Positions 1-64,000 of a DNA stretch of 64,000 nt are shown one piece after another. The position numbers and the translations under genes were made by a program. How positions within the stretch are numbered: position 1 is the first letter of the stretch; the number at the start of each line of letters is the position of its first letter. The notes beneath the pieces were generated by a model that had not been told where the DNA came from, ran no database searches, and was given only the letters and a program-made list of their open reading frames with translations. This stretch comes from a virus. Its lineage: Duplodnaviria; Caudoviricetes. The DNA is taken from the IMG/VR virus record IMGVR_UViG_3300042291_000844, positions 64,001 to 128,000 of that record; one strand, 5' to 3'.

Positions 1-536
1 ATAACAATACATTGCATTGGATTGTGAATTTGGTTTGAAAAGAAATCACAAAGAGTTTCACAATAACGTTTCATCCAACCAACTGCTTTATATACCGGTA
101 CAATTGATGGAGTTTGAATTTCCATGTCTTCCGTACAAGGTACATCTCCCATATCAGGATATGTTGTGTTTGATGATATAAAGATAAATTTCTTTACTGA
201 ATTAATCCAAGCCTGTTCCATCAGATTGACGTTCATTTCAATATTTGGAGTAACGTGTAATAGTGGATTAAACTTAGTATCTAATGCGTTTGATGTATTC
301 GCTGCACAATGGAATATTACATCAACTCCAATTGTAAGGGTTTTACACATACCATCATTTCGTAAATTTGCTTTGACAAATTCTATATTTTCAGAACCTT
401 CGAAATCATTTCTTAATGGTCTAGTGTTTGCGGTTGCTCTTAAATTTGTGTAACCTTGTTCATATAAACTTTTTAATAATCTAGAACCAATAAATCCACT
501 TGCACCAGTTACTAAAATTTTGTCTGTTTTTTTCAT
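1..536 (-). CDS. NAD-dependent sugar epimerase/dehydratase (extended SDR), 3' end truncated by window edge
   Basis: Not in ORF track. My translation from ATG at 536: MKKTDKILVTGASGFIGSRLL...VDVIFHCAAN...FIFISSNTTY...YKAVGWMKRY; GxxGxxG motif; frame open to position 1. Confidence 0.9.
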   Translation of the reverse strand, partial: MKKTDKILVTGASGFIGSRLLKSLYEQGYTNLRATANTRPLRNDFEGSENIEFVKANLRNDGMCKTLTIGVDVIFHCAANTSNALDTKFNPLLHVTPNIEMNVNLMEQAWINSVKKFIFISSNTTYPDMGDVPCTEDMEIQTPSIVPVYKAVGWMKRYCETLCDFFSNQIHNPMQCIV

Positions 537-540
537 ATTT

Positions 541-1506
541 CTATTTTTTGTATTCGTTTAAATAATAATCAATCGTATGTCTTAATCCTGTCTTTAAGGA
601 TATTTTTTGTTTAATTCCAAAAGATTCTGCTCTTTCGGTACTCATCAATCTTTTCTCATCACCATTTGGTTTTGTTGGGTCCCAATTTATTTCAACTTTT
701 TCACCATACATCTCTTCGTATATTTCTACAAGAGTTTCTGCAAGTTCTTTGATTGTCACACCCGTTCCACTACCTAAATTTATTGGTTGTGTTAGTTTTT
801 GTTCGTAGGCCTGAATAATTCCATCGGCAACATCTCCTGCATAGATAAAATCTCTAATTGGAGACCCATCTCCCCAACATACTAATGGATGTTCTTTTTC
901 ACCAAATAATCTTTTGATTAGGGATGCGATGACGGTAGATTCTGGACTAAAGTTATCGTGTCTACCATAAATGTTTGCTGGTCTTACAATTGATACTTTA
1001 TTCCAATCGTATGATACTGAATATACTTCTGCTTGAAGTTCTCCAAGTCTCTTAGCCCATCCTGCGTATTTATCTTTTTCTGATGGGAACGTTTTCCAAA
1101 CATCATCTTCATAAAATACTTCCGCCGGTTGATATACTCCAACTGTCGATGTGTAAACATACCATTCTACATTTTCTAAACGTGCAGCTTCCATCATATT
1201 AGTGTTAAACTGCAACATTGGTACAAAATAATCTGCGGGTTGTTCTGCTGCTCGTTTTGGTGAACCCTTCACACCTGCTATATGGAAAATTATATCCTGT
1301 CCTTCAACTACTCTTTTACAATTTTTGAATTCACGCAAATCAGCTTTAATAAACTGATAGTTATCCACATTGTATTTTTCTAATTGATTTTCAGGAGTGT
1401 TAATATCCACTGCGGTTACAAATGCTCCTCTTTGAATACATTTATCAACCATGTAATTACCAACTAATCCGTTGGCACCTGTAATTAAAACCTTTTTACC
1501 ATTCAT
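541..1506 (-). CDS. NAD-dependent epimerase/reductase, GDP-L-fucose synthase (WcaG/Fcl)-like SDR
   Basis: VLITGANGLVG, YAGWAKRLGE (YxxxK-like), RPANIYG, VCWGDGSPIRDFIYAGD, INLGSG. Confidence 0.85.
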   Translation of the reverse strand: MNGKKVLITGANGLVGNYMVDKCIQRGAFVTAVDINTPENQLEKYNVDNYQFIKADLREFKNCKRVVEGQDIIFHIAGVKGSPKRAAEQPADYFVPMLQFNTNMMEAARLENVEWYVYTSTVGVYQPAEVFYEDDVWKTFPSEKDKYAGWAKRLGELQAEVYSVSYDWNKVSIVRPANIYGRHDNFSPESTVIASLIKRLFGEKEHPLVCWGDGSPIRDFIYAGDVADGIIQAYEQKLTQPINLGSGTGVTIKELAETLVEIYEEMYGEKVEINWDPTKPNGDEKRLMSTERAESFGIKQKISLKTGLRHTIDYYLNEYKK

Positions 1507-2653
1507 TTTCTATGTTTTTTAATATTTTATCTAAACTATTGATTTCTAATTTGTTCCAAATTTCTCTATTATATATACATATATCTTTTAAATTTTTGTA
1601 TAATTCATTTAACTCAATAATACTCTTTTCATTCAATTTTCTAACTAATTGTAATAATGTAAAAAATCTTTCTTGTGAATTTTCTATATCATCATAACTT
1701 TCATCCCAAAAATCAGAGAAAGTTTTAAAACCATAGGTTTTTAAATGTTTTAAATACCCATATCCGGCAAAAACTATGAATGGTTGATAATTTAATATTG
1801 GTTTTAATATTTTTTCGGAAACAAATAATTCATTTTGTTCAAATGATGATTCGGTTACCAAATTTATACATGAATCTAAAAATAATTCTTTTTTAAAGGT
1901 GTCATTTACTCTAAAATTGCATTTATCTAATATTTTATGGGTATCCAACTCTATTGGTAATTTACTATTAAAAAAATCAATATCTATTTGTTCTTTTTTA
2001 TCATTATCATGCTCAGTACCATAAATTCTAGCATAACCTTCGGTTTTTAATAAAAAAGTAAAATACGAATCAGAATAATTTCCAGTAAGATATTCATTTA
2101 ATAAAGATATTCTATGTTCTTTGTCTAATGCCCTATTAAAACAAATAAATTTTTTATGTCTATATGTTTCTAATTCATTTAATTGTATTTCTTTACTTAT
2201 ATATCCTAAATCATTATTAGCATCTCTAAAATATTGATTCCTATTCCATGTAGACTCTTCTAAAAAGAAATCAAATGATAAGATACCTTCCAATCGTCTA
2301 TTACTATCAATTAAATGGTATTTATTACTTGGTAATTTTGTTTTTATATATTCAAATCCTTCGATGAAACTGCTTATATTGCATGGGTCGGGTATCGAAG
2401 TAAATAATAATTTTACATCATTGTTTTTTATAAAATCATATACACTATCTGGTATGTTTAATAGGGTTTGAAATTTTTGAGTGCCCTCAATCAATAGTAT
2501 ATTTCTATAACCTATCTTTAATTCAGAATTTATAGTGTAAGAATAATTTTTACTTTGAGTATAATTAAAAATTGGGCCTTGCATTGCATAACTTTCATCT
2601 CCATTATACTCATAGGTATTCTTTAAGAATACAAAATTTAAAATACTACCCAT
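1496..2653 (-). CDS. Uncharacterised glycosyltransferase-like protein (paralogue A of three in window)
   Basis: C-terminal INLVTES...VSEKILKPILNYQPFIVFAG..YLKHLKTYGFKTFSDFWDESYD motif shared with 4802..6229 and 28738..29877; lies in glycan island; GT-B-like C-terminal half is inference. Confidence 0.5.
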   Translation of the reverse strand: MGSILNFVFLKNTYEYNGDESYAMQGPIFNYTQSKNYSYTINSELKIGYRNILLIEGTQKFQTLLNIPDSVYDFIKNNDVKLLFTSIPDPCNISSFIEGFEYIKTKLPSNKYHLIDSNRRLEGILSFDFFLEESTWNRNQYFRDANNDLGYISKEIQLNELETYRHKKFICFNRALDKEHRISLLNEYLTGNYSDSYFTFLLKTEGYARIYGTEHDNDKKEQIDIDFFNSKLPIELDTHKILDKCNFRVNDTFKKELFLDSCINLVTESSFEQNELFVSEKILKPILNYQPFIVFAGYGYLKHLKTYGFKTFSDFWDESYDDIENSQERFFTLLQLVRKLNEKSIIELNELYKNLKDICIYNREIWNKLEINSLDKILKNIENEW

Positions 2654-3276
2654 TTTCCTGTTCCATAATGTGGATATTTTGATTTATATTTATAATAGAT
2701 AACATCTTCTGGTATTTCTCTCTGAATTTCCCCCCAAGTGTGTGATGTCGGTGTATTTGTAGAAACTTCATTATCTTCAACTACAAAATAAAGAGGTAAG
2801 TTGTGATTTCTAGCGTATTTATGTACCTCATAAAAAATTCCAGTCTCAAAAGTCATATCACCAATGAAACACCACACCTTTTTATCTTCACCTTTTAGTT
2901 TAATTGATTTAGCAACACCCAATGCAATAGGTAAAATCCCCGTTACAATGGCTGAAGAGTAAAAATTACACTTTTTATTTACAATTGTTATACTTCGACC
3001 ATCTAAAATCTCATCTTTTAACCAAGATTCATCAATCCCATGCAAAAGTGCATGATAATGAGACCGCCAAGTAGAAAATACCCAATCATCTATACCTACT
3101 TTTTTGAATATTTCTATTAACTCATCCTCATTTCCATTTGATAAATGTATTGGGCCGTGGATATCTCCTGCTTCCCAATGTTTAATGATATCGTCTTCAA
3201 ATCCAATGAGTTGTTCTTTTGTAAGATTACCATCAAGCCAACGGTCTTCGTGATAATTCAAATTTTTAATTTCCAT
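2638..3276 (-). CDS. ThDP-dependent enzyme, pyruvate dehydrogenase E1-alpha/transketolase N-terminal-like subunit
   Basis: GPIHLSNG, TWRSHYHAL, ILPIALGVA, FIGDMTFETGIFYE...VEDN (GD..G...N ThDP-binding motif). Confidence 0.8.
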   Translation of the reverse strand: MEIKNLNYHEDRWLDGNLTKEQLIGFEDDIIKHWEAGDIHGPIHLSNGNEDELIEIFKKVGIDDWVFSTWRSHYHALLHGIDESWLKDEILDGRSITIVNKKCNFYSSAIVTGILPIALGVAKSIKLKGEDKKVWCFIGDMTFETGIFYEVHKYARNHNLPLYFVVEDNEVSTNTPTSHTWGEIQREIPEDVIYYKYKSKYPHYGTGKWVVF

Positions 3277-3850
3277 TTTTATCTCTATTTGAAAGTATTG
3301 GTTGTGCTACGGGCCATTCAACATTAAATCGTTTATCGTTAAACACTATTGTTTTTTGTTTATTCTCATCGTTATATTCACCTTCATATGCCATTTTGTA
3401 AAAAAAGATAGAATTATCCTCCATCACATAATGACCATTAGCAAACATTGGTGGAATTAGAACTTGAGTACCAGTTTCCGGTGAAATTATAAAAGATTCC
3501 CATTTACCATAAGTTGGTGAGTTTGGTCTAACATCCATTACAACCAAATATATACGACCATGCAGACAACTTACTAATTTCCAAGTCTTTTCATCATAGT
3601 GCATTCCTCTCAATACACCTACCTTTGATTTTGAGAACCTATCATGCTTAAATTCTAACCCATTGTTGCGTTCAGCGGCGGGCAACAAACGGTCATAATA
3701 CTCTGAGTGATAAGTTGTAGAGATTGAACCTCTATATTCGTAATACGTGGATGGTTGTACGATTTTTATCTCTGGTAATACCAATCCATTGTAATAGTGA
3801 AAATCATTCCACTCTCGTTCCTTATAAAATATACTACGTCCTGTTGCCAT
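3266..3850 (-). CDS. rmlC: dTDP-4-dehydrorhamnose 3,5-epimerase family (cupin)
   Basis: SKSKVGVLRGMHY, KLVSCLHGRIYLVVMDVRPNSPTYGKW, LIPPMFANGHY. Confidence 0.85.
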   Translation of the reverse strand: MATGRSIFYKEREWNDFHYYNGLVLPEIKIVQPSTYYEYRGSISTTYHSEYYDRLLPAAERNNGLEFKHDRFSKSKVGVLRGMHYDEKTWKLVSCLHGRIYLVVMDVRPNSPTYGKWESFIISPETGTQVLIPPMFANGHYVMEDNSIFFYKMAYEGEYNDENKQKTIVFNDKRFNVEWPVAQPILSNRDKNGN

Positions 3851-4805
3851 AACTTAAAGGGAATCCATTTCTATATTTTGAAGATAAGTCTTGGATTAAA
3901 ATTTTATATGTTTTTATTAATTCTATGATTCCATCATCTAAACTATATTGGGGAGTCCAACCTAATGATTCTAATTTAGCATTGGAAACAATATAATCTC
4001 TTTTATCGGGGTCTTCATAATAATCCGAATATGTGATTGCAAAATCAGGTACATATTCTTTGATTTTTTCTACTAATTGTTGTTTTGATAAATTAGCGTT
4101 TGAAAGGCCCACATTAAATACGTCTCCTTTTAATTTTTCATAATTTTCTATCATATACACAAATGTATTTGCAACATCTCTGATATGAATGTAGTTTCTT
4201 ATGAAATTTTTCTCAAAAATGGTGATGTACTTATCAGTTAATGCTTTGTAAACAAATTCATTAACAAGTAAGTCCATTCTCATACGTGGTGATGAACCAA
4301 AGACGGTGGCAAGTCTAATTGAAATACCACCATAGTTTAATACTTCTCTCTCAGCATTAACTTTGGTTACACCATAATGAGAAATGGGGTTTAGTGGACT
4401 CTCTTCAGTACACTCACCATTCTCTCCTATCCCATACCCACTATTTGTGTTGGGGTATATAATCTTTTTATTAGAATCTTTTATTCTATCACATATAAAT
4501 TGTACATGAGTATAATTTACTGCAGTAGCAAGGTCTTTATCTCTATCACAAGCCGGAAATCCTACGATTGCTGCTAGAGGAATTATTACATCTGCCTCAT
4601 CAACATATTTTGAAAGTTTTTCCTGGTCTCTAACATCACCATAAATGAATTCAAAGTTCTTTCTCCAACTATAATGTATTAATGATGTTTGGTTATACAT
4701 TAAATTATCATAAACTGTAAGTTTAGTAATTCCACCATTATTAAATAACCTCTCAATTAATACCGAACCTAAATAGCCTGCACCACCTGTAATTAAAACA
4801 TTCAT
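3834..4805 (-). CDS. NAD-dependent sugar epimerase/dehydratase (extended SDR)
   Basis: VLITGGAGYLGS, GDVRD, PISHYGVTK (YxxxK), IRLATVFG, RNYIHIRD. Confidence 0.9.
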   Translation of the reverse strand: MNVLITGGAGYLGSVLIERLFNNGGITKLTVYDNLMYNQTSLIHYSWRKNFEFIYGDVRDQEKLSKYVDEADVIIPLAAIVGFPACDRDKDLATAVNYTHVQFICDRIKDSNKKIIYPNTNSGYGIGENGECTEESPLNPISHYGVTKVNAEREVLNYGGISIRLATVFGSSPRMRMDLLVNEFVYKALTDKYITIFEKNFIRNYIHIRDVANTFVYMIENYEKLKGDVFNVGLSNANLSKQQLVEKIKEYVPDFAITYSDYYEDPDKRDYIVSNAKLESLGWTPQYSLDDGIIELIKTYKILIQDLSSKYRNGFPLSYGNRT

Positions 4806-6229
4806 ATTAAATCTATTAAATTGTTTCTAAACATATTTTCATTTCTATTATTATTATAAAAAGAATGTAATAATTTTTTGTTAAAAATTAATATATCTTC
4901 CATATTTTTAATCATTTCAATCATTTCTTCTTGTGATTTATTACAAAGTTTTTTAACTTCGTTTATAATCATATCACATCTTAATTTAAAATTAGTTTCA
5001 TTATCATAACTTTCATCCCAAAAATTAGAAAAAGTTTTAAAACCTAAATCTTGTAAATATTTTAAACTATATGGTGAACCTACAATGAAAAATGGATGTA
5101 AATTCATAATTGGTTTTGTAGTCTTTTCGGTTATAAACAAATAACTTTTTTCAGCATTAGTTTCACCAATAATTGAAAAAAATGTTTCTTCATATTCTTT
5201 TTTTCTACTTAAATAATTATGAAACCAAGCAATTGTATCACCATCTTCTTCATCAATTGTTAGTGGATAATATTGTTTGTATGTTTCTTTTAAATCATTA
5301 AAATCCGATTTAGTTAAATCTAATTCTGGAACTGATTCATCTATTTTTTTAATATATTCTTCAAATTCTTCATTTTTAATTAAAGAAATATATCCATCAT
5401 CTAATAAATTATTTTCAAATAACAATTTTACAAACCAGGGGCGATGTAATCTTGATGTATTTCTATTATACATTAAAAACCGCTTGGGTTTTGGTTCTAA
5501 TTTTAATTCTGATTGTAAAGAATAGATATATTCCTTTGAAACAATTTCTTTATTTTTAGTTGCTCTTAATTCTGAGATAAATTTACCAGATTCATTTATA
5601 TAACTATCATTACAAAATGTACTGATTCTTTTAATGCCGTTTGGGTTTAATGTACTATTATTAACGTTTTCAATTAATCCATTGACCGTACTTATAATAA
5701 CTTTGTTTATATGCGATATTGAATTTCTATCTAAAAATTCATTTATTTTTTTAAAAAATTCAATATTATGCTCATATGAACCTTCCCATATATCAACAAA
5801 CATTATTTTAAAATTTGGATACTTCTTAACTAAATTTAATAATTTTGAAGATATCATATTTTCAATTTTATTATTTTCATTTCCATAATACTCAAATAAA
5901 ACTTGAGTTGAAAATGATTCAAAACATAATAAATAAATTTCATCTTCATTTATTGTTTCATCGTTTAAATCATTAACTAATATATGGTTTAAATGTCTGC
6001 CTCTTTCATATAATTTAATTGGATAACTACTATTTCTTTTATGATACGTTGCAGGGTCGTTTGATGAATTAACTATAATTACATAATCCTCATCTCTAAG
6101 TGTTTCTATACTATCAAGGGCATTAATTGGAAATGTATATTTGTTATAACCCAATGGTAAAAATCCATTTGGAGTTTTAAACTCATACACAAAATTAATA
6201 TTTGTTTTTATTAATTGCTGTCCATCCAT
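4802..6229 (-). CDS. Uncharacterised glycosyltransferase-like protein (paralogue B)
   Basis: SIIGET...ITEKTTKPIMNLHPFFIVGSPYSLKYLQDLGFKTFSNFWDESYD motif. Confidence 0.5.
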   Translation of the reverse strand: MDGQQLIKTNINFVYEFKTPNGFLPLGYNKYTFPINALDSIETLRDEDYVIIVNSSNDPATYHKRNSSYPIKLYERGRHLNHILVNDLNDETINEDEIYLLCFESFSTQVLFEYYGNENNKIENMISSKLLNLVKKYPNFKIMFVDIWEGSYEHNIEFFKKINEFLDRNSISHINKVIISTVNGLIENVNNSTLNPNGIKRISTFCNDSYINESGKFISELRATKNKEIVSKEYIYSLQSELKLEPKPKRFLMYNRNTSRLHRPWFVKLLFENNLLDDGYISLIKNEEFEEYIKKIDESVPELDLTKSDFNDLKETYKQYYPLTIDEEDGDTIAWFHNYLSRKKEYEETFFSIIGETNAEKSYLFITEKTTKPIMNLHPFFIVGSPYSLKYLQDLGFKTFSNFWDESYDNETNFKLRCDMIINEVKKLCNKSQEEMIEMIKNMEDILIFNKKLLHSFYNNNRNENMFRNNLIDLI

Positions 6230-6933
6230 TCTTTATCGTATTTATTTAAATTATTACCATTATTGGTAATATCTAAAATTTTGTATGGAGTTGTTTCATT
6301 AAAATCATAATAAGCAACAGGTTTGTGTTCTGGTATTATTATCTTAGCAAAAGCATCTTTAATTTCATAATCTGTTAAATATTTTTGATATACTCCAATT
6401 AATTTATATTCACCAAAAAAATGATGTCTATGTTCTATTGATGAATTTTCTAATGGGTTTGCACATCCAATCCATAACCAAGATGAATTATAATCTATTA
6501 ATTTATTTGGAACATCAATTATTTTTTTACGGTCGTTTACAATTAATTGTAATTTTTGATTAATAATATCATATGAAAAAACTAAATTAATATATTCATC
6601 ACTAATATCAGGTGTATTTATAACATCATTCAATGGTATAACAATTTGACATATACCTTTTTCTTCTGGTGTTTCTGTTTCAACCCAAACTGCACCTTTA
6701 ACAATTCTAAAATTATCACCGGTTTTAGCAACTGATATACCTAAATGTTTTCCATTTTTTATCATTACTGCGGCTTCTTGTGTATTTGAGTTTTCTTGCA
6801 ATTTACTCCAATCTACCTTTATTTGACATAAAAATGTAAAATCACTATTAGTAAGATGTCTTGATGATACCTTACTTAATCCATATCTACTTGTAGGTGG
6901 GACGAACCAAACTGAATCTCCATTTATAATCAT
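6211..6933 (-). CDS. Stand-alone LamG/concanavalin-A-like lectin domain protein
   Basis: DFTFLCQIK, INLVFSYD...LQLIVND, LWIGCAN...FFGEYKLIGVY...LTDYEI, VAYYDFNE...ILDITNNGNNL pattern. Confidence 0.6.
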   Translation of the reverse strand: MIINGDSVWFVPPTSRYGLSKVSSRHLTNSDFTFLCQIKVDWSKLQENSNTQEAAVMIKNGKHLGISVAKTGDNFRIVKGAVWVETETPEEKGICQIVIPLNDVINTPDISDEYINLVFSYDIINQKLQLIVNDRKKIIDVPNKLIDYNSSWLWIGCANPLENSSIEHRHHFFGEYKLIGVYQKYLTDYEIKDAFAKIIIPEHKPVAYYDFNETTPYKILDITNNGNNLNKYDKEWMDSN

Positions 6934-8375
6934 AATTTAATTGTTTTAGTAAATTCATAAAAATCAGCTAATTCTGGAAATATTTTTTTAAAATCTGTTC
7001 CTCTACGTTTATCGTGCTCTTCAAAATATTTTCCAAAATTATATCGTTGTTCAAATAATTTTTTATCATCAATTGGTGCAATCATCCAATCATATGTTCT
7101 TTTAATTTTTTGAATTTCTATATCAGAATATCCAATATATTTGTTTTCAAATAAAGGTACTGATAAAAAATCTGCTCGTTGTGCTTGTTTAAAAATTAAA
7201 TCAGCAAAATCATACGGAAGAACTTGAATTGTTTGATGGGTTGGATATCTTAAATAAGATGTATCTAAAAATACAGCAGATTGCCAATATCTATCAGCCG
7301 AACCATAATTCTTTTTTAAATCATATACCCCATCAATTAATTTATGGTAGTTTGGAACTGATAACGCGTTATACGTTGTCATAAATGTAAGATTTACTCT
7401 TGGACACTTTGTTAATATTTTATTTACATTATCCCAAAATCTATTAAATTCTAATCCATGTCTAATATATTCAGCTTGTTCTCCCCAACTATCACATGAT
7501 GTAAAAATAATAAATTCTCTAACTCTATTTTCATCACAAATTTTATTTACCTTGTCAATAAATTTATCTATTAATTTATCAGGTACGCCTAAATTTGAAT
7601 TAATTGCAAGTTGTAAATTTCTATTTGGGTCTGAGTGGTCTATTATATAATCTAATACATCCCACGTATCTTTTGACATTAAGGGTTCACCTCCGGTAAT
7701 TCTGAATGTATGCAAATCCTTATACAAATCAGGCCACCATTTCCAAAACGCATCAACATAGGGATTTAATTCACTATGTTTTATTGGCATTTTGTTTTCT
7801 GATTTGTTATATTCTAATGAATTAAATCCGTCAGTTGTTGGATAAGCTCCAAACTCTTCAATTTCTTCCATCCATTTTGATGAAAATGCAGGTGCACAAT
7901 ATGAACACTTAAAATTACAAGCGTTTGAAAATGCTACTTCTACATATTTTGGATTATAATCATCTCTCCAATCAGAATTTTTAATTTCATCCATAAATGG
8001 ATAAGACCAACTTTCTGCAGATTTAAATGTTCTATCGGAAAATCTATCTGAGTTATCCTCTACTCCCCAACAATAATCACACTCCGAAGGACGTTGCCCC
8101 TCTAACATCTCTTTTCTTCGTCTTTTCTTATATTGGGTATTATGTAATGCAGATGGGTTTCGTGCAATTTCTTTTGTAGGAATTGGGTGTGTACGGGGGT
8201 GATGACATGAATGAGTATGACCCAATTGTAAGTGTAATGTAGTTTGTGTCCATTTAGCCAAACACATACCATTTCCCGTTTCGTTTAATTTCTCTCTAAC
8301 CCCTAAATAAAATGGGTTTTCGCCAGTTAATGAATTTTTAAGTTCCGTTGATTTTATATTTTCTTCTTCTGCCAT
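6930..8375 (-). CDS. Radical SAM protein with N-terminal SPASM/twitch-like Cys cluster
   Basis: CNFKCSYC (CxxxCxxC), ITGGEPL; N-terminal CLAKW...SCHH...CDYCW. Confidence 0.9.
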   Translation of the reverse strand: MAEEENIKSTELKNSLTGENPFYLGVREKLNETGNGMCLAKWTQTTLHLQLGHTHSCHHPRTHPIPTKEIARNPSALHNTQYKKRRRKEMLEGQRPSECDYCWGVEDNSDRFSDRTFKSAESWSYPFMDEIKNSDWRDDYNPKYVEVAFSNACNFKCSYCAPAFSSKWMEEIEEFGAYPTTDGFNSLEYNKSENKMPIKHSELNPYVDAFWKWWPDLYKDLHTFRITGGEPLMSKDTWDVLDYIIDHSDPNRNLQLAINSNLGVPDKLIDKFIDKVNKICDENRVREFIIFTSCDSWGEQAEYIRHGLEFNRFWDNVNKILTKCPRVNLTFMTTYNALSVPNYHKLIDGVYDLKKNYGSADRYWQSAVFLDTSYLRYPTHQTIQVLPYDFADLIFKQAQRADFLSVPLFENKYIGYSDIEIQKIKRTYDWMIAPIDDKKLFEQRYNFGKYFEEHDKRRGTDFKKIFPELADFYEFTKTIKL

Positions 8376-8401
8376 AACTTCGTTTTGTATATTTATATAT
8401 A

Positions 8402-9859
8402 TTACAATTTTACATTTACTAACTTTGCTTTGGGGGATATTTCATCGATACTCACCAACTCATATTTTAATTGAGCAATACCATCTGATTTATAATCCCA
8501 AATACCTTGTTGCATTTGTAAAACATATCTTTTTTCGTTTCGTGCAGTTGTTTCTCCCTTTGCCCATTTATCAACTCCACCTACTTTAATCAATCCTTCA
8601 TCTTGATGTGGTAAACAACGTAATCTACCTTGTCTTCTAAATGGAATAATTGTATATGGGATTTTAATTTGGTCTGATTTAAGTTCGCATCGTTTTATTT
8701 CGCCATTTATATTATTTCCAGATAAATCAGTTGCAATTCTAGCATCAATTTCATTATTAAAATCATAATGTAATACTAATCCATTTTTTGGTAATTCATT
8801 TTGTAAATTTTCAACTTCTTCTTTTTCTAATTTACGATTCCACATCATAATCTTTGCTATATCACCTTTAAACCATTTGTTGGGTTCGTTTCTACCAACT
8901 GAAGTAGTTGTTCCAATATAGTAATCATCTAAACCATAACTCTTTAAACGATTATCATAATGAAGTGGTGATGTTGTACCAGTTCCATGTCTTGCATCTG
9001 ATTCTTTTCCATTTAAATAGAAATGAATATTTTGATTTACGGAATCAACTGATAGGGTTACCCAACTCCATTGATTTTCATAACGTTTTATCCATTGATA
9101 TAAGTGATTTTGCTCACTATCCCATAATTGTGCAGTATATGCTCTACTATTATTATAAGAAATTCCATAATCAAACCCTGGTCTTCTTATAATTGGATAT
9201 TCGCAGAATCTTCTATCATCATCACCTATTAACCAAATGGGAACTTTTTCTTCTTGTTGATTTGCTCTAACTAAAACTGATATTGTATGAGAACGTGATG
9301 TTAAATTTCGAAGTGTATTATTTTTTTCAATTTTAATATAAGATGCTTTACCATTAAAATGTAAATAATTTTGAATAGTAGTATTATAATTCATATATGA
9401 ATCATTAGCATATCCTTCTAATACACATCTCCAAAAAAGGTCATCATCTTCCATTCCCCAATCCCAATAATCATTTGAATACCCATTGGTTTTCTCTACT
9501 TGTTCTTTTGAAAAAATGACTGCACCCCCAAAGTACTCTTCATACTTTAGTTTATAATCCATTTGAGATATATTAGTAGCAATGTGAATTGGGGTTTCAC
9601 TTGGAAATGAGTAATCACATCCTTCTTCGGGTATCATATCAATATCATGCCAAACTATATAATCACACCCATCTTCAAACGCGTATTTAGCTGCAACATT
9701 TTTCATTGCACCTCTATTAAACAGCTTATCATCAACTTGATGTCCAAAGTAAATACAATAATCAATACCTTGTTCTTCAAGATACTTTCCTATTGCTGGA
9801 ATAAACTCTTTTAAATGAGTTTCTCTATTTCGATATGGTACACATACTCCTAATTTCAT
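8402..9859 (-). CDS. GT7 (beta-1,4-galactosyltransferase-like) with inserted LamG domain
   Basis: VPYRNR, FNRGAMKN, HDID, YFGG, NGYSNDYWDWGMEDDD; then LamG (YYIG...WFKGDIAKIMMWNR.L...LHYDF); GT7-like tail YKSDGIAQLKY. Confidence 0.85.
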   Translation of the reverse strand: MKLGVCVPYRNRETHLKEFIPAIGKYLEEQGIDYCIYFGHQVDDKLFNRGAMKNVAAKYAFEDGCDYIVWHDIDMIPEEGCDYSFPSETPIHIATNISQMDYKLKYEEYFGGAVIFSKEQVEKTNGYSNDYWDWGMEDDDLFWRCVLEGYANDSYMNYNTTIQNYLHFNGKASYIKIEKNNTLRNLTSRSHTISVLVRANQQEEKVPIWLIGDDDRRFCEYPIIRRPGFDYGISYNNSRAYTAQLWDSEQNHLYQWIKRYENQWSWVTLSVDSVNQNIHFYLNGKESDARHGTGTTSPLHYDNRLKSYGLDDYYIGTTTSVGRNEPNKWFKGDIAKIMMWNRKLEKEEVENLQNELPKNGLVLHYDFNNEIDARIATDLSGNNINGEIKRCELKSDQIKIPYTIIPFRRQGRLRCLPHQDEGLIKVGGVDKWAKGETTARNEKRYVLQMQQGIWDYKSDGIAQLKYELVSIDEISPKAKLVNVKL

Positions 9860-11292
9860 TAAATACCAACAGTTATAATTTGTATATTTTTATCTATCTT
9901 TCTTTTATTGTGTTCTACAAAATTTAAATCAGATAAACCATCAGTTTTTGTTAATTCTGGGTTTTCCATTACTTCGTTAACCAATCGAAGTTGATTCCAA
10001 CGTGTGTTATCTGTTTTCCAGCGATTCCCATTAAATCCATTATTTTCATGTTTAATAGATTTAAATTTAGAATATCTTCTATGTGGTATATTAAAATCTA
10101 CATCATTGATAGCACCACTTTCGCTGATTTCACAATTTATTATATTACCTAAATTATTATGAGGTGATAAATCAATTAATTTATAATCTCTTATAAATGT
10201 AGTATCATAATATGTTTTTAAATAATCAGATGAGGCATATTTACCAAAATCTTTGTTTAATAAATGTTCAGTATTATTTGTAATTTCAATAATTTCATCT
10301 TGACTTAATTTACTATCATAATATGCAAAATATTCAAATGAACCATTAAACCAATTTGGTATTATTTCTCTATTTGGATTACCAACTCCTATATAAAAAT
10401 ATTTTTCATTTTTATAATTTTTATTGAATTTTACAATTTCTTCGCTTTCACCTACAAAATTCCCATCTTGATACATTTTTATTTTTTTAGAAATAAAATC
10501 ATATACTAATGTAATATTAGTTTTATATGCAGGTTTTATTTCGGTATTTAAATAAATGGCTTTTAAACTACTATCAAATAAACAAAAATTATATCTATTA
10601 AATGATGTGTATGATATTGCAAAATCATATCCTGGTATACTGAAAATAGTAAACTCATCCGATTGTTTAGTATGGTCTAATTTTAACTTTGCAGGTTCAA
10701 AACAAATTGTTATAGAAAAATCTCTATGTGTAGTTATTATATTATTTGATTGGATATACGAATTAATACCATTAAATTTTAAAATTTGAGTATTTTTACT
10801 TACATTTTTTATTTTTATAGTATCTAAATCTAATTCATTAATTTTGCATCTATAAAGTAAATCATCATCTTCAAACCCCCAACCCCAATACTTGTTTGAG
10901 TATCCATTTATTTTTTCAAAATCTTCAATTGGAAACATTGTTACTCCACCAAAATACGAATCAAATAGTTTTCTTGCTGGTTCATCATCATCTGGTATGA
11001 TATCTGTTGCTAAGTGAACCGGATATTCACTAAGTGAATAATCAACATCAATAGGTAACATATCTATATCATGAAATACTAAATAATCACAACGTAATTT
11101 TTTAGCATATCGGTATCCAATATTAAGGAGCATTCCTCTATTGAATAGTTTAGCATCATCTTGCTCTACAATTATAATTTTATAATTAATATCTTTATCT
11201 GCCAGATATTCAACTATGTGTTTTGTAAAGGTATCAAGCTGAGTATATCTATTTCGATAGGGAATAATTATACCTAATTTTTCTAAGGACAT
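9859..11292 (-). CDS. GT7 (beta-1,4-galactosyltransferase-like) with inserted LamG domain, tandem paralogue
   Basis: IPYRNR, FNRGMLLN, HDID, YFGG, NGYSNKYWGWGFEDDD; LamG insert (FYIGVG...WFNGSFEYFAYY); tail TDGLSDLNF. Confidence 0.85.
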   Translation of the reverse strand: MSLEKLGIIIPYRNRYTQLDTFTKHIVEYLADKDINYKIIIVEQDDAKLFNRGMLLNIGYRYAKKLRCDYLVFHDIDMLPIDVDYSLSEYPVHLATDIIPDDDEPARKLFDSYFGGVTMFPIEDFEKINGYSNKYWGWGFEDDDLLYRCKINELDLDTIKIKNVSKNTQILKFNGINSYIQSNNIITTHRDFSITICFEPAKLKLDHTKQSDEFTIFSIPGYDFAISYTSFNRYNFCLFDSSLKAIYLNTEIKPAYKTNITLVYDFISKKIKMYQDGNFVGESEEIVKFNKNYKNEKYFYIGVGNPNREIIPNWFNGSFEYFAYYDSKLSQDEIIEITNNTEHLLNKDFGKYASSDYLKTYYDTTFIRDYKLIDLSPHNNLGNIINCEISESGAINDVDFNIPHRRYSKFKSIKHENNGFNGNRWKTDNTRWNQLRLVNEVMENPELTKTDGLSDLNFVEHNKRKIDKNIQIITVGI

Positions 11293-11295
11293 TTT

Positions 11296-11535
11296 TTATT
11301 TTTCAGTCTTCTTTGAATCGATATCAGTCTTTGTTGGCTCAATTTTATTTTTATACCATTCGTATAAATAATGTTCAATTCTTGGGCCCCATGCATCCTT
11401 ATCAATTTCTTCAAACCATATGGTAAGTGCATCTAATGAATTAGCTATTTTTTCTAACGCTTTTAATTTACGTTCTTCTAAACTTGGAGAAGCATTTGTT
11501 ACTCCATCTGTTCCTTTAATCAATTGTTTTGACAT
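11296..11535 (-). CDS. Hypothetical protein (probable true start MSKQLIK at 11535)
   Basis: Upstream ATG in the ORF track overlaps the previous gene; ATATTTATA motif 24 nt before the 11535 ATG. Confidence 0.65.
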   Translation of the reverse strand: MSKQLIKGTDGVTNASPSLEERKLKALEKIANSLDALTIWFEEIDKDAWGPRIEHYLYEWYKNKIEPTKTDIDSKKTEK

Positions 11536-11559
11536 AACTTTTTGTTTTGTTTGTGTATA

Positions 11560-11568
11560 TATAAATAT
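11560..11568 (-). promoter_or_regulatory. Putative phage late-promoter motif ATATTTATA
   Basis: Intergenic, 24 nt upstream of ATG 11535. Confidence 0.55.
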
Positions 11569-11575
11569 ATTTTTT

Positions 11576-12436
11576 TTATATTTTTGTAATTTGTTTTGAT
11601 AATCTATTCCATTTAGAATAATCACTAAAATCTGATATTTGGTTTGTCATTTTCTCAATTGAAAATTTGTCATTATTAATATCAATTTTAAAATTATTCC
11701 ATTGGATTGCATTATACATCAATTCATATTCAGTTGAAAATGCATATTCTTTTTTAATATCAGCAACTGCTTTAATTCTATCTACGCAAGTACTATCCCA
11801 TTTAAAATGATGTACTTGAATTAATCCTTCACCTCTTCCAATTGGATATCGTTTTGGATGTTTTGTACCCCAGCTATTTGTACCATCTTTAAACTCTGCA
11901 TAATGTTGACCAGATGATATTTTAATAAACCCTTTCATTATACAAACTTTATTTGGACAAGCCCCACTCATTGGATATCTAAAAAATCCAGCAAGTGGGA
12001 ATTGTGTCCAAATATTTGTATGTTCATTTATCTGAGGAAACTCTCCATTTTCTCCTATCCTGTCAATAAACCCACCTGTAACGAATTCCCAATCATTTTC
12101 TTCGCAATCAGAAATTAATTCTCTAATTGGTTTTGGATAAATGTGAAATTCATCGTCATCTGAAACTACCCACCAATCATTGGGGTGTAATAATTTTGTT
12201 TCGTTATATAATTGAGTAACATATTCCCAATTAAATTTTTCTTTTATTTCTCGTCTAACAATTTTTGCTTTAGGAAATTCTTTCACAATCTGATAAACAA
12301 TATCATATGTGCTGAATCCATCCCACTCATATACAACAACATATATTTCATCTACCAAATCATTATAGTGATTTAACATATGATGTAGAGTATTTGTTCT
12401 ACTTCCGGTTACTGTAACTAATCTAATTTTTTGCAT
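11576..12436 (-). CDS. Glycosyltransferase family 2-like (GT-A; GT2/GT92-type)
   Basis: LHHMLNHYNDLVDEIYVVV, WWVVSDDDEF (DxD), VHHFKW. Confidence 0.75.
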   Translation of the reverse strand: MQKIRLVTVTGSRTNTLHHMLNHYNDLVDEIYVVVYEWDGFSTYDIVYQIVKEFPKAKIVRREIKEKFNWEYVTQLYNETKLLHPNDWWVVSDDDEFHIYPKPIRELISDCEENDWEFVTGGFIDRIGENGEFPQINEHTNIWTQFPLAGFFRYPMSGACPNKVCIMKGFIKISSGQHYAEFKDGTNSWGTKHPKRYPIGRGEGLIQVHHFKWDSTCVDRIKAVADIKKEYAFSTEYELMYNAIQWNNFKIDINNDKFSIEKMTNQISDFSDYSKWNRLSKQITKI

Positions 12437-13209
12437 CGTTGGATGAATGTTAAACCAGTAGATGTTGGTTTATTTCGTAGTATACCATTATTAAAAAAAT
12501 TAAATATTTCCCAATTACCCGTTTCTTTTAATTCTTTTATTAATTTAGATGGGCCTGATGAGAATTCATGAAAATCATTTTTATTTTTTATATCATTGGT
12601 AACAATTAATTCTTTTTCGAATGATGAATCGGTATCATGAATTGATATTATACCATAAGGTGAAAGAATTTGTGAATATAATTCAAAATCATTTTTCACA
12701 TCTTCATATGAATGACCTGCATCTATATGTAGATAATCAATTTTAATGTCCTCTTTAACAAAATAATTATAAAAGGCATTTTCGGTAGTATCTATAATAA
12801 ATCTGCAAGGAAAATTGGTTCTAAAAAAAGATTCATCATCTTCCCAATCAGTATTACCACCTATACCATTTGATGCATCTACTAAAATTGTAGTACCACA
12901 ATCGCCCCATTCCATAGCTTTGATTCCTCCAAATATTTGTTGGTCGTGCAAATCAATTCTAGCTTGTGACATTATTCTCGGAATAAATCCACCACCACTT
13001 CCTAAACACACACATGTTTTTGCTCTAATGTATTGGATTGTGGCATAAATTAATAATCCATCTCCAATATGATAATCTGTAGCTCCATGTGACCATCTAT
13101 ATGCAACTGGTTGATATTCAGAATACTCATTACCATTAGTATCTATTTTTTTAGTTCTATTGTTGGTAAAGAAATCTTTTAAAATATTATAATCGATGAT
13201 ATTGCCCAT
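12418..13209 (-). CDS. Class I SAM-dependent methyltransferase (Methyltransf_24-like)
   Basis: CVCLGSGGG, ILVDAS, IDYLHIDAGHSYEDVKNDF...GIISIHDT. Confidence 0.85.
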   Translation of the reverse strand: MGNIIDYNILKDFFTNNRTKKIDTNGNEYSEYQPVAYRWSHGATDYHIGDGLLIYATIQYIRAKTCVCLGSGGGFIPRIMSQARIDLHDQQIFGGIKAMEWGDCGTTILVDASNGIGGNTDWEDDESFFRTNFPCRFIIDTTENAFYNYFVKEDIKIDYLHIDAGHSYEDVKNDFELYSQILSPYGIISIHDTDSSFEKELIVTNDIKNKNDFHEFSSGPSKLIKELKETGNWEIFNFFNNGILRNKPTSTGLTFIQRCKKLD

Positions 13210-13333
13210 ACATTGAATAATGTTAATGAAATGCTAGAAATATGCTATTAGCTTAATAATAATATAAGTTAATTAAGATAGTATAAGTGATAGTGTAATA
13301 GCTTAGTAGCTTATCCCCCTACCCCCTTTAGTA

Positions 13334-13342
13334 TATAAATAT
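13334..13342 (-). promoter_or_regulatory. Putative late-promoter motif ATATTTATA
   Basis: Intergenic, 124 nt upstream of methyltransferase. Confidence 0.5.
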
Positions 13343-13390
13343 ATAAAAATATACCAAACGATAAAAAAACTGAAAAATAAATATTTGGAA

Positions 13391-14428
13391 TTATCCCAAA
13401 ATTGCTGTACGGACTTTATCAATCCATACGTCTTTATTATCAAATTTTATCATATATTCTTTAAGATTTTTTACGTTTTTAACCCTCTCTTCATGTGAGT
13501 CGGTAAGGATTTGTTTAACACATTCATCAAATTCATTTTTGGTTGAAACTCTATATTTGTAATCAACCTCCGGTGCCCAATCTTTATTTATTATTGGTAA
13601 TTTACCATAATCTACTGCTTGAAATATTGAATATCCAAATGGTTCTTTAAAATACGCGGCGTGAAATATACCAAAATTTTTCATCATAAAAAAATGATGA
13701 TGGTTAACATCCCATTGAAAAACTTCCATGCCTTTTAATGAATATGTACTACTATCTTTAAGATTTTGTAAATCAAACTGATTTGTTAGAATATATCCCT
13801 TATGGTCGTTTAACCAATGCACACATTTTCTCGATTCAATACGAGAAGCAAATCCAATTTTACCATTATCAACATGAGTGGTAAGTGGTAGGTTATTTTT
13901 AAACTCGTAAAAATTTGGAACATTATAAGTATAGTTTGGATGTTCATCAATCATACTCGTAGTATTATTACCCACCCAAATCCTACGATTAAATGTTGCT
14001 AAATACTCATCATAAAATTCAGAATCAACTCCTGTATTATATTGTAATCTTTTTAGTTCCGGGATAGCAGAAATTGCTGCATCCATCTCTCTAGCATATG
14101 CATGAACAAAGACGGTTTTAAATTTATCTTCAAAATGCCAAATATGTGGTCTTAAATGATAATGTGGATGTAATACGTGGATTTCCTCACACTCATCTAA
14201 CCACGCTCTAGTCTTTTCAGGGTCATCGTAGTGAAAATGATGAACCAATCCCTTCGGTAAGTATTTTGATTCGAATGAAGCGGGTCTCTTGGAATCAATT
14301 ATCAATCTCCAATCCCTTTTGACAGGAAGTGTTGGCCAAACTAATTCTAAAAAATAATTAGTCCATATATCGGCACCGCCCATAACAGTATTACCACATC
14401 CAGTTGTAACTAAAACCTTTATACTCAT
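13391..14428 (-). CDS. GT-B fold glycosyltransferase (GT4-like)
   Basis: VMGGADIW, IGFASRIESRK, YFKEPFGYSIFQAVDYGKLPII (EPFG..E/Q-like motif). Confidence 0.7.
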   Translation of the reverse strand: MSIKVLVTTGCGNTVMGGADIWTNYFLELVWPTLPVKRDWRLIIDSKRPASFESKYLPKGLVHHFHYDDPEKTRAWLDECEEIHVLHPHYHLRPHIWHFEDKFKTVFVHAYAREMDAAISAIPELKRLQYNTGVDSEFYDEYLATFNRRIWVGNNTTSMIDEHPNYTYNVPNFYEFKNNLPLTTHVDNGKIGFASRIESRKCVHWLNDHKGYILTNQFDLQNLKDSSTYSLKGMEVFQWDVNHHHFFMMKNFGIFHAAYFKEPFGYSIFQAVDYGKLPIINKDWAPEVDYKYRVSTKNEFDECVKQILTDSHEERVKNVKNLKEYMIKFDNKDVWIDKVRTAILG

Positions 14429-14434
14429 ATTATA

Positions 14435-14443
14435 TATAAATAT
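14435..14443 (-). promoter_or_regulatory. Putative late-promoter motif ATATTTATA
   Basis: In 21-nt gap upstream of GT-B gene. Confidence 0.5.
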
Positions 14444-14449
14444 ATAAAT

Positions 14450-15235
14450 TTATAAAAAATCGAAAAAATTTATATCATAGTACTCATTAACTTTTTTAGT
14501 ATATTCATCATTTAGTTTTGATTTAAATCGCTCACTACAATCAGTAAGAAAGATTTCGGCATGGTCATCTTGCTTTCGATTACTTCTATCATATAAATGA
14601 TATATTGGCGTATGTTTATAGTTAAGAATTGAATAACCCATACCAATACTTCGATAAGTTGGGTCAATCTCATCATATCTCCAACATAAAAATTTATCAT
14701 ATCCAACTTTTTCTAACCACTCAATTGTAGTAAAATGATATCCTCCTGCAATAGTTGATTTACAATAATCTTCACCATTATTATTTGGTTTCATTACAAA
14801 TGGATATCCACCTATTTTTTCTCTATTCCAATCATTTGCATGATGTGCTTTATTTTCTTCAAATTTACCATATAATGGATATGCAGGAGGATATGCCGAT
14901 AAAATGGAGTTTGGTAATAATGCATTAATTAATATGGTATCCCAATTTTTATCAAATCTCATATGACTATCAATTGATAAAAAATATTTAAATTCAGGTT
15001 CTATAAAATATTTAGCAAGGGAACGTATCCAACAAAGATTTGAAAATTTTCTATAATCAACATTTATTAAAGTAACTTGAGATGGAAATAAATCTTGAAA
15101 AAACATATCTGATTGTCTATCTTGATTAAACACAATAATTTTAATATTATTTGGATTTTCTGCTTTATTTATCAAATCAAAACAAGTAGGAATTACTTCT
15201 TTATCTAATCTGCAAGGTATATAAACGTATATCAT
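14450..15235 (-). CDS. GT60-like polypeptide/hydroxyproline N-acetylglucosaminyltransferase (Skp1 Gnt1-like)
   Basis: DKEVIPTCFDLINKAENPNNI, YFLSIDSHMRFDKNWD, ILSAYPPAY, IAGGYHF...VGYD, IYHLYDR; start at 15235 gives an ATGA overlap with the upstream stop. Confidence 0.8.
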   Translation of the reverse strand: MIYVYIPCRLDKEVIPTCFDLINKAENPNNIKIIVFNQDRQSDMFFQDLFPSQVTLINVDYRKFSNLCWIRSLAKYFIEPEFKYFLSIDSHMRFDKNWDTILINALLPNSILSAYPPAYPLYGKFEENKAHHANDWNREKIGGYPFVMKPNNNGEDYCKSTIAGGYHFTTIEWLEKVGYDKFLCWRYDEIDPTYRSIGMGYSILNYKHTPIYHLYDRSNRKQDDHAEIFLTDCSERFKSKLNDEYTKKVNEYYDINFFDFL

Positions 15236-16062
15236 CGGATAAACCAATCTTTTATTAAATTATAAAAATCGTTATTTGGGAATTCTGCTATATTATGATT
15301 TGGGAATGTTGATTTTTTAAATATTGGGTCACATGAATAATGTGCAAAATAATGTTTTTCTTTATCAAATTCATTTATGTTTGGAAAATATGTATTATCT
15401 TGTCCTATACATTTTATTCGATTATTATGACAAGCAATTTGAAATGACCACATTTGTTGCCACCAACCAAATGGAGAATTTAAATGATTTCTAGCAATAT
15501 CAATACCGATTTCAATAACCTCATCTATTATTCGTTTTAAAGTTTTAACTTTTATAATAATAGGAACAAACCCACCATCCATATATTCGTGGGTGTCGTG
15601 TTTTAAATATGGTTCGACTATTTTATAATTTTCCTTATCAGGTCGACTACATTTCATATGCCAATTTTCATATTTATCACAAGTTACAACTTCATCGTCA
15701 TTAGGTAATATTCCATCATATTTTTTAAATGGAATTACATCACAATCAATTATACAAACATATTCATTATTATCTAAATCATTTAATATTTGTTTAATTG
15801 CAAAAAATAAATTTCCTGCTGAAAAATATGGATGTTCATCTGATAGGGGTAATATTGTATGAACTCCATCTACAATTTTGTATGGTATACTTAAATTCCA
15901 ATCAACATCCTTAATTATTTTACCATGAGAATTTCTATCTGCAATTAATACAATAGAATTCCAAAATGCTAGATTCCCATATACATTTTTTTGTGCATAT
16001 TGAAATAAACTACTTTGCCATTTAAATAAGTTATTTGATACTGCTACGGGTATTGTTATCAT
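15232..16062 (-). CDS. GT95/GT96-like glycosyltransferase (plant hydroxyproline arabinosyltransferase / serine galactosyltransferase-like)
   Basis: NLFKWQSSLFQY (cf. Y..WQ), HPYFSAGN, YVCIIDCDVI (DxD), GWWQQMWSFQIAC (cf. GW..EMY.Y..A), FAHYS...FKKS; recognised by eye. Confidence 0.6.
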   Translation of the reverse strand: MITIPVAVSNNLFKWQSSLFQYAQKNVYGNLAFWNSIVLIADRNSHGKIIKDVDWNLSIPYKIVDGVHTILPLSDEHPYFSAGNLFFAIKQILNDLDNNEYVCIIDCDVIPFKKYDGILPNDDEVVTCDKYENWHMKCSRPDKENYKIVEPYLKHDTHEYMDGGFVPIIIKVKTLKRIIDEVIEIGIDIARNHLNSPFGWWQQMWSFQIACHNNRIKCIGQDNTYFPNINEFDKEKHYFAHYSCDPIFKKSTFPNHNIAEFPNNDFYNLIKDWFIR

Positions 16063-16681
16063 ATTTTTTTAATAATTCGTATATTTTGTTTGCAATTATT
16101 TTATAACCTAAATAATTTGGATGGGTATCACCACCATCAGTATTTTGCCAACTATATGGATATCTAAAATTATATTCCCAAACAGAAATATTTTTTTGTT
16201 TTTCATAATCTATTAATAAACTACTCATAGTTAATTCTTTATCAATAAATCTACTTAAATTAATATTAGTTGTATCTAAATTTAATTCAGTCATAAAAGT
16301 TTTTGCAAATGAATTAAATAGAAAATAATTATATTCTGATAATAAAGTTGTTATAGATTTTACATCATCAATAGGGTTACCATTATCTCTATATGGATAA
16401 CTTAGCATAATAATAATAATATCATCTTTATGTAAATATTCTATATTTTTTTTTATTTCTTCAACAATATTTTTATTACTAAAATTACACCATCCACAAT
16501 TCACAAATGGTAAATCTAATAATGTAGCTAAATGTCTTGGCCATCCATTTGAATTTCTTAATTTATTAGTAAATTCATTTGGTGAGATAACTTCTTTATA
16601 ATGAATATCCAATTCAACCCCATGTCCTTGTGTCCAGGAATCACCAAATGTAATTAATCGTGTATTAGACGTTACTTTCAT
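16031..16681 (-). CDS. SGNH/GDSL-type hydrolase
   Basis: ITFGDSWTQG, NCGWCNFSN, DTHPNYLGYKIIA (DxHP catalytic block). Confidence 0.75.
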   Translation of the reverse strand: MKVTSNTRLITFGDSWTQGHGVELDIHYKEVISPNEFTNKLRNSNGWPRHLATLLDLPFVNCGWCNFSNKNIVEEIKKNIEYLHKDDIIIIMLSYPYRDNGNPIDDVKSITTLLSEYNYFLFNSFAKTFMTELNLDTTNINLSRFIDKELTMSSLLIDYEKQKNISVWEYNFRYPYSWQNTDGGDTHPNYLGYKIIANKIYELLKKYDNNTRSSIK

Positions 16682-17864
16682 ATTCCCAATTTTTTAATTT
16701 ATAATGAATATACATATTTCTATAATATTCACCTTCAAATTCATCTTTTCTTCCGTGTAAACAAACGGCAGATTCGTACAATAATACATCTCCTATTTCC
16801 ATATAAATAGTATGGAGGTTTCCATTATGGTCTTCTATTTGTAACCCCCAATCATTTCCATCGCCTAAATTTTTATCTATCATAATAATAGATGATATAT
16901 GATGAGTTTCAAGTCTATCGTAATGTGATACTAATTTAGCACCTTTATTATAACTTCGGATACCATAGATATATGTAGGTTCGATTTCTTCACCACACCA
17001 ATTACTATGTATTGATTGTAACTTTTTATGTAAATTATTTTTTAATTCTGGAATCGTATCTAATGGTAATATATCAGATGTATTATTATTACCTAATATA
17101 ATACTTTTTTTATGTTCAAATAATTCTTCTGTTTTATTATTTTTAACTGATTCGTACATTGTATTTACTAATTCTAAATCTTCAACTGACAATTTGGTTA
17201 GTAAAAACCCAGTTTCACTTAGTTTTGGTAACCCATCTTTTGTAGAAAATTTATTTTTTAATGATTTTATTTTTGGATATTTTGCATCGTATAATTTTAA
17301 ATCTAACGTTGAATTCCACGGCTTTTCTCTAACCCATATTGTTATAATATATTTAGAACCATCTATTACATCACACCCCTCATGTAACGAATCGGTTGTC
17401 GGTATACCATCAACCATATTTTGCCACGCAATCGCAGTTCCAATTTTTGGAGTAAACGTTAAATCTAAATTATGAAATTTAGTTTCACCACCCACAACGT
17501 CCTCATTTAAATAAATCATAACCGTCCAACATCTATTACCTGAATGTAAACAATGTTGTTCATATGAATGTTCATTAAACCAATCGTGATGTTGTCTAAA
17601 AAATTGTCCTTTTTTATATACTTGTCCTTGAACACTTTCTATATGATTAGCAGGTAATCCTACTTCTTTTGTAACTTTTTGTTTTATTTTTTGCGTAATA
17701 AATTGTCCTTCTTTAATATTAGAAGTTGAACTTGTTCTAGCATCATGTAATACACCAACATAATTACCGACCACAGTACTTGGTTGATTATTTGCATCAA
17801 TTTGTTTTATTAAATCAATACATTCATCGTTAGATAAAAAATTATCAATTTGTCGTATTATCAT
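16665..17864 (-). CDS. Prolyl 4-hydroxylase-like protein with two tandem 2OG-Fe(II) oxygenase domains
   Basis: Domain 1: IDNFLSNDEC, RTSS, QVYKKGQFFRQHHDW (HxD), TVMIYLNE..GGET, SLHEG..V..GSKY; domain 2: SHYDRLETH, YESAVCLHGR. Confidence 0.85.
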   Translation of the reverse strand: MIIRQIDNFLSNDECIDLIKQIDANNQPSTVVGNYVGVLHDARTSSTSNIKEGQFITQKIKQKVTKEVGLPANHIESVQGQVYKKGQFFRQHHDWFNEHSYEQHCLHSGNRCWTVMIYLNEDVVGGETKFHNLDLTFTPKIGTAIAWQNMVDGIPTTDSLHEGCDVIDGSKYIITIWVREKPWNSTLDLKLYDAKYPKIKSLKNKFSTKDGLPKLSETGFLLTKLSVEDLELVNTMYESVKNNKTEELFEHKKSIILGNNNTSDILPLDTIPELKNNLHKKLQSIHSNWCGEEIEPTYIYGIRSYNKGAKLVSHYDRLETHHISSIIMIDKNLGDGNDWGLQIEDHNGNLHTIYMEIGDVLLYESAVCLHGRKDEFEGEYYRNMYIHYKLKNWEYESNV

Positions 17865-17870
17865 ATTTTA

Positions 17871-19520
17871 TTAGTCTTGTGCTTTTATTTCTGCTCTATT
17901 GTGTACTAATATTCCATTACCAAAATAAACATCATCTTCTTCAATTCCAAGTGATACTGTATTTAAACTTTCATTTATTATATCGATGGTTTCAATTAAT
18001 ATAAATTCATCATTATTATTTAATAATAAATCACCTTCTATTAAATTTTTAACCTGTAAGAATATTACTTCATTATTTCTTTTAACTAAAATTGGATGTT
18101 CGTATGTTACTCTTAATAATCCATTATTTATGGAATAATACCAACTATATGAACCGTGAATTAATCTATTAACTACCGAAGTTGATTTTGTATATTGTAA
18201 ATCGTTAGTTGCAAATATTTCCCAATTTTCTTCTATATTTTTATCTAATCCTGTTATAGAAAGACTCATTACCACATCTCCCATTTCTAAATTTTCAATT
18301 AATTTAGTAGAACCATCACTCATTAAAATTTCACTTCCATATGATAAACAAGGAGCACAACCTGAATTCTGACATTCTTGTAAACTTGTGTATATACCAA
18401 ATACATTATCAATTTCACATACCCCATTATTACAACTATATAAATCCCCAACCGGTGGGAAATAAGTAGGTACAGTTGGTATAGTTGGAGCTACATAAGT
18501 AGGAGTTACATCCGGAGCCGGAGTTACTTGTGGTGTTACATTTGGAGCAGCGTCACAATTTATATTTCTAACTTCAACCACCGATATATTATACGAACTA
18601 TCGTACACCGCAACATAATAATTTCCATTTGCTAATTGATATGCACTTTGATTTAAATTATATGCGTTAGGGTCATTAAAATTAATTGCTTGATTACCAA
18701 TGTGATAAACATAATTTCCAGAACCACCACTTACGGTCACTATATCAATATATCCATTACCTGCATAACCAAAACAACCTACATTAAGTGTCATTGATAA
18801 GAAATACGCAGCAGGAGTAACATTTGGAGCTGGAGTTACTTGTGGTGTAACATTTGGAGCTGGAGTTACTTGTGGTGTAACATTTGGAGCTGGAGTTACT
18901 TGTGGCGTTACGTTTGGAGCCGGAGTTACTTGTGGTGTTATGGCTGGTGATGGAGTAAATCCACAAGCCAATGCACATGTGTTATATCGAGTAGTCTTTA
19001 ATAAAACTGCAATACCTGGAGATGCTTGGTCAAGAATTTTATAATTATAAGTCAACTCATTATCAGCAGTTCTATAAAATCTATTTAATAAAACAGTTGT
19101 ATCAATTGGAAATGCAACAAGTACTTCAGATTGTGAAACTGTACCACAATTACTACACACATATTCATCTGCTAAATAAAAATCATATGGGTAATATGCA
19201 GGTGTAACATTTGGAGCAGGAGTTACCTGTGGTGTAACATTTGGAGCTGGAGTTACTTGTGGTGTTACATTAGGAGCAGGTGTTACGTTTGGAGCCGGAG
19301 TTACTTGTGGTGTTACGTTTGGAGCCGGAGTTACTTGTGGTGTAACATTTGGACTTGGTGAACCGCTACCCCTACCATAAAACTCATCCATCCCATGCGG
19401 TTTTGTAGGAATTCCATAAGCAATCGCAGCAGTATCTAAATCTATTTGAGTACCAGATGGGACAGCCCTATCGGTATTCATATTATCCATTGAAATTTGT
19501 CCTGATGCTGGTAACGCCAT
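17871..19520 (-). CDS. Putative virion/tail-fibre-associated protein with Pro/Thr-rich repeats and C-terminal Hint domain
   Basis: N-terminal MALPASGQISM...GMDEFYG of the type that follows S74 tail fibres; (PNVTPQVTPA)n blocks; CLSYGSEILMSDGS...GNGILVHN; TAATG overlap with the fibre gene. Confidence 0.8.
   Translation of the reverse strand: MALPASGQISMDNMNTDRAVPSGTQIDLDTAAIAYGIPTKPHGMDEFYGRGSGSPSPNVTPQVTPAPNVTPQVTPAPNVTPAPNVTPQVTPAPNVTPQVTPAPNVTPAYYPYDFYLADEYVCSNCGTVSQSEVLVAFPIDTTVLLNRFYRTADNELTYNYKILDQASPGIAVLLKTTRYNTCALACGFTPSPAITPQVTPAPNVTPQVTPAPNVTPQVTPAPNVTPQVTPAPNVTPAAYFLSMTLNVGCFGYAGNGYIDIVTVSGGSGNYVYHIGNQAINFNDPNAYNLNQSAYQLANGNYYVAVYDSSYNISVVEVRNINCDAAPNVTPQVTPAPDVTPTYVAPTIPTVPTYFPPVGDLYSCNNGVCEIDNVFGIYTSLQECQNSGCAPCLSYGSEILMSDGSTKLIENLEMGDVVMSLSITGLDKNIEENWEIFATNDLQYTKSTSVVNRLIHGSYSWYYSINNGLLRVTYEHPILVKRNNEVIFLQVKNLIEGDLLLNNNDEFILIETIDIINESLNTVSLGIEEDDVYFGNGILVHNRAEIKAQD
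17898..18350 (-). other. Hint (Hedgehog/intein-like, BIL-type) autoprocessing domain, 151 aa
   Basis: Starts Cys (CLSYGSEILMSDGSTKLIENL..GD), has TYEHP (TxxH) block, ends ILVHN; +1 residue is Arg and only 8 aa follow. Confidence 0.85.
18500..18550 (-). repeat. Coding repeat block 3 (APNVTPQVTPAPDVTP)
   Basis: Direct reading. Confidence 0.85.
18811..18957 (-). repeat. Coding tandem repeat block 2 (AITPQVTPA, 3x PNVTPQVTPA, PNVTPA)
   Basis: Direct reading of 30-nt repeats. Confidence 0.95.
19198..19353 (-). repeat. Coding tandem repeat block 1, 30-nt unit encoding PNVTPQVTPA (4 full units plus 2 short PNVTPA)
   Basis: Direct reading, e.g. ggtgtaacatttggagctggagttacttgt on + strand, with synonymous variants. 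Confidence 0.95.
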
Positions 19521-22500
19521 TACTTATTCTCTTTTAACTCGTTAATTTCTTTTTTTAATTCCTTAATACATTCAACTAATAAAGGTACGATTTTTTCGTA
19601 TTTTATAGCAAGATATCCATCATCTCTTATTGCAACAACTTCAGGTAGAATTCCTTGTACTTGTTGAGCAATTAAACCCACATCGTGTTTTCTAAAAAAA
19701 TAATCATCTTCACCCTTACCATTACTTTCTCTTTGGATATATTCATCTGTCCAATCAAATTCTACTCCATCTAATTTTTCTATTTTATCAAGTGCGTTAT
19801 CTATTGGTATAATATTTTCTTTTAATCTTTTATCTGATGATGCAAATGCAGTTATGTTTCCTGTTGCAGTAATACCACCTCCGACTTCTACAAAAGTATC
19901 TTGAACTGTTCTTGCAACTTTAATATACCTAAGATTACTTGCTACGACTTGAAACCCACCGGGAACTAATTCTACTCTATTATCATCCTTCGATAATGTT
20001 ATTGAATTAATTTTAGGAGTATTGAATGATACATATAATGAAAATGTAGATACCGAACCAAAATAATCACGAGATACAGTTGAAAACGCAGTACTAATAT
20101 ATGGTACAAAATAATATGTTGTTGAAGCAGCAGCAGTAAAGTTTCCCTGAAACGTCCTTGAAGTACCCGTACCATCTGACCCATATACACCAACTGATTT
20201 AGAATAAGAAGTAGTATCCTCAAAGTCATCAATTCCACCAAAAGTTGTTCCAAAATTTGCAACTTCAGTACCAGTGGTACTACCTGCTCTAACCGATACA
20301 CCTGCAGTGATTTGAGTGTTTGCAAAATTTATTTTTGATTGCTGACCTCCGAAGTAGTATTGGTAAGGATTGTAAGGGTCATAAGCTTGTGTAATGTATG
20401 CAGTTACTGCCGCTAATTGTGCTTGACTTATTACGATATCCAGATTATATATTCCCGCATTAGTTATAGTTACAGCAGGAGCAGAGGTTAAACTATAAAG
20501 TCCCCCAGCTAGTATGTTGACACTAAGATAAGTACTACTAGCATTATTTGCTGTTTGAACATCATTAAGAGTGGCGGTATGGGGGATACCAGAGGTTGTT
20601 ATCCCTGAACCACCTGTTCCAAAATTGGTCAATGAAGCCTGATTACTTACTAATACTCTTAAAGTGTTAGATGTATCATAAATTTCTAAACCAGGAGTTG
20701 TTGCTGATGGATTTAATTTTATACTATTAGAATTAGATGAGAGGGTTGTTTGGTTAATTGTCCACCCACCGATAACCCCAGCACCTGCAGTAATAGTAGC
20801 ACCGGTAATCGTACCACCGGTAATACTACCACCGGTAATACTACCACCATTAATACTAGTTCCAGTTATAGTACTAGCAGCAAGTGTTCCACTAATTGTT
20901 GCACCCGCGGCATTTAGTACGCCGGCCGCAGTTACACTAAATGGTGCAGAATTAAATGCGGAATTTCCTAACCAAATTCCAGTTGTATCTGCTTTAAAAA
21001 TACTAGTTCCACTTCCGATTGAAATTGTACCTCCACTAAGTTCACCTGTAAATGTACCCGCACCATTAATAGTTAAAGATGAACCATCCCATTTTAATGA
21101 ATTAGTAGCAGATTTTAAAGATAATCTATATACGGGTGCGTTACTAACATTAACTACCCCCATAAAAATACCATTTACATCGTATCCTTGTGAACCAGCA
21201 GTTGCACTTTGACCGATAGATATATACGGATATGCACTACCACCTGCTAAAGTAATATTTGCTGCTGCCATTGCACCATTCGAATTCGTACCAATGTTTA
21301 AAGTTTTTTGAACAAACGAATCTTCAAATATACCTATTTTAGCTGCTACAAAGAAATCCTGTGCACCTAACGATATCCAACCCGTTTGTGCTGCTTGATG
21401 TGGTGCACCATTTATTACATTTCCTGTTGCTGAAAGATGTTGTCTAGTTGTTGCGTAATATGTATTATAAGGAGCATTTCCATCCGAACTCCATAAGACA
21501 GTATCTCTTCTACCAGTCCCCGTTGTTAACCCATCTGAAAATTGATATGTTCTACCACTCACCCAAACTCCGGTATGAACCACACCAGGACCGGTCTGAC
21601 CATTGGCACCCGGTGAACCATCATCTCCATCAGTTCCATTCGTTCCATTCGTTCCATTTACTACTTTTGTAAATCTAACAACAATAGTTTGAGAACCACT
21701 CGTTCCTTCACTATCGGTATAACTAACTACGATAGTAGCAGAAGCCTCTGCCGCATTCATTACAGCTGTGGAAGTATTTAATATATTATTATTTCCACCT
21801 ATGTTTGGATTTGTTGAAAACCCACTATATGTCGCAGTCATTGAATCAAATCTACTAGTAGTTCCTTCTAATGCAGAAATTGTAACATTTGTTAAAGTTC
21901 CTGTTTGAGTACCTGCAGAATTTGCTAATACTGATTGTGCTTGCGGTGTTGCAGTTACTATAATATTTGGAACTGCTTTTTTAACTTTTGATAAACTTAA
22001 CGTATCAGTTAAAGTCCTACTCGTTCCTTCCGAATCAGTTACTACTGCAGTTATTGTAATCGTAGATGAAGCTACCCCACTTGGTAATGTTCGTAAACCA
22101 AGAACTGGGTCTGAAACTAATCGTATCAACCCACTTGCGGCAGTTGTTGCTATTGATGCAATATCCGAAGATGTTGCAGTCAATGACGTTATTGTTTTAT
22201 TTGTTGTAGACCCATTATAAGTTTCTTTTACAATTACACTTACATCTACAAAGGGGTCTAATTGAACTCCTGTTGACTTTGCAGTTACACTTTGGTCTTT
22301 TGGTGTTGATGATATAGCTAAAACCGGTGCAGCCTTTTTAATTTTTGTTAATGAAACACCTCCAAATACATTTCTACTAGTTCCTTCGGAATCCGTTACC
22401 GAGCCCGTTATAGAAAGTTCAACCGAATCCGTTCCGGTTACCATATTTGGATATGCTAAATTTGTAGTTGTTTTTGTTATAGGTGTAAATGCTGAACTAC

Positions 22501-25333
22501 TATTAATTGTTGGTGCATTTGCTAAAGTTAGGGTTGAGGTAACCCCATTATATTGTTCTTTTACTGATAAACTAGAATTAGCAAATGCAGTAATTTGTGT
22601 ACCTATTGATGTTGAATCAGTTGATTGATTATTATTTCCAATTACAAATTCTAATACAGGTGCAGCTTTTTTAACTTTTGAATAAGTTATTTCTTTTGAA
22701 GAACTAATTATAGTTCCACCGCCATCCTGATATTTTACTAATAAAGTCAAAGAACCACTATCTTGACTTAAAGCATTTATTGAATAATTTGTTCCGTTAA
22801 ATGTATTAGCAGTTAAACCTGAAGTTGTTAAAATACTTGCACTAAATGAATTATTAGTAATAGGAGATGCATAACTTATAACTTCATTACCAACTTTAAC
22901 TGTTATAGAACCGCTACTTGCAACAAACCCGCCTATTACCGAACCAACCGAATTAGCAGGAAAAGATGTATTCTCATTACTTGTTGCAACTGAAAACCCA
23001 TCTAATATTTTTATGGGAGTTATTTTAATTGCATCTGAAAATTTATTTCCAAATTGGTCAGAACCAGTTATTGAATAAACCGCTTCTCCAATTCTATAAT
23101 CAAAATTAGTTCCGTTTATAATATATGTATCTACTCCATTTGTTGGATTAGCCACCCCAACTTGTGTTAATAATGGTGCAGGATATAAAACCGAAGATGA
23201 TACTATATTTACCTCTAATGGAGTTGAAGCAGATGCTAAATTTTTTCTTTTAGCTTCTATTGTTATTATTTGACCACTTGGATTTAGGGATAAATCAGTT
23301 GCTTTATAAATAAATTGATTTGTATTTGCAGTTACAAATACACCAGGTGCGTTATCACCATCTTCAAATCTATAAATGGTTTCAAACTCATTTAATCCAT
23401 CACATGATGCAGTATAAGTTATAGAACCAACTAATACCGATGCAACACTACCACTAAAATTAGCAATAGTTAAACTTGCACCACCCTCTCCTGCGTTTGT
23501 TAAAAGACCAGGATATGTTCCCGCATAACTAGCAGGAACTATATAATTACCATTTGAATCAAACGCAGCTGATGCGTAAGTAACTGAACCTGTTAAATTT
23601 TGTTTTGTTACTTTAAATCCAATTTGTTGAAAAGCAGGATTACCAAATGAACCACTGCTAAAACGAAATGCAGTTCTATCTGATTCAAATGTTAAGATTT
23701 TTGATGTGGTTGTAAAACTATTACCACCATTAAATGTTTTTGAAGTTTTTACATCAACGGGAATATAGTTGTTATTTATATCGTAAAATTCAAATTTGAA
23801 ATCATATGTCTCACTTGCAAGTTTACGAGGAATATCTTGTATTAAAGTAAATTCATCAGGTGAAAATGAAGTTTCTTGTGCGTTTTGTAAACTTACATTT
23901 GCCAAATACCAATCATCCCCCGCAAACTCAAATACTAATTTAGCATCTCCGGTCTTAGTGGCCTTTACATTTTGAGTTACGTTTTGTTTTGTAGTATATA
24001 TCGCCGAATTAGTGACATTTACAATAGTTTGTTGCGGATACGCCGAACCACTAAAATAAGCTTTTAAAGTTTTAGTTGAATCATTTGAACCACTTAGGAG
24101 TGTTTTAAATGAAAGGGTATACTCTACGCCCTCAGTCAGAGACAGGGATTGGGATGTGATTAAAAGGGCGGTATTATCATAATTTGTACCACTATAATCT
24201 ACGTGAACCGATGCGTTTAATTTATCAACATTTATTGTCATTGGATGTGTATTCGAACCACTTACCCAATAATTTTTTATATTTGTATCCGTAAACTGAC
24301 CGTAAGATAATTCCGTAGTAGCAGTTGTAGTTACATCTTTTAGTATTTCTGATGATTCTAATTTAGTATCTTGTATGAACTGATAATCACCAACTTCGTT
24401 TCTAGATTTTCTATAAACCTTTACTCTTGCTACATCACCAACAAATGTTTTTAAATCTGATAATTGAATTTTAGCAAAAGAACCCGTCAATGCTGATGTT
24501 TCAAATGTTTGTCCTTCAATGTGGTCAAATGTAGTTGTATATGCCGTAGCAGGAAAATTTGAAACGGAGGATGATATTAGATACGGAACATCTACAAATA
24601 CCTCTTTATTATTTAGGACTTCTCTTACAGTTGCGGAATACCCTAGTGATGGTATTTCTATCGTATTTTCATCAACTGATGATGTCCAATTTGAACCATC
24701 AGTAATTTTCAATTTATATAAAGTTCCGGCTGTCCAATTTCTAATATCAGTACCATACACCGGTTGTTGTGGTATACCCTCAACCAATCCCGTTTGAGTA
24801 ATTGATGGGGTTGTTATGTTAAAAATGGGCTTGTTTATCTCATCAATTGTAATTTTAGGTCTTTGGTAAAACCTAACAATAGTTTCATTAGCAAGATTTT
24901 TATTTACATTAAACGTTCTTTCCCACTTAATATTATAGATACCACGCCACTCTTCAGGAACATCCCTAACTACTCCATTCTCGTCAATATAGGTCTTTAA
25001 TTCACCTAATACAGTAATTTTTCCTAAACCAATAGGAGTATCCTCATAGACGTGAACTGATACAATTTTTGAAATTCCTTCGTAATATTCTGGTATACCA
25101 TTACCCGGCTCGTAATAAATCGGTGTTCCGGTTACGTCCAATATCTCAATCTTAATTTCAGTTGTTTCCTTTAAATGCTCAGAACCCTCTATAAGAAACC
25201 CATTCTTACCACCGGTGAGGGTATCTTTGAATTCGGTTATTCTAAAATATTCAGACGTTCTAACTTGGTCATTTATAAATGTACCAAAGTTTGATAAGTT
25301 TTGATACGAAGCGAACGATTTAATTATTGCCAT
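19520..25333 (-). CDS. Long tail fibre/spike with C-terminal peptidase S74 intramolecular chaperone
   Basis: C-terminal FASSDKRLKENI..I.NAL.KI..L.GV.FDW...DVGLIAQQVQ.ILPEVV...L.IKYEKIVPLLVECIKEL; internal KVKKAAP repeats of about 100 aa, a short G-X-Y run, S/T-I-T-G-G pentapeptides. Confidence 0.9.
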   Translation of the reverse strand: MAIIKSFASYQNLSNFGTFINDQVRTSEYFRITEFKDTLTGGKNGFLIEGSEHLKETTEIKIEILDVTGTPIYYEPGNGIPEYYEGISKIVSVHVYEDTPIGLGKITVLGELKTYIDENGVVRDVPEEWRGIYNIKWERTFNVNKNLANETIVRFYQRPKITIDEINKPIFNITTPSITQTGLVEGIPQQPVYGTDIRNWTAGTLYKLKITDGSNWTSSVDENTIEIPSLGYSATVREVLNNKEVFVDVPYLISSSVSNFPATAYTTTFDHIEGQTFETSALTGSFAKIQLSDLKTFVGDVARVKVYRKSRNEVGDYQFIQDTKLESSEILKDVTTTATTELSYGQFTDTNIKNYWVSGSNTHPMTINVDKLNASVHVDYSGTNYDNTALLITSQSLSLTEGVEYTLSFKTLLSGSNDSTKTLKAYFSGSAYPQQTIVNVTNSAIYTTKQNVTQNVKATKTGDAKLVFEFAGDDWYLANVSLQNAQETSFSPDEFTLIQDIPRKLASETYDFKFEFYDINNNYIPVDVKTSKTFNGGNSFTTTSKILTFESDRTAFRFSSGSFGNPAFQQIGFKVTKQNLTGSVTYASAAFDSNGNYIVPASYAGTYPGLLTNAGEGGASLTIANFSGSVASVLVGSITYTASCDGLNEFETIYRFEDGDNAPGVFVTANTNQFIYKATDLSLNPSGQIITIEAKRKNLASASTPLEVNIVSSSVLYPAPLLTQVGVANPTNGVDTYIINGTNFDYRIGEAVYSITGSDQFGNKFSDAIKITPIKILDGFSVATSNENTSFPANSVGSVIGGFVASSGSITVKVGNEVISYASPITNNSFSASILTTSGLTANTFNGTNYSINALSQDSGSLTLLVKYQDGGGTIISSSKEITYSKVKKAAPVLEFVIGNNNQSTDSTSIGTQITAFANSSLSVKEQYNGVTSTLTLANAPTINSSSAFTPITKTTTNLAYPNMVTGTDSVELSITGSVTDSEGTSRNVFGGVSLTKIKKAAPVLAISSTPKDQSVTAKSTGVQLDPFVDVSVIVKETYNGSTTNKTITSLTATSSDIASIATTAASGLIRLVSDPVLGLRTLPSGVASSTITITAVVTDSEGTSRTLTDTLSLSKVKKAVPNIIVTATPQAQSVLANSAGTQTGTLTNVTISALEGTTSRFDSMTATYSGFSTNPNIGGNNNILNTSTAVMNAAEASATIVVSYTDSEGTSGSQTIVVRFTKVVNGTNGTNGTDGDDGSPGANGQTGPGVVHTGVWVSGRTYQFSDGLTTGTGRRDTVLWSSDGNAPYNTYYATTRQHLSATGNVINGAPHQAAQTGWISLGAQDFFVAAKIGIFEDSFVQKTLNIGTNSNGAMAAANITLAGGSAYPYISIGQSATAGSQGYDVNGIFMGVVNVSNAPVYRLSLKSATNSLKWDGSSLTINGAGTFTGELSGGTISIGSGTSIFKADTTGIWLGNSAFNSAPFSVTAAGVLNAAGATISGTLAASTITGTSINGGSITGGSITGGTITGATITAGAGVIGGWTINQTTLSSNSNSIKLNPSATTPGLEIYDTSNTLRVLVSNQASLTNFGTGGSGITTSGIPHTATLNDVQTANNASSTYLSVNILAGGLYSLTSAPAVTITNAGIYNLDIVISQAQLAAVTAYITQAYDPYNPYQYYFGGQQSKINFANTQITAGVSVRAGSTTGTEVANFGTTFGGIDDFEDTTSYSKSVGVYGSDGTGTSRTFQGNFTAAASTTYYFVPYISTAFSTVSRDYFGSVSTFSLYVSFNTPKINSITLSKDDNRVELVPGGFQVVASNLRYIKVARTVQDTFVEVGGGITATGNITAFASSDKRLKENIIPIDNALDKIEKLDGVEFDWTDEYIQRESNGKGEDDYFFRKHDVGLIAQQVQGILPEVVAIRDDGYLAIKYEKIVPLLVECIKELKKEINELKENK

Positions 25334-25353
25334 TGGAATCCTTTGTTATAGCA

Positions 25354-25361
25354 ATAAATAT
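25354..25361 (-). promoter_or_regulatory. Putative late-promoter motif (TACTT)ATATTTAT upstream of tail-fibre operon
   Basis: 20 nt upstream of ATG 25333. Confidence 0.6.
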
Positions 25362-25380
25362 AAGTAAAAAAGATTGTATT

Positions 25381-25388
25381 ATATTTAT
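25381..25388 (+). promoter_or_regulatory. Putative late-promoter motif ATATTTAT for the plus-strand RHH gene
   Basis: Back-to-back with the minus-strand motif; 29 nt upstream of ATG 25418. Confidence 0.5.
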
Positions 25389-25417
25389 TCTATGGAAACC
25401 CATAGAAACCAATAGAA

Positions 25418-25588
25418 ATGAACAAATATACGACAATTCAAATAAAAAAAGATACCCATGCACTTCTACAAGAATATTGTAGAGAACACGGGTATACGTT
25501 AAGTGGGTTGGTAGACTCGTTAATTAAACAAAGAATTAACAAACCTAAACCAACCAATATATTAGCGGTTAAAACTTTACATAGCTAA
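25418..25588 (+). CDS. Small ribbon-helix-helix DNA-binding protein (56 aa), only credible plus-strand gene
   Basis: Below ORF-track cutoff. My translation: MNKYTTIQIKKDTHALLQEYCREHGYTLSGLVDSLIKQRINKPKPTNILAVKTLHS; ATATTTAT motif on + strand 29 nt upstream. Confidence 0.7.
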   Translation: MNKYTTIQIKKDTHALLQEYCREHGYTLSGLVDSLIKQRINKPKPTNILAVKTLHS

Positions 25589-28500
25589 ATCCATTTGTTT
25601 TTTTAATTTCTATTAAACCATCCACCACATCTCTCATTGAGTCGATATGGGATATAATCATTACAAAATCAAATTGTGTCTTCAAATAAGTGAATAACAT
25701 GAATAGGGATTGTAGGTTCTCACTATCTAATGTTCCGAACCCTTCATCTATAACTAGGAAGTTAGGACGAGGAAGGTTACATACATTGATTAAAGCCACC
25801 CTAATTGCAAGTCCAGAGATAAACCTCTCCATACCACTACACATCTCCAAAGACCACTTATTATCCCCGTATACGAGGTAAGCGTTGATGTTTTTACCAT
25901 CCATCTCTAATTGCATTCCAAACTCAACAATTTGTGCCAAAATGTTATTAACCTCACCCTCAATCATTGGTAAAGATTTTTCAATCAATTCATATGATAC
26001 CCCATCTTTATTTAGGGCGTTAAGATAATATTCGTATAATTTCGATTGTTCCTCTAAATCCTTAACCTCTTTGATTTTATCCTCTAAGGTATCTCTTTGC
26101 GATTGTAAGGATGAAACTCTACCATTTAATTCTAATAACTTTTTATTTGTTTTTGTAAATAAAATTTTATTAGCATCTAAGGTTTCTCTTACAATTTTGA
26201 TTTCTTCTCTGATTTCGCCATTCTTTTTGATTTGTTCTTCGTTCTTATAATACTCATCAATTAGTTTAATTTGTTCGGCGATTTGTGTTTGAACCCTAAT
26301 TTCTTCAGTTTCAGATGTTGATAACTTGTTAATAAGTGAAGAAATTTCCCTATCAATTTTAACTTCTTTCTCCTTTGTATCGTTTAAATTAGTCCAATCC
26401 GTCTCATATTGGGCCAATGATGCAATCTTCAACTCTAACGCCTCCTTTGTATTATTTGCAGTAACAATGAATCCATTTACTTCAATTAATGTTTTTTCTA
26501 CATCATCTTTACTTTGTAGGATTGTTTCCGAATTTTCCATACAAATATTACAATCTGGGTTATATTTGTGTAAATCCAAATGTTCTTTTTTATCAACTAA
26601 CGATGTATGCCAAATCCCTAATTTATCTAATTCGTGTTTAGTATTACCTAAATCCGTTTTAGCAACTCCTAGTTCCTTTATCTTTGTTTCTAACTCATCT
26701 TCATTAAAACCATCAATTATTTCTTCTAATTGTAATTGTAAAGCCTCTAACTTACCAATACGGTCTTGCGTAGCATTTTTAGTATCTAATACCTCAGTCT
26801 CCTTATCAGTAAGAATTTTCTTTCTTTTTTCTAATTCCTCTATTCCAATATTATCTGAGTTTAATTTTACAATTTTACCATTCAAACGAATTAAATCTTT
26901 ATTTAAGGATTCCTCTTCCGTTTTAATTCCACCCAATTCAATATCAACTAATTTGTATTCATTTGTTGATTCGGTCAATTGAGTTTTGATATCGGCTAAC
27001 TTAGAAGTAAAATCATCAGATTTGAATTTTTTGATTAAAGTAGCATTATCTCTATTCTCATCTGCGGCAACTGTATATAATTTATCAAAAATATCTACGC
27101 CAATAAATTGAGAAAGTATCTCTTTTCTTTCTGATTGTGATTTATCGATGAATAGTGCGTTATTACCTTGTAGGGAAAGGGATGTTAGAACAAAATCCTC
27201 AAATTTACCTAAATATCTTTCAATATTTTTATTAGTATCCCTTCGTTGTTCACCATTTAATGATGTAGTAACTCCGACATCTTCTTTCCAAAAGTTTACG
27301 TTTACTGAAAGGTTTGTTCCCTTACGAGTCCACCTTGCACTACGTTCAATGAAGTAATCCACTCCATCAATTTCAAAATTAAATTTACAATAGAAATTAT
27401 CTTTTTGATTATTTAGGATATTTTTTGATGATGAACTTCTTGATGTTTTATCAAAGATACAAAATGAAAGGGCATCAAAAAGAGATGATTTACCACTTGC
27501 GTTTGGTGCAAATATACCAATCACTCCTTGAGCGTTTTCAAATCTAACTTTGTTACCTTCACCATATGAGAACATATTTGAGAACTCCAATGTCTTGGGC
27601 ACCCAAAGTATATTTTCAGCCAATTCAGAATCATCAATTCGGTGATTTATCTCTTTATTGATTTCAGAAATTTTATCTAAATCGTCATCTTCTAATAGGA
27701 ATTGTCTTTCTAAATAATCTCTAATCAATTGATTTTGAAAAGTTTCATCTTTTACGTTACCAACAATATTTTTGTTTAATTTTGAATTTGTCTTTAATTG
27801 ACCAATGGTATCCGTTCTTGTTACCGTCACCTCTGCTACATTAAATAATTCTTTAAGTTCAGTAATACGCAATTTCATTTCTGATGCTTCGGTACTCGTA
27901 AACCTTAATCTTAAACGTGGGTTCTTAGGTAATTTTGTATCAATCTCATCATATACCCATTGTGGTATCTGTCCGTTGACTACATCGATTGTAAGAAATC
28001 CATAATCATTATGAAGATGGTGTTCCGTAAATGTACGAGTTGGAACATCCCATAATAAATACCCGTGATTCTCCAACATCTCTCCGTGATTTTGTTGAAC
28101 CATTGAACCTGCATATGCTACGTGTTCCCAACCTTCACCAAATGTTTGACGTTTGTGGATATCACCTAACATTGCCATATCAAATCCTTCAAACATATCG
28201 ACGGTGAAAGAATTTGATGATACTACATACCCAATATCAGTTTGTGCTTTATTTACCGGCCCGTGAAAAAGACAGATTTTGTTTTCACCCTCAATATCCT
28301 TAGCCAACGGCCAATTTTCTTTTTTATCCAATATGGAATAAACAACAAAAGTAATATTGTTATAATTGTAAACACCAGTATCGCGTAGATAATGGATGTG
28401 AGGATTGTTAAGATTATCGATAATGGGCGTAAGAACATCTAATCTATGGTTATTGTTTAAGTTACAATCGTGGTTACCTGTTATTAAGAAAGTTTCTCTT

Positions 28501-28724
28501 AGTTTTGAACATTCAGTTAAAAACCAACTAATCTCTCTAATAAGTTCAGGAGACATTTCAGTTTTAGCATGAGCAATATCTCCTGCTAAATAAATAATAG
28601 AATCTTCAATTTTATCGTCTTCTACTTGTTTTAAAAACTTTTTGAATACCTCTTTGTATTCCTTGTGTCTTTGCAAATTTCTAATGTGTAAATCTGCTAA
28701 GTGATATATTTTGTTAATAATCAT
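25569..28724 (-). CDS. Fused Mre11/SbcD nuclease - Rad50/SbcC ATPase (gp47+gp46-like)
   Basis: ADLHIR, AGDIAH, GNHD, FHG, LGDIH phosphoesterase motifs; APNASGKSS Walker A, coiled coil with CNIC hook, CSGMER signature, VIDEGFGTLD, IISH. Confidence 0.92.
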   Translation of the reverse strand: MIINKIYHLADLHIRNLQRHKEYKEVFKKFLKQVEDDKIEDSIIYLAGDIAHAKTEMSPELIREISWFLTECSKLRETFLITGNHDCNLNNNHRLDVLTPIIDNLNNPHIHYLRDTGVYNYNNITFVVYSILDKKENWPLAKDIEGENKICLFHGPVNKAQTDIGYVVSSNSFTVDMFEGFDMAMLGDIHKRQTFGEGWEHVAYAGSMVQQNHGEMLENHGYLLWDVPTRTFTEHHLHNDYGFLTIDVVNGQIPQWVYDEIDTKLPKNPRLRLRFTSTEASEMKLRITELKELFNVAEVTVTRTDTIGQLKTNSKLNKNIVGNVKDETFQNQLIRDYLERQFLLEDDDLDKISEINKEINHRIDDSELAENILWVPKTLEFSNMFSYGEGNKVRFENAQGVIGIFAPNASGKSSLFDALSFCIFDKTSRSSSSKNILNNQKDNFYCKFNFEIDGVDYFIERSARWTRKGTNLSVNVNFWKEDVGVTTSLNGEQRRDTNKNIERYLGKFEDFVLTSLSLQGNNALFIDKSQSERKEILSQFIGVDIFDKLYTVAADENRDNATLIKKFKSDDFTSKLADIKTQLTESTNEYKLVDIELGGIKTEEESLNKDLIRLNGKIVKLNSDNIGIEELEKRKKILTDKETEVLDTKNATQDRIGKLEALQLQLEEIIDGFNEDELETKIKELGVAKTDLGNTKHELDKLGIWHTSLVDKKEHLDLHKYNPDCNICMENSETILQSKDDVEKTLIEVNGFIVTANNTKEALELKIASLAQYETDWTNLNDTKEKEVKIDREISSLINKLSTSETEEIRVQTQIAEQIKLIDEYYKNEEQIKKNGEIREEIKIVRETLDANKILFTKTNKKLLELNGRVSSLQSQRDTLEDKIKEVKDLEEQSKLYEYYLNALNKDGVSYELIEKSLPMIEGEVNNILAQIVEFGMQLEMDGKNINAYLVYGDNKWSLEMCSGMERFISGLAIRVALINVCNLPRPNFLVIDEGFGTLDSENLQSLFMLFTYLKTQFDFVMIISHIDSMRDVVDGLIEIKKTNGFSYVKF

Positions 28725-28737
28725 AAATTAATTTAAG

Positions 28738-29877
28738 TTATAGTAACTTAGTTTTTGTTGGTTTTAGATAATTATCTAATTTAAATTCAAATTTTATAGT
28801 TTGTATTTTACTAAAATTTCGTTCAATTCCCGCCTGATTTTTTACATAGTATGAATGAATATCTTCATATGACATCTTATGTATAATATCTAAATTTCTT
28901 TTGTATTGGTTAATAATTGCAGGAACACTATCTTGTGGAGTTATATCAAATAAATCCTCTGCCAACCAAAATCCTAAATCTTTAAGATATTGAGTTAGGT
29001 ACTTATTACCTAAAATTAGGGGTATATTTTTTGATATAAATGGATTCCATGATTTTTCACTCAAATGTATAATATCTTCTGCTACCACCATTGTTTCCAA
29101 AATACAACTGATATATGATGTCATAGTAATCGGTAATGGTGGAATTTCAACATTTACCGAACCTTGCATACTTCGTTCCATCGGAGTATCCAATATTACA
29201 GGTAATTTCTTTTTTTTAAATTCTAATAATTTAGCACTAATATCAGTATCATCATAATCACATGTAAAAGCACTATATCCCAACCACGAATCGGAATCTA
29301 AACCAATATTATACACATATTTAAAAACTTCTAATCTTTCTTTTTTATCTACTCCAATTATCATATTCATTTTTTTCTGACGAATATTTAAATCAAATAT
29401 TTTAATAATATACTCTAAGTGGGGGAAATATTCTTGTAATGCAGAACGATATCTATAATAATTACAATTACGTTCATAATAATGAAGTGTAGTAATATCT
29501 CTTACTAAAAATTTATTTGAAAAAAATGTGTATTGTTCCGTATCAGTATACTCAACCGAATTGTCATCATCAAATAAAACAAATTTACAATCATTATATT
29601 TTTTAGATAATTCTATTAAATAATTCTCTAGTGCAGTTTGACCCCGATGCGAATCAACATATCTACAATCAAAAATAACAACATCTCCAAATTGTGGATT
29701 AATTATATCTAATTTTTTAATTAATTTATCAGTATAAGGTGGTTCACCTATTAATTTTCGTTCAATCTCATCCGTATCATCAAATGAATGAAATATATGT
29801 TCATCTTTAATATTAAGTAATTTATACCATGCAGTATAAGAACCCTTTGAAATATGTTGTGGAATTACGTGAATCAT
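28738..29877 (-). CDS. Uncharacterised glycosyltransferase-like protein (paralogue C)
   Basis: CILET...LSEKSWNPFISKNIPLILGNKYLTQYLKDLGF motif shared with paralogues A and B. Confidence 0.45.
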   Translation of the reverse strand: MIHVIPQHISKGSYTAWYKLLNIKDEHIFHSFDDTDEIERKLIGEPPYTDKLIKKLDIINPQFGDVVIFDCRYVDSHRGQTALENYLIELSKKYNDCKFVLFDDDNSVEYTDTEQYTFFSNKFLVRDITTLHYYERNCNYYRYRSALQEYFPHLEYIIKIFDLNIRQKKMNMIIGVDKKERLEVFKYVYNIGLDSDSWLGYSAFTCDYDDTDISAKLLEFKKKKLPVILDTPMERSMQGSVNVEIPPLPITMTSYISCILETMVVAEDIIHLSEKSWNPFISKNIPLILGNKYLTQYLKDLGFWLAEDLFDITPQDSVPAIINQYKRNLDIIHKMSYEDIHSYYVKNQAGIERNFSKIQTIKFEFKLDNYLKPTKTKLL

Positions 29878-30812
29878 AATTGTTTTAATTTCTGAAGAAT
29901 AACATCTTCATAATTTGTTTCTGTTTTATTTTTAATAATATTATTGATTTCAGTAAATCCAATATCTGCAGCATCCTTGCCAGATGGGATAATATTTTTT
30001 ATTTGGAATCCTTGTTTTTGAAAATACATTGTATAGTATAAGGCTTGGTCTTGTGCATCAGTATCTAATAAAATGTTTAGATTACGCACCCCTCTTTCAT
30101 ATATACTATCCATTAATTTTTTAGGAATAAATTTTCCTAATATTGGAATAGCATTTCTCCTAACCGCCAACGCATCAAATGCACCTTCACAAATAGTAAT
30201 GGGTTCGTTCCAATTAATTTGGTTTTCAAACATAATTACATTCTTTGAAACAGGCGGGTTTTTATATTTGTATGGTTCATCATCAAAAACGGAACGGGCG
30301 ATAAAGTAATTTAATTTATTATTTATATCATATGATGGTATAATAATTCTACCTGAGTATAACCCACCATCACAATATCCAATATTATATTTAATAATAT
30401 CTGAATTTCGTATTCCTCTTAATGTGGCGTAGTGTTTTACCTTTTTATATATGGGTTTAAAACCAGTTGGGACTTCCATTAACGATTTAAATTCTTTTGG
30501 TAATCGTAATTCAATTTGGTCTTCCTCTATTTGAGATGATACGATATAATCATCACCATATATCTCATACACCTTACGAAGTTTGGAAACATCTACTTGT
30601 AATTTTTTAAGTAATCCTTGTATCCTCTTACCCTTAGAATCACACACCCAACAATGCCATTGTTGTGTATCTAAATTCACTTGGAGTTTCTTTTTATGAT
30701 GATGACAGAATGGACAATAATGAGCCTGTTCATTTCCTTTTAAGGATGAACCCGGTCCTAAGACATCATCTAAAATACTAACGATTGTTAATTTATCTGT
30801 ATTTGATACCAT
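29874..30812 (-). CDS. DNA primase (zinc finger + TOPRIM)
   Basis: CPFCHHH...WHCWVCD, RIIIP, YFIARS, KYKNP, ICEGAFDAL, ILLDTDA. Confidence 0.9.
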   Translation of the reverse strand: MVSNTDKLTIVSILDDVLGPGSSLKGNEQAHYCPFCHHHKKKLQVNLDTQQWHCWVCDSKGKRIQGLLKKLQVDVSKLRKVYEIYGDDYIVSSQIEEDQIELRLPKEFKSLMEVPTGFKPIYKKVKHYATLRGIRNSDIIKYNIGYCDGGLYSGRIIIPSYDINNKLNYFIARSVFDDEPYKYKNPPVSKNVIMFENQINWNEPITICEGAFDALAVRRNAIPILGKFIPKKLMDSIYERGVRNLNILLDTDAQDQALYYTMYFQKQGFQIKNIIPSGKDAADIGFTEINNIIKNKTETNYEDVILQKLKQL

Positions 30813-30835
30813 ATATTATAACGCTACTAATATAG

Positions 30836-30867
30836 TAAAGATACGAAATAAATCTGATATTTCCAAA
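30836..30867 (-). promoter_or_regulatory. Bacteroidota sigma70-type promoter TTTG-N20-TATCTTTA upstream of primase
   Basis: Direct match to the TTTG/TAnnTTTG consensus with 20-nt spacer, one mismatch. Confidence 0.75.
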
Positions 30868-30902
30868 TTTATGTACGTTTATTATATTTGCATTAAGTCT
30901 AA

Positions 30903-30934
30903 CAAAGATACAACAAATTTATGAGATTTCCAAA
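30903..30934 (-). promoter_or_regulatory. Bacteroidota sigma70-type promoter TTTG-N20-TATCTTTG (second, tandem, upstream of primase)
   Basis: Perfect consensus with 20-nt spacer. Confidence 0.85.
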
Positions 30935-31323
30935 TCTCTTTTGAAGAATTTTCCCATTAAGTTTTCATTTAGGGATTTTTCATCTGCTAATACGTTGTTT
31001 GCAAATTGTTCTTGTAATTCGTAATATGTGAGGGCTTTCTTTGATTGACAAAATCGTAGGATTTCTTTCGTAATTGGTTCATTTGCCCATGTTTTAACAA
31101 CCTCATTTGATGAACAATAATCTTGCCATTTCATTTCTTTGACAACTTTACGATTTCGTTTATAACCCTTTAATGGGGCTAGAGTTCTATGTGAGTATAA
31201 ACTCTTTTTACCAATATAATATTGGCCGGTTATGTTGTGGGTTATTCTATAAATAAAACCAATTGTACCTTCAGGCATTTCAGATATTTCTGATATAACC
31301 TTTTCTTTATATATCCAATTCAT
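30919..31323 (-). CDS. GIY-YIG family nuclease-like protein (Seg-like)
   Basis: GFIYRITHNITGQYYIGKK; likely start MNWIYKEK at 31323. Confidence 0.8.
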   Translation of the reverse strand: MNWIYKEKVISEISEMPEGTIGFIYRITHNITGQYYIGKKSLYSHRTLAPLKGYKRNRKVVKEMKWQDYCSSNEVVKTWANEPITKEILRFCQSKKALTYYELQEQFANNVLADEKSLNENLMGKFFKRDLEIS

Positions 31324-31879
31324 AATTAAAATTTTGAAAATCATCTTTATATTTAGTTCTAACCCAATCCTTTATCCAATCTTCTTTGTATAAAGATTTA
31401 TAATATTTTTGTTGATTTAAAGTTGGATGTCTTTCGTATATAGAGTTTCTATTAAGATGGGGTATTCTAGGAGTAGGATGACCTAATTTTTTAAACAAGA
31501 AACTTATATCGTTTGAGTAATTTTCATACCGACCTATAAAACTAATGTTTCGTTTTTCAGTTCTATTATTATTTAAAAAAAATGTTTGAGGATAATATAA
31601 AAAATTATGTTCAAAAATGGTTTTAATAAAATTACCAAAGGTTTTATCACATCCCATTCTTAATTCATGATGATACCACGATGCTAATCGCGTAAATGGG
31701 TTTCTTACAAATGTAAAAATAAAATAATCTTCAATATTACCAAATGCCGATAAATCGTCATGAGTGGTTACAAATTCTGTTCCTTTAATTCTTAATAGAA
31801 TTTCACTAAGGGAATTTCCACCAGTTTTAGGTATATGAAGAAACGCCCACTTTTCGGAATGGTTTATTAATAAAGCCAA
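31307..31879 (-). CDS. Sulfotransferase family 2 (carbohydrate sulfotransferase-like)
   Basis: FLHIPKTGGNS (5'-PSB), FTFVRNPFTRLASWY (3'-PB), FIGRYEN; TTG start. Confidence 0.85.
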   Translation of the reverse strand: MALLINHSEKWAFLHIPKTGGNSLSEILLRIKGTEFVTTHDDLSAFGNIEDYFIFTFVRNPFTRLASWYHHELRMGCDKTFGNFIKTIFEHNFLYYPQTFFLNNNRTEKRNISFIGRYENYSNDISFLFKKLGHPTPRIPHLNRNSIYERHPTLNQQKYYKSLYKEDWIKDWVRTKYKDDFQNFNYELDI

Positions 31880-31889
31880 ACAAATTTAT

Positions 31890-32072
31890 TTAAGGTTTAA
31901 CAGTAGTAGAATACTTTGTATCCTTTAATTTACCACCTCTAGATTTTGCAAGTTTTGTTTCATCTATATTTGCGTTATAAGATTTATCTGCAGAAAGAGG
32001 TGTCTTATCTTTAGATTTATCTGCTAATTTAGCAAAATCAGAATTTTTATACAAGTCTAATATACTAGCCAT
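31890..32072 (-). CDS. Hypothetical protein, 60 aa
   Basis: ORF fills gap in co-oriented operon. Confidence 0.6.
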   Translation of the reverse strand: MASILDLYKNSDFAKLADKSKDKTPLSADKSYNANIDETKLAKSRGGKLKDTKYSTTVKP

Positions 32073-32083
32073 AATTTTCTTTC

Positions 32084-32284
32084 CTATTGGTTAACTATTA
32101 TTCTTTTTATAAATCTAAGAGTTTCACCTTTTTCTAATTTAAGCTTTTCTACTATATCAAGTTCAACCGGTAAATGAAAATAAGTAAATCCATCTCCATT
32201 TGTATGTTCTAATAAAGCTACTACTGCTTCTTCCGATAAATTTGATTCTACAACTGTTTGGTTTACATCTAATAAATTATACAT
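32084..32284 (-). CDS. Hypothetical protein, tandem paralogue of 32299..32514
   Basis: LLDVNQTVVESNLSEE...GDGFTYF...ETLRFIKR. Confidence 0.7.
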   Translation of the reverse strand: MYNLLDVNQTVVESNLSEEAVVALLEHTNGDGFTYFHLPVELDIVEKLKLEKGETLRFIKRIIVNQ

Positions 32285-32298
32285 AATTTTTCCTTTGT

Positions 32299-32514
32299 TT
32301 ATTCGTTTGTGTTTTCTACTCTTTTTATAAATCTAATACTTTCAGAATATTCTGCTGTTTTGAACTCATTTAATTGAGCTACATCACCAGGATAAAAATA
32401 ATAATTCAATCCATCTGGAGAGATTTCTCTATTTATTAATTCTGTTACTTTTTCTTCAGTAATATTTGATTCAATGATATTATCATTTACATCAAGAATG
32501 CTAATTTGTGCCAT
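32299..32514 (-). CDS. Hypothetical protein, tandem paralogue of 32084..32284
   Basis: ILDVNDNIIESNITEE...PDGLNYY...ESIRFIKR; late motif upstream. Confidence 0.7.
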   Translation of the reverse strand: MAQISILDVNDNIIESNITEEKVTELINREISPDGLNYYFYPGDVAQLNEFKTAEYSESIRFIKRVENTNE

Positions 32515-32536
32515 AGGTTTTTATTTGTTATATGCT

Positions 32537-32545
32537 TATAAATAT
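32537..32545 (-). promoter_or_regulatory. Putative late-promoter motif ATATTTATA
   Basis: 22 nt upstream of ATG 32514. Confidence 0.6.
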
Positions 32546-32547
32546 CA

Positions 32548-33681
32548 TTAAGTATCAAAACGGACTAAAAAATTAAGATTATAATCCGGCAAGTTTTTTA
32601 TTGGTTTTGGTAATTTAGCAACAACCAATAGATTATCATCGTCATCGTACAATCCAATTGTAGTGATATAAGTGGTTAAATAAGAACCAGTCGGGTCATT
32701 TGATACATTTGTATAATAATCCTCCCACGAACCACTAACCGAACCAATAGACCCGCTAAAAAACTCTCTACGTGATATATCTAATACTTCTTTTATTTTT
32801 CTAGTTCCTGCTGGGAATGAATTATTCACTCCTGTTATTTCAAAATCATACGAACCACTAATTAATACATTAACAGCAGTTGGATTTTGTGAATAATTAA
32901 ATTCTCCGGTATTAGCAGAAATTAAAATTTCGGTTTCATATATTGTTTGAGTTGAACGATAATCTAATGAATATGAATCAAAAAGAATATCATCTGTCAT
33001 AACAATTAACCCATCATCATAAAATACGTTACCATGTACTTGTGTTTTTATATCAGTATTATCAAACGTTAATTTAGCCGTAAAATTAATTTTATTATTT
33101 TGAAAATCAATTGCAATTATAAAATACTCATCTTCATCACTATTATAAATTAATTGACAAGACCCATCATTCAAATCCATTATACCACCTGCTGATGCTG
33201 ATTTTACTTCGATATTATAAACACCAATTCCATCATTAATAGTTAAATACCCAACCCCATTATTATCTAAATCAAGACTAACTAATGTATATGAATTACC
33301 AACTTCTCTAATAATACCATATCCATCATCAAAAAAATCTAATCCACCTGCAGTTAATACAACACTTTCTTTTTTTATTTCTTCCCCAAATCTATTTCTA
33401 TCAATTGGTATTATCTGAAACGTATTAGGAAGTTGTCGTTCATATGCTAACTCTGCTAAATTTTCTGATGTACCAAATGTTGTAAAAGTATTACCATCAT
33501 GTGAATAGTATTTACTTTTCAATGAATTATATAATGCGTGAACTAAATTTGCTTCATCTACAAACAAACCAGTTTTATTTTCTACCTTTATAATAGGATA
33601 TTCACTTTCGCTGGTATTCCAAAGTTTGTATACATTGAACGACCTATTTGAAATATTTGATTTGGGTATTGATTTAAACAT
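32548..33681 (-). CDS. Baseplate/tail-collar structural protein
   Basis: C-terminal YITTIGLYDDDDNLLVVAKLPKPIK, like the REIGL.D..G.LIAVA element of tail-collar proteins. Confidence 0.65.
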   Translation of the reverse strand: MFKSIPKSNISNRSFNVYKLWNTSESEYPIIKVENKTGLFVDEANLVHALYNSLKSKYYSHDGNTFTTFGTSENLAELAYERQLPNTFQIIPIDRNRFGEEIKKESVVLTAGGLDFFDDGYGIIREVGNSYTLVSLDLDNNGVGYLTINDGIGVYNIEVKSASAGGIMDLNDGSCQLIYNSDEDEYFIIAIDFQNNKINFTAKLTFDNTDIKTQVHGNVFYDDGLIVMTDDILFDSYSLDYRSTQTIYETEILISANTGEFNYSQNPTAVNVLISGSYDFEITGVNNSFPAGTRKIKEVLDISRREFFSGSIGSVSGSWEDYYTNVSNDPTGSYLTTYITTIGLYDDDDNLLVVAKLPKPIKNLPDYNLNFLVRFDT

Positions 33682-33698
33682 AGTGAATTCCTTACCTA

Positions 33699-33707
33699 TA
33701 TAAGTAT
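33699..33707 (-). promoter_or_regulatory. Putative late-promoter motif variant ATACTTATA
   Basis: Just after terminator, 17 nt upstream of ATG 33681. Confidence 0.55.
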
Positions 33708-33713
33708 TTTAAT

Positions 33714-33744
33714 AAACAAAAACCCAACTTTTTAGGGTTGGGTT
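33714..33744 (-). terminator. Rho-independent terminator
   Basis: Stem aacccaac/gttgggtt (33721-28/33737-44) followed by TTTTTGTTT on minus strand. Confidence 0.75.
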
Positions 33745-33798
33745 CGTTAAATATGTTATTTGGTTTTTGTTCTACGATACTCCCAAATAATTTTTTAA

Positions 33799-35019
33799 TT
33801 AGAAATCTAATTTAACCGCTATTAAAACTTCCTTATCAAACGATTTTGCAATCGGTTGTGAAGTTTTAGCAACTGCTAACATTTCGTTAGCATCGTTGTA
33901 TAGACCAATTGTTGTAATATATGTTTTTGGGTCTCTTTCAAATGTTGATTCAACAAATGAACCATCAGATGAACCACTTGTAAATGTTGGATTATTTGAG
34001 AAGTTAAATTCTCTATTTGTTGCCCTTACAAAGTAATGAGAGGTTGAAACGTTTTCAGTTCTTCTTGCTTCAAAATCTGCTCCACCCTTAATTGCATTAT
34101 ACAATAAGAAATGATTTTTACCTTCATATGCAACACCACTATAAATTGATTTTCCACCAACTGAACCACTATCTATTGATGTACCTATTTTTGAATGAAT
34201 TGCTGTGGGATTTAATACAATAAGACCCTGGTCTGGATAAAATAATCCAAATCCCCTACCATTTGTATCATATCTACCATCAATACTTGCTTCAGCATCT
34301 TGTCCTAAATTTAAAGAACCGGACACAACATAAAATAATCTACCTGCTTTACCAACAGTATCAGAGAATTTTTTACCACTATCATCAATAAATGTAGTTA
34401 TACCATTTGAACCACTTAGGGATAATTCCCAATTACCGGCATCCATTGTTTCTTTATATCTAGCTCTTGCTACGTTAATAACATAGATATCGCTAGAGTC
34501 ATGTAAACCTTCACCTGATTGGGAATCAAATGTGAAAAATTCGTCCGTTTGGTCTAATAAAATAGAACGATATTGTGCATATGTTGCTTTTGTTGCTAGA
34601 GTTGAATCTCCGTTAGAAAGGTCTAATGAAATTGAACCACTTGCATATTTGTGTCCATATGCTATTGCAAATTGAACATCTGTTGAACCAGATTTATATA
34701 CATCTAAATAATAATTTGAACTTGATGCTGCTGATTGAGTTGAAGATGTTGCATAATAATTTAAACTTCCTACATCACCACTCCAAAGTCCAGTCGTTAC
34801 AACTTCTACTTTACCTGTAATTTGGTCGAATTCGCCAAATCTTTTGTAAATACCAGTTGTAATTGAACCACCTTGTGCAGCTAATTTATCACCACCTGTC
34901 ACATATTGGTTTATAAGATTTGATAATTGCTCGGTAGTTATATTTCCATTACTAGCTTGTAAATACGCTGCTAATTCTGATGTTAAGTTTACTCCTGCTT
35001 GTCCTGTAATTTGTGCCAT
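33799..35019 (-). CDS. Baseplate/tail-collar structural protein (paralogue of 32548..33681)
   Basis: C-terminal NREFNFSNNPT...YITTIGLYNDANEMLAVAKTSQPIAK...VKLDF. Confidence 0.65.
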   Translation of the reverse strand: MAQITGQAGVNLTSELAAYLQASNGNITTEQLSNLINQYVTGGDKLAAQGGSITTGIYKRFGEFDQITGKVEVVTTGLWSGDVGSLNYYATSSTQSAASSSNYYLDVYKSGSTDVQFAIAYGHKYASGSISLDLSNGDSTLATKATYAQYRSILLDQTDEFFTFDSQSGEGLHDSSDIYVINVARARYKETMDAGNWELSLSGSNGITTFIDDSGKKFSDTVGKAGRLFYVVSGSLNLGQDAEASIDGRYDTNGRGFGLFYPDQGLIVLNPTAIHSKIGTSIDSGSVGGKSIYSGVAYEGKNHFLLYNAIKGGADFEARRTENVSTSHYFVRATNREFNFSNNPTFTSGSSDGSFVESTFERDPKTYITTIGLYNDANEMLAVAKTSQPIAKSFDKEVLIAVKLDF

Positions 35020-35036
35020 ATTATTTTATTCTCCGT

Positions 35037-35660
35037 TTAAGCTATATAAGATACGGTCACAGGAATAGTTTGAGAACCACCTGTTTCGTTACCATATACT
35101 GTTATAGTTGTCTTAATAGTTTGTGTTGTATTTGGGTTAGGAATGAATGAGAACGTTAATCCTCTTTCTACTGCTGCAGTTGTTGTGATTTCATCGCCTA
35201 AGAATACCGGTATTGTACCCGTACCTGCTGCGATACCACTACCAACAATTGAACCTGCATTTTTATTTGCTAATACAATTGTATATCCTGACTGTCCGTT
35301 TCCACTTGGTGAGGTTGTTGGAGTTAAAGATACCTGACCACTTCTTTGGTTTACTGAAATTGAAGGAACACCAAATTCTACTTTAGGAATTTTAGTTGTA
35401 CCCTTTGGTAAAGTTACCAATTTGTATTTTAGAACTTGAGTTTCATCAGGAGATGCTTCAGTTACAGGAATCGCTCTGATTGCTGCATCATAATAAGCAG
35501 AACCCTTTGGGTGTGCTGGTTCATAAAGTGTGTAATCAATCTCATCATCACCTAATGCGAATTTAGTAATGTTAAGACCTTGCCCAGATGCTAATTTTTC
35601 TCTACCTTTCTTAGTAAGAATCGCATCAACTGTGATTTCGGAATTATCTAAGTATGCCAT
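35037..35660 (-). CDS. Baseplate/tail-collar structural protein
   Basis: N-terminal ILTKKGREKLA...NITKFALGDDE, like the tail-collar fibre N-terminus. Confidence 0.65.
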   Translation of the reverse strand: MAYLDNSEITVDAILTKKGREKLASGQGLNITKFALGDDEIDYTLYEPAHPKGSAYYDAAIRAIPVTEASPDETQVLKYKLVTLPKGTTKIPKVEFGVPSISVNQRSGQVSLTPTTSPSGNGQSGYTIVLANKNAGSIVGSGIAAGTGTIPVFLGDEITTTAAVERGLTFSFIPNPNTTQTIKTTITVYGNETGGSQTIPVTVSYIA

Positions 35661-35690
35661 AATTTTTGTATTTTCTTTTTTACTTTCGTA

Positions 35691-35699
35691 TATAAATAT
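35691..35699 (-). promoter_or_regulatory. Putative late-promoter motif (TACTT)ATATTTATA
   Basis: 30 nt upstream of ATG 35660. Confidence 0.6.
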
Positions 35700-35718
35700 A
35701 AGTATTTAATAATTTTCA

Positions 35719-38700
35719 TTAATCAACTACTAAAATTGGTTCTCCACTTCCTCTTCCTGTATCTGAAACTTTTAGTATATTCGGGTTAGTTGTGAATGTT
35801 TGAACCGGTGAACCACCTAAAATATTAGTTGTAGAGGTTTGTTTAGACCCATTAAAATAACTATTTTGTAATCCGGTTGATAAATCACCAGTATTTCTAT
35901 AATGGGTTGAGAAATAACCATTTAACGGAGTTACCTCTACAATATTACCACCAACTGTTGGAGTTGCACCATCCCAATCTAATATAGTAACTTTTGTTCT
36001 ATAAAAAGTAGTCGAAATTAATTCTGTTCCTAAACTTTTATCTAAAGCGTTTATGTTTTCAGGTATTTTTTTTGTATAACTTTCTTTTATTAAAAATACT
36101 TTATTTCTTTCTTTTATAAAATTACCCCAAACATCTCTATACGTTCTAATTACATTCCCATTAGAACCAAACAATCCAAATCCTGCAACCGATAAAGAAT
36201 TTTTATCTAATCCAACTTGAGTAAACTCAGTTTGGTCGTATTCACCTCGTATTGAACCTGTTATTGTAGCATCTATTGGTGCAAAAATACCACCCATTGT
36301 TTTGGTTGAATCAGTTGTAATTATTCCAAACACATTTGTAGTACTAAATGTATCTACTTCTCCATTATAAGAATTATTTGTTGCAACTAAATTTAAATCC
36401 CCTTGTGTTTGAATTTCAACGGAATATTGTGGGTTTGTTACATTTAAATCAATTGCGTTAGATGTAGAAATAAACGCATTTATATTTTGGTATGATGCAA
36501 ATTGATTTGTAGTTTCATTTGTATCAATAGTGACTTGATGTTGAATATTTACAGCAGTTGGTCTATTCCATTTAACTTTACTTCTTTCTAAAATATGTGG
36601 TTCAATTAATAAACCAGATGAAACCTTTGCCCTTGCAGGAACTAATGATTCTAATGTTTCAAAAAGTGATTTATCAATATATCTTACTAATTGAATATAT
36701 TCATGTGTATTTAAATCATATCTTTGGAAATAATAATTTCTTAAAGTAGTTAAATCTGAGTATGAATCGTTATATTCATCTGCAGGATTACCAATATAAT
36801 CATCTATATTAAATTCACCTAAAGAACGTAGAATATCCATATTCACTTCTTTCATAGGTGAGAAAAATAATCCCAATCTATCCGTATCTATTGGTGCTTG
36901 GTCATATGATTTTTTAGTTACTCTACTTTTATAGTTTAAATCGCCTGATAGGGTTTGTGTTTCAAAACGAAATTTATTTCCTACCGTCAATCCACTTGAA
37001 GGAACTTTTGCTGTTACAGTTCTTTCATATGGAATGTAATTATATGGATATGTCGTATTTGCAGTAAAATTAGAAGCAGTTGCAAAATTTGAGTACCCAT
37101 TATTGATAGAAACGTTTTTAATAGAACCAGATGGTACTGATGTAGAACCGGTAGTACTGATTGGATATTCAAAATCTAAACGGAATAATAAATCAACCGT
37201 CGATGCAGAAATATGTGAACCATCAATTGCATCAGGTAATAAAGTATGGTTATCAATACGAGATTCTGGTAATGGAGTTCTCCACAAACGGAATTCATCT
37301 AAAGCACCAGTTAATCCCTCACCGACATATAGTATAGAACCACTTTTCCAAGTAGTTGAACCAATTGGTAATGGGTCTGAAATTTTAATTACTTCATTTC
37401 GGATTCTTCCTTGAAATCCTTCTTTTAAATATAATTCAAACACTTCAGTAGTAGAACCAGTTCTTCTATTTAAAACAATATTTGTATATGCATCATTGTA
37501 GAATGGCATATAATCAGTAGATACTGATTGGGTTGAATTACTACCTGTAAATTTGAATTCTAATTTAGCAAGAGAACCCGTTCCTGGTACTAAATCTAAT
37601 TTCCATTTATCAGTTCTTAATAAACTTTGAGTAATACTACTTTGCAAAGTATTAATACTAAATTCAATTGCGTTAGGGAAATCAGTACCATTGGTATCGG
37701 AGTAATCTTTAAACGGAATTTGTAAGAATGAACCAGTTCCAAATTGTAAAGCACAGGTTCTATCATCAAACGTAAACGTTGTAGTTGCATCAGATGATGG
37801 GTCATTTGGCCCACCATATTCCATTATTGTTAACATGGATGATGGGACACCATAACAAGCCATTGCTGCACTTAATGCCCTTTTTGTACCCTTATGTTTT
37901 AATAGATATGGTAAGTTATTTAGTATTCGTCTCCATACTTGATGTTGACGAGATTTTCCACTCATTGATGATGAAGAAGACCCATCTGAATTCTTACCAA
38001 ATGCGTATTCCCATAGGTATTGTGATTGAACTCCCATATCGGCGTTCCAACCTAATGATTCTAACATATGATATATTAAATCATTACCAATACCATCTTC
38101 GTATTTGTGTTCTAATTTTTTAGATTGTGCAATTCCTTTTGTATATGACCATAGGGTATCAAAGTGTTGACCCATCATATTTAAAAATAAAACAAACTCA
38201 GCATTTTCAGCATCATTTGTAATATGTGCAGGAATATTATTTACTAATATATTTTTATTGTTGTAATCATATTGTTGTGCATCATCAATAATTCCACCAT
38301 ACCAATCAGTAACTTGTGAACTTGTTGGATTGTAATATGAATATGATGATGAATTAAAAAATGGATATGTTAACCCATTTGATGATGATGTAAATAAATA
38401 TTTTTCAAATCCATCAAATCCGGCTTTAACTTTATTTTTACTTTGAACGTGTTTTTGTAATTCTAACGATGATGTTACTGAACCAGATGCATATGATAAA
38501 CTACTTGATACAAAATTTATTTTATTATTATAAAATTCAATTAATTCAACTTTATATAAAAAGTTTTTAACTCTTTCTTCTGCTGATGAGTATTTTACAA
38601 AGTTAGACCACGCATAAGTTGAACCACTTTCATATTGAATATTTAAATTCTCTAATGAAAATTCACTTGAACTTACATATGAGTTAATTAAATCAGTAGA

Positions 38701-40830
38701 GGTATTAGAACCACTAGAAATTAAATCATCTAATATTTGATATCCAATTTCATCACCAATTGTTACATTAAAATTTGGTTTTAATGGAGTACACTCACTT
38801 TTTAATTCATCAATAATAGTAACTTGTTCTATTATAGGAATTGATTGAATTTTAGATATCCATAATTGTTGGTTAGGTTGTATCTCACGAGGAAGTGGTT
38901 CGTATAACTTTAAAACTAATGATTTTTGTTCTTTAGTTTTTGTACGATTACCAGTTTCTGCATCGGTTTTATATTCAGAAAAAGTTTCAGTATCAACTCC
39001 CCAAGTTGCAATTAATTTATTATCACCATCACCTAAGTGTAAATAGTGAGTTAAAAATTTAGAAATTTCTTCTTCTAATATTTTTTGGTCTAAGTTAATT
39101 TCAAACGCACTTCTAATATCGGCAATTACACTACCTCTTCGTAATTTTAAATCTCCTTTATCAAATAAAATGGAAATTCTTTCAATCTTACCTTCGGTTA
39201 ATTCATCACCTTCTGCATTAAACGGAACTAATAAAATTTCAAATTGAACCTTATCAGTATCTTCATTAAATTGATTTTGTGCTTTTCTTAAAACCTCTTC
39301 TACATTTAATGTAATTAAACCGGAAGGTGATAGTTTACCAAGTGCATATTGTTTATCATACTTTGAGACATACATCTCAATGTAGTTTGTATTAATTGAT
39401 TGCCAACTAATATCAAAATCAACATTAAATCCTTTAAAATCCGCACCTTTAATATTCTGCGGATAATTAATATGTGTAATATCTGGCCCTGGTAAATAGT
39501 ATTTATTAACTACATTAATTGTAATCTTTGTAGTTTGACCACTACCTGCTCTATCCGAACGAGGTTGTAAATAAACTACATAGTTACCAACTCCATTATA
39601 AAAATCATTTTTAGATAAAACAATCGAACCATTTGGGGATAGTGTACGTTGGGTAGAACCTAATGAATAGATAATCTCCGATGCGTTAACACTATTATAT
39701 GGTATGTTTAAATTATTATCACCTGCTATATTAAATTCAAAGGATATACCTTCAGTTCGTAATGTAGGTGCATCTGCAACGGGTATATTATCATTTGATT
39801 TTTTAGATACCGAAACATTAACTATTACATTATCAATTCCTGGTTCTAATTTAAAATCTAATCTATCATACTTAACACTATTTCCCCTTGTAATTACTTC
39901 ATATACAACTGCATGAGTTTGAGATGATAATCCATTTGAAGTAAATTGAATATAATTACCACCACTTAAATCAAACTCATTTCTACCAGATGTAACATTT
40001 CCAGTTACACCATTTGATGCACGATATGATATTAAATCATTTTGATAAACATCACCATTTATTTGTATCCTTGCAACCGCTTCGGGAAGTGGGTCAATTG
40101 GTACTGGAAATGTTTTTAAATCAAATTTTAATGTAGTACTTAATACAGCATCAGTTTCAGTACTTGCTTCTAATATATTTTGTTGAATAAAATTACCATC
40201 AATTAATTTTTCAACTATCAATTGATAATAAGTAAAGTATACTAAACTTTCATATACCTTTGGTCTTTCTTCCCTTTTTCTAATTACTGCGTTTGGATTT
40301 TGTGGGTCTGATTCGAATGTATAACCAACCACATCATCAAATGGAATTTCTACCGGGATTTGTTTTCTATTTTCTTTTTTTAAAGTATAAACTTTATAAA
40401 CATCTGAAGATTCTACTCCTGATTTTTGAAGTGTTATCTGTTTAGGAGTAAGTAACTCTTTTTGATTAAAGGTTAATTCAGTAGGGGTTGATTTTACATT
40501 TTGTATTACACCATCTACCAATACTATTCCATCTTGTGGATTAGATTGTATTCCTATTTCAACTACTAAATTTTGTGTATTGTATACGTTAGTTGGTGCA
40601 TAGGTACATGAACCATCATTATATGTAGCAGATGCATCATAATTACTAGCACGCGGGTCAGTACAACCAAATCTTGGTGAGATTGGATTTCCTCCACCAC
40701 CACCGGAAATATCACCACCTCCTCCACCTCCACCAAAGTTGTCATTCATTGCACCCAATGAACCACCATCTGGATTCATATTCCCTGAGGTATCGTATAG
40801 TAATAATTCTTTATTTGCCGGTGCTGCCAT
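35719..40830 (-). CDS. Large baseplate wedge protein (1703 aa) with LamG-like region
   Basis: LLKHKGTKRAL...YG wedge-type motif; LYVG..LTGALDEFRLWR.PL; N-terminal Gly run and GCTD..NY..DGSC module; position in baseplate cluster. Confidence 0.65.
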   Translation of the reverse strand: MAAPANKELLLYDTSGNMNPDGGSLGAMNDNFGGGGGGGDISGGGGGNPISPRFGCTDPRASNYDASATYNDGSCTYAPTNVYNTQNLVVEIGIQSNPQDGIVLVDGVIQNVKSTPTELTFNQKELLTPKQITLQKSGVESSDVYKVYTLKKENRKQIPVEIPFDDVVGYTFESDPQNPNAVIRKREERPKVYESLVYFTYYQLIVEKLIDGNFIQQNILEASTETDAVLSTTLKFDLKTFPVPIDPLPEAVARIQINGDVYQNDLISYRASNGVTGNVTSGRNEFDLSGGNYIQFTSNGLSSQTHAVVYEVITRGNSVKYDRLDFKLEPGIDNVIVNVSVSKKSNDNIPVADAPTLRTEGISFEFNIAGDNNLNIPYNSVNASEIIYSLGSTQRTLSPNGSIVLSKNDFYNGVGNYVVYLQPRSDRAGSGQTTKITINVVNKYYLPGPDITHINYPQNIKGADFKGFNVDFDISWQSINTNYIEMYVSKYDKQYALGKLSPSGLITLNVEEVLRKAQNQFNEDTDKVQFEILLVPFNAEGDELTEGKIERISILFDKGDLKLRRGSVIADIRSAFEINLDQKILEEEISKFLTHYLHLGDGDNKLIATWGVDTETFSEYKTDAETGNRTKTKEQKSLVLKLYEPLPREIQPNQQLWISKIQSIPIIEQVTIIDELKSECTPLKPNFNVTIGDEIGYQILDDLISSGSNTSTDLINSYVSSSEFSLENLNIQYESGSTYAWSNFVKYSSAEERVKNFLYKVELIEFYNNKINFVSSSLSYASGSVTSSLELQKHVQSKNKVKAGFDGFEKYLFTSSSNGLTYPFFNSSSYSYYNPTSSQVTDWYGGIIDDAQQYDYNNKNILVNNIPAHITNDAENAEFVLFLNMMGQHFDTLWSYTKGIAQSKKLEHKYEDGIGNDLIYHMLESLGWNADMGVQSQYLWEYAFGKNSDGSSSSSMSGKSRQHQVWRRILNNLPYLLKHKGTKRALSAAMACYGVPSSMLTIMEYGGPNDPSSDATTTFTFDDRTCALQFGTGSFLQIPFKDYSDTNGTDFPNAIEFSINTLQSSITQSLLRTDKWKLDLVPGTGSLAKLEFKFTGSNSTQSVSTDYMPFYNDAYTNIVLNRRTGSTTEVFELYLKEGFQGRIRNEVIKISDPLPIGSTTWKSGSILYVGEGLTGALDEFRLWRTPLPESRIDNHTLLPDAIDGSHISASTVDLLFRLDFEYPISTTGSTSVPSGSIKNVSINNGYSNFATASNFTANTTYPYNYIPYERTVTAKVPSSGLTVGNKFRFETQTLSGDLNYKSRVTKKSYDQAPIDTDRLGLFFSPMKEVNMDILRSLGEFNIDDYIGNPADEYNDSYSDLTTLRNYYFQRYDLNTHEYIQLVRYIDKSLFETLESLVPARAKVSSGLLIEPHILERSKVKWNRPTAVNIQHQVTIDTNETTNQFASYQNINAFISTSNAIDLNVTNPQYSVEIQTQGDLNLVATNNSYNGEVDTFSTTNVFGIITTDSTKTMGGIFAPIDATITGSIRGEYDQTEFTQVGLDKNSLSVAGFGLFGSNGNVIRTYRDVWGNFIKERNKVFLIKESYTKKIPENINALDKSLGTELISTTFYRTKVTILDWDGATPTVGGNIVEVTPLNGYFSTHYRNTGDLSTGLQNSYFNGSKQTSTTNILGGSPVQTFTTNPNILKVSDTGRGSGEPILVVD

Positions 40831-40849
40831 TTATTATAATCCTTGTTTG

Positions 40850-40858
40850 TATAAATAT
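40850..40858 (-). promoter_or_regulatory. Putative late-promoter motif ATATTTATA
   Basis: 19 nt upstream of ATG 40830. Confidence 0.6.
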
Positions 40859-40873
40859 GATTTTATCTATTAC

Positions 40874-42706
40874 TTATGTAAAATTTTGTAATGATTGAGT
40901 ATCGAACTGTCCTCCACCGCCGCCACCACCGAAACTACCATCATATCCTGCTCCACCACCGAATGTATTTCCACCACCGCCGCCACCGCCTGATATAGGA
41001 GTGCTTGGAGTAGTAGGTGTAGTTACCCCACCGCATGAACCTATAAATGTAACTCGTATATTCGGTCCTTCAGATATAGTATTTTCAACTGCACATATTT
41101 CTACTGATTGGCCGGGTAGTAATGAATGTATTGTTGCTGGTGCGCCTGATGAATCTTTATAAAATATAGGAACAGATGTTCCATTATTATAATTATATCC
41201 ATTATTATTATAGTATTGGTATCCATTATAGCCAGTTCCACCATACGAATCATATCCATTATATCCATATGGATTATAGGTATAATATGAATCATTTAAA
41301 ACCCTATATAATCCCGTTGTTAACACTTCTCTAATTTTTGGTACTTCTCTTACATCTCCACTAAATGAATCTATTATTTGATATGTAATTGTCAATGATT
41401 CATATTCTCTACCAAATACATTAGTTTGTTTATTACCATCGGCATCAGTAAATAGGATTCCACCTTCAGATGACCAAACATAGAATGTTTTTGTAAATGT
41501 TTTTGGTTTAGAAACATCTGCATAGGTACATGAACCATCATCCATAACTGCAAATTTATTATAATTTAAAGCGGATGAATCCATACAACCTTTAATCTTT
41601 TCAATTGGAGTTGCATCTGGTATTGGATTGTATTGGCATGAACCATCTGATTCAGTTGCCAATGGATTATAGTTCTTAGCGTTTCTATCAGTACACCCTC
41701 TAACTACTCCTTGTTTATTACCTATACCATTAGTCTCATTTGTATTAGAACTAATTATTGATTTTAAAATCTCTTTAGTAGCATCTAATGTAATTTGTTC
41801 TTCTTTTGTTAATATATTATCTTCTTGTATATCTTGTTTAGGTAAATAAAAACTTATAATTTGAATAAGTGAACTAATTATAAATTCTTTTATTTTAACT
41901 ATTGATAATTCTATTGGTTTTGCACTAGGAAGTGGTTTACCATAGTTAAGAGAAGTTATATTAGTATCTCTATTACCAATAAAATGTTTGGTAGTTTCAA
42001 TTAATTTTTCTCTGATTGTATTTATAAAATTTTCCCAATTTTGAATTTTAAATTCGGTTTGAATTAATTTTCTATATTGTTCTCCTTCTGCAATCGTTCC
42101 CTTTTGCATTAAGAATGATTTCAGAATATTTTCTACTTTTAATGATTGTATAAATGGTTCTACAAAATAAATTGTATCATCTTTAAATTGCCCATCTTTT
42201 AATAAAATATTTAATCTGATATCTAAATCTTCAATTGTATTTTCATTAACATCTTTTAATGGTAAAACTCTGATTTCAGTACGAGATGGTGAAATTTCAT
42301 GTATCCATAATTTATCCTTATCAACTGTTTCAGAACCAACTCTCCTATTTAATAGAGTTGTCTGAGTTTTAAATATACCATTAGAATATCCAGAATCTCT
42401 TACTAATTTTTCAGTATCAATAATATATTCTCTGGCACCATTTGTTTTTACATTAGATTTATTTTCACTAAAAATAAAATATTTTGTAATATTTACATCA
42501 TCTAAAAAAATGTATCTAACCAAATCTCCGTGCTCACCTTGTGGCAATAAATTATCACTAGAATCATACAATATAAATTCAATAGTATCGGCATCACCTA
42601 ACCCAAAGTAAGATTTGGCAACTTCTTTTTCAAAAATTGCTCTATCTTTACTATCAACTTTGTAGCCTTTTTTATCTACTATTTCTTTGAATTGATTTAT
42701 TGCCAT
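40874..42706 (-). CDS. Baseplate-associated structural protein with two GCxD...DGSC modules and Tyr/Gly-rich tracts
   Basis: DTIEFILYD, WIHEISPSRTEIR; context. Confidence 0.55.
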   Translation of the reverse strand: MAINQFKEIVDKKGYKVDSKDRAIFEKEVAKSYFGLGDADTIEFILYDSSDNLLPQGEHGDLVRYIFLDDVNITKYFIFSENKSNVKTNGAREYIIDTEKLVRDSGYSNGIFKTQTTLLNRRVGSETVDKDKLWIHEISPSRTEIRVLPLKDVNENTIEDLDIRLNILLKDGQFKDDTIYFVEPFIQSLKVENILKSFLMQKGTIAEGEQYRKLIQTEFKIQNWENFINTIREKLIETTKHFIGNRDTNITSLNYGKPLPSAKPIELSIVKIKEFIISSLIQIISFYLPKQDIQEDNILTKEEQITLDATKEILKSIISSNTNETNGIGNKQGVVRGCTDRNAKNYNPLATESDGSCQYNPIPDATPIEKIKGCMDSSALNYNKFAVMDDGSCTYADVSKPKTFTKTFYVWSSEGGILFTDADGNKQTNVFGREYESLTITYQIIDSFSGDVREVPKIREVLTTGLYRVLNDSYYTYNPYGYNGYDSYGGTGYNGYQYYNNNGYNYNNGTSVPIFYKDSSGAPATIHSLLPGQSVEICAVENTISEGPNIRVTFIGSCGGVTTPTTPSTPISGGGGGGGNTFGGGAGYDGSFGGGGGGGQFDTQSLQNFT

Positions 42707-43791
42707 GCTAGTATTTTTCTTTTACTCATTTGTTTATTATAAACATAATAACAATATTGTTTACCAAATTTATGAATTAACTTTCCTATCCAATTATCGT
42801 TAGGTAGGATTCCAACTTCGTATGCCATATGTTCTGTCCACGGCTTTACCATTGTATAAATCCATTTTGTATATTGTGGTTTTGCTTTCATAAAGTTAAC
42901 CACATTCTTAGCCCACATCATATATCCTAAAACTAATGATGGGTCTTTCTTATACATCATTTCACCATATAATTCATCCGCGTTCCAAATATGTTGAGGT
43001 AAGAACCCTTGTTTGTAAAGTTCATTACAAATAATCTTTTTCTTTTTGGTATTGGCAAGTTGTGCTTGGGTGGCTGATGCACTTGCGGTTGCAGCAGCTG
43101 CTTGAGCCTGTGATGCTGTAATTTGAGCTTGTGCTAATAATTGTTGTGCGTTTGTAACTTGATTTTGTAATTCAATTGCCCTTGCATTTGCAGCTTCTAA
43201 TTGTGCAGTTAAATTCTTTTGTAATTCATCAAAGGTTTGTTTCTCGGCCTGTAATCCTCTAAGTTGTGCTTCTAATGAAACCCTCTCAATACCTTCTTTA
43301 ATACCCTTTGAAAGTGCATTCTGAAAATCTTGAATTAGTGAAACATATTTATTATTTGTAATTTGTGATTCGTTCTCTGCAGATGCTCTTAATAATCTCT
43401 CTACATCTATTTGAGTAGCCAATGCCTCATTTGCAGTATTTAGAGTTTCAATCTCAGCCAGGGCATCACTTAATTGTTTACTTAAATCAGTATTTTTTCC
43501 TAATGATTCATTATATAATGCTTCTAATCTATCGTATGTTTTTTGAGGAACAACTTTTGGTTGTGGTTTCGCAGGTGCTGCTATTAATTCATCAACAACT
43601 ACATTAACCGCCTTTTTTAATTGCTCTTCATTATATTTAGGTCTTTCAACATATCCAGATGTTTCACCATCAAAATCTTCAGCAGTGGGTTTGACATAAA
43701 AAGTATGATTACCTTGTTCGTTTTGAGAGGTAATCACAGCAGAACCACTTGATATTAATTCTGAAACTCTAAATTCGTTTTGTAATGACAT
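42697..43791 (-). CDS. Coiled-coil structural protein with C-terminal IICNELY domain
   Basis: Long heptad and Ala/Gln-rich helix, then KKKKIICNELYKQG...GYMMWA...PWTEHMAY. Confidence 0.55.
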   Translation of the reverse strand: MSLQNEFRVSELISSGSAVITSQNEQGNHTFYVKPTAEDFDGETSGYVERPKYNEEQLKKAVNVVVDELIAAPAKPQPKVVPQKTYDRLEALYNESLGKNTDLSKQLSDALAEIETLNTANEALATQIDVERLLRASAENESQITNNKYVSLIQDFQNALSKGIKEGIERVSLEAQLRGLQAEKQTFDELQKNLTAQLEAANARAIELQNQVTNAQQLLAQAQITASQAQAAAATASASATQAQLANTKKKKIICNELYKQGFLPQHIWNADELYGEMMYKKDPSLVLGYMMWAKNVVNFMKAKPQYTKWIYTMVKPWTEHMAYEVGILPNDNWIGKLIHKFGKQYCYYVYNKQMSKRKILAWQ

Positions 43792-43794
43792 ATC

Positions 43795-44859
43795 TTATTT
43801 CTCTATTGTAAACGTTAAATCTTTATCTGAAAAATATTCTATTACACCACTTCTATCTATTTTTATTTCAACATAATAACTTCTATTAGTTTCCCAATTC
43901 GTTAAATTTAATTTAAAATAATTTCCGTTACTATTACAACTTACTTTTGTATAATCACTAAATGGAACAATAACCTCATCAGTAATCACATCTTTAATTT
44001 GATAATAAGTTGTAGATGGTAAGTATTTTATATCGTTATATGCAAATGAATTTGAATAAGTTTTAAGTGGGTATTTTTCTCTAGCAAAAACTCCAATTTC
44101 AGGAGTACTTCCTACTTTATATTTTGTTTTTAATTTTTTAAATGTTACATGAATATCGTCAGATGTTAATTGAGTTAACGAACCTGTTACAAACGATTGG
44201 TCATTCCAACCAATTCTAACCTTTGGTTGATATATAGTGTTTGTTTCTTTTGCAAAGAATTTTAATTGGCCATAATCTTCCGTATCATTTTCTAATACAC
44301 TTGAATGTCTTAAAATTATACCCTCATTTGGTAAAGAACCTGATATCCAAGAAGTAAACATAGTTTTTACATTCATATTAATATCTGCACTTTGATAACT
44401 AAATGATTGTGATGTTGCCGAACCCGTCCACCACACGCCACCTTTACCATTATACGAGCCAGTTACACTACCTGTAATATATAATGCGTTTGTAATCCAA
44501 TCTATCCCAGTTGTTCTATGATTCCATGTAACACCGTCAGTTGATATATCATCAAAACGAGTACCGATTCCCATATCCCAACTTTGTGTAATTGGATTTG
44601 CATAGATTACATAATCCATTGGTATTTCATTTGCTTCACATTCTCTAAGAATTAATTCTGCAGAACTCATAGTAACCGCCCCACTAGCAAGAGATGCAGA
44701 AAGAGCAGTTGTTTCAAACTTTATTAGAGTATGAGCAACATCTTTTGAATTTCCATAATAAGTTTTAGAAATTTCTAATATTTCATCCAAACCAGTGTTT
44801 TGTGTTGGTTGTTGTAAATAGATTGTTGCATCTTTTGATGCTGTTAAAAAAGTATACAT
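43795..44859 (-). CDS. DNRLRE/CBM96-like domain structural protein
   Basis: DATIY...NTG.DEILEI, LIKFE, SAELIL, QSWDMG, NEGIILR, KFFAKE....PK..IGW. Confidence 0.65.
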   Translation of the reverse strand: MYTFLTASKDATIYLQQPTQNTGLDEILEISKTYYGNSKDVAHTLIKFETTALSASLASGAVTMSSAELILRECEANEIPMDYVIYANPITQSWDMGIGTRFDDISTDGVTWNHRTTGIDWITNALYITGSVTGSYNGKGGVWWTGSATSQSFSYQSADINMNVKTMFTSWISGSLPNEGIILRHSSVLENDTEDYGQLKFFAKETNTIYQPKVRIGWNDQSFVTGSLTQLTSDDIHVTFKKLKTKYKVGSTPEIGVFAREKYPLKTYSNSFAYNDIKYLPSTTYYQIKDVITDEVIVPFSDYTKVSCNSNGNYFKLNLTNWETNRSYYVEIKIDRSGVIEYFSDKDLTFTIEK

Positions 44860-46877
44860 TAAACAACCCTCCCTTTAATATCTTTTGCTGGAAACTTAAC
44901 TTCAAATATTGATGGGTCTAATGATGGGTATACCATTTTACCTTTTGTTGCTTCTGCAATGTTATATGAATTACTTGAATATTGACCTAAACATTTATTT
45001 ACTATTTCACATTTTGGAACTGATTGAACTCCTTCTATTCCTGCAATTAATAATTCTAATTCACTTAGGTTAATTGCCATATTAAATGTCCAATCATCTA
45101 TATTAAAGTAATTTGTAATTTCATCAATACATCTTACCAATACTTCTCTTTTATTATATCCACTATAAGTTCTGATTTCAAAATCAACGCCAATGTTTAT
45201 AATATACCCATCCATTAAATTCACACCATCTGTCAACAAACGATATTCATTTAAATAAGTTTTAAGATTTTCTTTTAGTGCTTGGTTTGTTCCAATTTGT
45301 ACTAAATTCTTATTAGAATTATATCCTAAAATATATAAGTTAATTGCAAATGGATTATTCTTTTCGTTTGTATTATTTTTCTTCCCTACTAAAAATTTGT
45401 TAACCGCATCTTTAATTTCCATTTCACTCTTACCTTGTAAACTTGTTACAATACCTGTAAATTCGCTTAGGGTATCTGGATTTGCAAGAATAGATGATGG
45501 TGAGTTATTATCCAATTCTCCATCCGGTGCACAATATGCTTTAGCAATACCACCATACTTTGCAGGTAGTGATAGGGCTCTTACTTGATAATCTTTACGA
45601 GTTACTGCTCGGTTTTGAGAACCAAATGTTGCCAGGGCGTTTTCTCTGATTTCATCAATAGTTTCTGCACCTCTTGCTCCATTTGCTGCTGTTTCGTTTT
45701 CAACTGCGATTGAACCCTTAGCTACTCTATATACTGCCAATTCGTCTCCACTAAGTGAAATTGTATCTTCATCAAAGGAAACGTTTGTTATTCTATTTAT
45801 TTCACCTTTTGGAGTATTTGCCGAAATACCACCACCTACTAAATACGAAACTGTAATAGTAGTATTAGCAGGTGCCTGACCATAACTTTTTGTCTTTAAA
45901 AAGTTTGCAGGGTCAAATGATGCACCTAAATTATCTATTGATGAATTTAATCCCAATCCTACATTTTTGAAATTTGGTATAATGCTTTCATCAGATGAGG
46001 TAGAATTACCGCCCCCAAATACAATTGTTGTAGTATTATCTGGATTTACTTTTGTTACAAACCTACGAGAAGTTTTTATTAATTTTAAAACGTTTGCAAC
46101 TGAATCTTTAAACTGAACTAAATCCTTATCGGTTTGGTTTGATATAGGATAATCAACAAATACCATCTCTTGTGCAAGATATGGGACTTCATACCATTTA
46201 TTTCCATTACCATCTCTTACATCATATATTTGAATTATATTTGTTTCTGCTAAATCTATTTTTGAAAATTCTTGAGCACTTCCAAATGTAATATCTATTG
46301 TCTTTAATTCTGCGGAGATTGCATTAACATATTTTTTAACTAAATAAAAGGTAGGTTCACCATCATCATTTTTTCTATATATGGTAATCTCTCTCTCATC
46401 TTCAACACTAAAATCTAATAATTCAGTTGTTCTAAATAGTGTAGCCGTTGTATTTGCCTCCACTACCATTCCCTCTTTAATTCTAAGAAAATAATCAGAA
46501 TCAGGTCTATTATTCGGTCCTTGACCGGTTGCACGAACTAATTGATAAACTGATAATCTTACTAATGCGGGTGATGTTACTTTTGGTTTGTATCCTAAAT
46601 ATTGTGCAAGTGCGATAACATTTTCTTTATCCTCTGCATATAACATTAAGGATTCTTTTAATGTATCATCTATATAATACCCCAAAACATCTCCAATATA
46701 CGATGCCATTTCAATGAACATCATACCGGGTGAGGTTTCGTTAAAATCTGAATATGTTTGTGGGAAATAAGTTTTTGCGTACTCAATTAAGTTTTGACGG
46801 AAACCGGCAAAATCTTTATTAAGATATTTTATATCTCTACCTTGATTACTTTTTCTTGTTATACTATTTAATGCCAT
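44859..46877 (-). CDS. Baseplate wedge protein, T4 gp6/baseplate-J-like
   Basis: KDFAGFRQNLIEYAKTYFP.TYSDFNETSPGMMFIEMASYIGDVL, GARGAETIDEIR...QNRAVTRKDY. Confidence 0.88.
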   Translation of the reverse strand: MALNSITRKSNQGRDIKYLNKDFAGFRQNLIEYAKTYFPQTYSDFNETSPGMMFIEMASYIGDVLGYYIDDTLKESLMLYAEDKENVIALAQYLGYKPKVTSPALVRLSVYQLVRATGQGPNNRPDSDYFLRIKEGMVVEANTTATLFRTTELLDFSVEDEREITIYRKNDDGEPTFYLVKKYVNAISAELKTIDITFGSAQEFSKIDLAETNIIQIYDVRDGNGNKWYEVPYLAQEMVFVDYPISNQTDKDLVQFKDSVANVLKLIKTSRRFVTKVNPDNTTTIVFGGGNSTSSDESIIPNFKNVGLGLNSSIDNLGASFDPANFLKTKSYGQAPANTTITVSYLVGGGISANTPKGEINRITNVSFDEDTISLSGDELAVYRVAKGSIAVENETAANGARGAETIDEIRENALATFGSQNRAVTRKDYQVRALSLPAKYGGIAKAYCAPDGELDNNSPSSILANPDTLSEFTGIVTSLQGKSEMEIKDAVNKFLVGKKNNTNEKNNPFAINLYILGYNSNKNLVQIGTNQALKENLKTYLNEYRLLTDGVNLMDGYIINIGVDFEIRTYSGYNKREVLVRCIDEITNYFNIDDWTFNMAINLSELELLIAGIEGVQSVPKCEIVNKCLGQYSSNSYNIAEATKGKMVYPSLDPSIFEVKFPAKDIKGRVV

Positions 46878-46882
46878 TATTA

Positions 46883-47314
46883 TTATCCCCTAACTGTAAA
46901 AGTTATTTCTTGTGTTTCAATTGTATTTCCGACCGTAAACTGAATTGTCATATGTGCTGTGTGGTTATCCTTCATAGCATCAGTCATTTCTACATCAATT
47001 TCTTCAATATTAATATATGGTAACCAATAACTGACAGTTTGGGTAATTACATCTTGTAATTGTGATTCAAACGTATCATCCATTGGTTCAAACAAAAGTG
47101 ATTGTAACCCCGTACCAAACTCTGGTTGCATTACTCTTTCACCTTTTGCCGTTAATAGTAAATTTTTTAAATTTGCTTTTGCTTGTTCGAAAGATGTAAA
47201 GGCTTGTTCAAAATAACCAGTATTACCTCTTTTAATAGGTAAAGTTATTCCATACGCGTAAGAATCAAATTCTTGCGTATCCTTTACAATTTTACTACCA
47301 AGTACATAAGCCAT
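46883..47314 (-). CDS. Baseplate wedge subunit, GPW/gp25 family
   Basis: NLKNLLLTAKGERVMQPEFGTGL..LLFEP...WLPYINI. Confidence 0.92.
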   Translation of the reverse strand: MAYVLGSKIVKDTQEFDSYAYGITLPIKRGNTGYFEQAFTSFEQAKANLKNLLLTAKGERVMQPEFGTGLQSLLFEPMDDTFESQLQDVITQTVSYWLPYINIEEIDVEMTDAMKDNHTAHMTIQFTVGNTIETQEITFTVRG

Positions 47315-47315
47315 A

Positions 47316-47948
47316 TTATTTCTTAAACCTCTTAACTAATTCCGAATTATCTCTATTTAAAATTCTGTCTAATCCTGCTAATCCAGTCGTAACACCTAAC
47401 CCACCTTTTTTAATACCACTTCCTCCCATATCACCATATCCCATTTTAGAAGCCATTTGACTTCTCATTGTTTCAATCCCACCTTGTGCTCCACCTCCGT
47501 ATGATATTGTTTCATCTATATCAGGTTCCGCATCCATATAATTTGGAATGTGTGAATTTGAGTAACCTTCATTTATTGGTTGTTCCATTTGGTAATTATC
47601 TAAAATAGATGAACCACCTCCCACTTGTCCCGCACTTCTTTGTGCAGAAGTAAATGGTTTTGTTTGATTTAGTATTTCATTTATAGTTGAATTTCTACTC
47701 AATTGTTTTACCGGTTGAACTTGTCTTACTTCTTCTTTAATAGTAGTAGTAGTTGTTCTATCTTTTTCCAATAATAGAGTTGCTAATTCAAACGGGTCAA
47801 CTTCTTCCAAAATATCCTTTTTAGGTTTTGGAGTACTCGTTTCGTTTAATAACTTACTAACTTCCTCCTTAATCATTTTAGGAAGCTGTTTCTTAATTTC
47901 TTGTTCTACAACTAATTTAATTAGTTGTGCTAATTTTTTAGAATCCAT
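47316..47948 (-). CDS. Hypothetical structural-region protein
   Basis: Late motif upstream; ends RDNSELVKRFKK. Confidence 0.6.
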   Translation of the reverse strand: MDSKKLAQLIKLVVEQEIKKQLPKMIKEEVSKLLNETSTPKPKKDILEEVDPFELATLLLEKDRTTTTTIKEEVRQVQPVKQLSRNSTINEILNQTKPFTSAQRSAGQVGGGSSILDNYQMEQPINEGYSNSHIPNYMDAEPDIDETISYGGGAQGGIETMRSQMASKMGYGDMGGSGIKKGGLGVTTGLAGLDRILNRDNSELVKRFKK

Positions 47949-47971
47949 TTTAAAAATATTTGTTAACTTAC

Positions 47972-47980
47972 TATAAATAT
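47972..47980 (-). promoter_or_regulatory. Putative late-promoter motif ATATTTATA
   Basis: 23 nt upstream of ATG 47948. Confidence 0.6.
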
Positions 47981-48029
47981 ATGTTTTGAGTATTTTGCAT
48001 TTTTATAAAGGGTGTAACCCTAATTTATC

Positions 48030-49043
48030 TTATGCTTTTTTATTTTTTTGAGATGCGACTGCAGCTTTACCATTTTCATTTAATCTCCACATAGCAATGG
48101 TTGTATTATCAACATGGTTTGCTTGAATGACATTTTGAGAAAAATCACTAACCCATTTCCATCCAGTCCAAACTTGAATATGACCATATAATTTACCACC
48201 TAAATACCCCATAACAACTATATCACCCACTTGCCATTGTGCAGGATTTTTGGTATAGACTGAATTTATTTTTACTTTTTCGTTGTAATAAACTTTACCA
48301 CCTATGTTTCCTGCAAAAGATGCCCTACCACCACCGGTAGATGGGTCTTTGAATGAAAACCAATCTGCATTACCACTTATTCTACCTAATCCACTTACAC
48401 CCGTTAATGCAACTACAACCGATTGTGTACCTTGTGGACATAATCCATGTACACCTTTGATATAACCACTTCTTAAATTTCCATAATTAACTCTTGGATT
48501 TTTACCCAACTTAGGTGCCCATGCACCTGCAATTTTTAATAACTCATCTAAATTTTTATATCCACTCTTCAAATCCGTATCAGGTTCAAGTGGTTTAAGA
48601 ATTCCCTGGTCATAAAGTGCTTGGTCTATTTTTTCTGCTTTAGAATTATCTAACTGAGAAACCCTTGCACTACCACCTTCTAAATCATCTTCTACATACG
48701 GGTCTTCAAAAATCTTTTTACTAATTTTTTTAACATCTGGATTTATTATCTCTTGTACTTCGGGGTCATCTTTGTCCAATCCAATTTTAGACCAATCCAA
48801 TTTATCATATGCAGTTTTATTATCAGCAATTTGTTCTTCTGCATTAATCGGTGGGTTTGGTGGACTTGGCGATGCCGGTGGAATAGTATATCCAACAAAC
48901 GGAACTGCACCTGGCCCTGGTGTTAATAAGGGTGGATATAGAGATGTAGTTAAAAACATTCCTTGAATTGTAGGCAAGTGAGTTTGAATCGATGCAATCA
49001 ATTGGTCTAAAAATACTGCCGAATCATCTGTTGGTTTTGCCAT
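48030..49043 (-). CDS. Baseplate-region protein with C-terminal NlpC/P60-superfamily (Tae2-like) peptidoglycan amidase
   Basis: GLCPQGTQ (Cys), GNADW, GDIVVM, YGHIQVWTG..WVSDFSQ (His dyad). Confidence 0.6.
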   Translation of the reverse strand: MAKPTDDSAVFLDQLIASIQTHLPTIQGMFLTTSLYPPLLTPGPGAVPFVGYTIPPASPSPPNPPINAEEQIADNKTAYDKLDWSKIGLDKDDPEVQEIINPDVKKISKKIFEDPYVEDDLEGGSARVSQLDNSKAEKIDQALYDQGILKPLEPDTDLKSGYKNLDELLKIAGAWAPKLGKNPRVNYGNLRSGYIKGVHGLCPQGTQSVVVALTGVSGLGRISGNADWFSFKDPSTGGGRASFAGNIGGKVYYNEKVKINSVYTKNPAQWQVGDIVVMGYLGGKLYGHIQVWTGWKWVSDFSQNVIQANHVDNTTIAMWRLNENGKAAVASQKNKKA

Positions 49044-49065
49044 TTTGTTTAACTATATTATAATT

Positions 49066-50313
49066 TTATTTTTTATCCACACAAGTTGGGGGAATTACAA
49101 ATCCAGAAATAGTTGATACTCTTGGAGTTTTTACAAAACATCCACATCCATTTCTATTGAATCCGCCACCACCGGTATTTCCTTCTATTGTAGTTATCTT
49201 ACCATCTTTTGATATTGCTGCTACAACTCCAATGTGATGTTCCTTACCTTCCGGCCCATATAACGCTGCAGCTCCTATTTTTGGAGTTTTACTATATGTT
49301 CCATTTTTTTTACCCCACGTCGCCCAATTCTTGCATGATGCAGCACCAGGAGGAGTTTTTAACCCCGCAGACTTCCACCAAGCAGTTACCGCAGCAGCAC
49401 ACCAGTAATATCCCTCACCTGTTGCTCGGACCTGTCCCTGATTATCTAAACCCGCTAATTGAACCATTATATCAATACGGCCAGGTTTACCCGGTGGGGT
49501 TTCTCCTCCCGCTTGATTTCCCCCATAGTTCAACCCCGCACCTTTATTTGCCTTTGTACCAGTTTCTAATATACCAACATCTTTTTTAGCAAATTCAACC
49601 ACCTTTAATCCAATAGGACATGAAGTATCAACATTACCATCAATTTTAACAGGTGTTGAATTTATAGGTTCTTTTGATTCTATTGAATTGGCTTGTTTTG
49701 TGTCAATTTCTTTTTGTGTTTTATCAACATATTCTCTAGCACCATCACGTTGTTCTTCTGTGGCGTTGGGGTTATTGATTGTTTCCGAGGCCCGTTTAAC
49801 TTCTTCTTTTTTTACCTCAATATCTTCTTCAGATAATTCATAAGGTTCTTCAAATACTTTGTTAGATGATGTAGGAGCAACATCCTCTATTGGGGTTATT
49901 AACGCCGGTTCTAAACTTTGTATATCAGTTGGTTGCCAAGTTCCTGGATTTGTAATCATACTACTAACTGTCGCAATATTTACAACTGCACCGGGAGATG
50001 GTATAATTGGAGGTGGGACTGCAGACATTGTAGCACCAGTCCAATATGATATAAACGCAGGCCCCATATTGGTAATGATAGGATGTTCACCCGATGGTTG
50101 TTGAAATGCGGTTGCAAGAATTCCGTTTAAGGTTGCCTCCATTAATTCAGTATTACCCTTTGCAACTGTAATACTATTGACGGTATCAAATCCTCTTTTA
50201 ACTGCCATATCATATTCTAATGTAAGTTTTTTTGCAAAATCACCATAGGAACTAATTCCTGCTTGGTTTTGCATATAACTCAACATATTTTGTTTGAATA
50301 TTTCTAATGACAT
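49066..50313 (-). CDS. Baseplate-region protein with C-terminal CHAP amidase
   Basis: YYWCAAAVTAWW, PKIGAAALY, HHIGVV, TIEGNT. Confidence 0.8.
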   Translation of the reverse strand: MSLEIFKQNMLSYMQNQAGISSYGDFAKKLTLEYDMAVKRGFDTVNSITVAKGNTELMEATLNGILATAFQQPSGEHPIITNMGPAFISYWTGATMSAVPPPIIPSPGAVVNIATVSSMITNPGTWQPTDIQSLEPALITPIEDVAPTSSNKVFEEPYELSEEDIEVKKEEVKRASETINNPNATEEQRDGAREYVDKTQKEIDTKQANSIESKEPINSTPVKIDGNVDTSCPIGLKVVEFAKKDVGILETGTKANKGAGLNYGGNQAGGETPPGKPGRIDIMVQLAGLDNQGQVRATGEGYYWCAAAVTAWWKSAGLKTPPGAASCKNWATWGKKNGTYSKTPKIGAAALYGPEGKEHHIGVVAAISKDGKITTIEGNTGGGGFNRNGCGCFVKTPRVSTISGFVIPPTCVDKK

Positions 50314-50314
50314 C

Positions 50315-51583
50315 TTATTCAGTAAAATTTAAAGTTGATTTGAATTTTTCCAATCTACCTTTAATATCGTTAAATGTACCTCTATTTTCAGGACCAGTTG
50401 CAGTTGGACCAGACGGGGTTTTAAATATTTGTGCATTAATAGCATCAATAAGTTCCTCTAATAATCCTTGAAGAGTATCACCTCTTACTAATGGTTCAGC
50501 ATCACTTTCGGTATTAAGATATATTTGTCCTTTACCACCTAAGATGTAAGTATTGTTATCATTTGTTGTAATTCTAACATCACCATTAAAATCTAAATCT
50601 GCACCAGCTTTACCATTATCAATTGACATTTTACCATCTGATATAAATCCGTAATTTCCTTTTGAATAGAAAATCAGTTCTTTAGATTTAGCAGAGATTA
50701 TAATTCTTTCAGAATTTACTAATAATTGGTCACTACCTTTTAATTCCGATGGATATGCTTCAAAATGAGTTGGTTTGGTTTCAAAATTTGAAGAACCACC
50801 ATCATCTATAATACCTGGTTGAAAATTTAATTTGTAATCACCTGATGTAATTGCAATAATTGTACCATCTTTATTTACATCTTCTTCCGTTAAAGACCCT
50901 TTTTTTAGTTTGTTAAGTGATTCACTATTTTGTCTATTTCTTAAAATAATAGTTGGTGCAAATTTTCTATCTTCACCATCACCATTATTATATCCACTAA
51001 AGCGAATTGATTGACCAAATCGTGATTGTATTACTTTATCACCTTCATATAATTTTAAGGGATTAACTTGTTGTTCTTTAAAATATTTACCTATTTCAGT
51101 TTTTCTATCATCAGTACCACTCCCTCCACTTGGCGTACCGGTAGCACTTACAGTACTAAGTTCATTAGTACCGCTTCCAGCTGGTTGAGTATGTGGATAT
51201 GTTTTAATATCTACATCTTTTCTAGCGTTACCTATATTAATATTTCCAGTGACCGTTCTTTTATAATGTAATTTACCTGCTACATCTATAAGTTGAACCG
51301 TCTCACCTACTAATGGAATACCTTCCTCTGGATTAAATGGTGGATATGCTTTGTTTTGTTTAGTAGCAGATGTAGCATCTTTTACTGGTCTTATTGCGGC
51401 GTATCCAATAGTAGATGTATTTTTTTGTTCTACTTCACTAAAATCATATTTAAGTAATAACTCACTTGTATCATCTAATATAATATCTACTACAATACCT
51501 ACTGTGTTACTTGCACTTCCTGCTGTAGATGTTGAGTTGGGATTGAATCCACTATTTGATATACTTAATCTACTATTAGCCAT
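50315..51583 (-). CDS. Baseplate hub/central spike, gp5-like
   Basis: PLVGETV, LYEGDKVIQSRFGQSIRFS, INSERIIISAK-like beta repeats, EPLVRGDTL...TPSGPT tip. Confidence 0.75.
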   Translation of the reverse strand: MANSRLSISNSGFNPNSTSTAGSASNTVGIVVDIILDDTSELLLKYDFSEVEQKNTSTIGYAAIRPVKDATSATKQNKAYPPFNPEEGIPLVGETVQLIDVAGKLHYKRTVTGNINIGNARKDVDIKTYPHTQPAGSGTNELSTVSATGTPSGGSGTDDRKTEIGKYFKEQQVNPLKLYEGDKVIQSRFGQSIRFSGYNNGDGEDRKFAPTIILRNRQNSESLNKLKKGSLTEEDVNKDGTIIAITSGDYKLNFQPGIIDDGGSSNFETKPTHFEAYPSELKGSDQLLVNSERIIISAKSKELIFYSKGNYGFISDGKMSIDNGKAGADLDFNGDVRITTNDNNTYILGGKGQIYLNTESDAEPLVRGDTLQGLLEELIDAINAQIFKTPSGPTATGPENRGTFNDIKGRLEKFKSTLNFTE

Positions 51584-51993
51584 TACTTCTTAATTTTTTG
51601 TTTTATCTCTTCTACTTCATTTGTTAACTCATCAACCTTAGCATCTTGTTCATCTTTTACCTCTAAGACAGTTATTTCAATTTCTCTTAATAATTGCTCC
51701 TTCTCTGCATCAGATAAAAATCCAACATCTCCTTCAGATTTTGAATTCGCACTAATTATTCTTTGTGCAATTGCTGCTAATTTTATTAGAGAATCATCGT
51801 TCCTAACCGATACATCGACTAGGTCTTTTATGATTGGGCCGATAACTGCCATATCACCCGCGTGACGAATAATATTTTTCATTTCTGCTATTAACTCAGA
51901 AATTCTTTTTCTTTTGTTTTGTTGGTTATCGTAGATGTCTTTAAACAATCCACTTAAATCCTTACCAGGAAATAACTCAAAATTTATACTCAT
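51583..51993 (-). CDS. Hypothetical helical protein (true start MSINFELF at 51993)
   Basis: The ORF-track start at 52044 lies inside a terminator; late motif 22 nt upstream of 51993. Confidence 0.7.
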   Translation of the reverse strand: MSINFELFPGKDLSGLFKDIYDNQQNKRKRISELIAEMKNIIRHAGDMAVIGPIIKDLVDVSVRNDDSLIKLAAIAQRIISANSKSEGDVGFLSDAEKEQLLREIEITVLEVKDEQDAKVDELTNEVEEIKQKIKK

Positions 51994-52015
51994 ATTTTTA
52001 TAATTAAGTTCACTA

Positions 52016-52024
52016 TATAAATAT
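52016..52024 (-). promoter_or_regulatory. Putative late-promoter motif ATATTTATA
   Basis: Just after terminator, 22 nt upstream of ATG 51993. Confidence 0.6.
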
Positions 52025-52031
52025 AAGGAAT

Positions 52032-52059
52032 AAAAAAACCCCATTTTAGTGGGGTTTTT
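52032..52059. terminator. Rho-independent terminator (bidirectional-type)
   Basis: Stem aaaaacccca/tggggttttt with 6-nt loop; A and T runs on both sides. Confidence 0.85.
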
Positions 52060-52064
52060 CTCAA

Positions 52065-52169
52065 TTATGATTTCTTTTTATAATTTCCTTTTTTCTGCTG
52101 TTCTGATACTGTCTTTTTAGCAATTTTCTTTCGGTTCTTTTCTTTTACTTCTTTTTTTGTGGTTGCCAT
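52065..52169 (-). CDS. 34-aa Lys-rich basic peptide
   Basis: Not in ORF track. My translation: MATTKKEVKEKNRKKIAKKTVSEQQKKGNYKKKS; fills the gap between the Ntn gene and the terminator. Confidence 0.6.
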   Translation of the reverse strand: MATTKKEVKEKNRKKIAKKTVSEQQKKGNYKKKS

Positions 52170-52173
52170 TGCA

Positions 52174-53001
52174 TTATTCCTTTTCTAGTTTGTTTATAAT
52201 AATTTTTATTTTAGGGGTATATCCTTTAGGTAGTTTATTGATAATTCCTTTAAACGATTTGATTTTATGGTCGTAATAGTTTACCTCTAATATAGTTTCG
52301 GTTAAGTTCATTATAGTTTGAGATGATGTCCACATTTTAGGAGTATCCTTTCTCATATTCAATACACTATCTTTTTTAAAGAATTGTTTTCTTAATGCAA
52401 TACCTACTTGTTTCCAATTTGTAATTTTATCAATTATCTTTTCAGCACTTAATTTTCTCATTTTAGAACTTAAATACTTTTTACCATCCGAATAACCTGT
52501 GCCAACATAAACATGTCCGTGATTTGTTCTAACAACTGGACTCTCCGTATTTTGTAATTCTAATTGAGGTTTAAGGTTTGGTATATTTTCAACACTTACC
52601 ATTTGTTTAGGAGTAGAAATAAATGTATGACCACTTAATCCCTTTTTCTTATTACCCTTCCAAACTATTGTTGCTTTGATTGCTTCTTTAAGAGTTTTCT
52701 TTGAGAATATACTTCTCATCTTAGCACCATCCTCACCATATCCTCTCATATTTTGAATCAACTTTCCTTCCGCCTCATCGTATCCAACTAAAAGTGCTGA
52801 ATTAACTACTCCTAATCCATATTCGTTCATCCCCTCACTCCAATCAGTTACCTCATCGTGTAAATACGCAACTTCAACTCCATCAATTAATTCGTGGATT
52901 ACTTCTAATTTAGGATGATATCCTCTATCGCGATTCTTTGCTAAAATAAACTTATCATCTATTTCTTTAGAAACTATAATACATTCTTGTATGATATTCA
53001 T
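52174..53001 (-). CDS. Ntn-hydrolase fold cysteine peptidase/amidase (C45/NRDE-like)
   Basis: ECIIV...ILAKNRDR, WSEGMNEYGLGVVNSAL, VVRTNH. Confidence 0.7.
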   Translation of the reverse strand: MNIIQECIIVSKEIDDKFILAKNRDRGYHPKLEVIHELIDGVEVAYLHDEVTDWSEGMNEYGLGVVNSALLVGYDEAEGKLIQNMRGYGEDGAKMRSIFSKKTLKEAIKATIVWKGNKKKGLSGHTFISTPKQMVSVENIPNLKPQLELQNTESPVVRTNHGHVYVGTGYSDGKKYLSSKMRKLSAEKIIDKITNWKQVGIALRKQFFKKDSVLNMRKDTPKMWTSSQTIMNLTETILEVNYYDHKIKSFKGIINKLPKGYTPKIKIIINKLEKE

Positions 53002-53038
53002 TTTAGGTGTTCGTATGAGTTGGTTACAAATCTCTATA

Positions 53039-53046
53039 ATAAATAT
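53039..53046 (-). promoter_or_regulatory. Putative late-promoter motif ATATTTAT
   Basis: Just after terminator, 37 nt upstream of ATG 53001. Confidence 0.55.
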
Positions 53047-53055
53047 AGTTATAAA

Positions 53056-53080
53056 TAAAAAAAGGAGATAAACTCCTTTC
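53056..53080 (-). terminator. Rho-independent terminator after carbamoyltransferase
   Basis: Stem aaaggag/ctccttt with 5-nt loop; T run on minus strand. Confidence 0.7.
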
Positions 53081-53094
53081 TTATTAATTGTATT

Positions 53095-54810
53095 CTATTT
53101 TATTTTTTTCTTAACGATATAGTTGTTAAGAACTAACGTATCCATATCACAATCTAAAAACGTATCTATTGCATCTTTAGGGGTGTTTACAATGGTCTTA
53201 TCTTTAACATTGAATGATGTATTCAAAACGATTGGATACCCATTATCTTGTTCTAATTGCATAAGCAAGGAATATACTCTACGATGTTGTTTAAAATTTA
53301 AAGTTTGTATTCTTGCAGAACCATCTATATGTGTAATAGCAGGTAGATTTTTTATATGTTCCTCTTTTACTTGAACTACCTGATTCATATAAGGAACTAA
53401 TGGTTTGTAATCAAAGTATTTTAACCTGTCTTCCTCTTTTACAATCGGAGCGAATGGTCTAAATCCTTCTCTTTTTTTAATTACCTTATTTACCCTTGCT
53501 TTCATTTGAGGGTCTCGCGGGTTAGCAAATATAGAACGATTACCGAGTGCTCTTGAACCAAATTCCATTCTACCCTCGTACCAACCGATAACGTTACCAT
53601 TTGTAATTTCTCTAGAAATAGTTTTAACAATCTGCGAATGATTCTTAAATTCATACCATACTTCATTTTCATAGTTTTTTAATTCAGTTTCAATTTCATC
53701 ATTAGTATTAAACGTACCTAAATACGGATTTGTATTTGCAACTCTAACGGCAGATTCGTTATGGGTATAATAGTAATGTAATGCACACCCAATAGCAGAA
53801 CCTGCATCAGATGGAGCAGGTGGAATCCACAATTGCTTATAACCAGTATTTTTTAGAATCTTACCATTTGCAGTTCCGTTATATGCACAGCCACCACTTA
53901 GGCACAAATTATTTGTTGCCCTAATAGCAAACATTTTATTTAATAATCTAAAAAATAGAAATTCGTATTGATGTTGAATTGTTGCTGCTAAATCTTTATG
54001 TTCTTGTGTTAATTCATCCTCTGGTAATCTATTCGGAAGTTCAAACAACTCCGCTAATTTTTCATTAAACATTGAATTGTTTGAATAATCATATGTAAAA
54101 TAATTCATATTGATTTCAAACCCACCATCTTCCGTTAATTTATATAATTGCTTAAATTTATTTAAATACGTTTCTGACTTGCCATATGGTGCTAATCCCA
54201 TTACTTTATACTCACCTTCATTTGGTTTAAATCCTAAGAAAGCGGTCATTGCAGAGTATAACATTCCTAATGAATGTGGGAATTTAATATTTTGTAATTT
54301 TGTAATATTCTTACCTTCTGCAAATGCTAAAACAGTAGTTTCCCATTCACCCACCCCATCTACTGATAATATGGTTGCCCTTTCAAATGGAGATGTATAA
54401 TAAGAATATGCTATATGTGATAGATGATGGTCACCATATGCTAAGATTATATTTGGATTTGTAATCTCATATATTTTAGATTCAATTTCTTTGGCTTGTG
54501 CTTTATTTGAATCAATAATAGATTTTCGTTTAAAGAAATTAACCAATCCACCTCGTTTAGTAGATTCTTCAATTCTCTCTAATTTTAATTTAGGGTTTTC
54601 GTAAAAGGTAACAACTGATATATCATTACCTGTTATTTTATTATCCTTATACAACCAATTAATAGCATTAGTTGGAAACGTAGCATCGTGTTTTACTCCT
54701 GTAAAACGTTCTTCCTCCATTGCACCGATAACTACTCCATCTAATATTAATGCTGCTGAGGAATCGTGATAACCACATGCTATACCTAAAATATATTTTT
54801 TATTCATCAT
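53095..54810 (-). CDS. Carbamoyltransferase, NodU/CmcH family
   Basis: HDSSAAL, EEERFTGVKH, HHLSH, DGVGE, GEYKVMGLAPYG, LSGGCAYN, SDAGSAIG, EFGSRALGNRS, KKREGFRPFAP, HIDGSARIQT, LNTSFN. Confidence 0.95.
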   Translation of the reverse strand: MMNKKYILGIACGYHDSSAALILDGVVIGAMEEERFTGVKHDATFPTNAINWLYKDNKITGNDISVVTFYENPKLKLERIEESTKRGGLVNFFKRKSIIDSNKAQAKEIESKIYEITNPNIILAYGDHHLSHIAYSYYTSPFERATILSVDGVGEWETTVLAFAEGKNITKLQNIKFPHSLGMLYSAMTAFLGFKPNEGEYKVMGLAPYGKSETYLNKFKQLYKLTEDGGFEINMNYFTYDYSNNSMFNEKLAELFELPNRLPEDELTQEHKDLAATIQHQYEFLFFRLLNKMFAIRATNNLCLSGGCAYNGTANGKILKNTGYKQLWIPPAPSDAGSAIGCALHYYYTHNESAVRVANTNPYLGTFNTNDEIETELKNYENEVWYEFKNHSQIVKTISREITNGNVIGWYEGRMEFGSRALGNRSIFANPRDPQMKARVNKVIKKREGFRPFAPIVKEEDRLKYFDYKPLVPYMNQVVQVKEEHIKNLPAITHIDGSARIQTLNFKQHRRVYSLLMQLEQDNGYPIVLNTSFNVKDKTIVNTPKDAIDTFLDCDMDTLVLNNYIVKKKIK

Positions 54811-55561
54811 CTATATCGTCTTCGGTTAAATCAATTTTTGAAATATCAACCCAAAATGGTTCACTTCTAACTGTGAAATCTCCGGTTTCTAAATAATCAT
54901 TTAACATTTTTTTCTGATGTTGTTTCATCACATTTACAACCTTTGTAATATAATGAGTCTTACAATCTGTCATCTCTCTTATAAGTAGATATAAATGTTT
55001 CTTATTAAAATTTTCTATAAATTCACTTCTACGGAATAATTCTAATACTGCATCTGCAATTTGTATATCTCTTTTTTTATTAAAAATAGTAGTAAGATGT
55101 TTATCCCAATACAATAACATTAGGTCTTTGAATTCTCTAAACTCACTACCTTCCTCTACTTCATAAAAATCATTCTCCGGATTCCAACTTTCTGGCATAT
55201 CGGATATCAATGCATTTTGTTTCCAACGTTTGTAGTTACCATTATTTTTTAAAATCAAATGATTCTTTGCAATAATAGTAAAATATGAAAATGCTCTTCC
55301 CTTACCTTCTTGAAACATATGCATTTTCTCTACTAATGTAGATACAACTTCAGTTTGAATATCTTTTTTAGGAACATCAAAATATGAAAATTTAAAAGTG
55401 TTAATTACATTTTCTGCTAATTTCTCAAAAGGTGCTTTAATTTTTTCTTCGTAAAGTTTACTACGTTTTACGGGGTCTTTCAATTTATTATACTCTACGA
55501 TTGCATCTTGTGCAGGTGTACCGAAATATATTTTTGATTTTGGTTTTCTTTGTTTTGCCAT
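54800..55561 (-). CDS. Phage RNA polymerase sigma-factor-like protein (candidate late sigma)
   Basis: Region-2-like LAENVINTFKF...QTEVV..L.EK...F...KG.AFSYFTIIAKN, resembling gp55-type AFAYFT; C-terminal helical/HTH-like part. Confidence 0.6.
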   Translation of the reverse strand: MAKQRKPKSKIYFGTPAQDAIVEYNKLKDPVKRSKLYEEKIKAPFEKLAENVINTFKFSYFDVPKKDIQTEVVSTLVEKMHMFQEGKGRAFSYFTIIAKNHLILKNNGNYKRWKQNALISDMPESWNPENDFYEVEEGSEFREFKDLMLLYWDKHLTTIFNKKRDIQIADAVLELFRRSEFIENFNKKHLYLLIREMTDCKTHYITKVVNVMKQHQKKMLNDYLETGDFTVRSEPFWVDISKIDLTEDDIDDE

Positions 55562-55569
55562 TTTGGTAA

Positions 55570-55833
55570 TTATAATATTTCGTTTAGATTTTCAACAATT
55601 GTTTTTAATTCGGTAAAAGTTGCACCAACTTCATCATCAGATTCAAATGAACCGCGAGTATCGATGTTCTTTAAATTCTCTAATGCATTAGATACTTTAA
55701 ATTTAACTTCTAATGTAGTTTCTACGAGAGTGTCTTCTAATTCCTCATTTTGTCTCAGCAAATTGAATATACCGATAGTAAATGTTATATTTAACACTAC
55801 TGAAATCAGTAAAATGATGTAAATGTATGTCAT
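55570..55833 (-). CDS. Hypothetical membrane-anchored protein
   Basis: N-terminal hydrophobic helix, short coiled coil. Confidence 0.6.
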   Translation of the reverse strand: MTYIYIILLISVVLNITFTIGIFNLLRQNEELEDTLVETTLEVKFKVSNALENLKNIDTRGSFESDDEVGATFTELKTIVENLNEIL

Positions 55834-55842
55834 AGGTTGTTT

Positions 55843-56097
55843 TTATGCTTCTCCCATTGGTCCGTAATAGATTCCTAACTTAGAATCATCATCAGATGTT
55901 TGAGTATTTGCTTTTTTTATATTGTTTTCTAATTGTTTTACTTTTAATTGAACTTTTTCATACCATTCTTTTTCTGATAATATACCTTTATCTATTAAAA
56001 GATTTACAAGGGTATCGATTACAATACTATGATTTAAAGTGTGTTGTTCTATCTGTTGAAGAATCAATTTCTTCTGCTCCTTTTTGGTTAATTTCAT
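55843..56097 (-). CDS. Hypothetical protein
   Basis: ORF track; overlaps upstream gene by 71 nt. Confidence 0.55.
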   Translation of the reverse strand: MKLTKKEQKKLILQQIEQHTLNHSIVIDTLVNLLIDKGILSEKEWYEKVQLKVKQLENNIKKANTQTSDDDSKLGIYYGPMGEA

Positions 56098-56317
56098 TTA
56101 TTAAATCTTTTATAGTAAAATTATTAGTTTCATCTAAGTTACCAAATGCTTTTTTAATTGATTCTTCATGATAACCCAATGCAGCTGCTAATCTTGCACA
56201 TATAGTTTTAAATTCAAAAATATTCAATTCATCTGGTATTGTAAATTCTATTTCGGATGCTTCTCTTGCATGTTCAATGTAATCATCATCGGTGTACTTA
56301 AATATTAGTTTGGCCAT
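56027..56317 (-). CDS. Hypothetical protein
   Basis: ORF track, co-oriented. Confidence 0.6.
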   Translation of the reverse strand: MAKLIFKYTDDDYIEHAREASEIEFTIPDELNIFEFKTICARLAAALGYHEESIKKAFGNLDETNNFTIKDLINEINQKGAEEIDSSTDRTTHFKS

Positions 56318-56327
56318 ATTGTTGTTT

Positions 56328-57323
56328 TTAGTTTCTATTTATTTTTTTTGTAATATCTCTTGTATAATTGTTATCGTGAAAAAATTCATCAAATAGTGAA
56401 TCATTTTTTATATACCCATCCTTACACATTAAATCAAACATATAATCTGGTAATGTCTTAGAAATCCAATCATTTGATACATCATTAGAATCAAACATAT
56501 CTAACACAAATTTTTTAATTCCATTTACTATTTCAATTTTTTTATCAAAATAAATTTGATTCTCACTTGGGTCTTCATTTATAAACTCACCATTAATAAT
56601 ATCAATATAGGTGCCAACTTTATCAGTTAATACTGATTCTAAAAATATTATATTATCTTTTAATTTATGAGTTTCAAAATCATAAAATCCTTTAACATCT
56701 TCTAATAAGGGATTTCCTTTATAAGTAATATACCTACCTTTAAATTTTAATCCATATGCTTTTTCTATATTGTATTGTGTTGTTCCTTGATAACCAGTAT
56801 CAACCATCAATACATTTTTAGAATCTCCAATAACTTCCGTTATATATTTTTTATACTCATCTCGTGTTATTTTAGATTTTTGTATTATTTCTTTTAAATA
56901 CAAATCTAAATTTGGTAATGTCTCATTACTATCTACTATTACATCGTTTTCAATAATTGGACTTATGCCAAATCTACGTTTTAATAAATTAGATAGTTTT
57001 CCATTATATCGATGTAAATCAAAAGTTCTAAATATATCAGTAGTATTAAAAATTGAAACTATTGTTGATAATGTACGAGATGTTTTAAAATATACTGATT
57101 GTGGTAAATTATATTTCTCTCTAAATAATTCGTAGATTTCTTGTAAAAATAATCCTTCTCTTGAATTAAAAAGAATTTTGTCAGAATCACCTATTTCGGT
57201 TTTTAACCAATCAAAATAATTGAATAACAATGGGCCGTAGTAAATGTATCCTAAATCTTCTAATGAGGTTATACTTATCCAATCTCCTCTATCTAATAAT
57301 AATTTAGTTTGATGGCTTATCAT
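56328..57323 (-). CDS. HAD-associated domain protein of the type found in surface-polysaccharide loci
   Basis: YYGPLL..YFDWL, ILFNSREG, SR, MVDTGYQGTTQ. Confidence 0.55.
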   Translation of the reverse strand: MISHQTKLLLDRGDWISITSLEDLGYIYYGPLLFNYFDWLKTEIGDSDKILFNSREGLFLQEIYELFREKYNLPQSVYFKTSRTLSTIVSIFNTTDIFRTFDLHRYNGKLSNLLKRRFGISPIIENDVIVDSNETLPNLDLYLKEIIQKSKITRDEYKKYITEVIGDSKNVLMVDTGYQGTTQYNIEKAYGLKFKGRYITYKGNPLLEDVKGFYDFETHKLKDNIIFLESVLTDKVGTYIDIINGEFINEDPSENQIYFDKKIEIVNGIKKFVLDMFDSNDVSNDWISKTLPDYMFDLMCKDGYIKNDSLFDEFFHDNNYTRDITKKINRN

Positions 57324-57760
57324 TGTATTCCTATTACTTTAAATGATGGTATACCTAATTCAACCCACATATCTATTATTCGCTCATCATCATCATACGC
57401 ACAAAAAACGTTTTCTTTAATTTCAGTTTCATATATTTTTCTTTTAAAATCAGGTGCTTTTAAAAAATTATTTTCCCAACTTCTCATATATAATTTATCA
57501 TATGATATATCGTACTTTTGTAACCACTCTTTAGTAACCTTTCTAGTGGATTCAGGTCGACCTGTTAATATAATAACTTCAACCCCATTTTCTTTATAGT
57601 TCTTTGCCAATTCAATCATTGGTAAATTAGGTTCATCCATTATCATAGTTTTAGATGAATGGACAATATCCCAATCTAATTTTCCGTTTTCTTTCTTTGC
57701 TAATTCAAATCGTTTATTACTTAAAGACAAAGTATTATCTATATCAATTATTACTATCAT
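57320..57760 (-). CDS. HAD phosphatase, polynucleotide kinase/phosphatase (PseT C-terminal)-like
   Basis: IIDIDNTL (DxD), ILTGRPE, LYMR, FKRKIY, AYDDD. Confidence 0.8.
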   Translation of the reverse strand: MIVIIDIDNTLSLSNKRFELAKKENGKLDWDIVHSSKTMIMDEPNLPMIELAKNYKENGVEVIILTGRPESTRKVTKEWLQKYDISYDKLYMRSWENNFLKAPDFKRKIYETEIKENVFCAYDDDERIIDMWVELGIPSFKVIGIQ

Positions 57761-58956
57761 AATTCTCTTAAACCTTGTTTTTCATAACTTACAGGTACTT
57801 TGATTCCGGTATTACATCCATTACAATTATCACAAAATGTAATATATCCTAAATCGGTATAACCTAAATCAAATTTAATTAACTCTTCATTTGATATTTC
57901 ATTTAAAGTAACAAAATCATTATCACTTAAAGGGAATAAGTTTGTTCTTACTGCTGAGGTATTAAGATGACAATAATAAAACTTACCATCATTCAATCCT
58001 CTAAATGGTGCAGTACAACTATCAAAGTGTTTAATTAGTTTATCTATTTCTAAATTCTTTTTAACTCTTAAATCTCCAAAATCATACCATTCTATTTCAT
58101 TTCTAACATAATGTTTAATGTCATAATTTTTATATTCCTCAATAGTACGCATAACTTTATTTTTAAGTTTAGGTAATTTATCTGAATAATTACTTATACT
58201 TAAAATAACATCACTATCTTTTAATAATTCTAGAGTACTTTCTTTTGGAATAACTGTACCATTAGTAGTGATTATAAATTTATCTAATTTATCTATATGA
58301 TTTAATAAAATATGTTGGATTATATTTTCAATATCTGGATGTAGGAATGGTTCTCCGCCAACTAAATGAAACACACTTACAAAATCTACAACTTTAAAAT
58401 ATGAATCTATATCAGTTATAATAGTTGATAAATTTCTATGATTTGGGTTATCATAATGTGGTATAAACATATTACAATGTGAACACGCTAAGTTACATCT
58501 TTCAGTTACCAATACATCCGTTTGAAATATATGAACTAAATTCTTATGCATTAACGGCCAAATTCCTGCTATGTGTTTGTATGTAGTATGGGTTACATTA
58601 CATTCATCCAAATACTTTGTATATCGTTGTCTATATTCATCCGTTGTAATAATAACCTTTTCATCGCCTTTAAATTCATCAATATGAATTAATTTTATAT
58701 TCCTTCTATCACTTTTATAATATTTGGCTTCTCGATAATAAGAACTTATTTCATTTAAATTATTTATAATCGTACTATTTTTTACATCGTGGTCAACAAT
58801 ATATTTTATTTTTAATGCACCACTCCCAAACAAAAAATCTATACTTCTAATAAATTGGACACACTCTTTACTTGCACCAAATAAAACATATTCAGTTTCG
58901 ATATCCCAATTAGATATAAATTGTTTAAAATTATGTAATTCTGGATTATAAATCAT
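57757..58956 (-). CDS. Radical SAM protein
   Basis: TERCNLACSHC, LVGGEPFLHP, TTNGT, C-terminal CDNCNG. Confidence 0.88.
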   Translation of the reverse strand: MIYNPELHNFKQFISNWDIETEYVLFGASKECVQFIRSIDFLFGSGALKIKYIVDHDVKNSTIINNLNEISSYYREAKYYKSDRRNIKLIHIDEFKGDEKVIITTDEYRQRYTKYLDECNVTHTTYKHIAGIWPLMHKNLVHIFQTDVLVTERCNLACSHCNMFIPHYDNPNHRNLSTIITDIDSYFKVVDFVSVFHLVGGEPFLHPDIENIIQHILLNHIDKLDKFIITTNGTVIPKESTLELLKDSDVILSISNYSDKLPKLKNKVMRTIEEYKNYDIKHYVRNEIEWYDFGDLRVKKNLEIDKLIKHFDSCTAPFRGLNDGKFYYCHLNTSAVRTNLFPLSDNDFVTLNEISNEELIKFDLGYTDLGYITFCDNCNGCNTGIKVPVSYEKQGLREL

Positions 58957-58963
58957 AATTTAC

Positions 58964-59581
58964 TTATAGGATTTTTCCTCCTTGTTCAATTAAACTTTGT
59001 GCTTTTTTATACTTTACAAATTCAGTAGTACCATCTTTTAATTGTACCATCACCATCTCATTTCTACCATAAGTTTTTGGTGCAATATAAGTTGTTGAAT
59101 ATCTACGATTTGGATTTGTAATTAGAATTCCATTTAGGTGGTCAATTTCATGTTGTGCAACAACACATTCCATTAATCCTAAATCATTAAAAAATTCTTC
59201 GGAATCTTTCCAATCACCTAATTCATTATCAGGAGAAAATACAACCGTCCCTAAATTATCACATTCGACTGTAATCTTCTTTGCACGGATTGTTTTAACA
59301 GGACTCTTCATTGTTTTATCAATTGACAAACATTGTTCTACATACGCAACTGAATCCTGTGAGTATTCTACAATTTTTGGGTTGATTAATACTAATGGGT
59401 CTTTTACATTAATTATACATGCTCTAACATCTAATCCTAATTGATTAGCGGATAAACCAATACCACCGAACTTAACTAATCCACTTGCTAATATAGTGGA
59501 AATTGATTCAATATCGGCAGGTGTGAATTTTGTTTCACTAATTGGTTTTGATAATTTTAATTTGTCTTTTACTATGTTCAT
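58964..59581 (-). CDS. def: Peptide deformylase with SEC-C-like C-terminal tail
   Basis: GIGLSANQLG, EQCLS (variant of EGCLS), QHEIDHLNG; tail YGRNE...KYKK. Confidence 0.9.
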   Translation of the reverse strand: MNIVKDKLKLSKPISETKFTPADIESISTILASGLVKFGGIGLSANQLGLDVRACIINVKDPLVLINPKIVEYSQDSVAYVEQCLSIDKTMKSPVKTIRAKKITVECDNLGTVVFSPDNELGDWKDSEEFFNDLGLMECVVAQHEIDHLNGILITNPNRRYSTTYIAPKTYGRNEMVMVQLKDGTTEFVKYKKAQSLIEQGGKIL

Positions 59582-59586
59582 TTTAA

Positions 59587-59802
59587 TTATTTTCTTAATG
59601 GATGATATGGATTTATATAATTTGGTTTAAAATATTCATCAGTATATTCTAACTCATCTGGAAATATGGATAATTGTTTACCATATTCATTTTTAGGTTC
59701 TACTAATTTGTTTGCTAACTTTCTAACTTTCTCACCCAATTCATAATTATTTGGTGTTTCGTTTATTAATGAAAGTGGAATTTCAATCGTTAATTTATTC
59801 AT
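59587..59802 (-). CDS. Hypothetical protein
   Basis: Directly downstream of host-type promoter. Confidence 0.6.
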   Translation of the reverse strand: MNKLTIEIPLSLINETPNNYELGEKVRKLANKLVEPKNEYGKQLSIFPDELEYTDEYFKPNYINPYHPLRK

Positions 59803-59828
59803 ACTATTTATTTTAAAATATTATCTTA

Positions 59829-59860
59829 CAAAGATACAACATTTTTTTGATAAAACCAAA
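59829..59860 (-). promoter_or_regulatory. Bacteroidota sigma70-type promoter TTTG-N20-TATCTTTG
   Basis: Perfect consensus in intergenic gap. Confidence 0.85.
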
Positions 59861-59869
59861 TAATTTTCA

Positions 59870-60115
59870 TTATTTGAATTTAGATAATGTTTTTTCGTTA
59901 CTTTTTGTCTTTGCTTTCTTTGCTTCTTTGGTTTGGGTCTGTATTAATTTCATTCGTTGTGTCCACGCAGGTTTGTATTTAAATTCAACTGATATTGGAC
60001 CATTAGCAAATTTAGTTTTATCATATTTCCAAATAGAAATACATTCATCATCTTCATAGACGTGTTCAAATTTTAATGGTTTATCTTTTACGGATGGTTC
60101 TGGTTTCTTTGCCAT
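59870..60115 (-). CDS. Hypothetical basic protein
   Basis: ORF track, co-oriented. Confidence 0.6.
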   Translation of the reverse strand: MAKKPEPSVKDKPLKFEHVYEDDECISIWKYDKTKFANGPISVEFKYKPAWTQRMKLIQTQTKEAKKAKTKSNEKTLSKFK

Positions 60116-60124
60116 ATAATAAAT

Positions 60125-61300
60125 TTAAAATGAAAAAAATTGATTTACCTTTTCGGTATCTACTCTATTCCCTAATCGTAGTTCACCAATAGGTTTTAAT
60201 AATTCTTCATACCCAACAATACTCTCACCTGTATACTCATGACAATATGATGCTCTTTGTTTTATTGTTTTATATACATCTGAATGGTCATTGTTATTAA
60301 TTCTAACCTTTCCATTGAATAAGGTTGGTTTCCAATTATCAGTATGATGATTTCTATAAATTCCTAATGCAGGATTGATAGTTTTGGTATAAAATTTACC
60401 ACCAATACTTTTTAATATACCACCACAAAATTCTGATATTTTACTTCCAATACCCATACCTTGATAATCTGGGTGTACTACGATTCTACTTTCTCTAAAC
60501 ACTTTAAATCCACCATTCTTTCCTAAGTGTCTACCTATAACGTTTATCCCAATAGGTTTATTGTTCCACTCAAACAAAAGAAATATATAAGTGCGATTTA
60601 CACTCTCCGTTAGATAATGATGTTTTTTGAAGAAGTCAAAAGTTTGAGGTTCGACCCTACTAACTTGTAAAGAGATTTCAGGTCTTCCGAGCCGAAGATA
60701 GTCAGGCCTTTCGAGCCCGCCTCCTTTTAATGGGGTATAAATCCAATCCGGCATTATCCATTCCATAATATCAAAATGACAAGATGCTAGTATAACCTTT
60801 TTCTTTTCTCTACGAATATATTTTTGTAATGCTAAACTCATTGCCTTAGCAACATCTCTATCCACTACTGATGTATATTCATCTACTAAAATAGTTTCAC
60901 CCTCTTTTGATGATGCAACTAAATACGCAAGATACGCACGATATTGTTCTCCGTTACTTAATAAACGAAAAGGTCTTAACCATGTCGGAACTGATGATAA
61001 TCCAATTGATGTTAGGACTCTACTTGCCTCCTCTGGTTCTAACCAATCAAAATTTGAAATAAGGGGTTTATCTACATCAAACTCAATAGTTTTAATACCA
61101 CCTAATTCTTTTAAGATTGTGGATTTACCACTGCCACTTCCGCCATATATCACACCTATATTCCATTCAAACGAATTAAGACCATCGATATCCATTGGTA
61201 TGGTTACGCTGGTCTCTTCTCTATTTTGAATATCAAACGCATCATACACATATTCGGTGTACTTATCATTTTGTATTTTTGATGTAAGTGTAATATTCAT
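60125..61300 (-). CDS. Soluble ABC-type ATPase fused to GNAT acetyltransferase
   Basis: GGSGSGKST, LSNGEQYR, LVDEYTS, SCH; then SRIVVHPDYQGMGIGS (acetyl-CoA motif A). Confidence 0.88.
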   Translation of the reverse strand: MNITLTSKIQNDKYTEYVYDAFDIQNREETSVTIPMDIDGLNSFEWNIGVIYGGSGSGKSTILKELGGIKTIEFDVDKPLISNFDWLEPEEASRVLTSIGLSSVPTWLRPFRLLSNGEQYRAYLAYLVASSKEGETILVDEYTSVVDRDVAKAMSLALQKYIRREKKKVILASCHFDIMEWIMPDWIYTPLKGGGLERPDYLRLGRPEISLQVSRVEPQTFDFFKKHHYLTESVNRTYIFLLFEWNNKPIGINVIGRHLGKNGGFKVFRESRIVVHPDYQGMGIGSKISEFCGGILKSIGGKFYTKTINPALGIYRNHHTDNWKPTLFNGKVRINNNDHSDVYKTIKQRASYCHEYTGESIVGYEELLKPIGELRLGNRVDTEKVNQFFSF

Positions 61301-61301
61301 A

Positions 61302-61628
61302 TTAAATAAATTTATTTATCAATCCCAATAGTATGTACGATAGTTTATATCCTACAAATGCACCTATTGCTGATGGAAATGGAAATATTATTAGTTTTCC
61401 AAAATCAGTTACATATTTAGGTCTATTTACAATTCTACCCATAAAGGTATAATACGTTATGTACCCTATTAGTACTGCAATATCTGCTCGAGTTGCAATG
61501 AATACAACTAACATTGCACCTAAAAATCCAAAAATGAAATTATCTCTTACACCTTCCCATATTTCTTGTGTAGTACAATCTTTCCATTCTTTAATTATCT
61601 TATCTATTTTAGCTCTTTGCTTTCCCAT
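61302..61628 (-). CDS. Hypothetical membrane protein
   Basis: Three hydrophobic segments. Confidence 0.65.
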   Translation of the reverse strand: MGKQRAKIDKIIKEWKDCTTQEIWEGVRDNFIFGFLGAMLVVFIATRADIAVLIGYITYYTFMGRIVNRPKYVTDFGKLIIFPFPSAIGAFVGYKLSYILLGLINKFI

Positions 61629-61633
61629 TCTAT

Positions 61634-62755
61634 TTAATTACTTAGGGGTGCTTTAATTTTTGGATGTGATTCATATCCTATTAATTCAAAACAATCAGGT
61701 CTATAACTTTTAAGTTTTTCATCTAAAGTTTTTTCACCCAATCTTTCTTTAACCAACTGATGTTGATACCAATTCCTTTCCGTTATTTGAATTTTCGGTA
61801 AGTTATACGGGGTTCTACTGATTTGTTCTTTTGCCTGTTCAATATGGTTTTTATATAAATGAACATCTCCTAAGTTTCCAATCAATTCATCTGGCACCAT
61901 ATTAACTTCCTTTGCAATAATCTCCAATAGTAATCCATAAGAAGCAATATTAAATGGTAATCCTAAAAATGTATCAACACTTCTTTGATTCCACATTAAA
62001 GATATAGACCTCTTTGGGGTTGGTGTATAATATGAATTATCAAAATCAGGTAGTTTGTTCGGGTCAAAGAATCTTTCCATACCTGTTTCATAATTGTTAT
62101 TGAACCAAATATTATATCGTCTCTCATCACTCAATTCACTTGTATAAACTTGGAATCCATAATGACAAGGTGGTAGTACCATTTGGTCTAACTCACCCAC
62201 ATTCCAAGCAGATACCATCAATCTTCTACTATCAGGATTTGTTTTGAGTTCGTTGATTAGGTTTTGGATTTGGTCAATCGTTTCGGATTGGAGATAAAAT
62301 CCATCAGTTCCATCCGTATTTCCTTCTACCCAAGTATCACCTTTCCAACTTCTCCATTGTTTTCCATAGATTGGTCCTAAATCTCCCCATTGTTTAGCAA
62401 ACTCATTATTGGTTTTGACCTCTTTGATAAATTCTTCTTTTGTAAGTTGTCCTCCTACATCCATTGATGTTTTGGCTGCATAATTTTTATATGCATCACC
62501 ATCCCAAATATGACAATCGTAATCCAATAAGAACTTGATGTTAGTATCACCTCTTAAAAACCATAGGAGTTCGGTTACGATAGAGTTCCAATGCATCTTC
62601 TTTGTAGTAAGTAAAGGAAATCCTTCACTCATCTTATGACGTATCTGATGACCAAATTCTGATATAGTACCAGTTCCGGTTCTATCTTTTTTCTCTACAC
62701 CAAACGCAATGATATCACTAAGTAATTGTTGATACTTTTTATCTAATGTATTCAT
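61634..62755 (-). CDS. thyA: Thymidylate synthase (with insertions)
   Basis: DRTGTGT, FPLLTTK, ELLWFLRG, LGPIYGKQWR, SRR, LPPCHY, QRSVDTFLGLPFNIASY, GDVHLY. Confidence 0.95.
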   Translation of the reverse strand: MNTLDKKYQQLLSDIIAFGVEKKDRTGTGTISEFGHQIRHKMSEGFPLLTTKKMHWNSIVTELLWFLRGDTNIKFLLDYDCHIWDGDAYKNYAAKTSMDVGGQLTKEEFIKEVKTNNEFAKQWGDLGPIYGKQWRSWKGDTWVEGNTDGTDGFYLQSETIDQIQNLINELKTNPDSRRLMVSAWNVGELDQMVLPPCHYGFQVYTSELSDERRYNIWFNNNYETGMERFFDPNKLPDFDNSYYTPTPKRSISLMWNQRSVDTFLGLPFNIASYGLLLEIIAKEVNMVPDELIGNLGDVHLYKNHIEQAKEQISRTPYNLPKIQITERNWYQHQLVKERLGEKTLDEKLKSYRPDCFELIGYESHPKIKAPLSN

Positions 62756-63027
62756 TAAGCAATTGCTTTTACTTTTGTAAAATTAAAACTTCTCCAACCT
62801 GTTTTTTCTACATCCCAAACTGTAATTAAATCTGATTCAACTACGTTTCCATTTTCATCTAACTTAACAACCTTATCAGTTTTAGGATGAAACTCTTGTG
62901 GGATTTTACTAATTAGTTTTGTACATAACATCGTCCTATCAGTACCATCTGCTTTTGTAAAGGTTACCGATACTACTTCCGTTTGTAATTTTTCTACTAA
63001 TTCATGTTTTGTAATAATTAATTCCAT
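62755..63027 (-). CDS. SH3-like beta-barrel (WYL_2/DUF2693-type) protein
   Basis: VTFTKADGTDRTM.CT...VWDVEKTGWRSF. Confidence 0.75.
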   Translation of the reverse strand: MELIITKHELVEKLQTEVVSVTFTKADGTDRTMLCTKLISKIPQEFHPKTDKVVKLDENGNVVESDLITVWDVEKTGWRSFNFTKVKAIA

Positions 63028-63398
63028 TTTTCCTTTATTTTTATTGTTTTTAAATCGTTTCGTTGTTTAAATTCTCTTTCGGTTTCTCTATCATAGCGTT
63101 CTTTGAATTGTGAAATTCTAACAAACTCTTCGTATGCTTCTCTATGATAATGTTTGATATGTTCTATTCCTAGTTCATATCTGAATATGGTTTCTTCATA
63201 TCTTAATTCTTTATAATCGAACCCATCTCCTTGAACTTTTATTTCAAGTTGTAATGAATCAATTGTACGTTGTAATGAATCTATATTATTATAACTAATT
63301 GTAGTAATTTGCTTTTCCGATGAATTTCTACTCAATCCATATGCAATTATTATAATTATTATTACTAATATTATAGCTAATATATTTGTAGTTCTCAT
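63018..63398 (-). CDS. Hypothetical membrane-anchored coiled-coil protein
   Basis: N-terminal TM helix, IDSLQRTIDSLQ heptads. Confidence 0.6.
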   Translation of the reverse strand: MRTTNILAIILVIIIIIIAYGLSRNSSEKQITTISYNNIDSLQRTIDSLQLEIKVQGDGFDYKELRYEETIFRYELGIEHIKHYHREAYEEFVRISQFKERYDRETEREFKQRNDLKTIKIKEKWN

Positions 63399-63399
63399 A

Positions 63400-63684
63400 T
63401 TATTTTATTTGTATATATTCTGAACGTTTATACTCTTTTTTTAGTTGGTAATCCAATTTCCAATTTTTAATAATTTCTTCTGCTTGAAATTTATTTTGAA
63501 ATGGATAATCACCCGATACCCATACTTTAAAAGGCAATGTACCCATACTTGTTCTGAACCACACTTTTTGTTGTGGTTGGTACATTCGGGTTCCGTTGAC
63601 AACAAAAGTTTCTATTCTATACTTTGGTTTTGCTTCTAATGTTACCACTCCCAATAACATTAGTACTATTAATAGTTTTTTCAT
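63400..63684 (-). CDS. Hypothetical secreted protein
   Basis: MKKLLIVLMLLGVVTLEA signal peptide. Confidence 0.6.
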   Translation of the reverse strand: MKKLLIVLMLLGVVTLEAKPKYRIETFVVNGTRMYQPQQKVWFRTSMGTLPFKVWVSGDYPFQNKFQAEEIIKNWKLDYQLKKEYKRSEYIQIK

Positions 63685-63692
63685 ATCAAAAG

Positions 63693-63724
63693 CTAAGATA
63701 CGAAAAAAATCTTAGAATACCTAA
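63693..63724 (-). promoter_or_regulatory. Bacteroidota-type promoter variant TTAG-N20-TATCTTAG
   Basis: Same spacing as the other three; one mismatch in each box; overlaps inverted repeat ctaagat/atcttag. Confidence 0.6.
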
Positions 63725-64000
63725 TTATTTTCTAAGATTTTCTAAACGAAGAATTTCATCTTTAATTTTCTGATTATATGGATTCCATTTTATATTATCC
63801 AATAACCACTTACGATAGTAGGGTGGAATGGATGCTACCGGTTTGTTTGAATACTTACCAAATGTCATATAAATCTTTTGTATCTCCCCCTCTTCATTTC
63901 GTTGTTCTGATAAATTGATACCACCCTCTAAATGGATTCCAATTTCATGCATTGGGATACCTGTAAGTTTCTTTTTATTTTCACCATACAATTCCCATAT
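63725..64000 (-). CDS. C-terminal fragment of a larger protein (possibly a helicase) ending in an MTFGKY domain
   Basis: Frame is open to the window edge (IWELYGENK...); MTFGKY..KPV..IP.YY.KW.L resembles DUF3820-type tails. Confidence 0.55.
   Translation of the reverse strand: MWELYGENKKKLTGIPMHEIGIHLEGGINLSEQRNEEGEIQKIYMTFGKYSNKPVASIPPYYRKWLLDNIKWNPYNQKIKDEILRLENLRK

Follow-up and report, generated by a model that had tools for sequence, protein, structure and literature searches.

A candidate phage operon for hydroxyproline O-glycosylation encoded next to its putative tail-associated substrate

Background

The extensin/AGP pathway of plants and green algae starts with a prolyl 4-hydroxylase (P4H), followed by HPAT (GT95), which acts on hydroxyproline (Hyp), and SGT1 (GT96), which acts on Ser. 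The phage locus described here likewise combines a collagen-type P4H with a GT-A transferase of the GT95/96 families and Pro-rich repeats as the putative substrate, and its (T/S/A/V-Pro)n tracts are reminiscent of AGP glycomodules with non-contiguous Hyp. Unlike the plant Golgi enzymes, the phage transferase of 276 aa is soluble and lacks the N-terminal membrane anchor, its alignment beginning near residue 63 of plant HPATs (12-19% identity), and it would act in the bacterial cytoplasm; its gene and that of the putative substrate belong to one operon. The families GT95 and GT96 are related to each other (PMC8012813).

The Skp1 pathway of Dictyostelium and Toxoplasma, in which a soluble cytoplasmic prolyl hydroxylase (PhyA) is followed by a GT60 transferase (Gnt1), is similar in that the C-terminal half (C-half) of the phage oxygenase resembles Dictyostelium PhyA in fold and that the PF11397 family of the phage is the Gnt1 family. 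However, the phage has no Skp1, the target would be many repeat prolines rather than one Pro, the N-terminal half (N-half) of the oxygenase is collagen-type rather than PHD-type, and a GT60-like gene is present in few of the HPAT-like gene clusters (3/32).

Viruses offer further parallels. In mycobacteriophages, phage transferases likewise modify the structural proteins of the phage in the host cytoplasm, with O-glycosylation of capsid and tail-tube proteins at their Ser/Thr-rich C-terminal stretches, but these systems have no hydroxylase step, employ other transferase families and operate in actinobacterial hosts. The mimivirus L230 lysyl hydroxylase/glucosyltransferase couples 2OG-dependent hydroxylation with glycosylation of particle-surface repeat proteins; there, the modified residue is hydroxylysine in collagen G-X-Y repeats of a giant virus, as opposed to the hydroxyproline proposed here for a phage. 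Chlorovirus PBCV-1, also a eukaryotic giant virus, encodes a collagen-type P4H, A085R, that is homologous to the phage N-half (2.3e-8) and, in work of Eriksson from 1999, is said to hydroxylate repeat peptides of the (X-Pro) type that derive from viral ORFs; A085R has no known linked Hyp-transferase. Hyp was not detected in the virions of PBCV-1, whose P4H is active, in an unpublished analysis mentioned in a review. We found no publication describing Hyp O-glycosylation of this kind in phages.

Organization of the locus

The locus belongs to a large uncultured phage and lies in a 64,000-nucleotide stretch (hereinafter, the window) of the IMG/VR record IMGVR_UViG_3300042291_000844; all features below are on the minus strand. 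Directly 3' of the tail-fibre gene, the cassette runs in the order PNVTPQVTPA-repeat/Hint protein, double 2OG-Fe(II) oxygenase, SGNH-like, GT95/96-like and GT60-like protein. A preliminary description had interpreted these six ORFs, fibre included, as a Hyp-glycosylation operon, and all six are present with the compact junctions it listed: base 19520 is common to the fibre stop codon and the ATG of the repeat protein (TAATG), 6 nt (17865-17870) separate the repeat protein from the oxygenase, the oxygenase and SGNH-like genes overlap by 17 nt, the SGNH-like and HPAT-like genes by 32 nt, and the HPAT-like stop lies across the GT60-like ATG at 15235 (ATGA); the longest ORF of the GT60-like gene starts at a TTG at 15247. 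The search for intervening terminators yielded nothing beyond weak intragenic hairpins with 3 GC pairs (10 vs 5.4 +/- 2.2 in shuffled sequences), which is no argument against a single transcription unit. A 235-nt AT-rich gap precedes the fibre gene. The motif noted at 25354 was not confirmed as recurrent: across the window, the 15-mer there has 15 near-matches, compared with an expectation of 18.6.

The tail fibre (1937 aa; 19520..25333) contains a C-terminal S74 intramolecular-chaperone domain (Pfam Peptidase_S74, 4.8e-15) and a short collagen-like run at about residues 1227-1248, matches PHROG tail fibre families (2.5e-30 and 3.8e-29), and has 68 related loci in IMG/VR.

The proposed substrate is a 549-aa protein (17871..19520) delineated by its translation, tandem repeats and alignment of its N-terminal domain family. 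It consists of a conserved N-terminal domain of ~55 aa, small Cys-containing domains set apart by three (PNVTPQVTPA)n tracts, and a C-terminal Hint domain. The tracts, read from the translation and, for the first two, from tandem repeats as well, span residues 52-112 (19185..19367), 187-239 (18804..18962) and 326-359 (18444..18545), and are encoded by 30-nt repeats; eight identical decapeptide units differ on average by 2.4 synonymous nucleotides, and every unit in the window contains two Thr-Pro. Motifs in the translation identify a BIL/Hedgehog-type Hint domain (residues 391-541; 17898..18350) with Cys1, a TYEH block B and a terminal HN that is followed by Arg and 8 residues, so that the splicing nucleophile is absent. 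Pfam Hint families match this domain weakly, below the cut-off, whereas tblastn detects the 'large intein domain protein' of Phage NCTB (1e-16) as well as tail/virion proteins of Erwinia jumbo phages. The whole protein matches a PHROG virion structural protein (8.4e-9). Gene position and the similarity of the Hint domain to jumbo-phage tail/virion proteins suggest that the repeat protein is a virion component.

The oxygenase (16665..17864) comprises two 2OG-Fe(II) domains. The N-half (17250..17864; PF13640 at 5.5e-16) was correctly recognized as P4H: its PDB sequence matches are prolyl 4-hydroxylases only (9/9), including those of B. anthracis (7e-21), Chlamydomonas (1.7e-12), human C-P4H alpha-2 (1e-11) and PBCV-1 (2.3e-8), with which its HxD...H...K residues align. 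The C-half (16668..17249) belongs to no Pfam family, but adopts a PHD/P4H-type fold in an AF2 model (pLDDT 95), with the best PDB fold matches, at ~1e-7, to P. putida P4H, Dictyostelium PhyA, PHD2 and OGFOD1/Tpa1, and its HxD, H and R are invariant in an alignment of 23 homologues. P4H is fused to the C-half oxygenase in most loci; in some lineages, the C-half domain alone is encoded beside the HPAT-like gene.

The next gene encodes a 216-aa protein (16031..16681) resembling SGNH/GDSL-like hydrolases or acyl-transfer enzymes. The window protein scores below the Pfam cut-off and its orthologue in the relative L009 above it (29 bits). In three loci (L011-L013), the SGNH domain is fused to the N-terminus of the HPAT-like domain.

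The GT95/96-like (HPAT/SGT1-like) GT-A transferase (15232..16062) matches PF23452 (HPAT) with 42.6 bits against a cut-off of 23.9, and its DxD and His are invariant among 31 homologues. In Foldseek searches with its AF2 model (pLDDT 95), SGT1 (GT96) ranks first in Swiss-Prot (4.9e-11), followed by seven HPATs (GT95; 1e-10 to 2e-9), with GT6 at 1e-6; the TM score to Chlorophyta HPAT clusters is ~0.8. The family occurs almost exclusively in phages: ~185,000 prokaryotic genomes yielded two matches, both on short MAG contigs, and viral members make up 96% and 100% of the two nearest HPAT-family Atlas clusters and 56% of the third. In Pseudomonadota, HPAT-fold domains are fused to PqqD, a peptide-recognition element, which fits peptide-directed transferases.

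The GT60-like transferase (14450..15235) of the Gnt1/polypeptide GlcNAc-transferase family matches PF11397 with 73 bits (cut-off 21; 3.9e-20). The DxH motif is intact in the window protein, DxH and NWD are present in 15/15 homologues, and a C-terminal His is conserved among the homologues; in L216/L217, the GT60 domain is fused to the HPAT-like domain. Some members of the GT60 family are polypeptide Thr/Ser GlcNAc-transferases, including Thr-specific ones. The adjacent 345-aa protein (13391..14428) yielded no match in Pfam and NCBIfam and is probably a GT-B glycosyltransferase; its language-model neighbours are phage GT1/GT4 and AGT clusters, a lead only. Its gene is kept 3' of the GT60-like gene in the relatives L009 and L016. 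Further downstream, a glycan island (3..13209), annotated by Pfam and NCBIfam, encodes a methyltransferase, a GT2, two GT7+LamG proteins, a twitch radical-SAM protein, several SDR sugar epimerases/dehydratases, a dTDP-4-dehydrorhamnose 3,5-epimerase and a TPP enzyme; in other lineages, a dTDP-glucose-4,6-dehydratase-like gene is located between the oxygenase and the HPAT-like gene. Gene order, family membership and intact catalytic motifs are thereby established, the family assignments of the preliminary description having been upheld by HMM or fold searches for all proteins except the SGNH-like one.

Comparative survey of related loci

The HPAT-like gene is present in 84 viral loci, grouped at 80% identity into 32 clusters, whose HPAT-like proteins are as little as 35% identical to that of the window. 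With ORFs called by a simple in-house script and Pro-rich defined, arbitrarily, as 30% Pro in 20 aa, 27/32 clusters encode a P4H-like and/or C-half-like oxygenase within three genes of the HPAT-like gene, and 25/32 a Pro-rich, (X-Pro)n ORF at positions -5 to +1. Pro-rich ORFs account for 41/155 ORFs near the module and 8/380 further off (odds ratio 16.7, p = 7e-17), although, the loci being related by descent, the Fisher tests overstate independence. Enzymes lacking a Pro-rich neighbour occur in only 2 of the 27 oxygenase-bearing clusters. In the L004/L014 and L056-L060 clusters, the oxygenase, HPAT-like and GT60-like genes lie beside replication genes and lack a Pro-rich neighbour; one of the two has a weak (X-P)n ORF at a distance of ~30 kb. 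The GT60-like gene is found in 3/32 HPAT-like clusters (15/85 loci, window included).

What is conserved among the tracts is the alternation of X and Pro, where X is T > V > S > A; in L067, L070 and L048, the tracts are nearly pure (VP)n, devoid or almost devoid of Ser/Thr, so that Pro/Hyp is essentially the sole possible acceptor there. After repeat masking, the Pro-rich neighbours fall into at least two unrelated families and three singletons, and in many lineages the tracts reside within fibre-like proteins of 1,000-2,300 aa themselves. None of 80 random viral loci encoding (PT)5 contains an HPAT-like gene; thus, PT linkers exist without it.

A second survey, centred on the tail fibre, covered 34 distinct architectures 3' of homologous fibres. 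A Pro-rich downstream protein is encoded in 12/34, each of which also encodes P4H (12/12), and 22/34 have neither (p = 1.8e-9, likewise for loci related by descent); P4H without Pro-rich tracts was observed in 0 of 34. Within the protein family united by the N-terminal domain of the repeat protein, members accompanied by P4H contain (PNVTPQVTPA)n or poly-Pro linkers, whereas those without P4H contain poly-Thr or no linker. An HPAT-like gene is present in 2/12 P4H-positive fibre-lineage architectures and missing from all three poly-Thr architectures. The tight, universal coupling is that of P4H with Pro-rich linkers, not that of the HPAT-like gene with P4H, and hydroxylation may in many cases serve a purpose of its own. 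P4H is evolutionarily coupled to Pro-rich linkers and the HPAT-like gene to P4H, the co-occurrence with Pro-rich ORFs anticipated by the preliminary description being strong in two independent designs.

Proposed mechanism and alternatives

Each of the computational checks called for by the preliminary description came out in favour of its interpretation, so that the operon reading is supported, with Hyp O-glycosylation itself a prediction. The explanation we favour, with guarded confidence, is that the locus encodes a cassette for the post-translational modification of a tail-associated phage protein. Under this scenario, the operon would be transcribed late in infection from upstream of the tail-fibre gene, and the two-domain oxygenase would form hydroxyproline within the (X-Pro)n linkers of the repeat protein. 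The soluble GT95/96-like transferase would then attach the first sugar to the new hydroxyproline, and the GT60-like transferase would glycosylate either Hyp or the adjacent Thr of the V-T-P unit. Further decoration or extension of the glycan may fall to the SGNH enzyme together with the transferases, methyltransferase and sugar-nucleotide enzymes encoded downstream. The outcome would be stiff, protease-resistant, glycan-coated linkers through which a tail appendage presents small domains that are Cys-rich or resemble adhesins, with the Hint domain probably removing itself at Cys391. Tract hydroxylation, Hyp as the acceptor, the identity of the sugars, incorporation into the virion and an advantage for the phage are inferences.

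The sugars could instead sit on Thr, given that the GT95/96-like protein is as near to the Ser-specific SGT1 as to the HPATs, that GT60 includes Thr-specific enzymes and that Thr is present in every repeat unit of the window phage. Hydroxylation and glycosylation would then be separate, the P4H-like enzyme stiffening or stabilizing the linkers and the glycosyltransferases modifying Thr/Ser of V-T-P in the manner of mucins. Although the fold search ranks the Ser alpha-galactosyltransferase SGT1 first, GT60 contains polypeptide Thr/Ser GlcNAc-transferases, each window repeat unit carries two Thr-Pro, most P4H-positive fibre architectures lack the HPAT-like gene, and poly-Thr linkers in P4H-less homologues suggest Thr-based glycosylation in the lineage, we regard this alternative as rather unlikely: the HPAT-like gene adjoins the oxygenase in 27/32 clusters and is missing from the poly-Thr architectures without P4H, and some nearly pure (VP)n tracts offer next to no Ser/Thr.

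It is improbable that the proteins are modified as proposed but the repeat protein, rather than joining the virion, is secreted or acts within the cell or at the surface of the host, serving for instance as a decoy, as an adhesin or to coat the infected cell like a matrix. The case for the virion is made from the post-fibre gene position and the Hint similarity to tail/virion proteins, and purified chlorovirus, according to the review statement cited above, lacks Hyp; yet Pro-rich tracts are embedded in large fibre-like proteins of many lineages, and the repeat gene overlaps the fibre stop codon. We consider it very improbable that the enzymes spare the neighbouring protein and act on host envelope polysaccharide, small molecules or phage DNA, the last by pairing an oxygenase with a glycosyltransferase as in base-J or hydroxymethyl-pyrimidine glycosylation, with the vicinity of the fibre gene being only a hot spot for accessory genes. 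The many sugar-nucleotide and transferase genes of the island, typical of polysaccharide clusters, and the two clusters with the module beside replication genes are compatible with such targets, but the N-half matches protein prolyl 4-hydroxylases only, not TET/JBP, both transferase families are protein-directed where characterized, and neither the perfect coupling of P4H and Pro-rich linkers in presence and absence nor the switch of linker composition within one protein family would be expected.

The modification cassette for a tail-associated protein therefore remains our preferred interpretation. The gain and loss of the hydroxylase together with proline-rich linkers could explain the abundance of prolyl hydroxylases in aquatic phages.

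Organization of the operon

The phage from which the window comes is tailed, uncultured and very large, and encodes T4-type baseplate and tail-fibre proteins; the DNA is AT-rich (about 30% GC), nearly all genes lie on the minus strand, and the closest record for one of the proteins is a 635-kb 'uncultured phage'. A minus-strand run of six genes starts from an intergenic gap of 235 nt (25334-25568). The first gene encodes a 1937-aa tail fibre with a Peptidase_S74 chaperone domain and tail-fibre PHROG matches (19520-25333), and the second a 549-aa protein, recognized in translation, that combines Pro/Thr repeats with a C-terminal Hint domain and is the proposed substrate (17871-19520). These are followed by the genes for a 399-aa two-domain oxygenase, with PF13640 in the N-half and a C-half assigned by fold (16665-17864); a 216-aa SGNH-like protein with a GDS motif and a Pfam score under the cut-off (16031-16681); a 276-aa GT95/96-like transferase matching PF23452 (15232-16062, hereafter HPAT-like); and a GT60-like transferase of about 261 aa matching PF11397 (14450-15235).

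This gene order had been outlined in a preliminary description of the same DNA, and the open reading frames reproduce both the order and the junctions, namely, a one-base TAATG overlap, a 6-nt gap and overlaps of 17, 32 and 4 nt. The reported lack of terminators between the genes also stands, a scan having yielded only weak intragenic hairpins. The 'motif' placed upstream, at 25354, fared worse: the 15-mer at 25346-25360 recurs in the window no more than chance predicts. The gene upstream of the operon encodes an SbcC/Rad50-like ATPase (1051 aa, 25569-28724) with an N-terminal extension of ~375 aa that has no family match. Searched by megablast against 50,697 phage records, the region gave no match; tblastn with the HPAT-like protein gave none either, meaning that the cultured phages of this set lack such a protein.

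The core enzymes

The three enzyme assignments offered in the preliminary description, P4H (prolyl 4-hydroxylase) for the oxygenase and GT95/GT96 and GT60 for the transferases, held up in profile searches, supplemented by structural comparison or conserved motifs. NCBIfam has no model for any of these three core enzymes.

The N-half of the oxygenase scores 59.8 bits against PF13640 (cut-off 27), and 9 of its 9 PDB sequence matches are P4Hs (B. anthracis, 7e-21; Chlamydomonas, 1.7e-12; further, human collagen P4H alpha-2, 1e-11, and PBCV-1, 2e-8). In the HMMER alignment with the B. anthracis P4H, the Fe(II) triad HxD...H is aligned ('hHDwF' on 'hYDyF'), and so is the 2OG-binding Lys, about 10 residues past the distal His ('lHeGcdV..GsKyI' on 'lHgGapV..GeKwI'). 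DNA hypermodification, by a TET/JBP oxygenase plus transferase, was considered and rejected, the N-half being a P4H in every search.

The C-half has no Pfam family (PF13640 is matched by 1 of its 23 homologues, at 0.09), and its profile retrieved nothing useful from PDB sequences. The model (pLDDT 95) has a double-stranded beta-helix fold that matches P. putida P4H, Dictyostelium PhyA and PHD2 at ~1e-7 with TM 0.55-0.65, OGFOD1/Tpa1 also being close, and H109, D111, H165 and R167, corresponding to HxD...H and a basic 2OG ligand, are invariant among the 23 homologues. Judged by sequence, the C-half is a separate, mainly phage family. In some phage lineages, the N-half or the C-half by itself adjoins the transferase, which suggests that both halves are probably working hydroxylases. 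C-half homologues in cultured Synechococcus phages (records H4, H12-H18) are annotated 'ferrochelatase'; this looks like a propagated mis-annotation, the fold being that of a 2OG-Fe(II) oxygenase.

The HPAT-like protein scores 42.6 bits against PF23452 (HPAT; cut-off 23.9), which most of its homologues match too, and residues D106 and D108 (DxD) and the C-terminal H241 are invariant in 31 sequences. Its model (pLDDT 95) is closest to Arabidopsis SGT1 (GT96; 4.9e-11) and seven plant HPATs (GT95; 1.8e-10 to 2.1e-9), with GT6 three to four orders of magnitude behind (8e-7 or weaker); TM against Chlorophyta HPAT clusters is 0.79-0.81. By profile and predicted fold, the enzyme is a member of GT95/GT96, related families (PMC8012813) of which the data favour neither over the other. 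It carries no type II membrane anchor: the first beta-strand lies at the very start, and the alignment begins at about residue 63 of plant HPATs. An enzyme of the bacterial cytoplasm would be expected to lack such an anchor, which plays no part in catalysis. The acceptor of GT95 is Hyp and that of GT96 is Ser, and the donors are UDP-Araf or UDP-Gal.

The GT60-like protein reaches 73 bits against PF11397 (Pfam GlcNAc, GT60 Gnt1; cut-off 21) and matches no PDB sequence; the ID[SA]H (DxH) and NWD motifs and a C-terminal His are kept in 15 homologues. Enzymes of GT60 transfer GlcNAc onto Hyp (Skp1 type) or onto Thr/Ser. In Atlas clusters, phages also encode 1005-aa proteins with O-FucT and GT60 domains.

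The SGNH-like protein, with GDS block I at residues 13-15, scores 21.8-22.7 bits, under the family cut-off, and its orthologue in the related locus L009 scores 29.0 bits against a cut-off of 23.6. In locus L011 (9383-10840), and likewise in L012 and L013, the SGNH-like and HPAT-like proteins are fused into a 485-aa product followed by a stand-alone 184-aa P4H.

Downstream of the GT60-like gene lies a probable GT-B, which is a lead only, and beyond it a methyltransferase, a GT2, two GT7+LamG proteins, a twitch radical-SAM enzyme and deoxysugar enzymes. The tandem GT7 genes (8402-9859 and 9859-11292; beta-1,4-galactosyltransferase-type), members of an animal-type transferase family here found in a phage, each include a lectin-like Laminin_G_3 (LamG) domain. 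The product of 6930-8375, also in this sugar island, matches the NCBIfam subfamily 'N-terminal twitch domain radical SAM' at 1e-106.

The repeat protein

The peptide PNVTPQVTPA is encoded by three repeat tracts. Eight identical units differ in nucleotide sequence at synonymous sites only, which implies that the peptide sequence is under selection. At the C-terminus, the Hint motifs C391, T-Y-E-H (TxxH block B) and terminal V-H-N can be read in the translation; the Pfam Hom_end_hint match begins at 391 with a score under the cut-off, and tblastn links the region to a phage 'large intein domain protein' at 1e-16. After the HN come an Arg and just 8 residues, with no +1 Cys/Ser/Thr nucleophile and no C-extein for splicing; cleavage or transfer, not splicing, is a possible function. 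The only other Pro-rich ORF of the window encodes a gp27-like baseplate hub protein (48030-49043) with a Pro-rich N-terminal stretch (PPLLTPGPGAVPFVGYTIPPASPSPPNPP), which could be a second target of the hydroxylase.

Co-occurrence of the enzymes with Pro-rich proteins

Homologues of the HPAT-like protein form 63 clusters in metagenomes and occur in at least 104 IMG/VR loci, 80 of which were retrieved; ORFs were called in 84 loci, which form 32 clusters when grouped at 80% identity. In 27 of the 32 clusters, an oxygenase resembling P4H and/or the C-half lies within three genes of the HPAT-like gene, a coupling that favours Hyp as the acceptor. With Pro-rich ORFs defined as those containing at least 20 residues within 20-aa windows of at least 30% Pro, 25/32 clusters have one at positions -5 to +1. 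Such ORFs make up 41/155 of those near the module and 8/380 elsewhere (odds ratio 16.7, p = 7e-17, Fisher test, which ignores kinship), bearing out the expectation that relatives would keep the enzymes together with Pro-rich neighbours. The tracts typically alternate X-Pro, where X is Thr > Val > Ser > Ala, between small Cys-containing domains. Once repeats are masked, the carrier proteins sort into a large modular family and the family of the window's protein, with three singletons left over. In other lineages, the module also includes a dTDP-glucose-4,6-dehydratase-like gene.

Viral members predominate in the nearest HPAT-family Atlas clusters (the two closest 96% and 100%, the third 56%), and about 185,000 prokaryotic genomes gave only two HPAT-like matches. 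Both come from short contigs assigned to Planctomycetaceae MAGs (53% GC) and join GT60 (PF11397, 106 bits) and HPAT-like (PF23452) domains in one protein (L216:7025-8809 and L217:3405-5795), near a 1044-aa Pro-rich ORF. In Pseudomonadota, Atlas clusters include HPAT-fold domains fused to PqqD, a peptide-binding RiPP recognition element.

Exchange of linkers downstream of the tail fibre

A complementary survey was centred on the fibre. Homologues of its first 700 residues were found in 68 loci, including 34 distinct downstream architectures with enough sequence, and a Pro-rich protein was sought among the next three genes. A Pro-rich protein and a P4H are both present in 12 of the 34 and both missing from the other 22 (p = 1.8e-9, Fisher test, which ignores kinship). 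Homologues of the repeat protein share an N-terminal domain of ~55 aa (MALPxSGxISMxDMNTDR...MDEFYGKS), and within this one family the linker changes with the hydroxylase. P4H-positive members carry (PNVTPQVTPA)n, in the window, or poly-Pro, in L231 (15631-16734); P4H-negative members carry long poly-Thr in L229 (7445-8626), L236 (14416-15366) and L247 (6856-7377); and the homologue in L224 has neither linker nor P4H. No other single observation argues as strongly for action of the hydroxylase on the linkers as this within-family switch.

The HPAT-like gene accompanies P4H in 2 of the 12 P4H-positive fibre architectures, and the rest carry DUF6065 or a different GT-A-like gene. The DUF6065 protein (~1e-36) directly follows P4H in L220 (16920-17648) and comes one gene further on in L231 (18103-18840). 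A 276-aa gene product after P4H in L231 was considered as HPAT-like and rejected (hhalign probability 11% against the HPAT-like profile, not significant); its language-model neighbours are GT8/GT77-type transferases, an Atlas lead only, and it is probably a different GT-A.

Proposed pathway and alternative explanations

The cassette is well supported by comparative genomics, and the pathway that we propose from it is as follows. The oxygenase would hydroxylate prolines in the (X-Pro)n linkers of the repeat protein or, in other lineages, in fibre-like proteins themselves; the GT95/96-like enzyme would initiate a glycan on Hyp, and the GT60-like enzyme a second one, on Hyp or adjacent Thr. Tailoring of these glycans may fall to the SGNH enzyme and the island downstream, and the Hint domain would cleave itself off. 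Action of P4H on the linkers appears likely, and for Hyp O-glycosylation by the cassette we see an even chance.

The association could be mere inherited synteny, but the presence/absence test around the fibre and the linker switch argue against this. It is very improbable that the enzymes serve an unrelated substrate. Two clusters keep the oxygenase, HPAT-like and GT60-like genes beside replication genes, without a Pro-rich neighbour; when two full records were scanned by script for Pro-rich ORFs, one of this type contained, at a distance of 30 kb, nothing more than a short KIPNPIPNIP-type ORF. PT linkers often occur without this cassette: 80 random viral loci encoding (PT)5P include none with an HPAT-like gene or a C-half, four with a GT60-like gene and two with a P4H-like gene. 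Four loci of this sample (L103, L114, L125, L166) have longer GT60-family genes, of about 330-450 aa, close to Pro-rich ORFs, and L125 has a P4H-like gene as well; P4H, GT60 and PT repeats may be associated apart from the HPAT-like enzyme.

Thr-directed glycosylation, with hydroxylation as a separate process, is unlikely on balance. Thr is the commonest X residue and an acceptor for GT60, and the poly-Thr linkers suggest a parallel Thr-based (mucin-like) system; the HPAT-like gene is missing from these poly-Thr architectures (three cases only), which fits Hyp over Thr as its acceptor, and some tracts near HPAT-like genes are near-pure (VP)n, with Ser/Thr absent or very few. We consider it improbable that the modified product is not part of the virion. 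PBCV-1 virions contain no detectable Hyp despite an active encoded P4H (an unpublished finding, cited in a review); in the window, the repeat protein is encoded next to the fibre, and its Hint domain resembles the C-terminal Hint domains of jumbo-phage tail/virion proteins.

We liken the proposed Hyp-directed pathway in its working to the plant/algal extensin-AGP and protist Skp1 pathways; the phage enzymes are assigned to P4H, GT95/96 and GT60 by their sequence, fold and catalytic motifs. Unlike those pathways, the phage system would operate in a soluble cytoplasmic setting on a substrate from the same operon, and a second hydroxylase domain, from a phage-specific family, is fused to the first. 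Viral precedents are the P4H of PBCV-1, glycosylation of collagen hydroxylysine in mimivirus and virion glycosylation in mycobacteriophages; full-text literature searches turned up no phage for which an HPAT/GT95-type enzyme or Hyp glycosylation had been described.

Implications

More generally, and at a little under even chances, P4H-type oxygenases of aquatic tailed phages may widely turn (X-Pro)n or poly-Pro linkers of tail appendages into Hyp-rich rods, which lineages with GT95/96-like enzymes (here together with GT60) would O-glycosylate on Hyp, forming an extensin/AGP-like coat in the bacterial cytoplasm. Hyp O-glycosylation is not known outside plants, algae and some protists. Should the transferases act on Hyp, the modification would extend to phage-infected bacteria, its first known occurrence outside eukaryotes, and the small soluble transferases (276 and about 260 aa) would suit production of Hyp-glycopeptides in bacteria.

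P4H ranks with the commonest 'auxiliary metabolic genes' of pelagic phage metagenomes, being present at 62% of Baltic water stations, and its use by viruses 'remains cryptic' (PMC9301287). The coupling of P4H to linkers provides a concrete hypothesis, that viral P4H is an enzyme of structural-protein maturation and not of metabolism; if true, the abundant viral 'P4HA auxiliary metabolic gene' would be re-assigned to virion maturation. For the phages themselves, glycan-coated tail linkers could alter adsorption, protease resistance, particle stability and adhesion to organic matter.
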